DNA from: Macrostomum hystrix | Lineage: Eukaryota > Animalia > Platyhelminthes | NCBI GenBank assembly: GCA_950097015.1 | Contig: CATNEN010000011.1 | Location: 4,464,001-4,528,000, forward strand | Length of the DNA stretch: 64,000 bases | Direction: 5' to 3' | In this document: in pieces, positions 1-64,000 of the stretch | How positions within the stretch are numbered: the stretch's first letter is position 1 | How the letters are laid out: every line of letters begins with the position of its first letter | Program-made: the position numbers and the translations under genes | Notes under the pieces: generated by a model | Seen by the model: only the letters and a program-made list of their open reading frames with translations | Database searches by the model: none | Told to the model about the DNA's origin: nothing

Positions 1-2
1 TA

Positions 3-554
3 GCAATCTTACTAAATATATTTAGCAGGAATCAAAATGTTGCACTGCAAATGATATTTTGGATTTGATACTTCGATCCAGCTTGTAACAACTCGATCCA
101 ACCTCAATCCAACTTCGATCCAACTTCTAACAACTCGATCCAACCTCAATGCAACCTCGATCCAACTTTAATCCAACTTCTAACAACTCGATCCAACCTC
201 AATCCAACTTCTAACAACTCGATCCAACCTCAATGCAACCTCGATCCAACTTTGATCCAACTTCTAACAACTCGATCCAACCTCAATCCAACCTCGATCC
301 AACTTTGATCCAACTTCTAACAACTAGATCCAACCTCAATGCAACCTCGATCCAACTTTGATCCAACTTCTAACAACTCGATCCAACCTCAATCCAACCT
401 CGATCCAACTTTGATCCAACTTCTAACAACTCGATCCAACCTCAATGCAACCTCGATCCAACTTCGATCGAAGTATATTGATTATCGAATATGATGAAGC
501 ATAGCGAAGTGTTATCATATATCCGCCAGTTCTTGTCTTCAGTTTCGTTTATTT
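3..554 (+). repeat. Left terminal inverted repeat: unique outer ~70 bp, array of 10-11-bp modules in a 53-bp higher-order unit, unique inner ~90 bp
   Basis: cttctaacaa recurs at 124, 177, 208, 261, 314, 367 and 420 (53-bp period with one 31-bp unit). Outer gcaatcttactaaatatatttagcagg and inner agtttcgtttattt both match the right arm. Confidence 0.95.
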
Positions 555-1880
555 CTTTTCACACTTTTTCAGGAGAAGCTGCTGAAGAGTTCCTGCGACG
601 CAGACCTTCCGGATCCCGGGCCTGTTTTACCCTGTCCTACGCTGCCGTCTATTGTTGTCTTCTCTCTGTCTGACGGCCAAGCAATTGACACTGTTTGTCA
701 ACGTCTCTGTGCGTGTACTCGAGCTTTTAGTGCCCTGAAGATTCGAGTTCGCGAAGGTTTCCGTCGATGCGGTCACGATCAAGTTGCTGTCGTACAGCTG
801 GTCGCTGATTCGACTAAAGCAGCCTTCCTACACAGTGTTTACGGCAGCGGTGGAAAGTGCCAGGCGGAGCATAGAAGAAACGGAGCTATTTGGTTGCAAG
901 CAGCAGTTCATCCAACAGTTCTAAGTCCGACTGAAAATGCTTCTTTCTCTTCGCGCCGTCAGCCTGCAATTTGGCGCTTGCCTTCAAGTCGGCCGGTACA
1001 GCGTTTGCGTCAACAGGTACTGCACGATATTCGGCAGTTGATTGCTGTCGCCGACATCACTGCGCTCCGAACACTATCTGCTTTTATTCGCTGCTTGTCT
1101 AGCATGCAGCGAATGCCTCAAAGGCGGCGACGACGAACACAGAACGGAAACCAACTGTATGCGGACGAGCGGCAGCAGGAAGAGGAAGAGAGGAAGAAGC
1201 AGCAGCAGGAAGAGGAAGAGAGGAAGAAGCAGCAGGAAGAGGAAGAGAGGAAGAAGCAGCAGCAGGAAGAGGAAGAGAGGAAGAAGCAGCAGGAAGAGGA
1301 AGAGAGGAAGAAGCAGCAGCAGGAAGAGGAAGAGAGGAAGAAGCAGCAGGAAGAGGAAGAGAGGAAGAAGCAGCAGCAGGAAGAGGAAGAGAGGAAGAAG
1401 CAGCAGGAAGAGAGGAAGAAGCAGCAGCAGGAAGAGGAAGAGAGGAAGAAGCAGCAGGAAGAGGAAGAGAGGAAGAAGCAGCAGCAGGAAGAGGAAGAGA
1501 GGAAGAAGCAGCAGGAAGAGAGGAAGAAGCAGCAGCAGGAAGAGGAAGAGAGGAAGAAGCAGCAGGAAGAGGAAGAGAGGAAGAAGCAGCAGGAAGAGGA
1601 AGAGAGGAAGAAGCAGCAGCAGGAAGAGGAAGAGAGGAAGAAGCAGCAGCAGGAAGAGGAAGAGAGGAAGAAGCAGCAGCAGCAGGAAGAGGAAGAGAGG
1701 AAGAAGCAGCAGCAGCAGGAAGAGGAAGAGAGGAAGCAGCAGCAGGAAGAGGAAGAGAGGAAGAAGCAGCTGGTTACAAAGACGAGAAAGCGAAATATGG
1801 AGATACTCAGTCGGACAGATCCCTTAGCTCCAAAACGAGCATTGCGGCAGCGTCTGCAGTTGGTCAAGAATAATCGGTAA
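491..1880 (+). CDS. Putative accessory gene of the transposon (unknown N-terminal domain + long Q/E/R/K charged helix); candidate exon 1 491-508, exon 2 from 573
   Basis: The frame of ORF 894-1880 is open without stops back to 498. A pyrimidine-rich acceptor ttttcag ends at 572. ATGATGAAGCATAGCGAA (491-508) followed by gt would splice in frame. No family recognised; further exons may be interrupted by the LINE. Confidence 0.5.
1171..1769 (+). repeat. Purine-rich coding minisatellite (cagcaggaagaggaagagaggaagaag variants, 24-36 bp) encoding (Q)nEEEERKK
   Basis: Directly visible tandem array, about 20 units. Confidence 0.95.
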
Positions 1881-2076
1881 TAAAATCATATGGTAATGTG
1901 CTTAAAAAGGTATGCTAGTACATTTTTACGTCTCCGTTGCAGGCATCTTAGTAACCCTGAAGTCGTATTTTTCTGACAAAAACGTATCCTACATTTATTT
2001 GTCTAGTTTCAAATCAAGTAATGATGTTTATAAACTTGTCTTCCTACAGTAGTTTATAGTCACTAACTATGTATAG

Positions 2077-5000
2077 ATAAGCTCTATGTACTTCAGACAA
2101 AAGTGTGACAAAAGTCTTGAGGTCCCCAATTGTCTGTGCCTCTATACAGATACAAAATATGCTCTGGTACTAAAAATAAAGCAAAAGCAGTCTGAAGAAC
2201 CCCTGTATATCTTAGGGTGCTATATCCCACCGGAAAATTCTAAATACTACAAAGAAGATATATGGGAGGAGATTAAATATCTCATCCAGCTCTTCTCAAG
2301 AGAGGGCTCCGTATTAACAGTAGGTGACTTCAATGCACGAACTGGCACATTACAGCCCAGCACTAGGGATAAGTTTCCCAGACAGAATCAGGACTCTGAG
2401 AAAAACAAGCATGGATTAAGACTGATGGAAATGTGCTCCGAGACCAAGAGCACGATTCTGAACGGAATGACTCAGGGTGACATTATGGGAAATTACACGT
2501 TTAGTAGCACACTAGGCCGAAGTACCATAGACTACGCTATTGCATCCATGGATAAAGTGGATATTATAAAAGACTTCTTTATTCATCCTCAAAGCTTTCT
2601 GTCCAGACATTGCCCGCTAACAGTCACTCTGATTTTTCCTGATCATGTCCAACCAGAACACGCAAACCAGGAAAAACATGAATCCTTCCCAATGCCTCCA
2701 AGATGGGACACTGAAACGCAGGGAAGTTACATTGAGGCATTGAATAACAAACAAAGCGAAGAAATAATTAGAAAGTTGCAATCTATCGACGCACACGATG
2801 GAAAATCCCTGGAAAATTTGTTCTCGAGCTTGACCAACCTGCTTAGAGACTCAGTGGCAGAAAGCTGCGCAAAGACAATCATTCCGAACAAGTTCTGGAC
2901 AAATCGAGACGAGACACTAAGAAACTTGAGCAAATCATTAAAGTACGTGGCCAGGAAAAAAAGACGTAGACCAACTGACAGCGCGCTGGCATCAGAATAT
3001 AATGGGCTAGCGAAAAAATACAAACAACAGCTCAAGAAACTTAAGCAGATGGACATAAATGACTGCATTCAGAAAATGGCGGCTAACGGAACCTCAAAGG
3101 GATTCTGGTCCGGTCTTAGAAGAGCAGAAGAGTTGCTGTTCCCCAGCAGGAGACTTAACAGATCTCAAGCCCCAATCGCTGACATCGCGGACAACCTAAC
3201 CAAAGTGTTTAACGCACATCCTTTTTCGGGAACCCAGCCGCGTCGCACAGATGAAGCAGTTAGTCCCGAAGATTTAATTAGCTGCGTAGATCTCGATAGA
3301 GCAGTTAAAAAGCTAAAGAGAAGAAAGGCTGCAGGAATAGATGGTATAACAAATGAGCACATTATCTACGGACAAGAGAAGCTAAAACCCGTACTTCTGA
3401 AGCTTTTTAACGCAAGCGTAAGACTCGGCCAGACTCCTGCACAGTGGTCAAATGCCCTAATCACACCGATTTATAAAAAGGGTTCCCGTAGTGACCCCAA
3501 AAACTACAGACCCATAAGCGTGCTGCCTGCCCTGGCTCGCCTGTTTGCCTCACTTATCTATGAAAAGCTAGAAACTCATATTCGCACCCTCGACTTGCTT
3601 TCAGCCAGTCAAATAGGAAATAGAAAGGGCTACCGAACTTCAGACCACATTGCCACTCTCTTGACGTTGATCCACAACAAAAAGCGTCGCAAAAGGCCAT
3701 TTCACTTAGTGTTCTTTGACTTAAAAAGCGCATTTGACATGGTCCACCATCCAACACTTTTCCAACGACTTAGGGAGTTAAAGGTCAGCCCAGAAATAAT
3801 CGAAGCAATACAAAGCATGTACTCAGGAGCTAAATTCCAACTGAAGATCTCAGATGGCCAAGCAACTAAGGCAAGGAGCATAACAAATGGAGTAAGACAA
3901 GGCTGTCCCCTATCCCCTCTACTCTTCTCACTCTATATAGATCCTTTGAGCACAATGCTAAGGGATTCATTTCGCAGCGACACCTTCATTAAAGATGAAC
4001 AAATCAACAACTTGCTATACTGCGATGATTTAGTGATCTTTGGAGAGAATCCTCGAGAGTTGCAGAAGGGCCTCGATAAAGTGTCAGAATTTTGTCAGAG
4101 CCACAAGCTAGAAATCAATATGCAAAAAACTAAGGTTATTAGCTGTTGCCCTGACCCATCAAAGACGGCTAACAAACTATTTCTGCAGGGACAACTGTTA
4201 GATAGCGTCAAAGAATGGAAATATCTTGGCTTTCACATCAATGCTAAAGGAACCGTGGATTCCCATGCCACAGAGATTAACAAAAAATGTGGATATCCTA
4301 TTCTTCTCTTAAGGAAATTAGCCAGCCATGGGGCGGTCAGATACAATCAGCTCATGCTGTACTGCACAGCAATGATAGAAAGCATAGCTCTGTACGCCTC
4401 TGAGGCCTGGGGGGCTTTTGTCTCGTGGAACCTGGGTCCTTGGGACCGCTGTCTTTTTGAAAGAGTAAACATCAGGTGCTGTAAAGCCATACTACAAGTC
4501 AGCCAAAATACGGATGGCAACGGGGCCCGCTCGGAGTTAGGCAGATTGCCTTTATTATACAACATCCAGAAAAGAAGCATTTCGTACTGGGCCTCCATAA
4601 CAAGCCGGCCGGACTCCATAATTTCCAAGTTATTGGCGGACCAAACATACAGTGATGTTGGAATCAAAGCAAAGACCAACAATGAGGTTATGCTGAACTG
4701 CAGAGGCATTAGTCCTGCAAAAGCAATTGGAAACCACAGGAAAAATTTCGTTTCTCAGTTCGATACCCATTGGAGACAAAGGACACAGAACTCAAGCAAG
4801 CTAAGTCACTTCTATTACTCCTTTAAGCAATATTATTCAGCCGAAAAATATTTACAACAAATATACAACCCGGAGTGGAGACGTACCATAGCCTCGTTTA
4901 GACTAGGAAACCATAAGCTAGCTTGCGAAACATTGCGAACTGCGAGACCGAAAATTCCGTATGCAAATAGATTATGTAGTAAGTGCAAAACAGAAGTTGA

Positions 5001-5469
5001 AAACGAGGTCCACTTCCTTTTTAAGTGCACTTGGAATAAGTATAGCGCAGTACGTTCGAAATTTGAGACGGAAGTTTCTGGGAAAACCCCCAATTTCATA
5101 TCCTTAACAGCAGAAGAAAAATCTAACTACATAATGGCTCAAGACGATAGGGAAACCGCTGAAGCTTTAGCAAAATACATCATAGAAATATCTAAAATAA
5201 GGGAACAGCTGCCCTGAGACTACGAGATTTTACTAGCATTCAACAATAGATATTTCATAATTTGTTTTATCCCTGGCGTCCCTTGTGTTTTTACTGCTCT
5301 TATTTTTAATACCTTTGCTTTCCCTTCCCAGCTCGATATTTGATTCCTACTTAACTTCGCTTTTTATGTTGCTTTTCGTTGTTCATTTAAATGTGTTGTT
5401 AAAAAATATATATATAAAAAAATCAGCACCCATAGATGGCGTGCGCGTTTTAATAATAATAATAATAAT
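2077..5469 (+). mobile_element. 5'-truncated non-LTR retrotransposon (LINE; CR1/L2/RTE-X-like, clade not resolved) nested in the DNA transposon
   Basis: Partial APE + RT + C-terminal CxxC..HFLFKC ORF; T-rich 3' UTR ending in an AT-rich tract and (AAT)6 at 5452-5469; boundaries approximate, no TSD found. Confidence 0.85.
2086..5217 (+). CDS. LINE ORF2 (endonuclease C-terminal part, reverse transcriptase, Cys/His tail)
   Basis: YIPP, GDFNART, STIDY, SRH (APE); KAAGIDG, NYRPIS, DLKSAFD, GVRQGCPLSP, YCDD, KYLG (RT); RLGNHKL..CSKCK..ENEVHFLFKC. In-frame TAG at 2074-2076, so the N-terminal APE motifs are absent. Confidence 0.92.
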   Translation: MYFRQKCDKSLEVPNCLCLYTDTKYALVLKIKQKQSEEPLYILGCYIPPENSKYYKEDIWEEIKYLIQLFSREGSVLTVGDFNARTGTLQPSTRDKFPRQNQDSEKNKHGLRLMEMCSETKSTILNGMTQGDIMGNYTFSSTLGRSTIDYAIASMDKVDIIKDFFIHPQSFLSRHCPLTVTLIFPDHVQPEHANQEKHESFPMPPRWDTETQGSYIEALNNKQSEEIIRKLQSIDAHDGKSLENLFSSLTNLLRDSVAESCAKTIIPNKFWTNRDETLRNLSKSLKYVARKKRRRPTDSALASEYNGLAKKYKQQLKKLKQMDINDCIQKMAANGTSKGFWSGLRRAEELLFPSRRLNRSQAPIADIADNLTKVFNAHPFSGTQPRRTDEAVSPEDLISCVDLDRAVKKLKRRKAAGIDGITNEHIIYGQEKLKPVLLKLFNASVRLGQTPAQWSNALITPIYKKGSRSDPKNYRPISVLPALARLFASLIYEKLETHIRTLDLLSASQIGNRKGYRTSDHIATLLTLIHNKKRRKRPFHLVFFDLKSAFDMVHHPTLFQRLRELKVSPEIIEAIQSMYSGAKFQLKISDGQATKARSITNGVRQGCPLSPLLFSLYIDPLSTMLRDSFRSDTFIKDEQINNLLYCDDLVIFGENPRELQKGLDKVSEFCQSHKLEINMQKTKVISCCPDPSKTANKLFLQGQLLDSVKEWKYLGFHINAKGTVDSHATEINKKCGYPILLLRKLASHGAVRYNQLMLYCTAMIESIALYASEAWGAFVSWNLGPWDRCLFERVNIRCCKAILQVSQNTDGNGARSELGRLPLLYNIQKRSISYWASITSRPDSIISKLLADQTYSDVGIKAKTNNEVMLNCRGISPAKAIGNHRKNFVSQFDTHWRQRTQNSSKLSHFYYSFKQYYSAEKYLQQIYNPEWRRTIASFRLGNHKLACETLRTARPKIPYANRLCSKCKTEVENEVHFLFKCTWNKYSAVRSKFETEVSGKTPNFISLTAEEKSNYIMAQDDRETAEALAKYIIEISKIREQLP

Positions 5470-5992
5470 TTACCCTTCCTATATACCCTGATACTTAAAA
5501 TGCACGTCCCTGCTTTCGTTCATTTAATATATACTTTTTGCGAGTTTTTCGACGTTAATTCTATTTTACAAGGACTGATGAACTTTGTTTGACTAAGCTT
5601 GAAAACCTGGTTCAGTTGTTCGCTTTACGTACGGTTCTAGTGTAGTAATTTTTCGCAGTAGCTAATTACGCAATGTTACGCAATAATACATGTTGTACTT
5701 TGAATGTACTTCTTATTAGACAGCTGTCACCTTCACGAAAAAGAAAAATAAATTTATTTGGTGAATGTGCACGTTCGGGTGCCTCAATGAAAAAAAGACT
5801 GAACAAATTGTGATTTCAGTACATTTCAATCAACTTTTACTCTGTGCTTTTCACTAACAAAAGGTGGTAAATGCTATTGATTCAATAAAAAGAAACTGGC
5901 AGTAAATACAGCACGTACACTTGTGCCTTGACACACGTAGCTAACTGTACAACAACTTTTGGAGAAAACGGCTGCCTATAAACAAGAAGAGA

Positions 5993-6080
5993 GGTTGGAT
6001 GGAGTCGTTACAAGCTGGATCAAAGTTGGATTGAAGTTGTTTCACGTTACATTGAGTTGTTAGAAGCTGGATCGAAGTTA
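5993..6080 (-). repeat. Degenerate internal copy of the TIR repeat modules, just downstream of the transposase stop
   Basis: gttacaagctggatcaaagttggattgaag and gagttgttagaagctggatcgaagt match right-TIR modules. Confidence 0.75.
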
Positions 6081-6111
6081 ATATATTCAGAATCGGTCTC
6101 AAATTGTATCG

Positions 6112-9100
6112 CTACTGGCCTGATGTTTCCTCCGAGTTAGTAATCGTGTAAATGTACAGGTTAGCCCTGTTTCCCAGAGGTGGCTGGCGTCCACGCTCTA
6201 CAGCGGCGGTCATGACACCCTTGCTTCTTGCCAAGTCGTCGTATTTAATAGTTCCTGAGGCGTACCAGATGCGGGACAAATAGTGCCCCCCTTCCTTGAA
6301 AGTTGTAGCACGATGTTGATATCTGAAGATTGTGAATTTGCCGTTACAGCATAGAAGTAAAGTTAGCAATGCTTATGTATTAGTGCATGCAAGACAGCGA
6401 TATGTAGAGCCTTTAAAAATGAACTAAGAATACTACGTTTCTCTCTTACTGAATACTGCAGTCCGAAAAGGGGCGAACCACTTGAGAAGGGGCAGCTCGG
6501 CTGGCGCCCAATGGATCAGAGTCTGTGGAGGAGATGACTAGAACCGGTGGAGGGCTGAACTGAAACTTCGGAGCCTGACTTCGACGCACGTGATCGCAGA
6601 CTGAGCACGGCCCATAGGACTCAGAAGAAAGAAAATCTCGCAGATAATCCTCGACTGTGCCTCCAGCTGCACAGTTACTTCCAATAGTGATTGCGTGTCC
6701 ATAGGAAAGTTGCTCTGGATTTGGGCAACGCGGGTTGAGGCACCGGCTTTGATACACTAGTCTGTGCTTTGAACCAAGGAGCTTCATACATACGTCAAGC
6801 TCACTGCCGAAGAGGCCAATTTCGATTTTCTGATTTGTCCTGATGAAACGTTCACTGCTGAATGCGTCGAGTTGAAGAAGAAGCTTTGCTCGTGCATGCA
6901 AAGCTTGCTTCTCGGTGGTGGACTGCGATGCTTCGTTCAGAAAAACTACCAATGGATCCTCAACAATATGTTGGAGACTTGCTTTGAATCCAGGTTCATC
7001 CAGATAGGCTATGGTTAAGGCCGTGAGCAAGTTGTCTGCTGTGCAAGCGTTGTACACGTATACGCTCATAGATCCGCCTCGAGAATCTGGCACACCAGTA
7101 GCCAAACCGGAGTTCCTCAACGTGGCAAATTCCAATGCCTGTCGAGGTGGTCTTCCCTCTAAAGGATAGGTCCTGGAAGTCTACAAGAGAGAAATGGAAC
7201 AGGAACACAAAGTTATCACCGTCTGTTAAATGGCCACCAACTGACGAAACAATAAGCACTGTCCTACGTAGACCATTGTACTTATGGTGTACGTTATGTC
7301 CGTTGCAATAAATGAAATAAATGAAATGTAAAATACATTAATAATAAAGAGTATTATAAAATACAAGAAAATAAATACGTAATGCAATAAATAATGAACA
7401 ATCCACTACTTGCCGACGGTACATAAGCCGGTAGACGACGCTTTTTGTTTACTACAGGTTGCAGCGGGACATCTGCAGGCCGAGCCTGTTGAGAGTTGAC
7501 CATTGGACAAAAGATGTCAGACTTTCGTTTCCGGGTTTTATTCGACAATGGCACCGTTGGCGCACCTTGCTGTGGCTGCGACTCTGACGCTGGTGACGAA
7601 TGCTGCTCTGGCTGCGACTCTGACGCTGGTGGCGAATGCTGCTCTGGCTGCGACTCTGACGCTGGTGGCGAATGCTGCTCTCGCTGCGACTCTGACGCTG
7701 GTGGCGAATGCTGTGGTGGCTGCAGCTCTTCTTCAATATCATCTTCTTCCAAAGAAGTCACACCTGTTACACGGTACATGTCTCTCTTGAACAGAATTTC
7801 GTTCCCATTGTGATGAGAATGGAGCGCCTGGATGAACTCAGAGAGACTGACTTGTTTACTCTCAAAGACACTGTTCTTCATAAGGCCAATCCAGCGCTCC
7901 GTGTGCCCCTCCGTAAATCGTGAACTGCTGGGCATAATGCCGCAGATAAGAGGGAGATACGGAGTGAATGTATTGGTTATGCGTTCAGCCAAAGCCGGAC
8001 ATACATAGGCGTTCAGACTATCAGTAGACTCGTCAAACGGCAGTGCACTCACTTCCAGTTGAACTTCTTGCCGGATTTGTTCAGCCCGCTGCCAGAATGG
8101 GGACCGGCGCATTATGGTTCCGTCTGCATTGACTTCTATTTGTGAAGATTCGTTCGTCTCTTGATCCAGAGTCTCGAACTCGGCACGGACGCTCTCCATG
8201 TTGCTCATTACTCTTAGAAATTTTTTCGGACAACATCCTAGATGCCGATCCATTCTTTCAACTACGGCTTCCGTAGGAGCCATGAGCACAAGGTAGATGG
8301 CTCTCAACAGCCTGTCAGCTGTTTGAATGCTGTCGATCGCTACCATGCACGCCATAGACCGCAGCCAGAACTGTTTGACTGCCCTGTTACTGCAATTGGT
8401 TACTTCCTTCAAGCGAGTCATCTCCTTGACTAGATGACTTCGGCCAAGGCCGATGACAGGAAGGGGATCCCAATCGCTGTCCTTAGTCAAGTGATGAAAG
8501 CATTCTTTGATGTAGAGCGACAGCGATAGACCATGAAAGCAGCCGATGAGTCCGTGTAAAGTGGCAAAATTGAAGTCTGTAACCACCTGCGAAACGCGAA
8601 CTGTTGACAAAAATGTCGTACATTCTCTAAACCAAACGTCCAGGCAAAAGCGCAGGGTGATTCCTGTCTGAGATGTCGATAGAATCTCCAACAATGGCAT
8701 CACTTTCCCACCAACGGTAGGGTTCTGAAGCACCAGAGCGTGATAGTAGATGGGCTTGGTGCAACTGCTGGGGCGCTGATGGATTGGAGCAGCAGTTGAA
8801 TCCATTCCCATACGTATGGGCCAGCCCCTCAGCTGCATCTCCCGTAGACTCTGAAAGGGACGGGAATGGAATAGAATGATGGTCTCGGCCCGACCCTCAC
8901 TCTGGATAACCTTTCTGATATACGCGGGTTGTAGGACCCTCTCAAGTCGGCGCAGTTCTATCAGGTCATCCATGTCTGGAACTCCCAGCTCAGCTCTGCG
9001 CAGTCGCTCAGCTGCAATGCGTAGGGCCTCTGACGAAGGCACCTCACTGAGGGGTTCGTTGGCGGCAATGGCCGCTGCGACCCTGTAAGAGTTCGAAACC

Positions 9101-9992
9101 AGCGTCGATCTCGCGAGCTTATATCGCCGTTCACCAGTCAGCCGCCGACTTCGAGCCGCAGGGTGGTTCTCCAATGGCGCAGTGACTGTCCGGAGTTCCC
9201 ATGATGTCAAACTCGCATCTTTGGCTTCCACAATAAACGTTGCTGGACAGGTAGGCTCGCAGCAGTAGACATGAGCGTAATGAATCCCCGTCTTTCTGCG
9301 AAACTTTCCTACTTTTTTCGCGAGACAGCACGGTTCAACCGAAAGAGCAAAAAGGCGAACCACGTCGCTGAACCAATCTGGCTTTAAAACACCGTCACGG
9401 AGAAGTCCTGCGGGCTCGCTGAAGCTCTGGTGGAAGATAGGCAGAATTGTCGAGGAGGAAGAACTGAAAAGAGATGGTTTTAAAGGAAGACATTGTCAGT
9501 GCCAATGTCATCTGCCAATGACATCTGACTAAATAAAGGGCACGGACAGTTCGCAACAGGCATGCAGAAATAGTACGTGAAACAAAAAGGCTATCTTACA
9601 TGCAGCGCGTCTCATCAGTTGAAGAGTCTGCGTTACATTCAGCTGTTTCGATGGGAACGTCCTCAGAAATGTCCTTGTAATTACGTAGCAGAAATGTATA
9701 GACGTACTTTTTGTTTACATCAGAAGGAGGAACGTGAAAAAATCTGCACAGACGCGGCAAGCGATCGTCATCTGACCGACGATGGCTAGGAAGTGGAGAA
9801 CTAATATACTCCTCAGGGTCAATACCGCACAGCTTGAAGAAATCAAGCAGACTTGAACGAGTCAGTTGCCGTTCTAGAATAAGGAGAGACGAATAAAAAA
9901 CGAATGTACTATACTCGTATAGTATATCAACTACGCCTTTCACGCCCCAGATTCTGAGCCGTTGTAAACTTACTTAAAGAATCATCCGCCAT
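6112..9992 (-). CDS. Spliced MULE/NOF-like DDE transposase with C-terminal USP (C19)-like cysteine protease; predicted exons 9992-9974, 9873-9600, 9463-7423, 7180-6450, 6322-6112 (~1091 aa)
   Basis: Joins ORFs 9596-9943, 7354-9363, 6446-7135 and 6112-6369 with phase-compatible GT-AG introns. Start in ccaccATGg context. Motifs: zinc-finger-like YCCEPTCPATF..NH; D (MDST), D (VTDF), H (RSHLVK), E (TERW); protease NACTADNLL, PPPVLVI, GGHY, KYDD. The 7422-7181 intron is the least certain. Confidence 0.75.
7570..7712 (-). repeat. 36-bp coding tandem repeat (QHSPPASESQPE x4) in the transposase-protease linker
   Basis: gctgcgactctgacgctggtggcgaatgctgctct repeated; visible in the 7354-9363 translation. 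Confidence 0.9.
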
Positions 9993-10056
9993 GGTGGACC
10001 AAAACTGAAAGGTCCTGAAATTGAAATTGAAAGGAGGCGAAACTATAAATAACAAT

Positions 10057-10820
10057 AAATAAACGAAACTGAAGACAAGAACTGGCGGATATATGATAAC
10101 ACTTCGCTATGCTTCATCATATTCGATAATCAATATACTTCGATCGAAGTTGGATCGAGGTTGCATTGAGGTTGGATCGAGTTGTTAGAAGTTGGATTAA
10201 AGTTGGATCGAGGTTGGATTGAGGTTGGATCGAGTTGTTACAAGCTGGATCAAAGTTCGATCGAGGTTGCATTGAGGTTGGATCGAGTTGTTAGAAGTTG
10301 GATTGAGGATGGATCGAGGTTGGATTGAGGTTGGATCGAGTTGTTACAAGCTGGATCAAAGTTGGATCAATGTTGGATTGAGGTTGGATCTAGTTGTTAG
10401 AAGTTGGATCAAAGTTGGATCGAGGTTGGATTGAGGTTGGATCGAGTTGTTAGAAGTTGGATCAAAGTTGGATCGAGGTTGCATTGAGGTTGGATCTAGT
10501 TGTTAGAAGTTGGATCAAAGTTGGATCGAGGTTGGATTGAGGTTGGATCGAGTTGTTAGAAGTTGGATCAAAGTTGGATCGAGGTTGCATTGAGGTTGGA
10601 TCGAGTTGTTAGAAGTTGGATTGAGGTTGGATCGAGTTGTTAGAAGTTGGATTAAAGTTGGATCGAGGTTGCATTGAGGTTGGATCGAGTTGTTAGAAGT
10701 TGGATCGAAGTTGGATTGAGGTTGGATCGAGTTGTTACAAGCTGGATCGAAGTATCAAATCCAAAATATCATTTGCAGTGCAACATTTTGATTCCTGCTA
10801 AATATATTTAGTAAGATTGC
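10057..10820 (-). repeat. Right terminal inverted repeat (764 bp; 212 bp = 4 x 53 longer than the left arm)
   Basis: Reverse complement of the left arm, from aaataaacgaaact (10057) to gtaagattgc (10820). Confidence 0.95.
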
Positions 10821-11394
10821 CACCAGTATACTTTTCTTCAAAGTTTACCCCCAAAAACCAATGTGACAAAAGAACACCTTGGTTAATTATAGACAAAATA
10901 AATCCTTTTACATTAATAGACTAGACTTTCAAGATTTACCTTTATGCCTATCATTATTAACATGGTGATGGATCTTTGTATATTCACAATTATGCATCCA
11001 TTTATTAGCCTACTTTTCTTTAGCAAACAACTTTTGCTTTCTTTTGGGTAAGCAAACAACTTAGCAGAGGTTTTTTATAGTATAGTATCCTTTCTATAGG
11101 AAAAGGCCTATTATAAAATCAGCTTAGAGAAGGCCATAGAAAAAAGCTATATTTAGAAGGACCATTAACTTCGTGGAGCATGCATTATATTATAAATACT
11201 ACATACATTGTAAAAATGCATCTTCACCCTCAACTAGGCAACTAAGGCATTGCAAGGCTTATAGCTAGTATAGGATCTGTAATATTTCGACAAATTAGAA
11301 CACCACCTTTACTAAATTATAGAGTACATATATATATATATATATATACAAAATATACAAATATAAATATAAGTATATATACAAAAATATATAC

Positions 11395-11478
11395 AAGCCC
11401 ATAGGAGGAAGGCAATGTTCGAGATTCCTCCAAAAATATATATAAGCCCATAGGAGGAAGGCAATATTCGAGATTCCT
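11395..11478 (+). repeat. Two-copy direct repeat (aagcccataggaggaaggcaatRttcgagattcct)
   Basis: 35-bp unit seen twice, 49 bp apart. Confidence 0.85.
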
Positions 11479-13221
11479 ATTATTTTATTTGCTTTGCGCA
11501 GTTTAAAGTAGCTCGGGTGGTCAACGTCTTGAATTTTGAATTTATTCTTTTCTATCGAAGTAAACAAACACCAGTATAAAAAGGCTTTATGCTGCTAACC
11601 AAATGGTAAGGTATTTTATTATTCGCACTATTTATTTTATGTGCATTAGTCTTGCTCGCTATAATCGTACAAGAGCTTGATCATGCAACGAAAATATTTG
11701 TGCTATTATGCTCCGATTGTCTGCTCACAACAAAATTGCCAAAAAGGTGTGAAATGTTGTGGGTAAATGTATTCTGAAGTATGGCACACATGGATACCTT
11801 CGTTTAGGTCAATATTTTCGAGTTGGCACAACTGTGCCACACTGAGTAAATTGCAGCAACCGATTTTTGTTTAAAAAATCTATATTTTTACCTTTCACAC
11901 TGAACAAAAAAGCCTGAAAGCCAAACAGCTGCCACTTTTTTTACCTATTTGTTGTATTTTGGTCCCAAGTTCAAGAATTTATAATTGGCACACATCTCCT
12001 TTTCACTGTCACGTTACAAAATAACATCTACCGTTCCAGCAACCGTATTTTACATTCCCGGGTTTTTTAATCACCCCCAGCGTCGAAGCCCAGCCTACAA
12101 GGTCACCGAAAAGCAATGGCACACGCTTAACTAAGGTCGCTTTACAGAAATTGTTAAGTTGTAGATGTGGCACAGGCAATATTAAAAATTCGGTAGCTGG
12201 CGTGGTTGTTGCGGACCGGGAAGTGTCTAAAGTCACTATAAAAATGTGCCATTGCCGAGAACCTTAATTCTTGCAATTATTATCAATACTATTATTACAC
12301 TACTGGCAGAAGTTTAATTGTCCAAGAAATATACTATTTTTTATTTTATCGCAAATAATTTGTTTAAAACTTAACTTTCAAATCAATCACTACATACATT
12401 TAAACATGCTACAACTTTACAACAACTTATTGACATTTTAAAACCCCTTATCAATTATCTGTGAAAATTTTGTAATAACTTTTACAAAGTAAAAAGATAG
12501 TGAAATATAAGAACAAATATAGAAGACAATGAATGATACATTAACTGAGCAAACATCAAACCAAGTACGCTTCGTTGTTGTAAAGAAGCAAAAAATTGCA
12601 CATTTTGCAAGAAACAAGCCGTCGTTATCAAAGAGTAAAAAGGCACAAACTTAGCAAAGAAAGCAATAATCATAACTAAAAAGCAAGGATAAAAAGGATG
12701 CATTTTTTCAGTATATTTTTTGCATTTTAAGTTGCAGATATTGTTTGAACGACAGTTTTTTTCTATGAAAACTCAGTGAAATAACTTAAAACTAAAATTG
12801 CGTTTGTTCAAAACTTTAGAAAATGTTTGACGACTAGCAAAATTTAAAGTCGAAAAACACTCTGGACTTTTATAAAGCTTTCTTTTTATGTATCACAAAC
12901 ATCAATTTTTTCTTTTGATCGTTTACAATAAATTATCTTGTCAACGTTACACTAACTTTTGCGGCAATCTTTTACTTCCGCAAATGTTCCCATTGGCATT
13001 GTGCTCCCTTCTGCCAACACTTATGATATACATTGTTATAACCTAAATACCTTACTAAACTAATTATGTTTAACTTTTCAAGTTATTACTTCTGCCAGAA
13101 CTTCATTAAGAATAAGTTTAAAAAATTAAATTTTAAACAGTTTTTTACCTCAACATAGGCCTATCTATGTATCGTTTTATATTGTTATTTTACATTACAA
13201 TTAAAAATTGTCTTTTAAAGG

Positions 13222-13346
13222 AGGCAGTGCTTATCCCCACGGTACCGTAGGAATAATTTTTGTCTTATTATAGTTATTCCTAAGTACCGTAGGAATAAGA
13301 CAAAAATTATTTCTAGCCTACGGTACCGTGGGGATAAGCACTGCCT
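13222..13346. mobile_element. 125-bp palindromic MITE-like element with 7-8-bp TSD
   Basis: 30-bp perfect TIR aggcagtgcttatccccacggtaccgtagg; inner inverted pair aataatttttgtcttatt/aataagacaaaaattatt; ttaaagg duplicated at 13215-13221 and 13347-13353. Confidence 0.75.
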
Positions 13347-13356
13347 TTAAAGGATC

Positions 13357-13657
13357 CTAGACACTTCGTCATCTTACAACTTTGTCATCCAGCCAATTGG
13401 CATACCTAAAAGTTTGGTCAGTTTTTCATCTACTAATAACAAGCATTGTAGTCTGTAGCATTAAAATATAAAGTTGAAAGATAGGTGCCACTCAATGTGG
13501 GGGTAGGGAGTGGTGGATCTGTTTTTACTTTGAAGACTTGTTTTATAGACGAAAAAGTGTCCACAGCTCAAGTCTAAGTCACTTTGTCATCCACCCTCTG
13601 AGATATTGGACAGATCAATATCTGGATGACAAAGTTGTAAGATAACAAAGTTTCTAG
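13357..13657. mobile_element. ~300-bp MITE-like element with 36-bp imperfect TIRs bounded by CTAG
   Basis: 13357-13392 versus reverse complement of 13622-13657: 33/36 matches. Confidence 0.6.
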
Positions 13658-14687
13658 TCCATGTACCTTGGCTTAACAACTTAACAAGACAAGCTGCTTG
13701 CCTGTGCCAAAAAATCTACCACTAGGCCTAAAAGCAAGAGCACCTATATTTTTTATAATTAAATGTAAATCTATCATTTTGACTAGTTATTGATTGAAAT
13801 AAATATAGAAACATTATATAGTCAATATTGTAGAGTAGTATAGTAGACAGCAGTTGATTGTCACTATTGCTAGGCCTACCTGTTTGCTTTTTATGTCTTG
13901 TAGGTTTTTTAAACTTTAATTAAGAACTCTATAAGTATAATTCTTTAGATTAGAATAAATAAAAATTATTTTAGTGTTTATATATATTTTTTCTTGCCTA
14001 ACTAGACTGGTTTTAAACTTATTCTTTTGAGTTTGACAGTTTGACACTGAGGCAAAATTTGTTTCATTAAAATAAATCGAGACCTTCCTGAGTAGACTTC
14101 AACAATTCAGTGCCAATTTAAAGATCTGAAAGATATTTTCCATATAAATGCTTCGAAATTTTCTAGTACACAATTCTGTAAATATGATACTGGTCTAAAT
14201 AACTTTAGCAATTATTTGTCATTTATCTGGTTGCACCTCTTTAACTCTAACAGTCAAAATATGCTATAAGGATCTAGTAGAACCACTTAAAAGCTAGCAA
14301 GAAAGAGGCCTGAAGTTTAGAAAACAGAAACTGATATCATATATAGTTTAGAGTCAAGGGATACAAATTGTCATGTACTTTTGATATGTTGTCTACTTTT
14401 AAATAATGTTTGCTTCTAAATAATTTATTTTGTACTGCACCAAGATAAATAACGTATAGTATATTGCATTAAAAATTTCTTTTTTGTTGTGTTGTTTCTA
14501 ACCTAGCTGCTGAGAGTAAAGGAATTGTAGAAACAACTATGCTTTTCCTGGTGTTGTACTCTCTGCTATTATATTAAAACTCAATATAATTCAAGGTTAT
14601 TGTGTTCTCTAAAATGTTAGCAATTGCAATGATGGTAACTTATTAAAGGAGGTTGACAGAAAAAATTATTTTCCAAATATAATGGCT

Positions 14688-17169
14688 AATTGTCTAGGTT
14701 ATATTGGCCAGAATATAATTGTCTAGGCTATATTGGCCAGAATATAATTGTCTAGGCTATATTGGCCATAATATAAATGTCCAGGCTATATTGGCCAGAC
14801 TATAATTGTCCAGGCTATATTGGCCAGAATATAATTGGCCAGAATATAATTGTCCATGCTATATTGGCCAGAATATAATTGGCCAGAATATAATTGTCCA
14901 GGCTATATTGGCCAGAATATAATTGTCCAGGCTATATTGGCCAGAATATAATTGTCCAGGCTATATTGGCCAGAATATAATTGTCCAGGCTATATTGGCC
15001 AGAATATAATTGTCCAGGCTATATTGGCCAGAATATAATTGTCCAGGCTATATTGGCCAGAATATAATTGTCCAGGCTATATTGGCCAGAATATAATTGT
15101 CCAGGCTATATTGGCCAGAATATAATTGTCCAGGCTATATTGGCCAGAATATAATTGTCCAGGCTATATTGGCCAGAATATAATTGTCCAGGCTATATTG
15201 GCCAGAATATAATTGTCCAGGCTATATTGGCCAGAATATAATTGTCCAGGCCATATTGGCCAGAATATAATTGTCCAGGCTATATTGGCCAGAATATAAT
15301 TGTCCAGGCCATATTGGCCAGAATATAATTGTCCAGGCTATATTGGCCAGAATATAATTGTCCAGGCTATATTGGCCAGAATATAATTGTCCAGGCTATA
15401 TTGGCCAGAATATAATTGTCCAGGCTATATTGGCCAGAATATAATTGTCCAGGCCATATTGGCCAGAATATAATTGTCCAGGCTATATTGGCCAGAATAT
15501 AATTGTCCAGGCTATATTGGCCAGAATATAATTGTCCAGGCCATATTGGCCAGAATATAATTGTCCAGGCTATATTGGCCAGAATATAATTGTCCAGGCC
15601 ATATTGGCCAGAATATAATTGTCCAGGCTATATTGGCCAGAATATAATTGTCCAGGCTATATTGGCCAGAATATAATTGTCCAGGCTATATTGGCCAGAA
15701 TATAATTGTCCAGGCCATATTGGCCAGAATATAATTGTCCAGGCTATATTGGCCAGAATATAATTGTCCAGGCCATATTGGCCAGAATATAATTGTCCAG
15801 GCTATATTGGCCAGAATATAATTGTCCAGGCTATATTGGCCAGAATATAATTGTCCAGGCCATATTGGCCAGAATATAATTGTCCAGGCTATATTGGCCA
15901 GAATATAATTGTCCAGGCTATATTGGCCAGAATATAATTGTCCAGGCTATATTGGCCAGAATATAATTGTCCAGGCTATATTGGCCAGAATATAATTGTC
16001 CAGGCCATATTGGCCAGAATATAATTGTCCAGGCTATATTGGCCAGAATATAATTGTCCAGGCTATATTGGCCAGAATATAATTGTCCAGGCCATATTGG
16101 CCAGAATATAATTGTCCAGGCTATATTGGCCAGAATATAATTGTCCAGGCTATATTGGCCAGAATATAATTGTCTAGGCTATATTGGCCAGAATATAATT
16201 GTCCAGGCTATATTGGCCAGAATATAATTGTCCAGGCCATATTGGCCAGAATATAATTGTCCAGGCTATATTGGCCAGAATATAATTGTCCAGGCTATAT
16301 TGGCCAGAATATTTAATTGTCCAGGCTATATTGGCCAGAATATAATTGTCCAGGCTATATTGGCCAGAATATAATTGTCCAGGCTATATTGGCCAGAATA
16401 TAATTGTCCAGGCTATATTGGCCAGAATATAATTGTCCAGGCCATATTGGCCAGAATATAATTGTCCAGGCTATATTGGCCAGAATATAATTGTCCAGGC
16501 TATATTGGCCAGAATATAATTGTCCAGGCCATATTGGCCAGAATATAATTGTCCAGGCTATATTGGCCAGAATATAATTGTCCAGGCTATATTGGCCAGA
16601 ATATAATTGTCCAGGCTATATTGGCCAGAATATAATTGTCCAGGCTATATTGGCCAGAATATAATTGTCCAGGCCATATTGGCCAGAATATAATTGTCCA
16701 GGCTATATTGGCCAGAATATAATTGTCCAGGCTATATTGGCCAGAATATAATTGTCCAGGCCATATTGGCCAGAATATAATTGTCCAGGCTATATTGGCC
16801 AGAATATAATTGTCCAGGCTATATTGGCCAGAATATAATTGTCTAGGCTATATTGGCCAGAATATAATTGTCCAGGCTATATTGGCCAGAATATAATTGT
16901 CCAGGCCATATTGGCCAGAATATAATTGTCCAGGCTATATTGGCCAGAATATAATTGTCCAGGCTATATTGGCCAGAATATTTAATTGTCCAGGCTATAT
17001 TGGCCAGAATATAATTGTCCAGGCTATATTGGCCAGAATATAATTGTCCAGGCTATATTGGCCAGAATATAATTGTCCAGGCTATATTGGCCAGAATATA
17101 ATTGTCCAGGCTATATTGGCCAGAATATAATTGTCCAGGCTATATTGGCCAGAATATAATTGTCCAGGC
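14688..17169. repeat. 29-bp satellite array, ~85 units (ttgtccaggctatattggccagaatataa)
   Basis: Directly visible 29-bp period; rare variants ccatatt, gtctagg and a 31-bp unit. Confidence 0.98.
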
Positions 17170-17530
17170 AAGGAGGGATGGTTAATCAAAGAGGACATTG
17201 TTATGTGCTCTTATGATGGTATATTCCTATGTATTGATTCAAGTTAAGCAAGATGTTAAGCAGGATTTCAGAGTCAGTTTAGTTCTAGCTATGCTTTATG
17301 AATTCAGTTTGTATTCTAGATCTTAGAGATGCAGTGGATGAAGTGTGGCAAGCAGGGGTAGGTCACAGGCAGACACTATTTTCTCTCAGTGCAAGGACTC
17401 ATTTATTGCATTGACAGAATGTTCTGGAAAAATCTCAAAAGTCCTTGCAAGCAAGGTTTCACATTGGAGGAAGAAAAGAGAGTACTTTTTATTTTATGTA
17501 ATGCACATAATTGGGAATTGCATTGCTTAA

Positions 17531-19593
17531 ATGTCGCGCTTCAGTATACCACCAACAATAAACTTCCAGTCACTGCCAGCTGAGCCGCCTTCGGCAGGAG
17601 ATCTGATCCATTGGCTGACCAGCTGCCATCAACTTGATGAAGCTGCGCTGGCAGACACAGCCGCCCAGTTGACCGGCCTGGCTGAAGGCCAGCTGCGCGA
17701 CCTGTTCTCGGCTGCCATCGCGGCAGATTCTGGTCAGCTGCCCAGCTTCAGCTGTGTCATGCTGCCATTGAGTCATCGACCCCGACTGTTGGCATTTCGG
17801 CTGCGCCTGTGGCCAGATTTAGATGATTCAACCGAGGATGCTTGGCACGCTGCCGACTCAGATAGGGTTGAATGCGATGCTGAGGATAAAAAACAAAGTC
17901 TAGGCGGGTGAGCTGTTTTGATTTGATTTATTATTAACTTTAGACGCGTGTGTTTAGACTCGTAAAACCCACATTTTTCCTCTTTTTCTGTATGTCCCAA
18001 AAGTTTTCGACAAATCGATACTACAAGTATAATTCATCAGCATCGTCGCGAATTATTCACCTATTCTCGTCGGTTGTCTAGTTGTTAAACCACCAATATA
18101 GACATAAATTTGCGCTCACAATGTTGGCTATTATTGCTGATTATGACCAATATAGATTCGCCCTAGATAGTTTATACAGAGCAATGCTAGATGGTCTTGT
18201 CACCGGGGTCTTCGACTAGGACTGCTTTGAGAGTTAATTCATCGTAAAGGCCGGACATGTTGGCCGAAACGGGCCAAAAACGACTGTTCATTGCAGATTT
18301 AAACAAATAAGTTATTTAGCCTGTGCACTATTTAAAGATATTGCTTATCTAACGTAGCGGTATAGAGTAGGAGAGAGAGAGTCTTCAATTATGCACACCA
18401 ACTGCATTGCAACCAACCAACTGCAGCTCGGCATCAGCTGAGGCTTGCGCCAATCCCTCACACTACACCCGGCGATCTTGGTGCACCGTGTTCTATTACG
18501 AACTCGACAACCGCGTCGGCGATCCGTTTCGCGCTATCGAGCCCTGCCTACGCGTTGACGGAGGTGGCGGCGGCGGCGGATTCTTTGATCGGCACGGCAG
18601 GCGTCGATTCTGTTTGGCGCCGTTGTGGAACGCCGACAGGCCGCCGGCGGCATTCCAGGTGCGCCGATTCATCGGCCAGGGCGTCTCTCTGCAGATGTGC
18701 CGGGGTGGCACCGTCCTGCTGCACTGTCGCTCGCCTTTGCCAGTTAGTGCTTCTCATTTTATAATTTAACAGGCTAATATGCTTGGGACGTAAGTGCCTG
18801 AGCACCAAAGGTCCCCGCGCTCGATTCCGCGGCGAGGCCACATTCATTTGGGCGCAGACGCGGAGAGAAGGCTTGTCGTGCAATTTACGCCCTTGAGGGC
18901 CAACCTCCAAGGCACAGTGAGAGTACACTGCCTGCCGATGAGAGAGTCCAGGCAGATGTACACACCTGTCCTCAGGAGTCAGCGAAATGGGCAGAATTGC
19001 CTCCTCGCTGGCTGCGGGTCCAGTGTCACCAAAATGATGTGCTATTGTCCGCAGCCCTCCTGCAAAATATATTAATTTAAATTTACTAATATGCTACCTA
19101 GGCTACTCTGGTTAGTAGTGTAATAAGGTTCATAGATTGAAACTAAATTTTTCATTAAAAATTTTAAATCGAGCTTAGGAAAGTTCGCATCACATAGTCA
19201 AATCTCTTCTAAGCTCTGCCAATCATCCTCCTGTCGACACAGGTGTTCGTCCAGTCGCCCAACGCGAGCCTTCAGCGCGGCTGGCATCCGGCCACAGTCT
19301 GCCGAGTCCCACCCGGTGGCAGCCTCTGTATATTCTCCGACGATCTGTTCCTTCGCTACCTGGCCGATTGTCGCCATTTTGAGGAGGCCTACAGCCTCAT
19401 TAGAATGTGCCACATCAGGGTGTCATTCGCCAAAGGCTGGGGCAGCGATTATCGTCGACAGAGGATCACAGCTTCCCCCTGCTGGCTGGAGATTGTGCTG
19501 GCTAGGCCGCTCATCTGGCTCGATAGGGTGCTGGTGACAATGGGCGGTCCCGCTAATCTGAACCTCACCTTGGAATCCCAAATCCCAAGTTGA
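17531..19593 (+). CDS. Atypical Smad2/3-like protein, 347 aa; exons 17531-17907, 18427-18742, 19243-19593
   Basis: MH2 motifs WCTVFYYE..RVG, FCL, RRFIGQGV, VFVQSPN, GWHPATVCRVPPG, RMCHIRVSFAKGWG.DYRRQ..SPCWLE, WLDRVL..MG.P; degenerate MH1 (LIHW, GQLRDL, CVMLP, WPDL, CANPSHY). Phases match (2/2, 0/0); 1044 nt in total. Confidence 0.9.
18794..19033 (+). mobile_element. tRNA-derived SINE (family A) in Smad intron 2
   Basis: Aligns with the copies at 59378-59749, 41268-41541 and 45505-45750 (ctcgattccgcggcgaggccacatt ... gggcagaattgcctcctcgctggctgcgg). Confidence 0.75.
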
Positions 19594-21429
19594 AAATCTT
19601 AATAATATCCGATGATGGCGTGTGTTTTGAATTTTCTGTAAATATGTCCCTAACATGTTACTTAAAGTAACGTACGCAAAAATTCAATGTGAATGAGTTT
19701 TATTCATTTTTGTTTAGCTTTCAAAGCGAAACCAGGTTTTGTATCTATGTGTGCGTAAGATAAAAAACATTTCCAAAAGTACTCAAAAGTTACTCAGTAA
19801 TTTTTATCGGACTAGCTTCGAACTAACTGCTTTCAAGTAATCAGCATTTTCGTTTCCAAAGCTTTGCTACCATAAATCCAAATAGTTGTTGGCTCAATGC
19901 ACAGATTTGCCTTTTGTCTACTTTGAGTAGCATGGTAGTACATGTCTCGATTTTTTATTCATTTTGCTTATCACTTAGCGCCAGCAATTTTGCGATTCAC
20001 TGATATCAATTGTATCGGCGCCAAAAATAACTAACTTTCAATCGGTTCTCTTGCAAATGATTTTACTTTTGCAATTACTTAATCAATATACCCAGTCCAT
20101 CATGAACTATTTTACAAGCACGCTTTGCGCCAGATAAATTTTTATTTATCTGTTTCTATATAAATAACTAAATACTGAAAGTTTAAGGGTCTCTTCATCA
20201 TTTAAATACAATAATTTTGTCTATGTTTTTTCAAATCAAGCTATTAAAGAAATTTCATAGCGCCATTAGTTACCCTGAGTATCTTAATTTCTTTATATCA
20301 TCACTATATCACTATATCTTTATATCTTTTCAAGCTAATAAAGATCAGATATCTAGATAACGAAGATTCCCTATCAAGCTAATAAAGATCTCATATCAAG
20401 CTACTCAAGGTCCTCTATCACATCACATCGCATCCATCACGTCGCAGAGATAGGAGAGGGTGAATAGCCCTTTTAAAGCAGACAATGGTTTATTTCTCAA
20501 GTTAGGAAACTAAGCCGCTGCGAGTAAGAGAAAGTTATTTGAATCAATAGTAAATGTCAGAGGCGCAAATTCAAAGCAGTTAATTTGTTAAGCAATATGC
20601 AGTTAGAATCGTGATGTTTAATACGAGTGTGTGGGATCCACTCGCAGAAGGGCGCCGACTCTGCGGGGCATCCCCAAGATTAGGCGGCGCAGAAAGTCCT
20701 TGGGAAGCTGCTGCTAAGCGTTTTTAATGGCTTGACGCAGCTCCGCAACGTTCTGTGGTGGATTCTCTTTTCGAATGCTGCGTTTCAGCATTCGGGTACC
20801 GCGCGAGAGCCAGCGCAGAGTGCTTTAGAATAAACCAATATGGGAGGGGGAAGAAAAGTCGCTGATGGACAGGACACTGCTAAATGTGATATTTCTCAGC
20901 AGGTTTTGTCAGCTCGGTAAGCGAGGGACGCCCTAGCTAAAGCAATAAGTCAGCATAGCTGAGAATGCCAGACTGCCTCGTACCGTTTCAGGAAGTTTGA
21001 GAAGCGATGCTTTCTAACTTTTAAACTTCCATTTCGCTTGGAAATTTCCATTCCAGCCACCTAACTACCCTTCTTTTTGCCGTTTTTAACTTAAAACTTT
21101 TTCAATGCAAGCAGTTTGTCTTAGTTAGTTTAATAGTTTTTTCAAAATTAGTTTTTAGGATTAATACGCCAACGCTTCAACTTGGTACTGCAGTTTATGG
21201 TATGATGATCGCTAATTGAACGCAAAAAAGTGATGCCAATATTTTTTACCGATTTTGCTAATGAATCCTTAGTGGCCGAGAGTAGCCTTAATGAGAAAAA
21301 CAAATAGTTTTTATCGAAAAACTGATTTTACTGGATTGATTGATTTTGATAGGAGAAGGATCAGTTTCAAGCCTTTCTTAACGTTTTATTTTAACAAGCG
21401 CTTTATAGTACCACGAACAGTTTCTTTTA

Positions 21430-21667
21430 TTTAGAGACTTCTCTCCTTCTATTAAACAGCTGCTAAAAGTTGTTCACACCACTTCAAGGCTTCAGTCAGC
21501 GGAAATATTACCAGCTTTTAGTTGAATGACAGGCTTCTATTGGCCCGATTCTAGTAATCGTATTGAGTATAACATCGTTATGCCAATATAGAGATTAAAA
21601 AAGTTCCCATCGTTGCCGCATTAATTTTCTTTTTAAGAATCGCAGCATTTTAACAGTCTGTGACAAA
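21430..21667 (+). repeat. Diverged ~230-bp direct repeat, copy 1 (copy 2 at 27965-28192)
   Basis: Shared blocks ccacttcaag, ccagcttt..gttgaatgaca, attggccc.attctagta, gagtataacatc, aaagttccca.cgttgccgcattaat, gcagcattt, gtgacaaa. Confidence 0.75.
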
Positions 21668-21893
21668 ATCAGACTTCCACATTGGCGCACCACGCGTTAA
21701 CATCGTCAAGCTGCTTTTCGTCTAGAGGACCCCTCACAATGGCCAGGCATTCAATAAAGCCTTTAGCGCTGCGATCGTCATTGGCACCGATGCCGCCAAT
21801 TGTTAGACACCGAAACCCGAGAGCCGTGCTTCCGTGAGTCGAGTTGCTTATCCAGCTCGGTGACAAGGTTTCCAATGTGCCTTGGTTGTACAT

Positions 21894-22070
21894 TGTAAAC
21901 TAGGTCAGAAGGCGAGACTTGCGCGAGAACCGAGAAAACACGAGGTGACTAAAGTCTCAAGTGAGCGACTTTATATTTGGCTATGTACACCAGAGAATGT
22001 ACATCGCATTGCACAATTTACGAAGCCAACTTACGACGCGATGCGAGAATGAATCACCGCACACCTTACA
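21894..22070 (-). repeat. Gypsy 3' LTR (177 bp)
   Basis: tgtaaactaggtcag...ccttaca; preceded on the minus strand by PPT agggatggagtga (22083-22071). Confidence 0.97.
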
Positions 22071-22181
22071 TCACTCCATCCCTAAATTGAGGACATTAAA
22101 AACAAAAAAATAAACAAATATTTTAGGCAGCTTAAAATGATGCACTACAAGCTTTATAAGAACAAAAAAATAGTTAGCAGC

Positions 22182-25100
22182 TCAAAATTGCGCGACAAAA
22201 AAATCTGGCTGCCTCAGAGTCCGATTCGAGCGTCTGGGCCCAGCAGGCGCCGGTTCGTCTAGCAGCTCCTGCCAGGTCTCACGCGGGTCGGCAGCCGGAC
22301 TGGGCGGCCGGTCGCTCTCTGCAGCGGGTGGGTCGGCGGCGGGCTGCGGGACAGCGGGTTGCGGCCGCCTCGCCACGAACGCCTTCAGCCGGTCGTGGTG
22401 CACCACCGAGCTCCGCCTCCGCCCGGTGGGCTTGGAGATCCGGTAGGTGACTGGGCCCAGCTTCTCGAGCACTCGGTACGGCCCCAACCACCGCCGGCGG
22501 AGCGCCTTGGACTGGCCCTTCTGCACCGCCGGGTTGTTGAGCATCACCAGCTGGCCGACTTGGAACGGAGTGAAGTGCTGGCGCTTGTCGTACTGCTGCT
22601 TCCGCGACCGCTGCGTCGACTGCAGGCGCTGCCGCACTAGCTGCAGGCCGGCGCGGGCGTCCGCCAGCGCGTCCGTGACGACCGGCCTCTCACCGGCGGC
22701 GGGCAGGCTGAGCTCGGCTGGGATCCGGGGGTCGCGGCCGTGCAGCACCGCGTACGGTGACCGCTTGGTGGTGCTGTGGACCGACGAGTTGTACGCCCAG
22801 ATGACGTACGGCAGGAAAGCCGCCCACCTGTCCTGCTGCTCCATGCAGTAGGCCGCCAGCATGTCGCCCAGAGTCCGGTTGAATCGCTCGACCACCGGAT
22901 TGCCGCTGGGGTGGAATGGTGTCGTCCTGGTCTTTCGAATGTCGAGCAGCCGGCACAGCTCCTGGAAGACGTCGCTTTCGAACTGGCGACCTTGATCGGA
23001 GTGGATGACCTCGGGCGACCCGTGGCGGAGGACGACGCTGCGCAGCATGGCTTCAGCGACCGTGCGAGTCTCGATGTTGGTCGCTGGGGCCGCTTCGACC
23101 CACTTGGAGAACACGTCGGTGAAGCAGATGATGTACTTCTGACCGGTCTCTGTGGCCGGCAGCGGTCCTTTGATGTCCACCTGCACCATCTCCCAGGGAG
23201 TTGACGGCACGGTGTTGTCCTGCAGCGGCGCCCTTTGGTGCTGGTGCGGTACCTTGCGACGCTGGCACACCTCGCAGCTGCTCACCCAGTGCTGGACGTC
23301 GTCCTTCAGGCCGGGCCACCAGGCTCTGTTGACGACCCTCGCTAGCGTCCTGTCCAGTCCGAGGTGCCCGCTTGCCGGGTCGTCGTGCAGCTGCCTCAGA
23401 AGCTCCTGGCGAAGCTGCAGCGGAATGACGGGGAAGCCGCTTCTCCTGATGACGCCGTCCTCGCCAAGCTCCAGGTTCTCCGACCTCACCAGGCTCTCTG
23501 CGTCGTCTGCGGCCTTGCCTCGCCGGGGCCTCCGTCCGATGAGCACCTGGCGAGCCGCTGCCAGCACCGGGTCATCGGCCTGCGCCGCGCTGATTTCCTC
23601 GTCCGACCAGGCGGGTGTCAGCCGGGTCGCCGCCGCCCGGCTCAGCGCGTCCGCCACCACGTTCTCGCGACCAGGCCTGAAGAGCAGCTTGAAATTGATC
23701 TCCTGCAGGAGCGTGATCCACCTGGCCAGGCGACCTTCGGGTTCCTTGGTGTTCAGCAGCCCTTGCAGCGGCTTGTGGTCGGAGAAGACGAGAATTTCGC
23801 CGGCGGACGCCAAGTAGTTCCGGAAGTGCTTCATGGCCCACACGACCGCCAGAAGCTCTCTGTGGGTGGTCGAGTAATTGCGCTCTGCCTTATTCAGGAC
23901 TCTCGACGCGTAGGCGACCGGGCATTCGACGCCTTCGTGGAGCTGGCTGAGGACTCCTGCGATGGCCACGCCGCTGCTGTCGCAGCACAGCCGGAATCCC
24001 TTGGAGAAATCCGGCAGCTTCAGCACTGGGGGTGCCGACAGCGCCGACTTCAGCTCGCGCAGGGCTGCCTCGCACTCTGCCGTCCACCGAAACTGCCGAC
24101 TTTTCTGAGTCGCCTGGTGCAGCGGATTCGCAATGCTGGCGAAGTGCGGCACGAACCGCCGGTAGAAGCCCAGCATGCCGACGAGCCGGCGAACGTCCTC
24201 AGCGCACTCGGGCGTCGGGATGGACTGGATGGCGCTGACCTTGTCCTGGGTTGGCTGGATCCCATCGGCCGAAATCTTGTGCCCCAGGTACTCGACCTCC
24301 TGGAAGCAGAAGCAGCTCTTGCGCTTGTTCAGCTTGAGGCCCGCCGACTGCAGCCTTCCCAGGACTTCCTTCAGCGTCTGCGCGTGCTGCTCGAACGTCG
24401 TGCTGAACAGGATCAGGTCGTCCATGTAGGTGAGCACCTCCGTCCAGTTCAGGCCCGCCATCGTCAAGTCCATCAGGCGCTGGAAGGTCGCCGGGGCGTT
24501 GCAGAGGCCGAAGCCGAGCTTCCTGTACTGCATCAGGCCTTGCGTGGTGTAGAAGGCGGTCTTCTCCCGGTCCTGCTCGCGCAGCTCGACCTGCAGGAAC
24601 CCTTGGCGGAGATCGAGCGTGCTGAACCAGCTGCTGCCAGTGAGCGCGTCCAGAGCGACAGACAGCGGCGGCAGCGGGTAGGCGTCCTTCACGGTGCACG
24701 AGTTGAGGGCCCTCCAGTCGGTGCAGATGCGGATTTCGTTGTTTTTCTTGCGCACCACCAGCAGATTGCTCGCCCACGGACTGCATGACGGTTCGATGAT
24801 CCCGTGACGCAGCATCTCGCTGATCTTGTCGTCCACCTGCTGTCTGAAGTTCAGTGGCACTGTCCGCTGCCTGTGCTTGATGGGGCGGCTGCCGGGTTCC
24901 AGGTTGATCTCGTGCTGCAGTAGGTGCGTGGTCCCCAGGTCGAACTCGTGACTGGCGAATGCCAGCTCATGCTGGTTCAGCAGGGCTTCGATGACCTCGC
25001 GCTGCGACCGGCTCAGCTCCGGGTTGATGTTGAAGCCGGCCTCCTCCGAAGCTTCACCGTCGGGCCCGTGAGGCTCGGCAGCGTCGAAGTTGCCGATGGC

Positions 25101-25934
25101 CTGATTCTGGTAGAGCACCACCGGGTCGGCGCTCAGGTTGCAGACTCCCACCGGCAGGTTGCCGTCCGCGCTGGAGACCACCAGAGCCCGGTTCGGCAGC
25201 AGGCCGGTCTTGTCGACGAAGTCAGAGCTGGGCTCGAACAGACCCTGCTCAACGTACGATGCCACCTTGACCGGGATGATGACGCGGCTGCGGGCTGGGA
25301 TGGACACGGTGCTGGCGACTCTGGCGACCACGGCGGTGGGCACCACCCGGCAGGCCGGCATGGAGTTCCTGTCTGGCAGGACTGGGATCCTGGTTGACCC
25401 CAGCAGGACAGAAGACGACATGAGATCCACGCTGAAGGTTGAGCACATCTTGCTGATGGCGTCCATGCCGAGCACGCATTCCGGCTGAATGTCGGCGACC
25501 ACCGTCACCGGGTGCTCCATGGGCGGCAGTCCGCCCACCTGAATGGCCAGCGTTGCGCATGCCGGAGACTCCAAGCGTCGACCATCGATCCCGACCGGAG
25601 TGCTGAGAGGAGGATGAAGCTGAGCTGCGACTCCCAGAGCTCGAAACTGGGCAGCTGATACGAGCGTCACCTGCGCGCCCGTGTCGAACAGCCACCTGCA
25701 GGGCCGGCCTGCGATGCTGCCGGGCAGGAAGAGCGAAGCGGTTTGGGCCTTGCTAGGCAGGGCTGGTGATGGCCCACGGTCACCAGTCCTCAGAAGTTTC
25801 CCGAAGCCGGGGTCGGGCAGACCTCGGCCCGGTGCCCTTTGCCTGAGCAGCGGCTGCACACGGGCGGCACGGCTGGCGCGGCCTGCCTGGGGCACTGGGC
25901 CGCGAAATGGCCGGGCTGAGCGCAGTTGAAGCAT
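22182..25934 (-). CDS. pol: Gypsy Pol (protease-RT-RNase H-integrase, GPY/F), expressed by -1 frameshift
   Basis: LFDTGA (PR); YMDD (RT); CDSSG..RELLA..DHKPL..ADALSR (RNase H); H..GH..C..C, VDIKGP, SDQGRQF, VERFNR (IN); LGPYRV. No stops. Confidence 0.96.
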   Translation of the reverse strand: MLQLRSARPFRGPVPQAGRASRAARVQPLLRQRAPGRGLPDPGFGKLLRTGDRGPSPALPSKAQTASLFLPGSIAGRPCRWLFDTGAQVTLVSAAQFRALGVAAQLHPPLSTPVGIDGRRLESPACATLAIQVGGLPPMEHPVTVVADIQPECVLGMDAISKMCSTFSVDLMSSSVLLGSTRIPVLPDRNSMPACRVVPTAVVARVASTVSIPARSRVIIPVKVASYVEQGLFEPSSDFVDKTGLLPNRALVVSSADGNLPVGVCNLSADPVVLYQNQAIGNFDAAEPHGPDGEASEEAGFNINPELSRSQREVIEALLNQHELAFASHEFDLGTTHLLQHEINLEPGSRPIKHRQRTVPLNFRQQVDDKISEMLRHGIIEPSCSPWASNLLVVRKKNNEIRICTDWRALNSCTVKDAYPLPPLSVALDALTGSSWFSTLDLRQGFLQVELREQDREKTAFYTTQGLMQYRKLGFGLCNAPATFQRLMDLTMAGLNWTEVLTYMDDLILFSTTFEQHAQTLKEVLGRLQSAGLKLNKRKSCFCFQEVEYLGHKISADGIQPTQDKVSAIQSIPTPECAEDVRRLVGMLGFYRRFVPHFASIANPLHQATQKSRQFRWTAECEAALRELKSALSAPPVLKLPDFSKGFRLCCDSSGVAIAGVLSQLHEGVECPVAYASRVLNKAERNYSTTHRELLAVVWAMKHFRNYLASAGEILVFSDHKPLQGLLNTKEPEGRLARWITLLQEINFKLLFRPGRENVVADALSRAAATRLTPAWSDEEISAAQADDPVLAAARQVLIGRRPRRGKAADDAESLVRSENLELGEDGVIRRSGFPVIPLQLRQELLRQLHDDPASGHLGLDRTLARVVNRAWWPGLKDDVQHWVSSCEVCQRRKVPHQHQRAPLQDNTVPSTPWEMVQVDIKGPLPATETGQKYIICFTDVFSKWVEAAPATNIETRTVAEAMLRSVVLRHGSPEVIHSDQGRQFESDVFQELCRLLDIRKTRTTPFHPSGNPVVERFNRTLGDMLAAYCMEQQDRWAAFLPYVIWAYNSSVHSTTKRSPYAVLHGRDPRIPAELSLPAAGERPVVTDALADARAGLQLVRQRLQSTQRSRKQQYDKRQHFTPFQVGQLVMLNNPAVQKGQSKALRRRWLGPYRVLEKLGPVTYRISKPTGRRRSSVVHHDRLKAFVARRPQPAVPQPAADPPAAESDRPPSPAADPRETWQELLDEPAPAGPRRSNRTLRQPDFFVAQF
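25760..25802 (-). other. Predicted -1 ribosomal frameshift signal: slippery G GGA AAC (25802-25796), 6-nt spacer, stem-loop
   Basis: Gag ends TCG GGA AAC TTC TGA and pol is the -1 frame; CTGGTGA/TCACCAG stem at 25786-25780 and 25769-25763. Confidence 0.8.
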
Positions 25935-26626
25935 TTCCCGCGACCGCTGCCTCTCCCCCGAGCTCCTCTTCCTCGCGCACCGCGCTGTCCACGGCTGCTG
26001 ATGGTGGCGACCGTCGCAGCCAGGTCCGCCAGCTGCTCCTGCATCTGCTCCAGCCGGTCCACCACTTGGCTGCTCACCGATGTTACCGCGATGCTTGCAG
26101 AGGCGCCTCTGCCGCCGATGCTCTCAAGAGCCGTGGCGCGGTCCGCCAGCTGCTCCGGGCTGCTGCTGCTGCAGTCAGCGTCTTTCAGCAACGCTTCGCG
26201 AATCTCCTTCGACAGCAGAGCCAGCAGTCGGTGTCGCACTTCGCAGTCTCTCACCGTCTGATCGTGGTCAGGGCGTGCCTTCCGGTACAGGAGCTTGAGA
26301 GCGTGGCACAGCTCCCTCAGCGACTCTCCTTGGCGTCGCTTCCGGCTCTCGAACTCCGACATGGCGCAGAACGAGTTCTCCTTGCCACGGTAGAACTTGA
26401 CCAGCTCGTCCTTGATGGTCGCGAAGCTCTTCTTCTTCTCCTCCGGCAGGTCCCACACGAAGACGAGCGCCTCGCCAGATAAGAGCAGCCGGATTTTCGA
26501 TGCCATCTTTTTGTCGTCCCACTCGGAATCCGTGGCGAAGTCCTCAAACATTTGCAGCCACATGTTGATGTCGGCATCGTCTGAGCCGGAAAACTTGGGT
26601 GGCAAAAGTGCATTGGCGTGCGCCAT
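25790..26626 (-). CDS. gag: Gypsy Gag with two CCHC zinc knuckles
   Basis: PPKFSG..W...F..F; CFNCAQPGHFAAQC and CSRCSGKGHRAEVC. Confidence 0.93.
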   Translation of the reverse strand: MAHANALLPPKFSGSDDADINMWLQMFEDFATDSEWDDKKMASKIRLLLSGEALVFVWDLPEEKKKSFATIKDELVKFYRGKENSFCAMSEFESRKRRQGESLRELCHALKLLYRKARPDHDQTVRDCEVRHRLLALLSKEIREALLKDADCSSSSPEQLADRATALESIGGRGASASIAVTSVSSQVVDRLEQMQEQLADLAATVATISSRGQRGARGRGARGRGSGRGKCFNCAQPGHFAAQCPRQAAPAVPPVCSRCSGKGHRAEVCPTPASGNF

Positions 26627-26653
26627 GAGTGAGTGGGCCGACTTGAGATAGAG

Positions 26654-26666
26654 ACCGCTGCCACCA
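26654..26666 (-). other. Primer binding site TGGTGGCAGCGGT, complementary to the 3' end of tRNA-Leu (AAG/UAG type)
   Basis: Located 1 nt inside the 5' LTR; eukaryotic tRNA-Leu(AAG) ends ...ACCGCTGCCA-CCA. Confidence 0.8.
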
Positions 26667-26667
26667 A

Positions 26668-26844
26668 TGTAAACTAGCTCAGAAGGCGAGACTTGCGCGA
26701 GAACCGAGAAAACACGAGGTGACTAAAGTCTCAAGTGAGCGACTTTATATTTGGCTATGTACACCAGAGAATGTACATCGCATTGCACAATTTACGAAGC
26801 CAACTTACGACGCGATGCGAGAATTAATCACCGCACACCTTACA
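26668..26844 (-). repeat. Gypsy 5' LTR (177 bp)
   Basis: tgtaaactagctcag...ccttaca on the + strand. Confidence 0.97.
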
Positions 26845-27964
26845 ACATCATCAGCTCACTTCCCTGTTGCACAAAACCGAATCCTGCAGTTGATGCATTA
26901 GCACCTGTCTTGAAGCTTTGTTTCCGGCCTCGATAATTGTAATGCATAGCGCTCGGCTGTATGTACTGGTATAAAAGTCTCTCTGTGGCCTGCAGCTGTA
27001 TCGTGCAACTGATGCGGCGGTTGCGACATTCGCGCAGCCGAAATATTATGTTGAAATCGTCGCTGAAAAGAGGCCAGTGGAAGTTGAAAGAAATCCAGTT
27101 ATTTGATTTTATATATAATTTTTTTTAATCAATAACTTACTTTCCGTTGTATTCAAGCTTCGCTCTAATAAAGACTGTCACGTTGGGATCCGGGTAGAAG
27201 TCTTCCTCAATGCTGTCAGTCGTGTCCACCTGAATATATGAGTTCCTGTTCCCGGCCAAGAACACTCCCATGGACTTGTTGAGCGGAGCCGACACCAGCA
27301 CCGGAGTGTGCGGATTCTGGCGCACAGGTGCCAGGTTGAAGGGGCCAACACGGAAGTGGTACAGAATCCGCAGTGACCTCTCTGAGAGGCTGCTGGGCAG
27401 GTCGGCCGTGTGAGCTGCGGTTGTGAGATCGCACGAAATCAATGTACTCAGGGCTGCGACTGAGACTAGAAAAATCATGTCACACATCAGACACTCACAG
27501 TGCTGGAACTGGCCAAGCCTCTGTCTGTTCACAAACGAGTCGCATTGTCCACCGTACAGCCATGCAGTGAGGAAGGCCTCGGCAGACGCCAGCAGACACA
27601 GCTGAGACATCATGGTGGCAGCTGCGCAGCTCTGTCTCGTGTGGCAGCTCAGCACACAGCCAGCGATGCTGCGGTCGGTCAGCTGGTGAGTCGGTAGCTT
27701 CCACACTCCGTCAGCGGGCAGGTCGGCAGACGGACAGACCTGCAGCCTCTCGTAGTCAGTGATGCGAAGATCGCGGCTGTTGAGACGGAAAAGCAGCAGA
27801 AAAAAAAATTGTAGCCTACCGACCCGCGCATTTTTAGGTAATGTAAGCCCGCTTCGTTTCTAAAAAATGGCTGTCTACTCGACTTACAATTTTTAAACTG
27901 CCTGTAAACTTTTTTGCAGGGATATGTCTGCTTTAGCCATTCTCCGACCCACTTTGGCTGTTGA

Positions 27965-28192
27965 AATAGACTTCTTGCCTATTATTGAACTGCTGCTACC
28001 TGCTTTTCACTCCACTTCAAGACCTAAAACAGTACCAGCTTTTTGTTGAATGACATACTTCCATTGGCCCAATTCTAGTATGGTATAGAGTATAACATCT
28101 GTTATGTCAATAGAGATGAAAAAAAAGTTCCCAACGTTGCCGCATTAATCATTTATTTAGGATTTGCAGCATTTTTTAGGAGTCGGTGACAA
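27965..28192 (+). repeat. Diverged ~230-bp direct repeat, copy 2
   Basis: See the copy at 21430-21667. Confidence 0.75.
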
Positions 28193-28444
28193 AGCATGCC
28201 TGAGTGCTATACTTGGCAATGAGTTTAATATTATGACTTGATTATAAAGTAGGAAATCCACCAACTTCTTAGAATTGACAATTTGAGATTGTGTGCAATT
28301 AGGTAAAACATAATTTTAGAGACAGGCGAAAGCTGTTGAACTGTTACAATTTTAAATCAAAAGCTGCATGAAACTGTAGCCGTTTGTGCAAATCGACAGT
28401 CTGCTGTTGTCACCTTCTTTTCAGAATCGGTGTCTTCAACATCT

Positions 28445-29935
28445 TCAAGGCAGGCCTCTGGCATTCACGGTGATGCGACCAAAAGGTCCGCCGAAACGAA
28501 ATTTCTGTCCTGCGAATTTAAAAGTAGGAGGCTGTGATCCTAGTGGTCGATTCCTTGCTTTTATCGATTGAGAATACCAAGTATTAAACATTGTTGGTCA
28601 GTGGTTTACCTGGGATGAATCCACGATAACTTGGCAGAAGGCCTTCATACCGTCGGTAGATTGTCGACTCATAAGCGCCTGCTGAGCGTCCTCGACGAGC
28701 AGCGCCTGCAATGTCCTCCGGCCTGTCTGCGACGTCGATCTGGCGTCCAGTCGAGCTGCCGCTCGCTGGCCATTTGCGCCGAGCATCGAACACGGCTAGA
28801 GCGTCGTGCGTAGCCAGCGGGTAGCCCCTGCCAGACAGGAATCGAACCTGCGGCACGTGGCCAGAGAAGCCGGACATGAAGTAGCGCAACTGGCTGTCTG
28901 TGGCCTGACTGTACGGCAGTCGACAGTGGCGCTGGGTCACACCAAGCTGCTGCTGCTGCTGCAGCTGCTCTTGCTGATCGTGGTTCCGTTGATATTGAAA
29001 TTTTGCGTGCATTGCAATGGGGGTGGGACACTGTAAAAAAATGGAGTCGACTTTGTTTCTAGTTGATTAAAGAAATTTATGAACAATGTCACAAAAAAAC
29101 TTAAATTAGGCCTTAATTATAAAAAGTTTTTTTCGCACATGTAGCTATGTTTAGCAAGTTTTCAAAGCGTCCTTGTATAATTCAGTAGTTAAGGAGAAAT
29201 GGGGAGAAGTAGAAAGTGAGGGAAGTCGAAGAGGAGAAGGGAAAGGGGAGAGGGATAAGGAGACAGGAGACTAGAGGGGGAAAGAGTGTATTTTTGAAGC
29301 AATGAGAAGGGATATACACGAGTACAAGCTTATTAGAAGATTGCAAAACTTCCACCAAGTGTTGCAAAATTAAGCTTGTGTCAGCTTGAGATTGGACTGG
29401 TGGATTGCTAGCACCAAGGTCCCTGACCTCGAATCTGAAAGCTACGTACAGGCCAAATTGATTCACGACACAGACGAACTAATTTGGCAAAGGTTGGTAA
29501 ATCACAGTAAGAATATGCGGCCTGATGATGAAAGACAAGTGTGTTAAGTGTGCGCTCAAGGTAATCTCAGATACCCATATTTTTTATTTATCTCCTTCAA
29601 TTTTTCGCTCTTTTCGATGAGACAAATTCCAGAATCGCGAAACATCGGCATCGTCGAGATATTCAACGATTCTCGTCGGGGGTGCCTGGTGGCAAAAACC
29701 ACCGATGTAGGTAAAAATCTTTGCTTGCACAACTTCATCGTGTAATCATTTCGGCAACATTTTTGACGAAATTGTATTGGATATTTATACAATTTTGAAC
29801 CGATATGGATTTGCCAAAGATGTTTATACGCTCGTATAGAACAGTGTTGTTTGTCCTTGTCACCTGGGCCTTCGACAAGAATAGCTGAATATCTGGACGA
29901 TGCTGACACTCGGACGGCTTTGAAAGTTTATTCAT
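28445..29935 (-). CDS. FAM166: FAM166/CIMIP2-like ciliary microtubule inner protein; exons 29030-28610 and 28509-28445, candidate first exon 29935-29864
   Basis: Repeats YFMSGFSGHVP..RFLSGRGY...T..AL..F and GLLPSYRGFIPG|QKFRFGGPFGRIT. Phase-1 splice matches; first exon tentative. Confidence 0.75.
29290..29440 (-). pseudogene. Possible decayed retroelement RNase H fragment
   Basis: SDSRS in one frame and LVLVYIPSHC in another resemble RNase H SDS..A and WIPSH motifs; short and frameshifted. Confidence 0.3.
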
Positions 29936-30015
29936 GGGTCATTCGGTTTGGGAGCGATCGTGAAGTAGGCAGTGGGTATTTGAAATGCCCCCGTTGTCTT
30001 TTCCCAGGTGAAAAA
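29575..30015 (+). repeat. Fragments of a dispersed repeat also present at 42130-42270 and 42795-42870
   Basis: ttccagaatc.c.aaacatcg..atcg..gagatattca.cgattct..tcgggg..ctggtggcaaaaa and atcgtgaagtaggcagtgggtatttgaa..ccccg..tttcccagg are shared. Confidence 0.7.
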
Positions 30016-30998
30016 GTGCTTGGTCTTTCTACTGTTAATCTGTTAATGATATTTCGTGGCGTGTAAAGACCTTGCGAGGCGTCAAGAAATATTAAGCGAC
30101 ACGATTTTTGCAACAAAAACATGTTTACACTTACGTAGCTAAAGTAACCAAATCGTGTGTTTTACCTGCAGTACTGAGGGGTTTTTTCGCACACTTTACT
30201 CAACAAGCAATAATTGCAGTTTTTAAGTGGCCCACTCACTTACCGGTATGGAGGTGCGCAGCGGAAAAACAGATACCTGTAATAAATAAGAAGACAATAA
30301 CATCGGTACTTGTGGATGAGTGTGGATCGGAAACTGAAAAGACGTATAGCTTCAATAAGACTTTTAGTCGAGGCTGTTGAATAACTGATTTCATCTATTC
30401 TGGTTCTTTTTTTTACGAGCCAATGTTCAGTCAAGCGCAAAATGGAAAATCTTAATTCGTTCATTCTGTTCTCTTGGTAAAAATAATTAAAACACAATTT
30501 CGGACTGCCAAATAGCATTTTGTATCGCAAGAATAGTGAATTTGTTGTATGTGTGTACGCGAGTTATCTTAATTACCTCAGCTAGACTCAAGCTAGGGTC
30601 GGCAGCCATGGCTGAGTCCATTTTTAGTCGCACAATTTTGTTGTTCCTTTCAGCCAAGCGCTCAAGAGCTTCGGGGGCTGTTTAGAAATGATAAAAGCAG
30701 CGAAATGAATAATAGAATAGGCTGTGTTGTAAAAGCGGTCATTTTGTCTTTCAGAGCTAGTTAAAATAAAGCACTAAATCAAGCAGGTGCTAATCCCCGG
30801 TAATTATGCTTGGGCAGAACAATACCTTAAGAGATTAAGTGGGATTAATGCGCACTTTTCACCAAGGTGGTCTCTGCCTAGGATTGAGCACTCGCCAGCG
30901 GTCGAGATTTCTTTATCAAAATATAAAGAAAATAATTGGTGTTTGATTTGGTGTTCACCGCAGCGCGACATTTTTACAGTCTAGTTCAAGATTTAGCA

Positions 30999-31017
30999 CC
31001 ATGGCAACCATGGAAAC
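30999..31017 (+). promoter_or_regulatory. Two tandem RFX X-box-like half sites (CCATGGCAAC, CCATGGAAAC) between the divergent FAM166 and usherin genes
   Basis: Match to the right half of the GTTGCCATGGCAAC consensus; left halves imperfect. Confidence 0.4.
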
Positions 31018-32266
31018 CATACCACAATGGCAAAATTCTTATTTAGCTTCGTGTGCACCTTGCAACTGTCTGTCATTTCAATTGTAAGATTATTAATTAA
31101 CAAAGCAATACTTATTAATACCCATGTATAATTGAATTTAAAATATCAAATCTATATAACTTTCACCAAAATAAACTACGTTCAACTTAACAAGCGGTGT
31201 GAAAGCTGCGCTTCGTATAATTGGAAATGCAAAGAATTTCTTGAAAACTTTTCGGCAGGATCCGGGAAAAATAATCATAAACAAATCTTAAACAAACGAT
31301 AGCTTACTGAAATAATTATAGAATCAAACAAAACAAATAATGTTTTTTAAACTTACGCAACATTGGGGGCACTCCAAATCTTTTTCCGTCGAGTATCGAA
31401 GACATATTGCTGCACTTTTTTCAGTGAGTGTCTTCTCAAAAGAGTTAGAAAATTTTGAATCAAAAACTGTGAAAGAACTTTATAACGCTTGCGGTATTGT
31501 GAGATAGGTTTTTGTCTCTCAGTTGCTTTTTATGCGTCTACCAACAACCAATCGAATACTTCGTGCGAGTTAAATTTAGCCATGTTGGTTTGGGATGTGA
31601 ATTAGTGCTCATCATTTGCCGCACTACTTCAAGTAATAAAGTTGTAACTTAAACATAATTTTACTTAGGAGAAATCAAGAGTTTTCCATTAAGAGGTTTT
31701 TTTATTCCAGAGTTCTTTTCGTTTGAATTTTTAATCTACGTTTTGGTGTGGGAAACCTTTTTTCAAATCGCCAAATTGAGCGTGTTAGGAGAAAATTTTC
31801 AATTAGCTCGTATAGTGGTTTTCTGCCGATCCACATTGTCCCTAGAGAAGATATTACAATCAAGATCTCTGAGTAAAAGTAAATAATGTTTCCTTATCCT
31901 CATACCAGTTCTGACAATCTTCATCAGAGCGCAATGCAGGAATGCTAAAATCATTACAGGTGCAGGCTAGGCCATACGAGCTCATTAATGATTAAGAATG
32001 GCTGGAGCTAACTGGAAGCGGAGTTGTCAGGTCGATTCCGGTTTTATTGTCTTCCAACGCCAGCCAGCTGAGCTGCTTGTGTGCTCACCCCAGAACAGGA
32101 GTGCTTCATCACACTTGGCTGCGCATTTCTGACGGTGGTGGAGGATGTCGCTGTCTTTGGTTGGTATAAAATGCTCCTCTATGACGGCTCAGGTCAGACA
32201 ATGCCGAAACGTCTTCACCTGATAATGAGCAAAAGAGACAATGAAGCCAATATCGATGCAAAGACC

Positions 32267-35200
32267 ATGCTAGGACTTCTGAAAACGGTTCTCCTAACTG
32301 CCGCATTGGTCCATGTGCCCATTGTGACAGGCTATTTTCTGCCGCCAGTGTTCGACGCTGCATTTGATCGTCCGCTGGTCACTTCGCCGGCACAGGCCGC
32401 CTGCGGTGTCCCAACGCCTCAACTGCTGGCCTATTGTGAGACTGCAAGCAGATGCTACTGCAACAGAACCTGCCCGCACGGCTACACAGCTCCGGTGCCA
32501 TCGTTGAGCCTGCTGACATTCAACATTTCTGCCACCAATGACACTGGCAGCTCCAGCGACGCCAACTCCACAACGGAGTTCAGACTGCAGCTGGATCGGG
32601 ATTGGCGAGGAGCCGGTGGTAGCGAATTCACTCTCGCCTTCAAATTTCGGTTGCCTGACAAATTCGAGAATGGGTAAAGCTAACTCTTATTACGACCATT
32701 TTTTAACAAGATTCATAGTACTCGTAGCTGTAAAATCAATGCCAGAAAACAAACATCTCATTTTTAGTATAGTGGATTAGAAGTTTTAGCCGCCCTCCGG
32801 GGAGCAAAAGTAGAATTTAAGGATGCATATAATCCCCTCATTAAGCAAACTGTGTTAAAATTACGCTGATAGTCCCGCCTTCACTCTCGCCTTCAAATTT
32901 TGGTTGCCTGACATATTTGAGAATGGTTAAAGCGAACTTTTATCGCGATCATTTTTTGGAAGATTCCTAAGTAGCCATATAGAGAATATACTTCATAATT
33001 TTTTACTTCATTGCAGGACAGTTTTCTACCAGACAAGCGCCAACAATAGTTTGATATTGTCAGTGTCGCTTAGCAAGACAGGACTGCATCTGACTTACCG
33101 AACCGAATCGGCGGTTCTGCAGCGTGTCTCGCATTTAGATCGCTACCAGACTGGCCGATGGTATCACCTGGCCTTGCAGGTACAAAATGACAGGTGGGCA
33201 GTGTTTCTCGACGGTGTTGGGCCAGGACTTACACCTACTGCAGTGTACAGTTGGCCACGTGTTGTGGCAGCAGCTGTTTCGACACCATCTGGTGGTGGCA
33301 CTGGTGGCGGATCTTGGCTTATGCTTGCATCCGCCTGTTGTGGTAAGCCGTGGATTACATTTTAGCAAAAATGTAAACTAAAACTCGTAATTTTTGGATT
33401 CGGAAGCATCCTGAGGGTTCAGAAGCAACCTGAGGTTCAGAAGTTTATAGTATAATATTGAAGCTATAGAATAGTATTCTTGCCATATTTTTATTGGAAT
33501 TCGTAAAAGAAAATTGCTTTTTTACTGTAGAGACTTAAAATTTTTGTCTTGACAATCTCATTTACTCAGTGCAACCTACTTCACAACCTCAGGTTACTCG
33601 GACTTTACAGGCATGCTTCAGGACCTTCTATTATTTAACCAGACCATAGACAATCGAGACATTGATCAGCTGTATAGCGGCCGGCTATTAGAAACGAATC
33701 GAGATTTATCGGATTGTCGCTGTCCACCATCACATCCTCGAATGTCTCTGGAAGATACAGCTGTTTGCCAAACCAACTTTGCTGTTGATGGTAAGCTATT
33801 TTTGTATTGAAACTCGCACTGATCGAACTTGTCCGCGTTGGCACTGAATTTTGAAATGGACAGGATGGACCTTCTAGAACAATGGTTAGAGCTTCGAACT
33901 TCTGACCGAGAGAGGTTGGGAGTTCGATTCTCACCTCAAAAGAGTCGATTTGCATCATTGAGCAAGGTGCGAGTACTTAGTTTCCAAAAGTGGTTCAATT
34001 TACTCGTCAGTGAAATGGCTAATAGCATTAGCTGGGGGTAACCCTACGTAGTTGTTTCGGCCTCCACTGCCCGCGGACTTTAGAAACATCTTTGAAGAGC
34101 TGTGTCTGTGCCACTGGTTATACAACAAACCCAAATGTGCAGCGTCTTGTTCTAAGTTTTGCTGCATTAAATTATCATTAAAGTACATTCCATAGCGTAC
34201 ATGGTTCTACTATCTTCAACAGACTCAACTGTCCCTCGCCTAAACCCGGACGCTCATCCGATACAATTTGCAAATGACGGCAACCCGACCAGTTCGTGGA
34301 TCTCTGCGCGCATGCCTGCCGTTGCCCTGACGATACTCCTGCCAGCTACTCTGCAGGTTGACACAGTCGCCGTTGAGTTGCGAGTTGACAGCGCAGCTGA
34401 AATGCAACCAAAGCGACTGCGTCTTCTGCGTTCGTCTCTAGTTGAAGGCGATTCTACATGGCTTCTGTGGGCAGAATTCTCTACAGATTTAACTGGTAAC
34501 GTCACCGTTTGTTCCGATGCGAGCACTTCAACCAATTTTACGGGCAGTTGCAAGTCAATGCCGACGCCTTCTCTCGGTCGTCTGTCCGTAGCCTTCTCCC
34601 CACCGGATCCATTCGGTTCATCTGAGCGGCGCGCCGCAGCGCTGGCCAGACGGGTTCGCGTTGAAGCATCGGGTCACGTGGCTGGTACCAGCGGCTACTA
34701 CGGCCTCTACGATCTTCGTGTGATGACCAGGTGCGATTGTGGCGGACAGGCAAACGAATGCCAGGTGGACAGGACGAATGGCAGTGTCCGGTGTGCCTGT
34801 AGGTCGGACACTAACACACAGGGCCAACAGGTGAAGTCTTTGCTTACATAAGGCTTTTTGTGATATTTAGAGTTTTACAGTTTTGCTGATTTAGGTCGCT
34901 TTCATTTCAGTGCGAACAATGCCAGCCGATGTACAATGAGAAACCCTACACTGTGGGCCAGCCATGTCGACTGTGCAACTGCAGCGGTCATGCTTCCAGC
35001 TGCGTTTACAACCTGACCCTGGACGAATATCCTAGCGATCTGGCCCGAGGCGGCGGTGGCGTCTGCATCGACTGTGACGCATTCACAACAGGTCGCCGCT
35101 GCGAGCTCTGCCTGCCAGGCTACTACAGACCCGATGGAATATCCGCCTCAGATAGTAGACCTTGCAGGCCGTGCGACTGCGATAGTAACGGAACAATGGG

Positions 35201-38200
35201 AACGCAGAACTGCGCAATGTTTGGCGGTCAGTGCTCGTGCAGGCCGGGAGTCGGCGGCCGACGCTGCGATATTTGCGCCGTCGGGTTCTACAGAAACGGT
35301 ACGAACATTATCGGCGCTAATGGTAGCTGCGTTCGATGCAACTGCAACGAGATTGGCACGGTTGCGGCCGAGGCTAGAACTTGCGACGCGAGCACTGGAG
35401 CCTGCCAGTGCAAGAGGCTTGTAGGCTCGAGAGATTGCAGCGTCTGCCTGCCTGACAGCTACAACCTGAATGCAAGCAATTCTGACGGCTGCCAGACTTG
35501 CGACTGTCATCCGGCTGGTACAGCCGACTGCGACCGCATCAATGGTACCTGCCGGTGCCTTCCTACTCACCAAGGCGTCCGATGTGACTCCTGCAGGTTG
35601 GGCAGCTGGGCACCAACGGCTGATAGCGTCTGCCGGCTTTGCAACTGCACTGGACTCGGCGCTCTGGGCGCCAATGTCACTGGCGGCGACGAGTGCAACC
35701 AGAGGACCGGGGCGTGCCGTTGCTGGCCCGGCGTCACAGGTCCCTCGTGCAGCCAATGCGCACCCGGTTTTTTCGGCCTTTCGTCGGTGGGCTGTCAGCC
35801 CTGTAGGACTGACTGCAACCTGCTCGCCAGCCGCGGATGCGACCCTGTCAGCGGGGCCTGCCTCTGTTTGGCCAACGTAGGTGGAGATCGCTGCGATAGA
35901 TGCATCGAAGGCACTTTTAATCTGACCAGCGGGGGCTGCCAAAAGTGCAGCTGCGATTCTACAGGTTAACAATGCGCTGTCATGGATGCCTTTTTTATAT
36001 TTGCCGGATCAAAATCTATTCAAGAAATGTTGGTGAAAATTTTAAGATATGCTTTTTTAATTTTCCAGGCACTTTATCAATCGCAAGCAACTCAACGGTG
36101 GCCGCCTGCAACTCAACCAGTGGCGCATGTCTCTGTGCAGCAAATCGTACCGGACGCTTCTGCGATGCTTGCCTATCGGGATTTCGACGCGCACCCAATG
36201 GGGGCTCTGGCTGCGTTGCCTGCAACTGTGAGCCTATCGGTAGCTTGTCCGTGGATTGCGAATCCGTCACTGGAAACTGCCAATGTCGCCTGGGCTTTGC
36301 GGGACTTCGCTGTGAACTATGCGACGCCGGCTTCTTCGGCTATCCCGCCTGCAGTCGATGCGGCTGCAATCCAGCTGGTAGTGTCGCTGGTGGCAGCTGC
36401 AATAGAACTACCGGCGTCTGCCAATGCAAAGTCAATGTCTTTGGCGACAAATGCGACCAGTGCAAGCCTGGCACCGGATCGATGGACGCAGCAAATCCAG
36501 AAGGCTGCAGCGGGGCGCCAGTGCTGCAGGGTCCGCCGGTGATGACGGATCGAGGCTCCAGCTTCATCAGCATCGCCTGGGATCCGCCACAGCAGACTAA
36601 TGGAGCTATCGTTGCCTATCTGGTGCTCAGGAATAATAGCATTCTAATTGAAATGAATGTGACGGGTAATATTTTAAGCAGTCAAGCTTCGAATGAAATA
36701 AAATTTACTTCTACTCTGATAAAAAGAATGCGACTTAGAAATTTATCATGAAACACGCTTTTAAGGTCCACGAAACTACACAGACTCGGGCCTTCAAGTA
36801 TACACAGCCTATAGCTACACAATTGTGTCCCGAAACTCTGCCGGTTCAGCCATCAGTCGTCCGCGAACATTCACCACTCTGCCGAACCCACCTGCCGGAG
36901 CATTTACTCTGGACATTAACAACGTTGGTTCTACGAGTGTTCGCCTCGCCTGGTCTGGGCCCAGTGAGCCGAACGGTCCGTTGGACAACTATACAGTGAC
37001 CTCGACAAATACTTACTCGCCAGCAGAGAACTACGTTCACGCAGTCCTTCCAGTGTCAGCGGCATTCACCGTCGTGTCTGGCTTGCGCGTATTCTGCGAC
37101 TATCGCTTCCGCGTCACTGCGTGCGGTCCAGGAGGCTGTCTCGAGAGCCAAACTGCACATTGCACCACCCTCGGCTTGCCTCCAGCGGGTCTGGCCGCGT
37201 TAAACATTTCGGCAATCAACGCCTCTGCTCTGTTCGTGTCTTGGCCAATTCCGAGCCAGCCGAACGGAATTCTCCTGAGCTTCCAGCTCTGGCTAAACGA
37301 CAGTTCCTCTGTTCCGGTGTTCCGATCTGATGGACGCTATGATCCGCGCCTGTCGCCGACGCCCGTCAATCTACCGGGCGTGGACAATGGAGGCCCAGCA
37401 GCCTCTGCGCTGATCAATGGTTTAAGACCGTTCTTCGTCTATGCTCTACGGCTGTCAGCAGTGGGCAGCTTTGGCGTTGGTTACTCGAGCTGGTTCATTG
37501 CTCGCACTGGACCCGCGACCCCGTCCGCCGCGCCGTTGGCTCCAAAGCTGGCTCCAATCAACTCTACAAGCGTCAGGATCTCTTGGGCTGTACCTGAGCC
37601 AGGTGTTCTGTTGGGCCAGTTTGTCAATGCGAGTATATTTTCACCTTCAGCTCCAACCATCCTAGTGTTTGTCACAAGTCAAGCGGATGTGACCCAGTAC
37701 ATTGCTACCGGCTATCTGCCTTATCAAAGCGTTGACTTTGTCTTGCAAGTTTGTAATCCTGTGGCGTGTAGGTGGGTTGACATTTTTATAACCATCGTCG
37801 GATATTTATTTGGAGAAGAATTACGAGCTACTTCAACCTCTAAAGGAACTACCGATCTTACCAACTTTTAGAGACAGCCCAGCAGCTGCGACACGACTCG
37901 ACGCGGCACCACCCGAGGATCAGCCGCCACCCTCACCCCCTGTGCCACTAGCCATTGATCCAACAAGTACGGAGGCTTCAGTTCATATGAGCTGGCCACC
38001 GCCGCGTAAAGTGAATGGCCCACCGCCGAGCTATCGTCTGGAACGACTGCCGGCTGCAGCCGGACTTGCTGAGTCGCCCACGATTGCTGGCGTGCGCCTA
38101 GCCGGATCCGGTTGCTACAGGTTCCCAGGGGATCTTCTGCCCTACAATGTCGACTATTTCGGACTCGACGTGACGCTGCGAATGGCCGCGAAGCCCCGAG

Positions 38201-41200
38201 GTCTTCTACTCTGGTCGGCTGTGCCAGATGGTTAGTCAGATAAGTGTGCATTACTATTTTTAAGATCCACCCTAATACATTTCCTTAGCTCACAATGGTT
38301 CCCATTTCTCTGCTCGATGAACTGAAGCGCAAGGGATTCCGTGTATCGCTCAAGGAAACATGTAGTTTTCCATAGAGTGATGTCCGAACTCCCGACCTTT
38401 TGGTTAGACCTCAGAAGCTCTAACCAAAAGGAGCCACTCCCAAGCTTGAGTATAAAAAGCAGTACTTTAATTCGTTTAAATTCGTTAAAAATTTAGGTAG
38501 CCAGTTTCTAGCAGCCTATTTCACACCTGACGGCAGACTAAACTTCCGATTCCGCCTTGGTGATGACGATGTTAGCGTGGGGAACTGCACATCGCCGTCA
38601 GTACTGGGCGTCAGCACTGGCGTAGCAACAATACTAGCTGGTAGGTGGCATCGTGTATCTGTGCGACGTTTCGGACGCAGCGCTCAGGTAAGCCATTCAA
38701 TGCTAAATTGTTTTGGAATGTGTAGTGCACTGCGTTGCCCTGTCCCTCCCACGCGGGCATAGTCAACGTGCACTGCTCTTGGCACGTACTGTATGTATGC
38801 ACGCACTGTTGCGTAATGCGCTCATGGCTGGACTGCACGTCGGCCTGCCTGCACTGGACGGCACTATATAACAACTCAAATATACGGCCCAAGAGGCCAC
38901 GTTCCTTTCTCACTCAACTGCGCTACAATGGCATCGCAAGTCAGTATTCAAACCCCACCCGCACTGGACCTGCGCACGGACCCTAGCACAGCCCAGACAA
39001 AATGGAAGAAATGGCTCGCCCAGTTCCAGCTGTTCGCGGTCGCCGCAGGCATCGACGACAAGAAGCGGCTGCGCCAGCTGCTACTGTACACCGCCGGCGA
39101 GGACCTGCAGGCGATCGCGGCCGGCCTCACCAACGAGGCGGCGGGCAAGGACATCGATACACTCGTTGTCGCGCTCAATCAGCACTTCGACGGCAAGCGG
39201 AATCTGCCGTTCACCCGCTACCAGTTCAGGCTCTGCACTCAGCGCCCCGGTGAGCCCATTGACGACTGGCTCCAGCGCCTCAAGGACGCCGCCGACTGCT
39301 GCGCCTTCGGTGACCTGCGAGAGTCTCTGATCCGTGATCAGGTGATTGCCTGCTGCAGCTCCGACCAGCTCCGTCGAAAGCTGCTAGCCATCGACAACGT
39401 GGACCTGGAGCAGGCGGTGCGGGCGGCCCGGGCCATGGAAGCGGCGGAGGCCCAAGCGAGCGTCATGGAGGCCAACGATGCGTCTGTGCAGCGGCTCCGA
39501 CGTCAGGAGGCCGGTGCAGCAGCCCCTGCAGCGCGGCGGCCGACAGGGCAGCCGCAAGACAAGCAGCCGAACGGCAGGCAGACCAGGTGCATCAGGTGCG
39601 GAGCCCCCGGCCACCGCACGTGCAGCGCAGCCGAAGGCAAGACGTGCAACCGCTGCGGCAAGCGAAATCACCTGGCGAGGGCCTGCCTGTCCCGGCCGAA
39701 GGAAGACGTCCACGCCCTGCAGGCTGACAGCGACAGTTCAGCGGCGGAGGACGGCGTGTTCTGCCTGACCGTGGCAGCCACAGGAACCGCGGCAGCCGGA
39801 GCCCAGACGTCGGTGTTCGTCGGTTCAACGCAGCTGCCCGTGCTGGTGGACAGCGGCGCTGACTGCAACATCATCACCGAGCAGGCCTGGCGGACACTGC
39901 CGGGACCCCCGCAGCTGCAGGCAACTCGCACGAAGATCTTCGCCTTCCGCTCGCCGAAGCCGCTCAGCACTCTGGGAGCCTGCAGCCTTCGGGTGTCAAC
40001 GGGGCAGAACAGCAGGACGGTTCGCTTCATCGTCGTCCCCGGCGGCGGCACCAACATCCTGGGACGTGAGGCCTCGACTGCGCTCCGGCTCCTGAGCCTG
40101 GGGCCTCAGGTCCACGCGATCGAGGCAACCGAGACGGAGGACCCCGCTATCCAGGCGGTCGTCAGGCAATTTCCCGAGCTCTTCAGAGGCCTCGGCAAGG
40201 TCAAGGACGTCTCTGTGCAGATCAACATCAAATCCGACGCCAGACCAATCTGCCACCCGCCCTCCCGCGTTCCGGTGCACCTCCGGGAGGCGCTGGACCG
40301 CGAGCTAGACGAGCAGGAGCAGCTGGGCATCATCCAGCCAGTCGAGGGCCCCACGCCGTGGGTCAGCCGCATCGTCGTGGTGCCGAAGGAGGACGGCAAG
40401 AGCGTGCGGATCACGCAGGATCTGCGCGACGTGAACAAGGCGGCGCTGAGGGAGCGACACCAGATCCCGACATTCGAGGAGGTGACAAGCGACGAGCGGC
40501 AGCACCACACGGCATCGCGGCGGGCGCCCGCGTGCTGCTTAGGAACCGCGGCAAGGCCAAACTGCGGTGCCCGTTCGACCCGCGCCCCTGGCTCGTCAAA
40601 GCGGTCCACGGCGATGCACTGACGCTGGAGAGAGGCGAGGCCGTGCTGCGGCGGCACGTGACTGAGACCAAGCCGCTGCGCGAGTGCCCCTGGGAGCCAG
40701 ACGAACCGCGGGACGGCCGGCCCGCTCATCCGCAGCCCGCCACAGACGGCGGCGCCACGGACGGTGCCATAGCGCAGAGGCCCCACCCCAGGCAGGCTAA
40801 GAGGCACATCTGCTATAAGGAGTGACTGTAGTGACAGGGCCTGAGAGGCATCTTTCCATGCGAACTATTTGCGTTTTTTTTGCGTTCTGATTTTTCAAGA
40901 CCCACTCAATGCGCCGCGCGTTTGACCTTTTTACTCTGAGGGGGAGAGATGTAGTGCACTGCGTTGCCCTGTCCCTCCCACGCGGGCATAGTCAACGTGC
41001 ACTGCTCTTGGCACGTACTGTATGTATGCACGCACTGTTGCGTAATGCGCTCATGGCTGGACTGCACGTCGGCCTGCCTGCACTGGACGGCACTATATAA
41101 CAACTCAAATATACGGCCCAAGAGGCCACGTTCCTTTCTCACTCAACTGCGCTACAGAATGGAATCATGGTCAAATATCTACATTTTCTAAGAAAAAAAT

Positions 41201-44200
41201 GTGATTCTATGTCTTTCAAACAAAATCTGTTTGCTTTTCATGCAGACTTATGCATCAAGCTAGTAGTTGCAGGAGGGCTGCAGGCAATGGCACATCATTT
41301 GGAGACACTAGACCTGCAGCCAGCGAGGAGACAATTCTGCCCATTCCGCTGACTCCTGAGCATACACACACACACAGTTACCGTACGCAGAAATACGCTC
41401 TCACAAGTACATCAGCCATGACTTTCACATCGTCAGGCAGTGTACACTTTCACTGTGCCTTGGAGTTTGGCCCTAAAGGGCGTAAGTTGCACGACAAGCC
41501 CCCAAGCCTTCTCTCCTCGGCTACGCCCAAATGAATGTGGCATTAAGCTAAATTAATCAACAATATTGATAGCAATGTTTGCAAGGAGTGGTCTGGACAG
41601 ACAGATCATTTCCGTAGCGTATTACATTCCGCTGGTCCCTGGCACACACATACACGTGTGTACGACTGGCCTTGTGTCTTGGACATTCCACCAAGCTTAG
41701 TAAATTTTATGAATGCAGTTTTCTCGCTTTTTGTGGCAGGTTACAGTCGACGGAAAGACATTTAACAGCGGCCCCTTGACAGCGGACAGCATACGTGGCT
41801 GCAACCGCAGAACTCTGATGGGACTCAGCGCTGGAGTGTATATTGGCGGCCTGCCCGAGGTTCAGGACGACGACGCTGAAGTAGCGATCGCGGCGGCGAA
41901 AGTCATAAACCCTGTTGAGGGTCGTCAAGCCTTGCTTGGCTGCCTGCGAGATGCACGCCTCTTGACTGATGTGCTACCATCGACCACAACAATGTCACTG
42001 GACTGGCGGCGAGCCGTTTCGCCAAACTACCTGACTCAGGTTTGCTCTCTATACATTTGCATAAACAGTAAACCACAGCGGTATTTCGAATGTCCACATT
42101 TTTCTCTTCTTTTGTCTCTCAAAATGTTCAACAATCGCCATAAAAATCCAGAAGACGAGATAAATTTTCCACCTTCTCCGATGAAACAACTTCCAGAATC
42201 ACAAAACATCGATATCGCTGAGATATTCACCGATTCTTATCGGGGTATCTGGTGGCAAAAAACACCACTAGGGCCTGCTTTTTCTGCTAATAATAATTAA
42301 TAATTGATTACACCTGCCCCAATCGGGTCAGATGTGCAGCCGACAGCACAGCCGCAGCTATTGCGCGGCGCATCTGAAGGCTGCGTACGGCTGTTCAGTC
42401 TATGGACTGGGGGGACGCCACACCCACCTTCAATTATCCCAGCTGATGCTGGTACCCATTTAACAGCTGGGTGAACTGAAGCAATGCAGAGTTAAGTGTC
42501 TTGCTAAAGGACACAAATTGTTCCAGTGGAGACGGGAATCGAACCCCCGACCTTTCTGCTAAAAAATGTCATCATGTAATTATGTCGGCTTTTATTGTTA
42601 ACTACTTTAGATTGGTTAAAGAAATTATTTAGTTATTTTTCCAACCAACATGAATTTTCCAAAGAGTTTTATACCGAGAAATGCTAGTTGTTTTTGTCAG
42701 CAGGGTCTCCTGACTCGGACGACTTGGAAGATAGTTTTCATCGTAAAGTGCAGAAAATTTCTATACGTTTGATGGACTTCACGAAAATAGATCATTCGGT
42801 TTTGAAATTATCGTGAAGTAGGCAGTGGGTATTTGAAGTACCCCGTGGTCTTTCCCAGGGAGAAAAATACGAGTAGCGTCGTCTTTTTACAGTTAAAAGT
42901 TGTGACTTTATTTCAACTCAAATCTTTCCCTATCTGCTTCAGCACTGGCAGGGCTGTCCTGCTGAACTGGCAAGCGGTGTTACCGCTAGATTCTTGGGTA
43001 GAGGCTATGCCTTCAGCCCTGCAGGAATTCTCGGCACCTCATGCAATCAAAGCAACAGCGTCCGGTTCGAACTGAGCTTTCGAACTTCCGACATCTTTTT
43101 AGAAAGCTCTGAAGCCGTCTTATTGGCTTTTGCGCACGGCAAGAGTGAAGAAGGCCAAGCTGCTGCCCTGCTGCTGATGCTTGACTCCGCTTTGCCTCCT
43201 GAAGAGAAGGATGCGACTATACGTATGCTTGTACTGTTGCCAGGCATGGGAAATATGGCCGTAGTAACTTTAGGATCCAATGATGATAACTCGTCATCGT
43301 CAACTGCTTCAACATGCTTCAATAGAGGTTGGCACACCCTGGAACTGGAGCAGATGCGAAATGCGACTTCGACGAGTGATTTGAAAATTCTTATCGATGG
43401 AAAGCCTATCGCTTTAGTAATAGATGGAGAAAGTATTGGCAGTTCAAACGTTTCATCAGTTACGCCATCATCTGACTGCGGCCTCGTCTCGCCTCTGTTT
43501 CTGGGCGGCCTACCATCACCAGCCAGTAGCTTGGCAGCGGCTGAGGCTGCTGAAGCTTTGCGGCAGCTTCTTCAAGTTGAAGAGCTTCCGGAACTATGTA
43601 AGAGTGCGTTAGATATATTTGTGGGAATCTAACTCAGCATTTTGCTCGATTGTAATACTCGTAGCTACCATAAGACCCTTAATGACTATAAAGCTCGCGT
43701 ATCACAGAGTTCGAACTTTAGGGCTGAATTTTTCGCTGCCGATCGAAATGGAAGCTGAAATCAAAACTTATCTTACGAAGGTTCCATAGTATAGCATCAG
43801 TGCTTTCTAGGCGTACTTACTATGATAGACGTGAGCAGGCTGTAATTCTGGAGGTTTAATTCTTTTCAACGACTATTATCGCAACATTTGTTTCCTAAGT
43901 GGCCTTCATTCTTATTATTAAATCGAGACTACGATGCAGAATGCATTCTTTTTAATTCATTATTTAGTTAAACGTTCGTATAACTCGTTTCGATTTTTTT
44001 GTTTCGATCGTCGTCACTTTTGTCAATCGGACTTTGATGAGTGAGCCAGTATAGGACTCGCTGCACACCAATGTCCCCGAACACGATTTCACAATGAGGC
44101 TACATACAGTACATTCATTAATGTGCGCATTCGTGGAGACAATGCTTAGGCGCTTGTAATGCAACTTAGGCATTTGCCAACTTCAGTGAGATCGTTTATT

Positions 44201-47200
44201 AAGGCAGATGTACAGACCTGTGTGAGAGTGTGCCTGTGTCAGCAGAACGGGCGGAATCGCCTCCTAGCTAGCTGTGGGTCAACTGTCGCCAAATTTATGT
44301 TTCATTGGTTAACGGAAAATTCTATTGTCTCTTACCAACAATACAGCATTTTCTGGCTGCCTTGGAAACATCAGCTACCAGCAGAATGGACTGCCCCCAA
44401 TGACCATCTCGTTTGATTCGGACGTCATAGAGTCCTACAATGTACTTATTGACGACGGCTGCCAACCAACACCCGACGAATCGGCAGCCTGCGATGTTGG
44501 AAATTCGTCTCTGAGCAACAGCAGCAGCGCCTCCTGGCAGGTTGGGATCGATAGAGCTGCGAGTGTTGTTTACAATGGATATCTAAATTCGACAATCGAT
44601 GTCGGCCTGAGGATTTTCGCTACCTACCTGTACCGAGTGTCCTCAGCCAACGAGAAGGGAACCGACGAAAGTGACTGGGTGCCGGGACATACTGGCGAAG
44701 GAGGTTGTTTATAAACGCTGAATTTTGTCTAGACCTCTGAATGTGAAGAATTTTAAATCCTTCCAAACTTTAAAGTCGAAAATTTTAGGCCAATATAAAC
44801 CATTAGCATTTTTATTTCAATTCCGTCGAGCAGTACCGGACGATTCTGTCGGTCCGACCAGCGCTGTGCCAATCAACGATTCTAGCACAGACATTACCAG
44901 CACTGTTCGATCACTAAAAGTGACGTGGCCCGCCACCTTCAGTCGAACCGGTCCAGTTATTGACTACCGGCTTCGAGCTTACGACACAATCAATGCCAGT
45001 CTGATTGCAGAGGCGACGGTTTCCTGGAGTGATCCTACCGAAGCGAACCTCATGGCAGTTCTGAGCGATCTCTCGCCCTACAGGAGACATCGGATTCGAA
45101 TTGCCTCTTGCACGCACGCCGGGTGCGGAGACAGCAGCGACTACCTGGATGCCATCACACTACCTGCGGCGCCTACGATCGCTTCCCTCAAGCCAATCTC
45201 ACCTTCGCCCTCCGCTGGTCCAACTTGGTTACTCGTAGCCTGGAGTTACCTACCAGCTGTGTCAGCGGATCCAGAATTATCAGCTGAAGCATTGCAGGGA
45301 CTCAACGGTCCGTTAGTTGGATACCAGCTGGTGCAGCTTTTGCCTCCACCGGTACGTATTTGAGGGCCTAAATCGGGATATAGTAGCAACAAAAAAGTGA
45401 TGAAGTCACTTATGTCGGGCTTATAGCCATCAAAGCTGACTCAAAGCTTATTTAGTTATGCAATGAGGATCAGTCAATAACAAACACATCACATCATTGG
45501 GTGATAGTAGACCCACAGCCAGCGATAATTTTTGCTTCTTATCTTGGAACACACACTCGCACAGGTGTTTACATCTGCCCTCACTTTCTCATTGTCAGGC
45601 AGTGTACACTCTCACTACGGCTTTGGTGATAGGCCCTTAAAGGAGTATGTTGAAAATAACCCACAAAGTATTTATTGCACAAATGAATGTGGCCTCGTCA
45701 CGAAATTGAGCTCAGGCACCTTTGTGCGAGAGGCAATTACATGAACCACCCTTTTCATTACGAATACGACAGTTTAAAATGGAAGCGTCCTAAATGCGTT
45801 GATTTTAGGACGAGCAGGTATTACTGTACTCTGGGCCGAGTCGAGAGTACAATCATACAAGATTGCGCGCTGGTACGACCTATTCCTACACTCTGTCAGC
45901 CTGCAATACTCTTGGATGTTCAGCCATCGATAGGACCAATGCCGTGAATCTAGAAACTGTGCAACTGCCACCCGAAGGTGTTGCCTCGCCAAAAATAATG
46001 CCACTTAGCGCGACAACTGCCGCTATTTCTTGGCAGTCGCCACTGCAAATGAACGGTCGTCTAGTGGCTAATCAACTGGTATTAGCGAACTTTACAAACT
46101 GCACAGAAGTTGGTAGCGACTCAATGTGGTGGCTGGCTCATGCCGACTCGTCAGACGAAGCAAATCAAGCAGTCATCGACGTTCTGGAACCTGACACAGA
46201 GTATTGCCTCGCACTCAGGGTGAGTCGATCGATAATATATTTTAGACTGAGTGCTTGGATATGTTATTAGCAATTTAAAGTTGCTTCAGGTCTGCTCTGG
46301 AGGCGGTTGCACAGACAGTTTGCCAGTCGGTTTCAGAACCGCCGAAAGTTCACCTGAGCTGGTGCCGCGGCCCGTATTGTTATTTGTCAATGCGAGCGCT
46401 TATACCATCACGTGGGATCTGGCTCAAAAGCCTAATGGTGAGGATAACTTCAGTAAACTTGCTAAAGTTCTATGCCGTTAGAAACTGTAATGAAAAGTTT
46501 ATTGATTTCAGGTGAAATATTATATCACCTAGTGTTTATGAGCGGTGAGCAGGTGATGAACCAAACAGATCGGAACTTCTCGGTCATAGGCCTGTCGCCA
46601 TGGAGTCTGGTCAGCATTCAGGTACTACAGTGCACTCTAGTTGGCTGCGGTGCCAGTCCTGAATTATCATTTCGAACTCTGGAAGCAGCTCCAGGTGGAT
46701 CGGTGAGATTAAACGCACTGACTCCGACTGATTCGAGGTCTGCCCAGCTGTTGTGGACTAACCCGGCAGCTCCCAATGGACTGATCGAGTACAAAGTCTT
46801 TGCCTTGGGACTCTATTATACTGGTGGCACGGGGAGGAACTACTCGACGGTGATGGAGACCCGTCAGCTGCTTGTTACTCGCAGCTACGGTCAGTGGGTT
46901 CGCATTTCCGGTCTAATCCCCATGTCAGTTTATTATTTCCACGTGGAAGCAGCTAACTCTATGGGCTTGCTGGTCAGCAACACTGTGACAGTCGCTATGC
47001 CCGCTGGAAGTGAGTAATTGTCTCATGATTTCGCAATGCTTTTCTTTACTTGACTCTTTAAGCAGATGTTAGTTATTTTCCACAGGTCCAGATGGAGTTG
47101 AGCCACCCAGGTTGATAATTATCAATGCAACAACCCTGCAAGCCACATGGGGTGAGGTTGGGCGAGACAATTCCGCTCAGACTGTAAATGTGGCTTTGCA

Positions 47201-50200
47201 AATTCTTAATAATGATGACCAGTGGGTTAGGTAAGATTCAATTAAACATTTCAAATTATTTCGATTAGACAATCATGAAGTTTCAGGAAGTCTTTGATGA
47301 TAAATTACAGCGCGTCAGACGCCGTTACTAGCAAAACGACACCGACGATAAGCCAGATAGTATCTGGTCTACAACCGTACGCCTCGTACCAATTTCGCTC
47401 TGCTGCCCAGAGCATATTTGGTGTCGGCTACTCGACGCCAGCTGAAATCAGAATGCCCGAGGCGGCTCCTGGACCGATTGACGCACCGGATATTTCTGAG
47501 GCTACTTCAGTCAGCCTTCTGGTCAGCTGGACTGAGCCAAGCCAACCAAACGGTCTACTTGTGGCTTATCAAATCGTTATGGATGATGATCTGATTGCGA
47601 CGGTGAGTTTTGAACGCATGTCAAGACTAAAGACGTTTTGTATCGTTTGGTTGTTCAAGCGAAAATAATATCACTTCCCCTAAGTCTAGCAAAAGCAGTG
47701 CGTGCTCTAGTATGAGCAAGCAATGTGTGAAACTTGGTGGCCAATTAAAACGCCTTTAAACGACTCATGCATTATTTCAATTAATAAGGCGTCCCCGCAA
47801 ACATAATCGTCCCTACAGGCTTAAGCTGCTCAAGCAGGAAAATTACGGTAGTTTTTTAGCTTGGAAAGTCATTGCTGCCACTGCGTAACGACCTTAGATT
47901 ATCATCTCCAGATATCATCAGCAAATACCAGCTTCCGGGTTGTCAACTTGTCACCGTGGAAAAGCTACGTCTTCTCTGTGTCGGGCTGCACCAACGCCGG
48001 CTGCTCTGAAAAGTTCTCAGCTCCGACGACTAATGCAAGAACACTGGCAGCGCCAAGTGAAGACATTCCGCCTCCTGAGGCGGTTGCACTTTCGCCAACG
48101 TCTGTCCGACTGCGCCCACTACCACCCGGCCGTCCTAATGGTCCTATTGTTGAATATCGCCTATTTCGTCGATACGGATTTGACTCCAGCGCGAATTCGA
48201 CAGACGATTTATTGATAGGCGTCATCCCCGCAGTAACTGACGACTCTGAAGCAAGTGAAGTCGGTGAGATTTTAGATTCTGACGGGCTCAGACCGTGGAG
48301 GGAACTGCGCTATCGAGTTCAAGTTGTCAACTCGGCAGGATTTGCATTCGGTCGCTGGACGGAAGTTCGAACTCTGCCGGCGCCACCAGATGTGCCGACA
48401 AAGCCGGAGCCCGCCGTTTCAGTGGTGTCACCAAGGACTGCTGAAATTGCTTGGCGACTGCAACCTAGCGTGCAGGTTAATGGTCCTTTTGAACAGTTGG
48501 AACTTATTGTGGACTCTGAACCACCTATGCTGCTCACTGAGTCTGAGAAAGAGGCTATTGACGGCGGCGTCGCGAATGTTAGCCATCTGCTGCCGTGGTC
48601 GAACCACACAGTCAGGATACGCTTGTGCAATACTGGCGGTGGCTGTACGGAAAGTGAAGTGGTCGCCTTTTTTAGCCCAGCGGCACCGCCAGACGAACCA
48701 GCCTTCGCGCCGACTGCGAGCTCTCGAAGTTCCGCTCCGCCTGCTATTTTCGTCGCTTGGAGAGCTCCTGACTGGCCAAACGGTCCAGGGCTTCGTTATC
48801 GACTTCGCCGCTTGAGCACACCTGTCGACTCCTGGAGCGCTGACAATCCTCTAAGCGATGGTGTATGGAATCAGTCGTTCGCTGGATTCGACCTAAGCTA
48901 CGTTGATTTCTATGTCGAACAGTTCACAGTTTACCAGTACAGCTTGGCTGTAGAGAATGACATTGGCTCTACAGATTTTGGTGAAACTTCAGATCCGGTA
49001 ATGGCTTGGAGTGGCGGACCACCAACCGCAGGGCCGATTGCGTCGGCAGCGCCAGATGGACCTCAGGCAGTGCGTGTAAACTGGACGCTGCCTGAGCTGC
49101 GACAGATGCGCGGTTTTCCTGAAAGCTGCCAAATCGAACTGGCCAGCTCAGCAGCTTTTACGCGTTTTGTTGACGTTCCTGACTGTGAAACCGATGATGA
49201 TAATACGGTGAGCATTGGCGGTCTTTTCCCTAGTATCGACTATGTCGTGACAATCAACTTGACTGTAACTCCATCTGGCTGGATTCTGGGCAGCTCTGTA
49301 ACAGTGCGAACTCTTGAATCAGGTAAGAAATAGAAAACTTCTCGATTGGATAACATTTATTACTTCACTGCAAGCGCAAAATAATAATACAGTTTCAGAT
49401 ACGATTGAACCTCCATATGATGTTGAGGTATTCAATTTGACTTCAGCATGGGTTTATTTTACCCCTCCGGCATCGTTTTTGGTAAACAACTCGACAGTCT
49501 TTTGGAACTATGCACTGATAGTCAATAATCGAAAGGCTTCTGTCAAATTATACCGTGATTCACCAGTTAGTATTAACTTATCAGCCCTAGCAACAGGTCT
49601 AATTCCAAACCAACCTAACCTTGTTCGAGTAGAAGCTTGTTGTAGCTACTATTGTGTCCTTAGCAACTCCACTTTCATAGCTACGTCGGAGGTCACACCG
49701 AGCGGTCAACCCCCTCCTGTCATTGCTGCCGCTGGCAGTCGTTGGCTAGAAATCGCCTGGTCTCCACCAACGCAACCTGGTGGCGTGATTACTGGCTACA
49801 GGATTTATCGGCGTTCCGCCCAGGTTTTGTGTCAAAATGAAACGCAAATGTTCACATCGAACTGTGAATATGGTCGCTGTCCTTTTGGTTGGCAAGCGTG
49901 CAATTCCAGCACCTGTTACCAGCCTGAGAAGCAAGTGTGCTGCGAAGGGCAATTGTATGCCAGAGCCGAAGGTTACAAGTGCTGCGAAGGAGGGGGCTTC
50001 CAAGACGTGCCTGATGGAAGTGTCTGCTGCAGAGACGTCAAGTTTCCTGACGCTGTCAATGTCGGTGCAGGCAACCGCTGCTGTGGAGGCTTTCCATATT
50101 ACAATGGATTGGAAGCTGATCAAATTTGCTGCGATGGTGAGGTTTAGTTCTCAAAACGGCTATCAGTCATAAGTACTCATCCTACATACATTTTCTTCTC

Positions 50201-53200
50201 CTGTCACACAGGTAAGCTGCACAGCCGACTCAACCAGCAGTGCTGCGGCGGTCGAGTTATTCCGGACGATCTAGTTTGCTGTGGCGATTCTGTTGCATAT
50301 CAACAGCAGCCAAACATGTCTTGCTGCGGTGCGAAATACGTTCCAGCATTTGGAAACGACAGCAATACAATCTGCTGTCAACGCGGAACAAACGCTTTAT
50401 TGTACACTTTGCAAGATGATGAACTGGCTGAATCGGTATCGCTGACGTGCTGTGGCCTGCAGCTGGTGGATAAAAACAGCGCAACTGGTTGCTGTAACGG
50501 AAAACTGTTCGACTCGAGTGTCGAGGTCTGCGCCGATCCTGACCTCTGCGGTACTGGTTCCACCTGCCCGATTGATTCGCAACCTTCAGCTGCCTGCAAT
50601 GTCTGCGACTTTTCACCCACCAACGAGACCTGCCAGACCGTTTCCGCGAATAAAATTGAAACTTTCCCTACAGACGAAGTTGAGAGCATCACGCACGCTG
50701 GGATTTTAATATCTGAACTGATACCAATGTGCTTTTCAGATCCTGAGCTGGTGTACGAGGGTCCTGATGCGTCCTTTATTGGTAAGATGTTGTCGAGCCA
50801 CTTCACTTTTGCAAAATAAAATACTGTCAGTATCGAATTTTCCTAAACATCCTCGCAGACACTGGACTGATCCCTAGTACCAGCTTTGCCTACTCTGTTC
50901 AAGCAGTCAGCGCCGCGGGTGCCACTAATCGATCATCCGAGACATCCGCCAACACCCTGTCTGATGCACCCGCATATGTAACACCCCCAATTATCGAGGC
51001 TTTGAGACCAGACGCACTAAGCCTCGACTGGAGTCCGCCGAGCCAGCCGAATGGTCCAGTGAAGAGTTATCAAGTTGAGCGACGGCACGCCACTAATAGC
51101 AAATATTCTGTGGAGCCGCTGACACTGTTTAACGGGCTGGCGTTGACATTCGTTGACAGTCTTGCTCTGGAGCCGTTCATAGTGTATGAGTACAGACTCA
51201 CTGCATGCACTGATGGTGGATGCAAGGCTTCAGATTGGGTATGTTAACTTTTATATAAATTCAGTTCGCATGAAAGTTCTCTATTAACATTATCTGTACA
51301 CTACAAGAGGTTGCAACAAATTGATTTGGCTCACGACCTAAAGTTTGATACTTGTGCCATTTAGAAAGATACTCAAATTTGCAGTGCTTTAGTTCACCCA
51401 GCTGTTACATGGGTACCAGCATCAGGTGAGGCAATTGAGGGTGGGTGTGGCATCTCCCCAGTCCATGGACTGAACAGCCGTACGCAGCTTTCAGATGCGC
51501 CGCGCAATCGCTACGGCTGTGCTGTTGGCTGCACATCTGGCAGGTGGCAGGGACTACTAAACACTGTACTGCTTATTGAAAAAAAAGTTTTTTTTAGATC
51601 CTGAGCTAGTGTACGGGGGTCCAGTTGCGTCCTTTGTTGGTAAGATTTTGTCCTTGAAAAAGATTTAGCCCTAAAAAAGACGCTTCAGCCTACATTTCTT
51701 AAGTCAACCCAGCTTTAAAATTGGTATTAACATCATCTAGAGTAAAACGTTTGCACGACATTTACGGACTGAACAGCTGCACACATAAGTTGGATGGACC
51801 ACTGTATCAATGGCTGAACATGACATAAGACTCAGTCTAATAAGATTTATCGATCCATCTCTATCGATCCATGCGATCAAACGAAAACAAACTTGCTTTA
51901 CTTACAGGTCGCTGCAGCAACAGCGGAATCGGTACCTAGCGGTCTTGACCCACCGGTGCTGACAGCTTTATCAGCTGATGTAGTTCTCGCGGAATGGCGG
52001 CCACCCGATCATCCAAATGGTCGCCTATTAGAGTACCAGCTGTACGACATAACTAGCCAAGCTCTTGTGTATGTTGGTTTGGAAACAAGCTTTCGTTACA
52101 CTGGCCTCGACCAGGATACAGTTTACTCATTCCTTGTGTCCTGTTGCACTAGCCAGGGCTGCGTTAATAGTACAAGTGGACTGGCCAGCGTTAGAACCTG
52201 GCCAGCGCCACTGTCGGGTTTGTCGGCTCCCGGTGTCCTGCTGACAGGCATAGACGCGCTTCTTGTGTACTGGTCCGAGCCAGCTAAAGGCGGTCCGCCA
52301 GTAGGCTACGCGATCGAGCAGAGAATCGATGGCGATGATCAATTTCGAATAGTTGCAGGCGCCTCTGAGCTTCCATCATGGCAGAGAAATGCGAGCATTT
52401 TCGGCCTGCTAGCGAATCGACGATACTGGTATCGACTACGCGCATGGGGTGCTAAAGTTTCCGATGCGATCGTCAGTTTGCCAAGTCTCATTCAAACGCC
52501 ACTTCGCCAACCACCGCTAGCGAGTACTATTCAATCAGCCGTGGCACTATCTGATGGCAGTCTGCGTATGTCATGGAGTCTGTTACCGATAGAGCTTGGC
52601 ATAGATCAGTACATTTTGACACTGGTTAGCGAATACGGTGAACTTTTGCAGCGCCGATTCCTTAACCGCGAATCGGATGGCACACTCTCACCTGCAAACG
52701 GCCTGAGGCCCAACTGTGAATATAGCGTTGCGATGCTGGCCTGCCAGAACGTCAGCGAGTACAGTTGCCGAACGGGAGCCTGGTCAACGACTCGCACTGT
52801 CGATGGAACACCATTTACCATGACAAGGCCTCTAGTTTTTGCAGCTGATACATATGTTGTGCAATTACTGTGGGAATTGCCGTCGCATTCTCGAAAGCCG
52901 CAGACAATTCAATCGTTTGAAATAGAGCGACGCAGAAGAAATACTAGTGCTGTCATGCTCGCTGGTCGGGTCGCTGGGTCCCGACGAGAGTTTCGCGACT
53001 TCAGTCCAGACCTGACTCCAAACTCTCCATTCGAGTATCGTATAGTTGCAGTCAACGTCTATGGCCGAACCCCAAGCAATTGGACGAGCGTAATTACTTC
53101 AGACGATATTCCGCAGCATATTCCAACTCCAAATGCCACTGTTTTGGACGCCTTTAGCATTCGGGTATCGTGGACAGGCGATGCAGAACTTAGTGGGCAA

Positions 53201-56200
53201 GTGCTTTATTATCGGCTAGACTTCAAGGTAATCACGCGTATATAATAATTTATATTTCTATTTTTAGGAGCGCTGCTTGCTGCAGTGGCACATTGTAAAT
53301 TTATGGTAAATTTGGTAAAAATGGTAAATTTATTTTTAGACAGTAAGCAGCGTCAGAATTGAAGTCAAAGGCCAAGCTGACAGTCTCGAGTTAGATGGCA
53401 ACCGCCGAGACTGCCTGATAGGTGGTCTGACACCAGCCACTGTGTACCAACTCCGCCTGTCCGCATTCAACAGCCGCGGCGTAGGCTCGGGTGCCTGGTC
53501 TGAGGTGCTCACTGCGGAGGCGCCGCCCGCTGGTCTGGCTCAAATTGAGTCAACCCCCACAGCAGACGGCCGTGAACTACTGCTTAACTGGTCGCCACCT
53601 CAGCGTCCAAATGGTTTTATACAAGTTTACCGCCTGCACTACATCTCAATCAGTGGCAGCCAAACGATTATTTACTCCGGCCACTCAGTTGGGTTTCGTT
53701 GGCGTCCACTTGAGCCGTATACTGAGTACGCAGTCGCCCTGGAAGCTTGCACACAAGCTGGCTGTGTCACTGGGTCAATACAGAGACTGCTCACAGCAGA
53801 AGCTTCGCCTGAAGATCAGCCGCCGCCACAGGTTGCATCTGAAGTTGTCTTCGAGGACACAGAAGGCGATTCCGCTACTCCAGATCCTTCTGGCGCATCA
53901 GAATTTTCAGATTCCCCGGCTTCAGATCCGACTGAGATTTCAGATTCTCAGATAGAAAATGTTAGTTCTGGTAAAACTGTCTCTGTGGTTGTTAATCTAA
54001 ACTGGACATTGCCAACGCGACCGAACGGTATAATTAGAGAATTCCGAATATTACGAGGCCAAAGCGCTACTGCCAAAGATTCTGGAGCTATAGTAACTGT
54101 AGAAATATTAAACGTGTCTGCCTTAGCCGAAACCGAGTCGATTTTCTCAGCTACTGACTCATCGGTCAGGCCATGGACTGAGTACTCATACGCGATTGAG
54201 GCCTGCAATTCGTTTGCCTGCGTCAAAGGCGATTTTGTTCAACTAACTACACCTGAGATAGCGCCGGGGCCTCCGAATGCACCCACCATAGTAGCAGTGC
54301 AACCAATGGCTCTGAGAATTTCCTGGCAACCGCCGGCTCAACCGAACGGCCGACTTACCAGCTATAGCCTGCTCCGAAACGGTTCGATTGTTTCTGGGGC
54401 TGCCAGCATTCCAGCAAACGCTTCGGATATGGCTTGGACTGACAGTAGTCCCTACCTGAAGCCCTATACTTGGTACTCTTACACCGTCGCTGCTTGCAAC
54501 GACGAAACAAGCTCAGCACCTCCGTGCGGCCTGCCATCGGCACCTGGATTCGGTCGGACACCGGAGGCACCTCCCGAAGGAATTTCGGCTCTTCAAGTCG
54601 TTTCCGTGTCCGCCACTGCCATTCATCTCACCTGGTCTGCACCAGATGTTTTTAATGGCATCTTAGTCAGGTGGGTTTCTGCTTATTATATTTAAATACA
54701 TCTGACATAATTGGGGCAGATATACAGCTGACAGCACAGCCGTAGCTCGTAGCTGTTGCCCGGCGTATCTAAAGGCTACGTAACGGCTGTTCAGTCCATG
54801 GACTGGGGAGACGCCACACCCACCCTCAATTGCCCCAGCTAATGCTGTTACCCATTTAACAGCTGGGTGAACTGAAGCAATGCTGAGTTAAGTGTCTTGC
54901 TGAACGACAAAAATTGTTGGCTACAACCCCCACCCCATTTTTCAGATATATCCTATATCAAAACGCCCTGCCATTGTTTTCTTACCTGCCACCTGATGCA
55001 AAGTCCACCGCATCTGTTGATCTGACGCCCTTCACTCCGTACGCTTTCTACCTTTCGGCTTGTACCGCTGCCGGTTGCACTGACGGTCCGAACACGACAA
55101 TGTGGACATCTGAGGCCGCGCCAGCTGACATGGCACCGCCAGTTCTCACACCGCTGGACGCTAATCGTGTTGCAATAGCCTGGCGACCACCCCGACGGTC
55201 CAACGGGGTGGTCACCACCTATAGATTGTTGCGCAACAGTCAACAATTTTCAGAGGTTCCATCAAGCACTTTAGATACCATTGACAACATGCTGCTGCCA
55301 GCCACAGCTTATTCATACGCTGTCATCGCCGTCAACTCCGCTGGCGGTGTGCGCAGTCCCGATGCCATTGTCGTCACCGCAGCCGGCTCGCCTGAAGGCC
55401 TTCGAGCACCCGTCATCGCAGAACTGAATGCAACCGCTGCAGTTATTGCTTGGGACCCTCCTCTGCGTAGCAACGGTCAGCTTCACAATTACACACTGAC
55501 TGTACATCCAATAGGCGACATTCCTCTGCCACCGACGTCCCACTCATTCTCGCTAACCAGCCTGCATCCGTTCACTGACTATTGGGCCCGTCTATCAGCT
55601 TGCACTGACGTGGCCTGTGCCAACACTGAAGCTGTTTCGTTTCGTACACTTGAAGCGCCTCCTTTTGGTCAGTCACCACCGACTCTACAGGCCGTGAAGT
55701 ACAATAGCACAGGCGTAGGTGTATTCGTTAGCTGGGCGCCGCCAAACCAGCCGAACGGTCTCATTGTTCGCTGCCAGTTGGAGCGTCAAGCGCAGCAGGC
55801 AGCTGATGGTATATTTTCTGATCCGGCTGTTGTCTACTCCAGGGATAATTTAGATAGCAATGGAAGCTGGGAATATTCAGACTTATCCACAGAGCTGCGT
55901 CCGTACGCTTTCTATCGCTACAGAGTTGGCTGTTTCAACTCGCTGCCGGAGGGCAGTCTGAGCGACTGGGTTCTGGTGCGAACAGTTGAGATGCAACCTG
56001 ATGGAGTGTTTGCACCTTTGATTTTGGTACGGAAGACCAGATTTACTTAAATTTTACTAGTGTTTTACTGGTATTTACAGTTGCAAAATGACATTGCTGT
56101 TTTAAGTTTTTATTAAAACATCTTTCTACGGTTTGATTCGCTTCAAAAACATTTCAGGGCGTTACTAACGTGTCAGTGACTCTACAGCTGCAGTCTCCTG

Positions 56201-58187
56201 TTGCTAGTCAGCTCAACGGACTTTTGAAAAATCGCAGCTTGATTCTAAACGAAATTCGCAGTCCATTAGAAAGTGACTCTCTGCAGGTGATTAGCTTGCG
56301 CAATCTGACGCCGAACACAGCATATTCGACTCGAGTTGAGGTTTGCAACTCGGCCGGTTGCAGTCGCGGCCCCATCAGCGCATTCAAGACTCTGGTTGGT
56401 GTGCCGCGAGGTCTTCTGCCACCGGCTGTTGTGGACACGGGCGTGCAGTTCGTCACGCTAGGCCCTGTACCGCCAAGAACACCTAACGGCCCAGTCGACG
56501 CGTACGAGCTGATTGTGGAGCTGGCAGGGTCGCGAATGACTTCGCCAGCAAACTATCCGGTGATAGATGCTGACGGCTATTGGAACGTGACCGATTTGGG
56601 GCCTTATCAGGAGCTGAGAGCTCGCCTGGTGGTAAGCAACGCCCGGTTTCGAAGCGATGAAATCGTCTGGCTGACCATGCGTACACTGCCTTCAAGTGAG
56701 AATCTCGCTCTGCTGAAAGCTTTATCAAGGTTATCATTTAACATTCGAGAAAAATGCCACAAGCCTATTGCAGGCTGCAGCATAGCCATGTTCCATTTTA
56801 AAAGTAGCTGGGGTTCGAATAAATCGGTGAATATCAACAATAAAATTTTACAGCAGGTCTGGGCACTGGCACATCATTTGGTTACTGTACACCGGCAGCC
56901 ACTAATTCTGCTCATTTTTTCTGCCCCATTAGACTGCTGGACTTTTGTGATTTCTAGATTTAGTCCGCTGATTTACGGTAGATTTCAGATTTACATTAAT
57001 GTGTCCATCCACTAGCGACTAAGATATATGTACATTAGCGATACTCAAGGTGCATAGCTAATATACATACCTTATGTGCATAGCTAGTGTACAAGTGCAT
57101 AGCTTGTATTAATTCCTCAAGTACATAGCTAATGTACATGCCTTAACTACATAACTAATGTACTTAACTAATGTACATGCCTTAAGTACATAGCTAATGT
57201 AGATTCCTTAAGTGCATAGCTAATGTACATTCCTTAGGTGCAAAGCTTATATAGATATCTAGTGTGCTTAAGATACAGTAGAAGTTGTAGCCAATCGGTT
57301 AGAGCTTTGGAATGCTAGTCGAGAGTTCTAATCTGTCTGGATGCATGTTTGAATAGCTGTGGCATTGGTTCGTAGAATAAAGAATATTGATCTATCCCAA
57401 ATCAATTTTAAACGCAGATCCGGCTTATGTGCAGATGCCACTCGTTGAATTCTCCGGTCCTCGAGTGCGACTAGACTGGTCGTCGAGCTTCAAATTAAAC
57501 GGGCCACTGATTGCTTACCGACTGACTATTGACAGTCGCTCAATCAGCGGCCTGACCGATACTGAGTTTGTGTTCGATGAAACACCTCCAGGCCCCGAGT
57601 TCTATGCAGTTCAAATAGAAGCCACCACATCGCAGGGTCAGGCAGGCAGTCCGCCGCTCTACCTTAGCCCGGCAAGTCGTCAGTTTGAGACCAGCTCACC
57701 GGCCCCTGGCTCCTTGGCGGCGATTTCATCATCAACTTCTCGTTCCCTGCTTGAACAGCAGCCGTCGCTTCTGCCTGCACTTCTGGTAGCTGCCGCTGTG
57801 ATTGCTGCCGCAGTGGCCGCCGCATTTTGTGTTCTGGCCGGTCGAAGGAACGGAGAAGACGGCAACAGCAGTTGCGTCAGCGTTCGCGTCTTCTTGCGCG
57901 AGCGACCACCGCTGCGTAGACGTCGATCTTATGAGGTGGAGATTCAGTCCGCTAGGCTGCCAAGGCCGCCTGCCTACCGGCAGAGCATAACGCCACCGGG
58001 TGGCAGCTTTGAGGATCTGGCAGCCTCGAATGACGCAATGTCGGCATCGTCACTGTACGAGCAAGTGCCGCATAATCCTGGTCGGATTTGGCCGCCCAGA
58101 CCGCCGCCGCCGCCACTGCAAGAACCGCAGCCGCCCCCGCCTCCGTTACGCGACGCAATGCAACTGCTTGGAGACAGCAAAGTGTGA
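32267..58187 (+). CDS. USH2A: Usherin, multi-exon (~26 coding exons; roughly 16 kb coding by hand estimate): signal peptide, LamG-like, laminin N-terminal, laminin-EGF repeats, FN3, 2 LamG, many FN3, Cys-rich region, FN3, TM, cytoplasmic tail
   Basis: Signal MLGLLKTVLLTAALVHVPIVTG; usherin-typical CRCPPSHPR and RLNPDAHPIQFANDG..SSWIS; tandem EGF-Lam; FN3 W..P..PNG repeats; CCG-rich block; TM followed by RERPPL; the domain order is that of usherin. Confidence 0.92.
32880..32972 (+). repeat. Intronic diverged duplicate of the 3' end of usherin exon 1 and its donor region (source 32630-32720)
   Basis: cactctcgccttcaaattt.ggttgcctgaca.att.gagaatgg.taaagc present twice. Confidence 0.8.
34220..34830 (+). 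CDS. USH2A: Usherin laminin N-terminal domain exon
   Basis: ORF 34201-34851, ending in RCDCGGQANEC. Confidence 0.88.
34911..36510 (+). CDS. USH2A: Usherin laminin-type EGF repeat exons
   Basis: ORFs 34929-35969 and 35945-36751: C.C....C....G.C.C..G..G..C..C..G motifs. Confidence 0.92.
38330..38435 (-). mobile_element. Degenerate tRNA-SINE fragment in an usherin intron
   Basis: Reverse strand reads tggttagagc...ggtcgggagttcggac, followed by a CORE-like tgtttccttgagcgatacac. Confidence 0.4.
38497..43597 (+). CDS. USH2A: Usherin LamG exons (38497-38687, 41740-42039, 42943-43597)
   Basis: GRWHRVSV, VYIGGLP, GCLRD, FLGRGY, FRTS, GWHTL, LFLGGLP; phases match across the LTR-containing intron. Confidence 0.85.
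38721..41156 (+). mobile_element. Internally deleted Mag-like Ty3/Gypsy LTR element, 2436 bp, identical 207-bp LTRs, 5-bp TSD GAATG
   Basis: LTRs 38721-38927 and 40950-41156 (TG..CA); gaatg at 38716-38720 and 41157-41161; PPT gagggggagaga at 40938-40949. Confidence 0.95.
38928..40622 (+). CDS. gag: Gag-protease-truncated RT ORF of the deleted LTR element
   Basis: W.KW..QF.LF, RYQF..CTQ.PGE, LIRDQ, CIRCG..GH..C...CNRCGKRNH..RAC, LVDSGA, PWVSRIVVVPK..DLRDVN. The RT breaks off near 40490 and the integrase C-terminus follows in another frame. Confidence 0.9.
   Translation: MASQVSIQTPPALDLRTDPSTAQTKWKKWLAQFQLFAVAAGIDDKKRLRQLLLYTAGEDLQAIAAGLTNEAAGKDIDTLVVALNQHFDGKRNLPFTRYQFRLCTQRPGEPIDDWLQRLKDAADCCAFGDLRESLIRDQVIACCSSDQLRRKLLAIDNVDLEQAVRAARAMEAAEAQASVMEANDASVQRLRRQEAGAAAPAARRPTGQPQDKQPNGRQTRCIRCGAPGHRTCSAAEGKTCNRCGKRNHLARACLSRPKEDVHALQADSDSSAAEDGVFCLTVAATGTAAAGAQTSVFVGSTQLPVLVDSGADCNIITEQAWRTLPGPPQLQATRTKIFAFRSPKPLSTLGACSLRVSTGQNSRTVRFIVVPGGGTNILGREASTALRLLSLGPQVHAIEATETEDPAIQAVVRQFPELFRGLGKVKDVSVQINIKSDARPICHPPSRVPVHLREALDRELDEQEQLGIIQPVEGPTPWVSRIVVVPKEDGKSVRITQDLRDVNKAALRERHQIPTFEEVTSDERQHHTASRRAPACCLGTAARPNCGARSTRAPGSSKRSTAMH
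41268..41541 (-). mobile_element. tRNA-derived SINE (family A), 5'-truncated
   Basis: Aligns with 59378-59749. Confidence 0.75.
42291..42560 (-). mobile_element. CORE-like SINE (family B): B box + CORE-like segment + 3' tail with (TAA)-type end
   Basis: Reverse strand: ggttcgattcc...ttgtgtcctttagcaagacacttaactctgcattgcttcagttcacccagctgttaaatgggtacc. Confidence 0.75.
44195..44292 (+). mobile_element. 3' fragment of SINE family A
   Basis: ggcagatgtacagacctgtgtgag...aacgggcggaatcgcctcctagctagctgtgggtc resembles the family A tail. Confidence 0.55.
45505..45750 (-). mobile_element. tRNA-derived SINE (family A), diverged
   Basis: Shares gcagtgtacactctcact, aaatgaatgtggcctcg, gagctcag..acctt.gtgcgagaggcaa with the other copies. 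Confidence 0.65.
49830..50640 (+). CDS. USH2A: Usherin cysteine-rich region
   Basis: VCCEG, CCEGG, CCGG, ICCDG, CCGAKY, CCGLQ, CCNGK repeats. Confidence 0.85.
51385..51545 (+). mobile_element. SINE family B, 3' part
   Basis: gttcacccagctgttacatgggtaccagcatcag...ccagtccatggactgaacagccgtacgcagc. Confidence 0.75.
51598..51639 (+). other. 42-nt intronic duplicate of usherin coding sequence 50740-50781, flanked by AG and GTAAG
   Basis: 37/42 identity; tttttag| and |gtaagat flanks. Confidence 0.8.
54709..54918 (-). mobile_element. SINE family B copy ending just upstream of an usherin acceptor
   Basis: Aligns with 42315-42520. Confidence 0.75.
57050..57255 (+). repeat. Degenerate ~27-bp minisatellite (aagtgcatagctaatgtacattcctt) in the last usherin intron
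   Basis: Recurrent catagctaatgtac / ccttaag motifs. Confidence 0.75.
57417..58187 (+). CDS. USH2A: Usherin final exon: last FN3, transmembrane helix, Pro-rich cytoplasmic tail ending DSKV
   Basis: LLPALLVAAAVIAAAVAAAFCVLAG then RR; RERPPL; PPPPP tracts. Confidence 0.85.
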   Translation, partial: DPAYVQMPLVEFSGPRVRLDWSSSFKLNGPLIAYRLTIDSRSISGLTDTEFVFDETPPGPEFYAVQIEATTSQGQAGSPPLYLSPASRQFETSSPAPGSLAAISSSTSRSLLEQQPSLLPALLVAAAVIAAAVAAAFCVLAGRRNGEDGNSSCVSVRVFLRERPPLRRRRSYEVEIQSARLPRPPAYRQSITPPGGSFEDLAASNDAMSASSLYEQVPHNPGRIWPPRPPPPPLQEPQPPPPPLRDAMQLLGDSKV

Positions 58188-59062
58188 CTTAGATTTATTA
58201 GCAGCTGTTTCTCATGCGCTAGCCGTGTTTGATTCAGCGTGTATCGCTTCTATGCAACGATATTTCACTTGTCACCTTTTATAGAAGCTCATTTTTCACA
58301 ATAACTTGATGCGTAATCGTAAATCTAATCTTAGAATATGTGAAAAAAATCACAAAAACTCTCTTGAATATACCACCTTTCTCACTGGAGAGGTTGTGAT
58401 TTGAAAAATTCATTCAATTCTCTCCTTTAATTTTTTGCGGTTACAATTCACTTTTTTATTTTAAACTTAAAATTAATTGCCTTCCTGTTTTGTTTTGTAC
58501 AGCATGCAGTGAAAGTTTTTATTGATTGTCGTTAATTTTCATGAATTTTAAATCAGCTTTTGTCCTATAGACTGGTTGAAGTAATAAAAATACATGTATA
58601 ATACACGGCACAAAAACGCATGTATTAGTTCAAATAAAATAATACTTTTTAATTTGAAAGTTCGAATTTCGTGTTTGCTTAACTGTTTTGACGCGAATTC
58701 GGGAATAAAGTGAATTTGATCATCAACGCTACTTCTGTTCATAAACATTGGCTAATTTAATTAACAATTTAAGTTTTAACAAACACGTCCGAAACATATT
58801 TGATAATTCCGAAAAATTTATAAGACAAACTGCACGCTTTGTTAAAAAGAGGAAAAATTAAGTACGAGAGGTTGTAACTTTGTGGGTCGATATTTTAAAC
58901 AAATCTGTTAACTTCACGTGAAAGAATGTGTAGATCTTCAAATTTTTATAATGAATTATGTTCAGTAATGTAAATTCCTTAAGTGCATGTACACTTAAGT
59001 GTACACTTTTGTACACTTGTGTGACATTCATGTAACACTCATAGACATTGAAGGTGATTCGT

Positions 59063-60618
59063 TTAGGCTGTGCCAGTCGCCGCGTTGGTCGTCTCCACAG
59101 CAACAGCTGCTCCGTCTTTTAGGTTGACGCTGTCGGCGGTTCCTTCTGCCGTGTTGGCAACTTGAGGTGGCGACTTCAGCCTGAGATTTTAAAGTGCATT
59201 AATTGTCTGCTTTCAAATTTAAATAAATCATTAAGTTCAATCGACTTATTTGTCAATGAAACACAACATATATTTTCTGGTATGTATGCGTTGCGAGTAG
59301 TAATAGAAAATTTCTAAATGATGAAAATAAAGCCATGCGATACTCACGCTTAAAAAAAAAATAATTTTTATCGTAATTGCAGGAGAGCTGCAGGTAATGT
59401 CAACTGATTTGGTGACACTAGATCCGCAGCCAGCGAGGAGGCAATTCTGCCCATTTCGATGACTCCTGAGCACAAACGCACACAGATACAGTACACAGGC
59501 ACACGCTCACACAGGTGCATAGAAGCTCATTTAAGTTTAAGCTTTGCACCCCTGACTTTCTCATCGTCAGGAAGTGTACTCTCTTCACTGTGCCTTGTAG
59601 GTTGGCACTCAAGGGCGAAAATTGCACGACAAGCCCCCAAGTCTTCTCTCCGCGGCTGCGCCCCAAATAAATGTGGCCTCGCCGCGGAATCGAGCTCAGA
59701 GACCTTGGTGCGAGAGGCAAGCGCGTTAGACCGCTCTGCCACCGACCCCTGATACTCACGCTTCCTCAGCAACCAGATTCAGCAGACGCGCCACCTCCGT
59801 GTGACCTTCCCGTTGAGCCAGCTGAGCTGCCGTGAGCCCGTCAAAGTTTCGTCTGCGCCAATCGGCTCCCGAGCTCAGCAGAAGTCGCAGTAGCGCCACT
59901 TTTCCAGTCAGCGCTGCCCAAATCACGGCGGTCCTTCCGCGACAGTCGCGAACGTCAACATTCGCGCCGGATGATATTAGAGCTCGCGCAATCTCTAGAC
60001 GTCTCAGCTCATTGCCAGTGGCTGCGGAGACTTCGTCACCGCCCCATGCGGCGAACATCAGCGCCGTTCGGCCCCAGGAGTTTCGTAGATCCAATCTGGT
60101 TGCTCGACTTGACAGCAGGCGCTGACATACCGCCGGCGAGGCGTAGCGAGCTGCGTAGTGCAACGGTGTACAACCGTGGCTGTCCCTGGCATTGGGATTT
60201 GCTCCCAGCAGTAGCAGAATCGCAGCGCATTCGCCAGCACCAGCTTCGATGTTGGCCTCGTTGGTTGCGGCAGCCGCAGCGGCGCAGTGCAGCGGAGTCA
60301 AACAGCGGGTTGAGCCTCGACAGTTCGCAACTGCGACTGAGGCGGTGTCTGGTGTCATCACAGTTGACGCCGCATCGATTGTGCAGCCGACGGCAGTGAG
60401 TGCGGCGACCAGAGCTGCCGGACTGCCAGCAGAGGCGGCTGTGCAGATCCTGTCCGCCTGCCACTGAGCTAGAGGCAGCGGCTGTTGAGGCTGAAGATTA
60501 ATATTTTTGTTTAACGAAAAAAAAATAAAAATATTTCCCTATGAAAAAAATCGTTGCTTACTTGAACAATCAATACGGCATTAAGCTGTTGCTGCTGTTG
60601 TTGCTGCACTCCATGCAT
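59063..60618 (-). CDS. Ankyrin-repeat protein; exons 60618-60562, 60481-59760, 59180-59063
   Basis: LTPLHCAA, GCTPLHYAARY, GRTALMFAAW, GRTAVIWAA, GLTAAQLA; phases match (0/0, 2/2). Confidence 0.88.
59378..59749 (-). mobile_element. Most complete copy of tRNA-derived SINE family A, in the ankyrin gene intron
   Basis: Head ggggtcggtggcagagcggtctaacgcg (A box; Leu/Ser-like D arm)...agctcgattcc (B-box-like)...gcca. Confidence 0.8.
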
Positions 60619-61567
60619 GCTTCTCAGAAGCGCACTCTCCTAGTGCCTTAGAAAGATCTATAGCATAAGAACTGCCGAAAGCCTGCTAACAAAACTTAGG
60701 AGCCACACTGCTTTTTTATAAAAGAATTTCCAACGGTGGAATGATGAAATTTGAGACCAGCGACAACCCCCTGTCTGCTCGTAAACTCTTATTTTCTGTC
60801 GATCATGCGAAAGACGAAAGAGAAAGAAAATGAGCAGGAGAGGAAAGTATGAGCTGCTGGGTTTCACTCCACAGAACCATGAAAGATGGATGAATACTCA
60901 AACTTTAGCATTGAGTGAGCACTTCAACCTCTGCCTACAATTGTCTAAAATGTGTGCGAATGGAAGAATAGTTAAGACTGATCTTGCGACTGCGTGTAGT
61001 GCGCATTGAATATCTAAATAGCTAATAAAGCTCTAGCAGGACTTGTTCGGACTAAAATACATTTTAGATCGTAATTGAAGAAAACTGATAATGAAAAATA
61101 ATTCACGGAAAGAATATATTTTTAGCCGTTTATTGCACTATTTACTGAGAAAGTGTGGCGAAAATGCCTAAAAACCGTTGAATATCTAGGACCTAATGGA
61201 CAACCATATTCATCATTGTATTAGCCAAGAGAGCCCAGTGTTTGTGGACGGAGAAGGTGCTAAAATGTCAACAATCTGCGATACGAAGCCATCTAAGAGT
61301 TGTCGAGCTAGCGGAAGGATTGAAGTGGTTTACAAGCGCATCTTCAGAAACTCATATCAGTCTCTTTTTCAGTCAACAGAGAGTATAGGCATTCAGATGA
61401 CAATGCGGAGTAGGAAGTGGCAATCCCTAGCAACCGGACAGCCAATTATGGTTAAGCAGCTAAGGGAAATCATTGTGTCATTGGCAACAGCATCGAAGCG
61501 CTTATAAAGTATCCTCATCACATGACATCCATCCTTGTAATCCCGAAAACAGTTAAAGAATAAAGAC

Positions 61568-63603
61568 ATGAATTTAAATGTTGTTCGCTTGTTTTCGTTA
61601 ACGCCCCCATGGTTGCTATGGTCAAGTTGGCTGATTTCGCCGGTTAATACTCGCAGCTTGCTGTTTCAGCAGGCTTTGATGTGCCCCACAGCCGCTGCCG
61701 ACGTTGTGACTTCAGGGAAGGACAGGGCGGACTGCTGTATCTACTGCAGCTTGAAGCTGACTTGTGATTCCTTCTACTTTGACCCATCACTCAATTTGTG
61801 CTATCTCGGCTATGCTTGCTCTACCCAGCAGCAATGGTCTTCTGGGAGTTGCAAAGCTTTCAAGCAGACTGAGGTGCCAGGTAAGTGGTCTGCAATCCCG
61901 TAAAATATCTTTTTCTAATTAAGCAGAAATTTCGGAAACATTTCTTCTGAAGACATTGCGTTTTGAAGATGTAACATTATAAAGACATTCTAATATTTAA
62001 GACATGCCATTCTTTACGACATTTCATTCTTAAAGATAGTACATTCCTCAAAAATATTTTAGTCATAGTTTTTATTTTTTTAAGTTTAACTCTTTAATTG
62101 CCACATTTCACTCTCCAGATTCAAACACAAGCCTTCTCAACCAGCTACAAATGAAAATGTTCTACAACTTTCGAACTAAGGGCCTAGTTAATCAAGTGAA
62201 CTCAAGCCAGTACTGCATGAATGCTCGAAATGTTGCTCTAGGCAGCGATGGCGCCACACTCATGGGTCACAATGATTCGTATCTACGTGTAAACACGCCA
62301 GGATTCGAGCAGCATCTAGACTTTGACAAAAACTATTCCTTCTTCATACAGACACGGATTCGCATGACAAGCGGGTACAATTATACTTGTATCATCGTGG
62401 AACTTTAAGAGAGAGTGTGAGGGATAGTGTGTAAAGTGGAGGGCTATAGAGACAGGAGGGAGTGATGTGGAGGGCTATAGAGACAGGAGGGTGTGATGTG
62501 GAGGGCTATAGAGACAGGAGGGTGTGATGTGGAGGGCTATAGAGACAGGAGGGTGTGATGTGGAGGGCTATAGAGGCAGGAGGGTGTGATGTGGAGGGCT
62601 ATAGAGACAGGAGGGTGTGATGTGAAGGCTATAGAGACAGGAGGGTGTGAGGTGGAGGGCTATAGAGACAGAAGGGTGTGAGGTGGAGGGCTAGAGACAG
62701 GAGGGTGTGAGGTGGAGGGCTATAGAGACAGAAGGGTGTGAGGTGGAGGGCTATAGAGACAGAAGGGTGTGAGGTGGAGGGCTATAGAGACAGAAGGGTG
62801 TGAGGTGGAGGGCTATAGAGACAGAAGGATGTGAGGTGGACGGTTTGATGGATAGATTTTGAGGTTGACGCTTAGGGGTTAGTGGAGGGTTAGGGGTACA
62901 GGGTTTGAGTTTGACGCTTTGGGGGCAGGGTGTGAGTGGAGGGTTAGGGGGACAGGGTTAGTGGAGAGTTAGGGGTACAGGGTTTGAGGTTGACGCTTTG
63001 GGGGCAGGGTGTGAGTGGAGGGTTAGGGGGACAGGGTTTGAGGTGGATGCTTAGGTGGCAGGGTGTGAGTTGGAGGGTTAGGGTGATAGGGTGTGAGTTG
63101 AGGTTGAAAGGGCTGTGTCCGTTGTGTACGCTTAGGGTGATTACAAACTACAAAATCCTAATTGCACACCCGCCAGCTATCAATTCTTGCACCGGATGCA
63201 GCAGTGCGATGGCACGGATTCGGCGAGTACGTGGGCCAAGTCCGGTAGAAAAATGTACGCCTATTTCCATTGGATTAGTGGAGTTTTCCAGTACCAACGT
63301 TGGACGGCACCGGATATTTTTACGAACGACGATTCGTTGAGCCTCGTGTCGGCTGGGTATGCCTTCTCCGCCGGAGCTGAGGGTGTGAAATTCTACTTCA
63401 ACGGTTCGACTGTAGCCGCCCAGCCGACGCTGAATGGCACAGCGGGCAGCGCTCCGACCAGCCGGTTTCAATGCCTGCGCCTCGGATACAGCCTGGAAAC
63501 TGAGCAGTGCCTCGATGGCACGATTCGCTGCTACGGCATGAGCACTAGAGCTCTCAGCACTGCCGAATTTCAACAGCTTCAGCACTACTGCTCATCGGAA
63601 TGA
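61568..63603 (+). CDS. Secreted PAN/Apple + LamG (ConA-like) protein; exons 61568-61880, 62119-62374, 63177-63603
   Basis: Hydrophobic N-terminus; CCIYCSLKLTCDSFYF...LCYL (PAN); LamG-like strands YSFFIQT, VKFYFNG, CLRLG, GTIRCY..RALS; phases match (1/1, 2/2). Confidence 0.8.
62438..62840 (+). repeat. 31-bp minisatellite (gagggctatagagacaggagggtgtgatgtg), ~13 units
   Basis: Directly visible period (62471 to 62502). Confidence 0.95.
62860..63135 (+). repeat. G-rich degenerate repeat with interspersed GGGTTAGGG motifs
   Basis: gggttaggg at several positions; near-duplicated ~75-bp block. Confidence 0.8.
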
Positions 63604-63667
63604 GCTGCTGGGGATGAGCTGGGATGCAAGGGGTTTGTCAGCTTTGCCAGGTGTGTCAGCTTTGCCA

Positions 63668-63720
63668 GATGTGTCAGATGTGTCAGATGTGTCAGATGTG
63701 TCAGATGTGTCAGATGTGAC
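63668..63720 (+). repeat. 9-bp tandem repeat (atgtgtcag)n
   Basis: Directly visible. Confidence 0.9.
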
Positions 63721-64000
63721 AGGCGTGTCAATGTGAGAGCATTAACTGATAATAATTCTTAGTTTCTTGACTTTTCATTCAAATATTAATGCCACGACCT
63801 AGAGAAGCGTACTGTATTAACCATTTCGCATAAAGTACATCCTTAATATCAGGTTACTTCGAGGGTCTGTCAGTCACCTGAATATGCGCTTCAATAACCC
63901 TCGTGAGCAAGGCACGGCAGCAACGACACTATGGTCGCTATCGATTTTTTAAAGAATGGAAACCATGATGCTAATTTTCAACAAGTTTTAACCTACGTCG

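Follow-up and report, generated by a model that had tools for sequence, protein, structure and literature searches.

The minus-strand gene at 9992-6112 of the window (the whole 64,000-nt stretch of Macrostomum hystrix DNA analysed here) raises the question of whether a DNA transposon carries a deubiquitinase-like protease in the same polypeptide as its transposase and, if so, what that protease would do for it. The original prediction described a Mutator/Foldback transposase fused to a protease of the USP (peptidase C19) type. We are highly confident of the transposase-protease architecture and of the USP fold of its C-terminal part.

Gene model and relatives of the fused protein

The five exons of the gene, each translated separately, are all open on the minus strand, and their summed length is 3264 nt, or 1088 codons. 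Exon 1 (9974-9992) starts at an ATG (9992-9990) in CCACCATGG context and ends in an A followed by the donor GTAAGT. Exon 2 (9600-9873), which encodes the N-terminal region, has GT..AG on both sides and fitting phases. The transposase is encoded by exon 3 (7410-9463), the thumb, fingers and first palm strand of the USP-fold domain by exon 4 (6450-7158), and the His box by exon 5 (6112-6322), which is coding down to 6115 and closes with the stop codon at 6114-6112. GT..AG borders delimit each of the four introns (100, 136, 251 and 127 nt), whose AT content is higher than that of the exons. A single frame does run through the five open exons as had been predicted, at a length of 1088 codons and not the approximately 1091 aa given before. 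The exon 4 start originally placed at 7180 was rejected, being out of phase with both donors available to exon 3 (7410 and the alternative 7407, both of phase 1 and both usable). The acceptor CCTTTAG followed by AG, at 7159/7158, restores the frame with these donors, and with a start at 7158 the distance from NKKRR to the LxNxG motif is the same as in the relatives. The exon 3 donor (GTAGTG) is weak. The last intron has an identical position and phase in the window gene and in the Macrostomum lignano locus L001, and the annotated M. lignano protein PAA68264.1 (P0011, 1106 aa) is spliced exactly at that site. The four junctions were also looked for in RNA data, where a single run contained any of this copy (6% of words) and gave one 256-nt contig inside exon 3 and no junctions.

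Every motif listed in the original prediction was found in minus-strand ORFs of the window. The predicted protein of 1088 residues would begin with a Cys-rich, finger-like N-terminal stretch (9247-9330), followed by a putative, very divergent transposase core of the form D..D..GRSH..E, with a candidate D1 in GMDST (8794-8808), a candidate D2 in VTDFN (8569-8583), GRSH (8434-8445) and the E block TEGHTERW (7891-7914). Next would come an acidic, fast-evolving linker made of tandem SPPASESQPEQH repeats (7567-7710; four 36-bp units at 7568-7713) and the basic patch NKKRR (7435-7449), which resembles a nuclear-import signal; all of these are encoded in exon 3. The C-terminal part, of some 300 residues, would be a cysteine-protease domain with the thumb, zinc-ribbon fingers and palm of the USP fold, of the C14orf28/DRIP1 type. 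Exon 4 contributes to it LRNSG (7106-7120), the Cys box YNACTADNLL with C38 (7025-7054), the zinc-ribbon cysteines CLNPRC (6725-6742) and CSVC (6596-6607), and PPPVLVI (6533-6553). The His box GGHY (6280-6291), KYDD (6235-6246) and NLYIY (6148-6162) are found in exon 5, and all these motifs are on the minus strand.

An exhaustive HMMER search identified seven true relatives (E 1.5e-6 to 2.9e-4). PAA68264.1 is collinear with the window from its residue 100 to 1105: residues 100-810 align with window positions 9435-7378 (29% identity, E 2e-73), residues 816-1045 with 7132-6461 (27% identity, E 7e-22) and residues 1061-1105 with 6294-6142. The collinear alignment of an annotated M. lignano protein makes a chance fusion an inadequate explanation. 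PAA68264.1 holds the whole architecture, including the His-box exon, and since its transposase, acidic linker, NKKRR and Cys box lie in a single unbroken ORF, we consider the fusion real. Uninterrupted ORFs also cross the transposase-protease junction at L001 (6489-8927, transposase, linker and Cys box) and in a further relative, P0009, so that the fusion proposed originally is well borne out. The exon 3 transposase is 29-33% identical to the M. lignano proteins, with its motifs kept. The fusion is already present in GenBank/UniProt, in the form of unnamed hypothetical proteins. Three word-index protein searches gave no match (the repeat linker probably dominated the first), and two metagenome scans with the family alignments gave no relatives.

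The transposon and its superfamily

In the left TIR (3-557), an array of tandem 53-bp subrepeats (73-469) is bounded by unique sequence, about 70 nt at the outer end and about 95 nt at the inner end. The right TIR (10054-10820), with its 53-bp subrepeat array at about 10142-10753, is longer because it has more subrepeat copies. The arms are 99% complementary over at least 467 nt, between 3-469 and 10354-10820, and 95% between 187-557 and 10054-10424. The outer terminus of the left TIR is at or past the edge of the window. A second, convergent gene on the plus strand (491-1880) begins within the inner part of the TIR; its product has a long charged repeat (QQEEEERKK) ahead of a basic tail. Between the two genes of the element sits a LINE-type retrotransposon, whose nested plus-strand ORF (2086-5217, 1043 aa) reads in translation as an endonuclease and a reverse transcriptase. 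A two-copy remnant of the TIR subrepeat, in right-TIR orientation, is located just 3' of the transposase stop (5989-6079). The repeats at 5989-6079 and 10033-10823 were considered as the inverted repeats of the element and discarded, as they are direct repeats and the true left arm is 3-557. In M. lignano, the relative L005 has TIR arms of 2164 nt that are 100% identical, with 89-bp subrepeats, and is flanked on both sides by a perfect 9-bp target duplication (CAATCTTCA); its counterpart of the second gene, with EKQRELEKQQ repeats, is found at 14992-15885. We consider it likely that window positions ~1-10820 make up a Foldback-type DNA transposon with two genes reading inward from the TIRs. 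In Macrostomum this is a young family with multiple copies, whose TIR arms are 99-100% alike.

It could be argued that the copy in the window is a dead relic, or that neighbouring genes were joined by mistake, and that no fused protein is made from it. The RNA search yielded no junction of this copy, the GTAGTG donor of exon 3 is weak, a LINE is nested inside the element and a premature stop interrupts the sister copy L001, all of which fit such a view. However, all 3264 nt of exon sequence are open, the two TIR arms agree at 99% and the junction falls within a single ORF in the relatives, and we regard a relic or mis-joined genes as extremely improbable.

As for the superfamily, it is quite probable that this Foldback-type element belongs to Mutator (MULE). 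Target duplications are of 8 bp in hAT and 7-8 bp in P elements, and Kolobok duplicates TTAA; in maize MuDR, mudrA and mudrB converge, reading inward from the TIRs. The element resembles MuDR in having two convergent genes inward from the TIRs, and it has in common with Foldback (FB/FB-NOF) of Drosophila and with Rehavkus the long TIRs with tandem subrepeats and the 9-bp target duplication (in L005), which is within the MULE range of 8-11. Nine bp is the length given for MULE/Foldback/Rehavkus in the table of a MULE survey (PMC6446971). Among the embedding neighbours assigned to a family, the ten best are all MULE (scores 0.88-0.93); they share 163-166 features, short of the 170 mark. Both families compared keep the candidate D (GMDST), D (DFN) and E (TEGHTE). 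GRSH stands at the position of the MULE CxxH, as had been noted originally, and is conserved in both families compared; on these alignments, the departure from CxxH is a trait kept by the family and does not reflect decay. The spacing of the E block, T-x4-E-x6-K, is one that we take to fit the MULE pattern, while the distance from D2 to E, about 225 residues, is presumably greater than in typical MULEs. The element differs from MULEs and Foldback in the absence of a Pfam MULE match, in GRSH for CxxH and in that no PHD finger was seen. Pfam, including MULE DDE (PF10551), gave no transposase match at E 1 or E 10, with the protein whole or in pieces. A profile of the transposase core had no relative among PDB sequences, tblastn of the core against plasmids found none of the IS256-type relatives sought, and AF2 modelling of the core from three aligned sequences gave an unusable structure (pLDDT 45.5) that was left out of the fold searches. 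The Mutator/Foldback assignment is backed indirectly, by the subrepeat TIRs, the 9-bp duplication of L005, the convergent genes and the embedding neighbours, and not by Pfam.

The lack of a Pfam MULE match even at E 10 and the long insertion between D2 and E would also be expected if the transposase came from another superfamily of the [C/D]xxH type (hAT, P, Kolobok or a new one) whose long TIRs had arisen by convergence, as in Galileo, a P element. Foldback-like TIRs are known outside MULEs (Galileo), and the embedding evidence, at 163-166 shared features against a mark of 170, is only a lead. Yet the 9-bp duplication, the E block and the MuDR-like convergent gene pair all point back to MULE/Foldback, and another superfamily seems unlikely to us.

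USP fold and putative catalytic residues of the protease tail

The family profile, when compared with PDB sequences, matched USPs only (USP9X and USP8, best E 9.6e-4), and its alignment to USP9X takes in LPPVL and the two zinc pairs; the match weakened to E 0.23 when another family alignment was used. The first 235 residues of the domain (the exon 4 product) were modelled by AF2 with a pLDDT of 73.9 and a pTM of 0.68, and helix 38-53, which begins at C38, is the core helix of the model. Foldseek with this model retrieved USP30 (E 9.7e-5, prob 1.0), and then USP18, USPL1 and PLpro, at low TM-scores (0.3-0.39). The top 50 matches by VIA were all USP-fold (Z 5-6.7, ~185 residues aligned), and an exhaustive VIA search of 48,161 chains returned USP-fold structures at all of ranks 1-32, with Z < 8. 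The low Foldseek TM-scores and VIA Z are partly due to the folding of only the first exon of the domain. The originally predicted likeness to USPs (C19) is thus supported by the structure matches at the level of the fold, and is marginal at the profile level (E 1e-3 to 0.2). No match to Pfam UCH (PF00443) or UCH_1 (PF13423) was obtained with the window exons at E 1 or with the seven relatives at E 0.01, and a scan of PAA68264.1 residues 812-1106 at E 10 gave no UCH and only C98 (E 0.22), over the His-box region. Single pieces compared with PDB sequences by phmmer had no match, and the profile of the last exon had no relative among PDB sequences.

In the five-sequence alignment N36, C38, C139, C144, C184 and C187 are invariant, and the His is invariant in the five last exons, with an Asp 12-18 residues downstream. 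Of the traits of peptidase C19, the domain has the N-x-C box at the start of the core helix, the thumb-fingers-palm with a four-Cys zinc ribbon (in the first 235 residues, those folded) and, as read from the sequence, the His box and then the Asp located C-terminal to the Cys box. Another motif, LLxNGG, located some 20 residues N-terminal to the Cys, is kept by most relatives and reads LRNSG in the window copy. It begins a strand of the domain itself in the AF2 model and, judging from where the VIA alignments start, appears to superpose on the GLxNxG motif of USPs; its Asn may be the oxyanion Asn. The domain has in common with canonical USPs (C19) and USPL1 (C98) the order of its motifs, from Cys box and zinc-ribbon fingers through the PPxL palm strand to the His box and Asp, as well as the thumb-fingers-palm fold. 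Unlike canonical USPs, it has no match at Pfam thresholds, has a beta-hairpin of ~20 residues between LLxNGG and the catalytic Cys, lacks the Asn five residues before the Cys and is fused to a transposase. We infer that it may be an active isopeptidase of ubiquitin or of a ubiquitin-like protein, possibly SUMO.

The fold by itself is also compatible with other functions. PAN2 pseudo-hydrolases are among the structural matches, Pfam UCH is not matched, and the Asn of canonical USPs is absent from Cys -5, as might be expected if the tail were a non-catalytic scaffold or ubiquitin/Ubl-binding module like PAN2 or USP39/SNUT2, docking the transposase on marked chromatin or on partners and cleaving nothing. 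We find this distinctly unlikely, given that families sharing only ~27% identity keep the Cys and His without exception, with the Asp after the His, that the conserved LLxNGG may supply the oxyanion Asn, and that the catalytic residues of C14orf28 are described as retained (PMC10318531). A different kind of catalysis would be self-processing, as in coronavirus PLpro acting on its polyprotein, by which the transposase would be freed from the protease through a cut at a site such as LLxNGG, which resembles the LRLRGG end of ubiquitin. PLpro enzymes do appear among the fold matches and most relatives keep NGG ~20 residues ahead of the Cys, but the window copy reads LRNSG, without GG, the motif lies inside the domain, at the start of a strand, where a cut would take off only a short piece, and it appears in the model to superpose on GLxNxG of USPs. 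Self-processing is accordingly very unlikely, and an active isopeptidase is the reading that we retain.

Likeness to C14orf28/DRIP1 and proposed role

The top embedding match of the exon 4 product was C14orf28/DRIP1 (0.97, 205 of 256 features), of the vertebrate 'dopamine receptor-interacting protein 1' family. It was also the best match among predicted structures (TM 0.68-0.71 over 218-219 residues, rmsd ~4 A); UCH clusters reached a TM of 0.43-0.51 in the same comparison. The models therefore suggest that C14orf28/DRIP1, rather than canonical UCH, is the closest family of the tail. By phmmer no similarity to C14orf28 was detected, none of the nine matches being identifiable as a C14orf28 member. 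The two are similar in size (about 310-330 aa), and they differ in that C14orf28/DRIP1 is a stand-alone chordate host gene without transposase. A published classification (PMC10318531) assigned C14orf28 to the USP cluster, describing a papain-like deubiquitinase domain that retains its catalytic residues and has an additional element resembling the fingers. That C14orf28/DRIP1 and the tail are specific relatives, through domestication or capture, and that the module is an active nuclear isopeptidase working against degradation or silencing, is in our opinion rather doubtful. If it were true, either the host gene would be a domesticated derivative of a transposon of this kind, or an ancestor of C14orf28 would have been captured by the transposon. 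The closeness to C14orf28/DRIP1 was unexpected and gives a starting point for working out what this uncharacterised human protein does biochemically and where it came from.

Several transposons carry proteases of this general kind. Plant KI-MULEs have Ulp1/C48 proteases. OTU domains are carried by Ginger, Helitrons and the cnidarian MULE MuDR-6_HM (the last as listed in the MULE survey, PMC6446971), and VTDs by Helentrons, in which they were shown to be active deubiquitinases and proposed to protect the transposition proteins (PMC9741609). The element in the window would be similar to them in carrying its own papain-fold domain for ubiquitin/Ubl deconjugation, and differs in that its protease has the USP fold and is in frame with a DDE-type transposase via a repeat linker. 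A USP-fold domain on a cut-and-paste transposon was absent from the survey table (PMC6446971) and from the papers returned by the literature searches.

The role that we tentatively propose for the domain is modelled on the proposals made for the OTU, VTD and Ulp1 domains of other transposons. If active, the protease would enter the nucleus together with the transposase and remove marks of the ubiquitin type there, either from the transposase itself or from chromatin at the element. The transposase would in this way be spared degradation, or silencing that depends on ubiquitin/SUMO would be weakened, effects already suggested in the original prediction. An active domain would add one more class of ubiquitin-type deconjugase to those that mobile elements have recruited independently, and would suggest that transposition is generally held in check by ubiquitin/SUMO control. 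M. lignano is an established laboratory model, and the role is therefore testable genetically.

The predicted gene and its relatives

The transposase-protease gene lies on the minus strand of the window, where four long ORF pieces occur between 9992 and 6112. Reading of the DNA and exon-by-exon translation gave five open predicted exons: exon 1 (9992-9974), with an ATG in the context CCACCATGG, exon 2 (9873-9600), exon 3 (9463-7410), exon 4 (7158-6450) and exon 5 (6322-6115), followed by a stop at 6114-6112. Together they span 3264 nt (1088 codons). The four predicted introns (100, 136, 251 and 127 nt) are all bounded by GT..AG, and their G+C content is 0.33-0.41, versus 0.46-0.52 in the exons. 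All the motifs quoted in the original prediction were found in this gene. The exon start that it placed at 7180 must be rejected, since that position is in phase 0 whereas the usable donors (7410 and 7407) are both in phase 1; the acceptor CCTTTAG/AG at 7159/7158 puts exon 4 back in frame.

The exon products had no match in Pfam, PDB sequences or three word-index searches. An exhaustive HMMER search returned nine matches to the exon 4 product, of which seven were true relatives; the other two were bacterial repeat proteins and were rejected. In P0001, a relative encoded at the M. lignano locus L001, the transposase, an acidic repeat linker, NKKRR and the Cys box share one ORF (6489-8927). The frame runs on past a single stop to 9319, after which a phase-2 intron leads to the last exon (AHW...NYDDL...NLAMYALF); the intron before the last exon of the window gene has the same position and phase. 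In P0009, a relative from a sequencing run, the TEGHTERW block, the linker and the protease-like domain are within a single ORF, and the following exon reads SPGHYFLKL. A cluster look-up identified P0011 (PAA68264.1, UniProt A0A267F4X5), a 'hypothetical protein' of 1106 aa from M. lignano. It represents an intact copy, its splicing matches the prediction exactly, and it is collinear with the window gene at 29% identity (E 2e-73), then at 27% (E 7e-22), with a third segment spanning the last exon.

The single ORFs of P0001 and P0009 and the collinearity of intact P0011 bear out the fusion of transposase and protease first proposed from the sequence. The gene encodes one predicted polypeptide, composed of a transposase core, an acidic repeat linker, a basic patch and a USP-fold domain. 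Between the window and the M. lignano family the transposase part has diverged about as much as the protease part, which makes the fusion old in comparison with the separation of the two families. A single premature stop (RWR-stop-NG) interrupts the P0001 copy at L001 8925-8927, where P0011 has Arg (RWRRNG).

An acidic tandem-repeat linker separates transposase from protease in every family member (window 7567-7710; P0011 residues 660-760; 14-1204 and 258-1733 in the related loci L003 and L002, respectively). The repeat unit is wholly different from member to member and the location is constant; the site is thus conserved while its sequence turns over quickly.

Fold and affinities of the protease tail

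In the alignment of protease-domain relatives the N-x-C box is invariant and is preceded by an LLxNGG motif and a hairpin-length spacer. Two invariant Cys pairs follow, C-x4-C and then C-x2-C (C-x4-C in two relatives), PPxLV is conserved, and the last exon has an invariant His, followed 12-18 residues later by an Asp. A profile of nine sequences matched only USP catalytic domains among all PDB sequences (USP9X, E 9.6e-4 and 8.8e-3, and USP8), in an alignment that takes in the LPPVL strand as well as the two zinc pairs. A five-sequence profile again found only USP9X and USP8, at E 0.23-2.7, which makes the sequence evidence for the USP assignment marginal. Pfam Peptidase_C98 (USPL1) matches the His-box region of P0011 weakly (E 0.22), at the correct model position.

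We folded the exon 4 product with its alignment, i.e., the tail minus its last 69 residues. In the resulting model (pLDDT 73.9, pTM 0.68) the core helix starts exactly at C38, the putative catalytic Cys. The best Foldseek match in the PDB was USP30 (E 9.7e-5, prob 1.0), followed by USP18, USPL1, coronavirus PLpro, USP14, USP1 and USP7. When VIA-align was applied as a second look, the 50 best matches were all USP-fold (Z 5.0-6.7, ~185 residues aligned, rmsd ~5 A). A Foldseek-independent search across 48,161 representative chains placed USP-fold chains at all of ranks 1-32, down to CYLD; unrelated chains appeared from Z 3.7 with short alignments. These absolute scores are middling, as expected for a model that omits the last 69 residues of the domain, and it is the uniformity of the matches rather than their height that carries the assignment. 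Together with the USP-only profile matches, they agree with the USP-like tail of the original prediction.

The LL(R/K/Q)NGG motif, conserved ~20 residues ahead of the putative catalytic Cys in the relatives (the aligned column in the window, 7106-7120, reads LRNSG), resembles the ubiquitin C-terminus LRLRGG. It is more likely the equivalent of the USP GLxNxGN, with a family-specific beta-hairpin between motif and Cys. The VIA alignment to USP30 begins at residue 9 of the model and residue 66 of the USP30 chain, and these ranges suggest that LLxNGG superposes on GLxNxGN and would supply the oxyanion Asn.

The closest family appears to be C14orf28/DRIP1. By protein-language-model features, two chordate clusters, named 'Dopamine receptor interacting protein 1' and 'Chromosome 14 open reading frame 28', lie closest to the exon 4 product (0.97, 205/256 features), USP clusters coming next (0.86-0.87). 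An ESM Atlas structure search gave TM 0.68-0.71 over 218-219 residues for these two, versus 0.43-0.51 for clusters bearing Pfam UCH. A classification of papain-like proteases puts C14orf28 in the USP cluster and describes its deubiquitinase domain as having kept the catalytic residues and as bearing a second fingers-like element (PMC10318531). The extra modeled hairpin ahead of the Cys box may correspond to this element. A cnidarian cluster of 713-aa proteins with YqaJ exonuclease and SAP also resembles the protease model (TM 0.54), which suggests that this same USP-like module is attached to other mobile-element-type proteins elsewhere.

Possible role of the tail

The tail would be an active ubiquitin or Ubl isopeptidase whose nuclear targets would be the transposase or chromatin. 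The nearest solved folds include USPL1 and USP18, which are specific for SUMO and ISG15, respectively, so that ubiquitin itself is an uncertain substrate. A like role has been proposed for the VTD domains of Helentrons, which are proven deubiquitinases (PMC9741609). The putative catalytic Cys, His and Asp of the tail and its predicted zinc ligands are conserved even between deeply diverged family members. Less probably, the tail is a non-catalytic binding module, or a protease that processes its own polypeptide. It is also improbable that the window copy is dead. With P0011 intact and the P0001 copy broken, the family holds both intact and freshly broken copies.

The extra domains in a survey of MULEs were OTU, SET and PHD, with USP absent (PMC6446971). 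No paper returned by our literature searches describes a DDE transposase with a fused USP-fold domain, and the GenBank and UniProt entries of the relatives are hypothetical proteins only.

Transposase superfamily and surrounding element

GMDST, DFN, GRSH and TEGHTE(R/L)W are candidate catalytic blocks, kept between two Macrostomum families at 33% identity; GRSH occurs in both and is thus characteristic of the family. The transposase has no Pfam match, even when taken in pieces at E 10, PDB profile search and plasmid tblastn found nothing for the core, and its AF2 model (pLDDT 45.5) was unusable. The ten best embedding neighbors bearing a family were all MULE (0.88-0.93), which we take as a lead only. 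An intact M. lignano element at locus L005 has 2164-nt arms, 100% identical, with 89-bp subrepeats, and is flanked at both ends by a perfect 9-bp duplication, CAATCTTCA, a length tabulated both for groups of MULEs and for Rehavkus (PMC6446971). The embedding neighbors, the Foldback-type arms, the MuDR-like convergent gene pair, which recurs in M. lignano, and the L005 element make MULE/Foldback the probable superfamily; the Mutator/Foldback label of the original prediction has indirect support, the missing Pfam match counting against it. Less probably, the transposase comes from another superfamily; in hAT, P, Kolobok and Transib the target duplication is other than 9 bp.

The gene sits within a Foldback-type transposon, whose inverted-repeat arms (3-557 and 10054-10820) share 467 nt at 99% complementarity. 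Each arm consists of a unique outer end, a 53-bp subrepeat array and a unique inner end. The left terminus lies at the window edge, where the target duplication of this copy is unreadable. Two genes point inward from the arms, the second (491-1880, plus strand) with a long QQEEEERKK charged repeat, an arrangement like that of mudrB in MuDR. This gene starts in the inner TIR segment common to both arms. In both Macrostomum families an N-terminal part of ~150 residues is followed by a long charged tandem repeat of E/K/Q/R and then a basic tail, the unit being QQEEEERKK in the window versus EKQRELEKQQ in M. lignano (L005 14992-15885, minus strand).

Between the two genes is nested an intact-looking LINE ORF of 1043 aa with endonuclease and reverse transcriptase (2086-5217, plus strand); the sister copy has a comparable RT ORF immediately upstream (L001 3215-5785). 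Two remnant copies of the 53-bp TIR subrepeat (5989-6079) adjoin the transposase stop on its 3' side. They are in direct orientation relative to the right TIR, have no counterpart in L005 and may be a trace of rearrangement. About 4 kb past the element is a 29-bp satellite array (14687-17169) of 85 copies at 97% identity.

What the first reader, a model, noticed from the sequence alone, without database searches (positions are those of the whole stretch)
17531..19593. Stripped-down Smad: R-Smad-type MH2 but no DNA-binding hairpin, no basic helix, no linker and no SSxS tail
Seen: MH1 aligns at LIHW, GQLRDLFSAAI, CVMLP, WPDL and CANPSHY, with candidate Zn ligands (three Cys, one His) retained. 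The RSLDGRLQV beta-hairpin is missing (CVMLPLSHRPRLL), and the KSLVKKLKK helix is replaced by QLTGLAE. CANPSHYTR runs straight into the MH2 start (SWCTVFYYE), so the Pro-rich linker with PPxY/MAPK sites is absent. The C-terminus is ESQIPS. The L3 loop (DYRRQR) and GWHPATVC are Smad2/3-like. Established: the hairpin reads GTCT, SSxS phosphorylation activates R-Smads, and L3 sets receptor specificity. Inference: an independently evolved inhibitory/decoy Smad that binds activin/TGF-beta type I receptors or Smad4 without being activated. The ORF is intact across three phase-matched exons, which argues against simple decay.
Basis: partly seen in the sequence, partly recalled or inferred. Interest (0 to 1): 0.8.

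Follow-up and report, generated by a model that had tools for sequence, protein, structure and literature searches.

The report
Tail-less, linker-less flatworm Smad2/3 paralog
A Macrostomum flatworm expresses a fast-evolving extra copy of its activin/TGF-beta signal-carrier gene (Smad2/3) that keeps the protein-docking half but has lost the receptor-phosphorylated tail, the regulatory linker and the DNA-contact and nuclear-import parts, so it looks like a natural dominant-negative form, although its function is untested.

Summary
Window 17570-19593 (+) is a three-exon gene. Assembled RNA contigs from several runs, with no mismatches, use exactly the predicted GT..AG introns and read through the stop after ...ESQIPS into a ~660-nt 3'UTR.

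- **MH2 domain:** clearly R-Smad type. The best solved-structure matches are Smad2/3 (7e-37), ahead of Smad1, Smad4 and Smad7.
- **N-terminus:** a badly eroded MH1. Pfam does not detect it, but Smith-Waterman alignments against shuffled controls support it. So do the CxNPxHY motif and an intron shared with a M. lignano Smad2/3 gene.
- **Losses:** linker, SSxS tail, basic helix and beta-hairpin are all absent.

- The mRNA starts at an acceptor at 17569/17570, probably by trans-splicing to a leader ending in AUG. The genomic ATG at 17531 is therefore probably unused.
- Hairpin loss is not special to this gene. The canonical Macrostomum Smad2/3 genes already lack the hairpin.

No close relative turned up among 1.84 billion representative proteins (best 57-60% identity in exon 3). 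Trees place the gene on a very long branch beside the Macrostomum Smad2/3 genes, with moderate support.

The phosphoserine pocket and the trimer-interface residues are kept. A decoy or dominant-negative role is therefore the best guess, but it is inference only.

An earlier scan note flagged a different hairpin-less R-Smad elsewhere in this genome.

The parts
17531..17569 (+). It ends in the acceptor AG at 17568-17569.
   Evidence: No contig of 4 runs lies on 17200-17568. Contig matches begin at 17569, with 20-21 unmatched letters 5' of it.
17570..17907 (+). Exon 1, an eroded MH1 domain. SLPAEPP..LIHW aligns with the canonical ILPFTPP..LLGW. The basic helix is replaced by AAQLTGLAE. CVMLP (17753-17767) holds the first Zn-ligand Cys. 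It is followed directly by SHRPR (17771-17785), where the beta-hairpin is deleted. WPDL and VECD follow.
   Evidence: SW scores of 38-75 against six MH1 domains, versus 24-28 +/- 4-5 for shuffles. Pfam and PDB find no hit. RNA contig with 0 mismatches.
17908..18426 (+). Intron 1 (519 nt, GT..AG, phase 2, splitting a Gly codon). It lies between the second and third Zn ligands of MH1.
   Evidence: Joint seen in X2, X3 and X9. M. lignano Smad2/3 gene Mlig016086 has an intron in the same phase at an equivalent place, 6 versus 7 codons before the Cys. Starfish Smad2/3 has none there.
18427..18742 (+). Exon 2. The end of MH1 (CANPSHYTR, 18446-18472) is fused with no linker to the start of MH2 (WCTVFYYE from 18479). 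It also holds a Gly7 insert (18560-18580) and an altered L1 motif, RFCLAPLWNADR.
   Evidence: Pfam MH2 1.3e-15. PDB best match Smad2/3, 1.9e-13. Custom MH1 model hits C..CANPSHYTR.
18743..19242 (+). Intron 2 (500 nt, GTTAGT..CAG, phase 0), holding a high-copy interspersed repeat at 18770-19083.
   Evidence: Joint seen in X2, X3 and X9. Other repeat copies in the window. M. lignano Smad2/3 genes have no intron at this place.
19243..19593 (+). Exon 3 coding part, the C-terminal half of MH2. It holds GWHPATVC, the L3 loop FAKGWGSDYRRQRITASPCW (19426-19485), helix 5 WLDRVL, the tail GGPANLNLTLESQIPS (19543-19590) without SSxS, and the stop at 19591-19593.
   Evidence: Pfam MH2 4.3e-23. Smad3/Smad2 6.7e-37. 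The contig reads through the stop.
19594..20255 (+). 3' untranslated region (31% G+C).
   Evidence: X2 contig reaches 20191, X3 reaches 20252 and X10 reaches 20264. No joint leaves exon 3. GC.

Best explanation
This is an expressed, fast-evolving, lineage-specific duplicate of the Macrostomum activin/TGF-beta-type R-Smad (Smad2/3) gene.

**Likely events.**
- A genomic deletion fused the end of MH1 directly to MH2, removing the ~100-residue linker with its PY and kinase sites.
- The basic helix/NLS of MH1 was replaced.
- The already degenerate hairpin region shrank further.
- The C-terminal SSxS was replaced by ...TLESQIPS.

**Product.** The mRNA is probably trans-spliced at 17570 to a leader ending in AUG. 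That would give a ~335-residue protein starting M-SLPAEPP, the point where normal Smads start.

**Inferred mechanism.**
- The protein keeps the MH2 fold, a Smad2/3-like L3 loop, the phosphoserine-binding pocket and the trimer-interface residues.
- It could therefore still dock on an activated type I receptor and accept the phosphorylated tail of another R-Smad.
- It cannot be activated by tail phosphorylation, cannot donate a phospho-tail, and lacks the canonical DNA-binding and nuclear-import elements.
- The net effect would be to damp or buffer activin/TGF-beta-type signalling as a non-productive competitor (a natural dominant negative).

**Basis.** The gene structure, expression, domain identity and losses are shown. 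The origin from the Macrostomum Smad2/3 lineage is moderately supported. The mechanism is inferred.
For: **Structure and expression**
- Spliced contigs with 0 mismatches run through both introns and the stop.

**Identity**
- Pfam finds MH2 in exons 2 and 3.
- Exon 3 scores 129 bits against Smad2/3, versus 52 for Smad4 and 31 for Smad7.
- MH2 is 45-51% identical to R-Smads.

**MH1 remnant**
- SW scores against shuffles reach the real score in 0-2 of 1000 for residues 14-143, and in 0-27 of 1000 when the CxNPxHY motif is left out.
- A custom MH1 model gives E 1.6e-5 on C..CANPSHYTR.
- In leader-start numbering the candidate Zn ligands fall at C63, C103, C121 and H126. Smad3 has C64, C109, C121 and H126 (Smad3 numbers from my own knowledge).

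**Origin**
- The careful tree groups it with M. lignano Smad2/3 at 94/88, and on the Smad2/3 side at 88/83.
- It shares derived residues with those genes: GWGSDY, VCR.PPG, LC.FS and TA.PCW.
- It shares a phase-2 intron in MH1 with Mlig016086.

**Constraint**
- 51 of 64 R-Smad-invariant residues are kept, against ~48% overall identity.
- The 1005-1044-nt ORF is intact despite a branch of 1.2-2.3 changes per site.
- In the two related samples there are 0 non-synonymous changes in 505 coding nt, versus 6 changes in 597 UTR nt. The Poisson P is about 0.02, which is weak.

**Start**
- The Macrostomum leader ends in ATG (PMC8629364).
- 17570 is in frame.

**Mechanism precedents**
- L3 loop, SSxS and trimer logic are reviewed in PMC11063908.
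- Smad8B, which lacks SSXS, is a dominant inhibitor (PMC10167241).
Against: - No functional data of any kind exist for this gene.
- The very long branch, about 10-20 times the median, could reflect relaxed constraint.
- The highly conserved L1 motif RFCLGLLSNVNR is altered to RFCLAPLWNADR.
- 13 R-Smad-invariant residues are changed, which might weaken the trimer interface.
- The second L3 specificity position is Arg rather than Thr, so the receptor preference is unknown.
- No orthologue was found outside near-identical samples, so long-term conservation is unproven.
- Placement beside the M. lignano genes could be long-branch attraction. A BMP-Smad placement is not rejected (p-AU 0.157).
- The leader letters themselves were not seen, so the start codon is inferred.
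Confidence: 0.55

Rival explanations
1. Acceptor-only partner or scaffold with a positive or neutral role. Like Smad4, it would join phospho-R-Smad trimers, or it would scaffold other proteins, changing complex composition rather than simply blocking signalling.
For: Smad4 also lacks SSxS and acts as the acceptor of phospho-tails (PMC11063908). The pocket and interface residues are kept. Smad7 also works as a scaffold.
Against: There is no Smad4-type activation domain, no DNA-binding hairpin and no NLS, so complexes containing it should be less active. By sequence it is far from Smad4 (52 versus 129 bits).
Confidence: 0.15
2. Expressed but functionless relic. A duplicate that lost its key parts is drifting and has not yet picked up a stop codon.
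For: The branch is very long. Four functional modules are lost. The gene sits among transposons and a minisatellite. No orthologue was found in the protein libraries. Pfam and the protein atlas do not recognise the N-terminus.
Against: The ORF of more than 1 kb is intact after more than one change per site. Conserved core residues are kept preferentially, 51 of 64. Splicing of both introns is precise and the mRNA is present in three studies. The few differences in related samples are synonymous or in the UTR. Exons are G+C-rich, with GC3 of 0.65, next to A+T-rich introns.
Confidence: 0.15
3. Neofunctionalised phosphopeptide-binding module working outside TGF-beta signalling, for example binding other phosphoproteins through the MH2 pocket.
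For: The L1 loop, the L3 position T388R and the Y324R change depart from all R-Smads (numbering from my own knowledge). Evolution is fast, and the domains used in the canonical pathway are lost.
Against: The L3 core GWGSDYRRQ and the interface residues are those of Macrostomum Smad2/3. No new domain has been gained.
Confidence: 0.1
4. Ordinary R-Smad or Smad6/7 orthologue whose odd features come from a wrong gene model, such as missed linker exons or a missed last exon.
For: Database models of the neighbouring M. lignano Smad genes are indeed faulty.
Against: RNA contigs join CANPSHYTRRS to WCTVFYYE within a single exon and read through the stop into the UTR. The only SSxS-stop strings downstream are two chance ones in stop-filled DNA with no RNA cover. 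There is no relic tail in the other frames. Smad7 is the weakest match.
Confidence: 0.03

Closest known systems
Canonical activin/TGF-beta R-Smads (Smad2/3, Smox); nearest are the Macrostomum lignano genes Mlig016086 (P0160) and Mlig017485 (P0159)
   Same: Both have an R-Smad-type MH2 with a Smad2/3-like L3 core (GWGSDYRRQ), GWHPATVC and helix 5 WLDxVL. Both have an MH1 ending in CxNPxHYTR with a phase-2 intron just before it. Both lack the standard hairpin residues.
   Different: The window gene has no linker, against ~100-115 residues in P0159/P0160. It has no SSxS, where they end CSSMS and PSSIS. It has no basic helix, where they keep VKRLRR and IKRLKK. The hairpin region is 4-5 residues shorter still. 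MH2 is only 45-53% identical to them, whereas they are ~70% identical to insect and vertebrate Smad2/3.
Inhibitory Smads (Smad6, Smad7, Dad)
   Same: No SSxS tail, a divergent N-terminal half without DNA-binding elements, and an MH2 able in principle to dock on type I receptors.
   Different: It is not related by descent. Exon 3 scores 31 bits against Smad7 and 129 against Smad2/3. It keeps helix 5 and the R-Smad pocket. It has no PY motif for Smurf recruitment. Inhibition has not been tested.
Tail-less R-Smad forms that act as dominant negatives: engineered Smad2/3 tail mutants (own knowledge) and the natural splice variant Smad8B (PMC10167241)
   Same: An R-Smad MH2 without the receptor-phosphorylated SSXS. 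Those forms block signalling.
   Different: Those are mutants or splice isoforms of a normal gene. This is a separate, diverged gene that has also lost the linker, NLS helix and hairpin.
MH1-less R-Smads of other worms: Echinococcus EmSmadA/EmSmadC and C. elegans DAF-14 (own knowledge; Echinococcus Smad set listed in PMC10073696)
   Same: Lineage-specific R-Smad derivatives with a reduced N-terminal half.
   Different: EmSmadA and EmSmadC keep the SSxS and are phosphorylated by receptors. The window gene keeps an MH1 remnant but lacks the tail.
Co-Smad (Smad4, Medea)
   Same: No SSxS. It would act only as an acceptor of phospho-tails in trimers.
   Different: Smad4 has a working hairpin, an NLS and an activation domain. 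Sequence similarity is low (52 bits).
Planarian beta-catenin4, a truncated paralogue that regulates Wnt signalling (PMC5643146; title and abstract only)
   Same: The same logic in another flatworm pathway: a paralogue that lost its output domain modulates the pathway.
   Different: A different protein family. This is an analogy only.

Membership tests
Smad family (MH2-domain proteins) | MH2 domain (Pfam PF03166) above the curated threshold | tested here: met
   Exon 2 scores 58.6 bits and exon 3 scores 82.9 bits, against a cut-off of 25. Together they cover profile positions 2-173 of 174.
Smad family (MH1-domain proteins) | MH1 domain (Pfam PF03165) detectable | tested here: inconclusive
   Pfam and PDB give no hit on exon 1, and the protein atlas finds nothing. 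A custom MH1 model hits only C..CANPSHYTR. Pairwise SW against six MH1 domains beats shuffles, and an intron is shared with Mlig016086. This is a remnant, not a recognisable domain.
Receptor-regulated Smads (R-Smads) | C-terminal SSxS (SxS) phosphorylated by type I receptors | tested here: not met
   The protein ends ...NLNLTLESQIPS*. RNA reads through the stop. There is no alternative exon and no relic in another frame.
Receptor-regulated Smads (R-Smads) | MH2 nearest to R-Smads, with an L3 loop of R-Smad type | tested here: met
   Smad3/Smad2 6.7e-37, ahead of Mad/Smad1 (about 1e-33 to 1e-34) and Smad4 (5.6e-13). The L3 core is GWGSDYRRQRITASPCW. The first specificity position is Arg as in Smad2/3, and the second is Arg instead of Thr.
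Receptor-regulated Smads (R-Smads) | Pro-rich linker with PY and kinase sites between MH1 and MH2 | tested here: not met
   CANPSHYTRRSWCTVFYYE is continuous within exon 2 and in the mRNA contig.
Receptor-regulated Smads (R-Smads) | MH1 beta-hairpin that reads GTCT (Arg, Gln and Lys contacts) | tested here: not met
   19 residues lie between the Cys and WPDL, against 30 in standard MH1. The gap falls over RSLDGRLQV. The M. lignano Smad2/3 genes, with 23-24 residues, also fail this test.
Inhibitory Smads (Smad6/7/Dad) | MH2 belongs to the Smad6/7 clade | tested here: not met
   Smad7 is the weakest PDB match to exon 3 (31 bits, residues 57-86 only) and is absent from the exon 2 matches.
Inhibitory Smads (Smad6/7/Dad) | Blocks receptor-driven R-Smad activation | not testable with these tools
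   This needs binding and reporter assays.
Co-Smad (Smad4) | MH2 of Smad4 type and a working MH1 | tested here: not met
   Smad4 chains score 52 bits on exon 3, over residues 52-100 only. The hairpin and basic helix are absent.

The most novel reading that the evidence does not exclude
Inhibitory Smads would have arisen a second time, independently of Smad6/7. A duplicate of the activin/TGF-beta R-Smad in the Macrostomum lineage was pared down to a receptor- and phospho-Smad-docking module. It now works as an endogenous dominant negative in a regeneration model animal.
Probability: 0.3. Interest if true: 0.7.

Novelty: new variant of a known kind. Interest (0 to 1): 0.5.

Why it matters
Smad architecture (MH1, linker, MH2 and an SSxS tail in R-Smads) is among the most conserved in animal signalling, and inhibitory Smads are treated as one ancient clade. 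An expressed gene that reproduces the laboratory 'dominant-negative R-Smad' design would show how pathway inhibitors can evolve from transducers by loss of parts. It would also give Macrostomum researchers a handle on activin/TGF-beta signalling in regeneration and reproduction.

Two other points matter for annotation and comparison:
- The start codon is probably donated by the spliced leader, and the gene appears to be missing from public protein sets.
- The canonical Macrostomum Smad2/3 genes themselves lack the DNA-reading hairpin, as vertebrate Smad2 and fly Smox effectively do.

Tried and rejected
- **Word-index protein search with exon 3.** It returned one unrelated 73-aa fragment. The length window hides full-length Smads, so the blank means nothing.
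- **Representative search with exon 3.** 1072 hits, none above 57-60% identity. The window's own protein is not in the libraries, so I had no reference for the spliced protein.
- I did not run structure prediction or fold search on the full protein, a Pfam scan of the joined protein, or full-length database searches.
- **Exon 1 against Pfam, PDB and the protein atlas.** Nothing was found.
- **Custom MH1 model on residues 14-114 alone.** It scored 0.8 bits, reached by 15 of 2000 shuffles, which is marginal.
- **Exact look-up of the neighbouring retrotransposon protein.** Not on record. The homology search instead gave 87% identity to a M. lignano protein.
- **Large 90-row tree.** The query's place is unresolved.
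- **Hunt for an alternative SSxS exon or a frameshifted relic tail.** None found.
- **Rfam and tRNA scans of the window.** Nothing, including for the intron-2 repeat.
- **dN/dS.** Not possible. The related samples differ at only 2 coding sites, and the paralogues are saturated.
- **Leader letters.** The contigs' 5' ends were not printed and read laying allows only one call, so trans-splicing is inferred.
- **Literature.** I found no paper on Macrostomum Smads of this kind, nor on the presence or absence of Smad6/7 in Macrostomum.
Full report
**What is there.** On the + strand, three G+C-rich exons (58-65% G+C) sit between A+T-rich introns (39-47%). Joined at 17907|18427 (phase 2) and 18742|19243 (phase 0), they give one open frame ending ...ESQIPS* at 19593.

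Public run data confirm the model directly.
- A 1624-nt contig of run X2 lies on 17569-17906, 18426-18742 and 19243-20191 without a single mismatch.
- Runs X3 and X9 carry the same two GT..AG joints.
- Low-depth contigs also cross the intron borders, as unspliced precursor would.
- The runs are only guessed to be RNA or DNA, but contig sets of ~50 Mb that hold spliced forms behave like transcriptomes.
- The contigs read through the stop into ~660 nt of 3'UTR, and no joint leaves exon 3.
- Downstream there are only two chance SSxS-stop strings, in stop-filled DNA with no RNA cover. No relic tail exists in another frame.

The missing linker and missing SSxS tail are therefore real features of the mRNA, not annotation gaps.

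**The start.** No contig covers 17200-17568. Matches begin at 17569, the G of the acceptor ttccAG|TCACTG, and two independent assemblies carry 20-21 further letters that do not lie on the stretch.
- Earlier notes of this scan (s1-316733 and others) say that genes of this genome often take their AUG from a trans-spliced leader.
- The published Macrostomum lignano leader ends ...TTGCATG, and 20-30% of Macrostomum genes are trans-spliced (PMC8629364, PMC10468722).
- Position 17570 is in frame, so leader-AUG plus TCA CTG CCA gives M-S-L-P-A-E-P-P.
- That aligns with the canonical Smad N-terminus M-S-x-(I/L)-L-P-F-T-P-P.
- I could not see the leader letters, so this is an inference at roughly 70%.
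- The genomic ATG at 17531 lies in the removed part and is probably unused.

**Organism.** The neighbouring Ty3/gypsy polyprotein is 87% identical over its full length to a M. lignano protein. The best exon-3 hit in 1.84 billion representatives is a M. lignano Smad. The window therefore comes from a Macrostomum flatworm, either M. lignano or a congener. The gene lies among transposons and just downstream of an 85-copy 29-bp minisatellite.

**The MH2 half.**
- Pfam finds MH2 across exons 2 and 3.
- Against solved structures, exon 3 scores 129 bits with Smad3/Smad2, 117-121 with Mad/Smad1, 52 with Smad4 and 31 with Smad7. Exon 2 ranks the same families in the same order. This is an R-Smad MH2 of Smad2/3 flavour, not a Smad6/7 or Smad4 MH2.
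- Identity to R-Smads over the whole MH2 is only 45-51%, yet 51 of 64 columns invariant in 19 R-Smads are retained.
- Mapping by my own knowledge of human Smad3 numbering onto that alignment:
  - Pocket residues: K378, Y384 and R386 are kept, and K333 is Arg.
  - Trimer-interface residues: D258, R268 and D408 are kept.
- Departures:
  - a Gly7 insert after VDG;
  - the L1 motif RFCLGLLSNVNR changed to RFCLAPLWNADR;
  - GGEVFAECLSD changed to GGTVLLHCRSP;
  - Arg at the second L3 specificity position;
  - a tail five residues longer than normal, with T-L-E where S-x-S would be.

**The MH1 half.** Pfam, PDB phmmer and the protein atlas do not recognise exon 1. A model built from 37 MH1 domains hits only C..CANPSHYTR (11 bits, E 1.6e-5 for one target). 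Residues 14-114 alone score 0.8 bits, reached by 15 of 2000 shuffles.

Pairwise Smith-Waterman tests are clearer.
- Residues 14-143 score 52-75 against five MH1 domains, versus 25-29 +/- 4-5 for shuffles, reached in 0-2 of 1000.
- Without the C-terminal motif the scores are 38-54, reached in 0-27 of 1000.
- The alignment to a beetle Smad3 runs from LPAEPP..LIHW to CANPSHYTR.

Three further points support homology.
- In leader-start numbering the candidate zinc ligands fall at C63, C103, C121 and H126. Smad3 has C64, C109, C121 and H126 (Smad3 numbers from my own knowledge).
- Intron 1 is phase 2 and lies six codons before the Cys of CANPSHY.
- The M. lignano Smad2/3 gene Mlig016086 has a phase-2 intron seven codons before the Cys of CVNPMHY, while a starfish Smad2/3 gene has no intron there.

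Exon 1 is thus a true but heavily eroded MH1. The basic helix (KSLVKKLKK, carrying the NLS per PMC11063908) is replaced by AAQLTGLAE. The stretch from the first Cys to WPDL is 19 residues instead of 30, with the gap over RSLDGRLQV.

**Hairpin loss is inherited.** The canonical M. lignano Smad2/3 paralogues have an MH1, a ~100-115-residue linker and an MH2 that is ~70% identical to insect and vertebrate Smad2/3.
- P0159 ends CSSMS and P0160 ends PSSIS.
- Their hairpin region reads CVTAAVAQGDPEPGHV.. and CVTATVGDSADPEPLHV.. respectively. That is 23-24 residues, without the Arg, Gln and Lys contacts.
- A tapeworm Smad2 keeps RSLDGRLQV.
- This matches the earlier scan note of another hairpin-less R-Smad in this genome (s1-351253). 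It parallels vertebrate Smad2 and fly Smox, which do not use the hairpin (PMC11063908).
- The losses special to the window gene are the linker, the SSxS tail and the basic helix.

**Origin.**
- In a 90-row MH2 tree the gene sits on a long branch (1.19 changes per site, against a median of 0.34), unresolved within R-Smads. Smad2/3 proteins are nearest by path.
- In a 24-row careful tree it groups with the two M. lignano Smad2/3 proteins (94/88) and on the Smad2/3 side (88/83). Neither branch reaches the starred level, and forcing it with BMP Smads is not rejected (p-AU 0.157).
- It shares derived residues with the M. lignano genes: Ser-Asp in GWGSDY, Arg in VCR, Leu-Cys..Phe-Ser, and Ala in TA.PCW. 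It also shares the MH1 intron.
- The most economical history is a DNA-level duplication of the Macrostomum Smad2/3 gene. A deletion then fused the exon carrying the MH1 end to the MH2 exon, and the tail was lost. Intron 2 has no counterpart in the M. lignano genes.
- No closer relative exists in the libraries searched. The related samples (organisms B, C and D) are 99-100% identical, so they add no depth.

**Is it functional?** Evidence for constraint:
- an intact ORF after more than one change per site;
- preferential retention of the conserved core;
- precise splicing and presence in three studies;
- in samples C and D, 2 synonymous and 0 non-synonymous differences in 505 coding nt, against 6 in 597 UTR nt (Poisson P about 0.02 for zero non-synonymous changes). 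This rests on few sites, low-depth contigs and the assumption that the UTR is neutral.

Evidence for relaxed constraint:
- the long branch;
- changes in normally invariant motifs;
- no demonstrated orthologue.

**How it most likely works (inference).**
- R-Smads dock on activated type I receptors through the L3 loop and are released after SSxS phosphorylation.
- The phospho-tail then binds the pocket of a neighbouring MH2 to build trimers with Smad4 (PMC11063908).
- A protein with the loop, pocket and interface but no tail can occupy receptors or cap phospho-Smad complexes without passing on a signal.
- Lacking hairpin, NLS and linker, it would add no DNA contact and would escape linker-kinase and Smurf control.
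- Engineered tail-less Smad2/3 (own knowledge) and the natural variant Smad8B (PMC10167241) act as dominant inhibitors in this way.
- I rate this mechanism at about 0.4-0.5 given a functional gene.
- The rivals are a Smad4-like acceptor or scaffold role, a new role outside the pathway, and a drifting relic.

**Verdict.** This is a new variant of a known kind and of moderate interest.

Noticed in passing
window 14687-17169: A 29-bp minisatellite (TAATTGTCCAGGCTATATTGGCCAGAATA), 85 copies at 97% match, ends about 400 nt upstream of the Smad gene's acceptor site.
   Followed up: partly
window 18770-19083 (intron 2); also 41267-41541, 59377-59711, 45561-45740, 44202-44300: A high-copy interspersed repeat. 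Its word depth is 1,000-7,000 in the contig sets of four samples, against ~15 for the exons. It has a tRNA-T-arm-like stretch, but ARAGORN and Rfam find nothing.
   Followed up: partly
L001 6001-12895 and L003 3001-5457 (M. lignano Smad2/3 genes Mlig016086, Mlig017485): The canonical Macrostomum Smad2/3 genes have the MH1 DNA-binding hairpin replaced (CVTA.V..DPEP..HV) while keeping the basic helix, linker and SSxS. The tapeworm Hymenolepis keeps the standard hairpin.
   Followed up: partly
L001 3095-4674, 6001-12895, 16433-18895: In M. lignano the canonical Smad2/3 gene lies between a BcrAD_BadFG (N-acetylglucosamine-kinase-like) gene and a RhoGEF-BAR-SH3 (DNMBP-like) gene.
   Followed up: no
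proteins P0002 (PAA67835.1) and P0158 (UniProt A0A1I8...): Public models of Mlig017485 look faulty. P0002 has an out-of-frame stretch in place of the first half of MH2, and P0158 repeats the second half of MH2.
   Followed up: partly
window 22182-25934 (-), 2086-5217 (+), 38928-40622 (+): An intact Ty3/gypsy polyprotein ORF (protease, RT, RNase H, integrase; 87% identical to a M. lignano protein), a LINE ORF (endonuclease plus RT), and a gag-protease ORF of another retroelement.
   Followed up: partly
window 47861-57015 (+): A run of long exons rich in fibronectin type III domains, probably one large cell-surface protein gene.
   Followed up: no
window 18560-18580: A Gly7 insert in the MH2 loop after VDG is encoded by a GGN/GGC run. 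It may vary in length between individuals.
   Followed up: no
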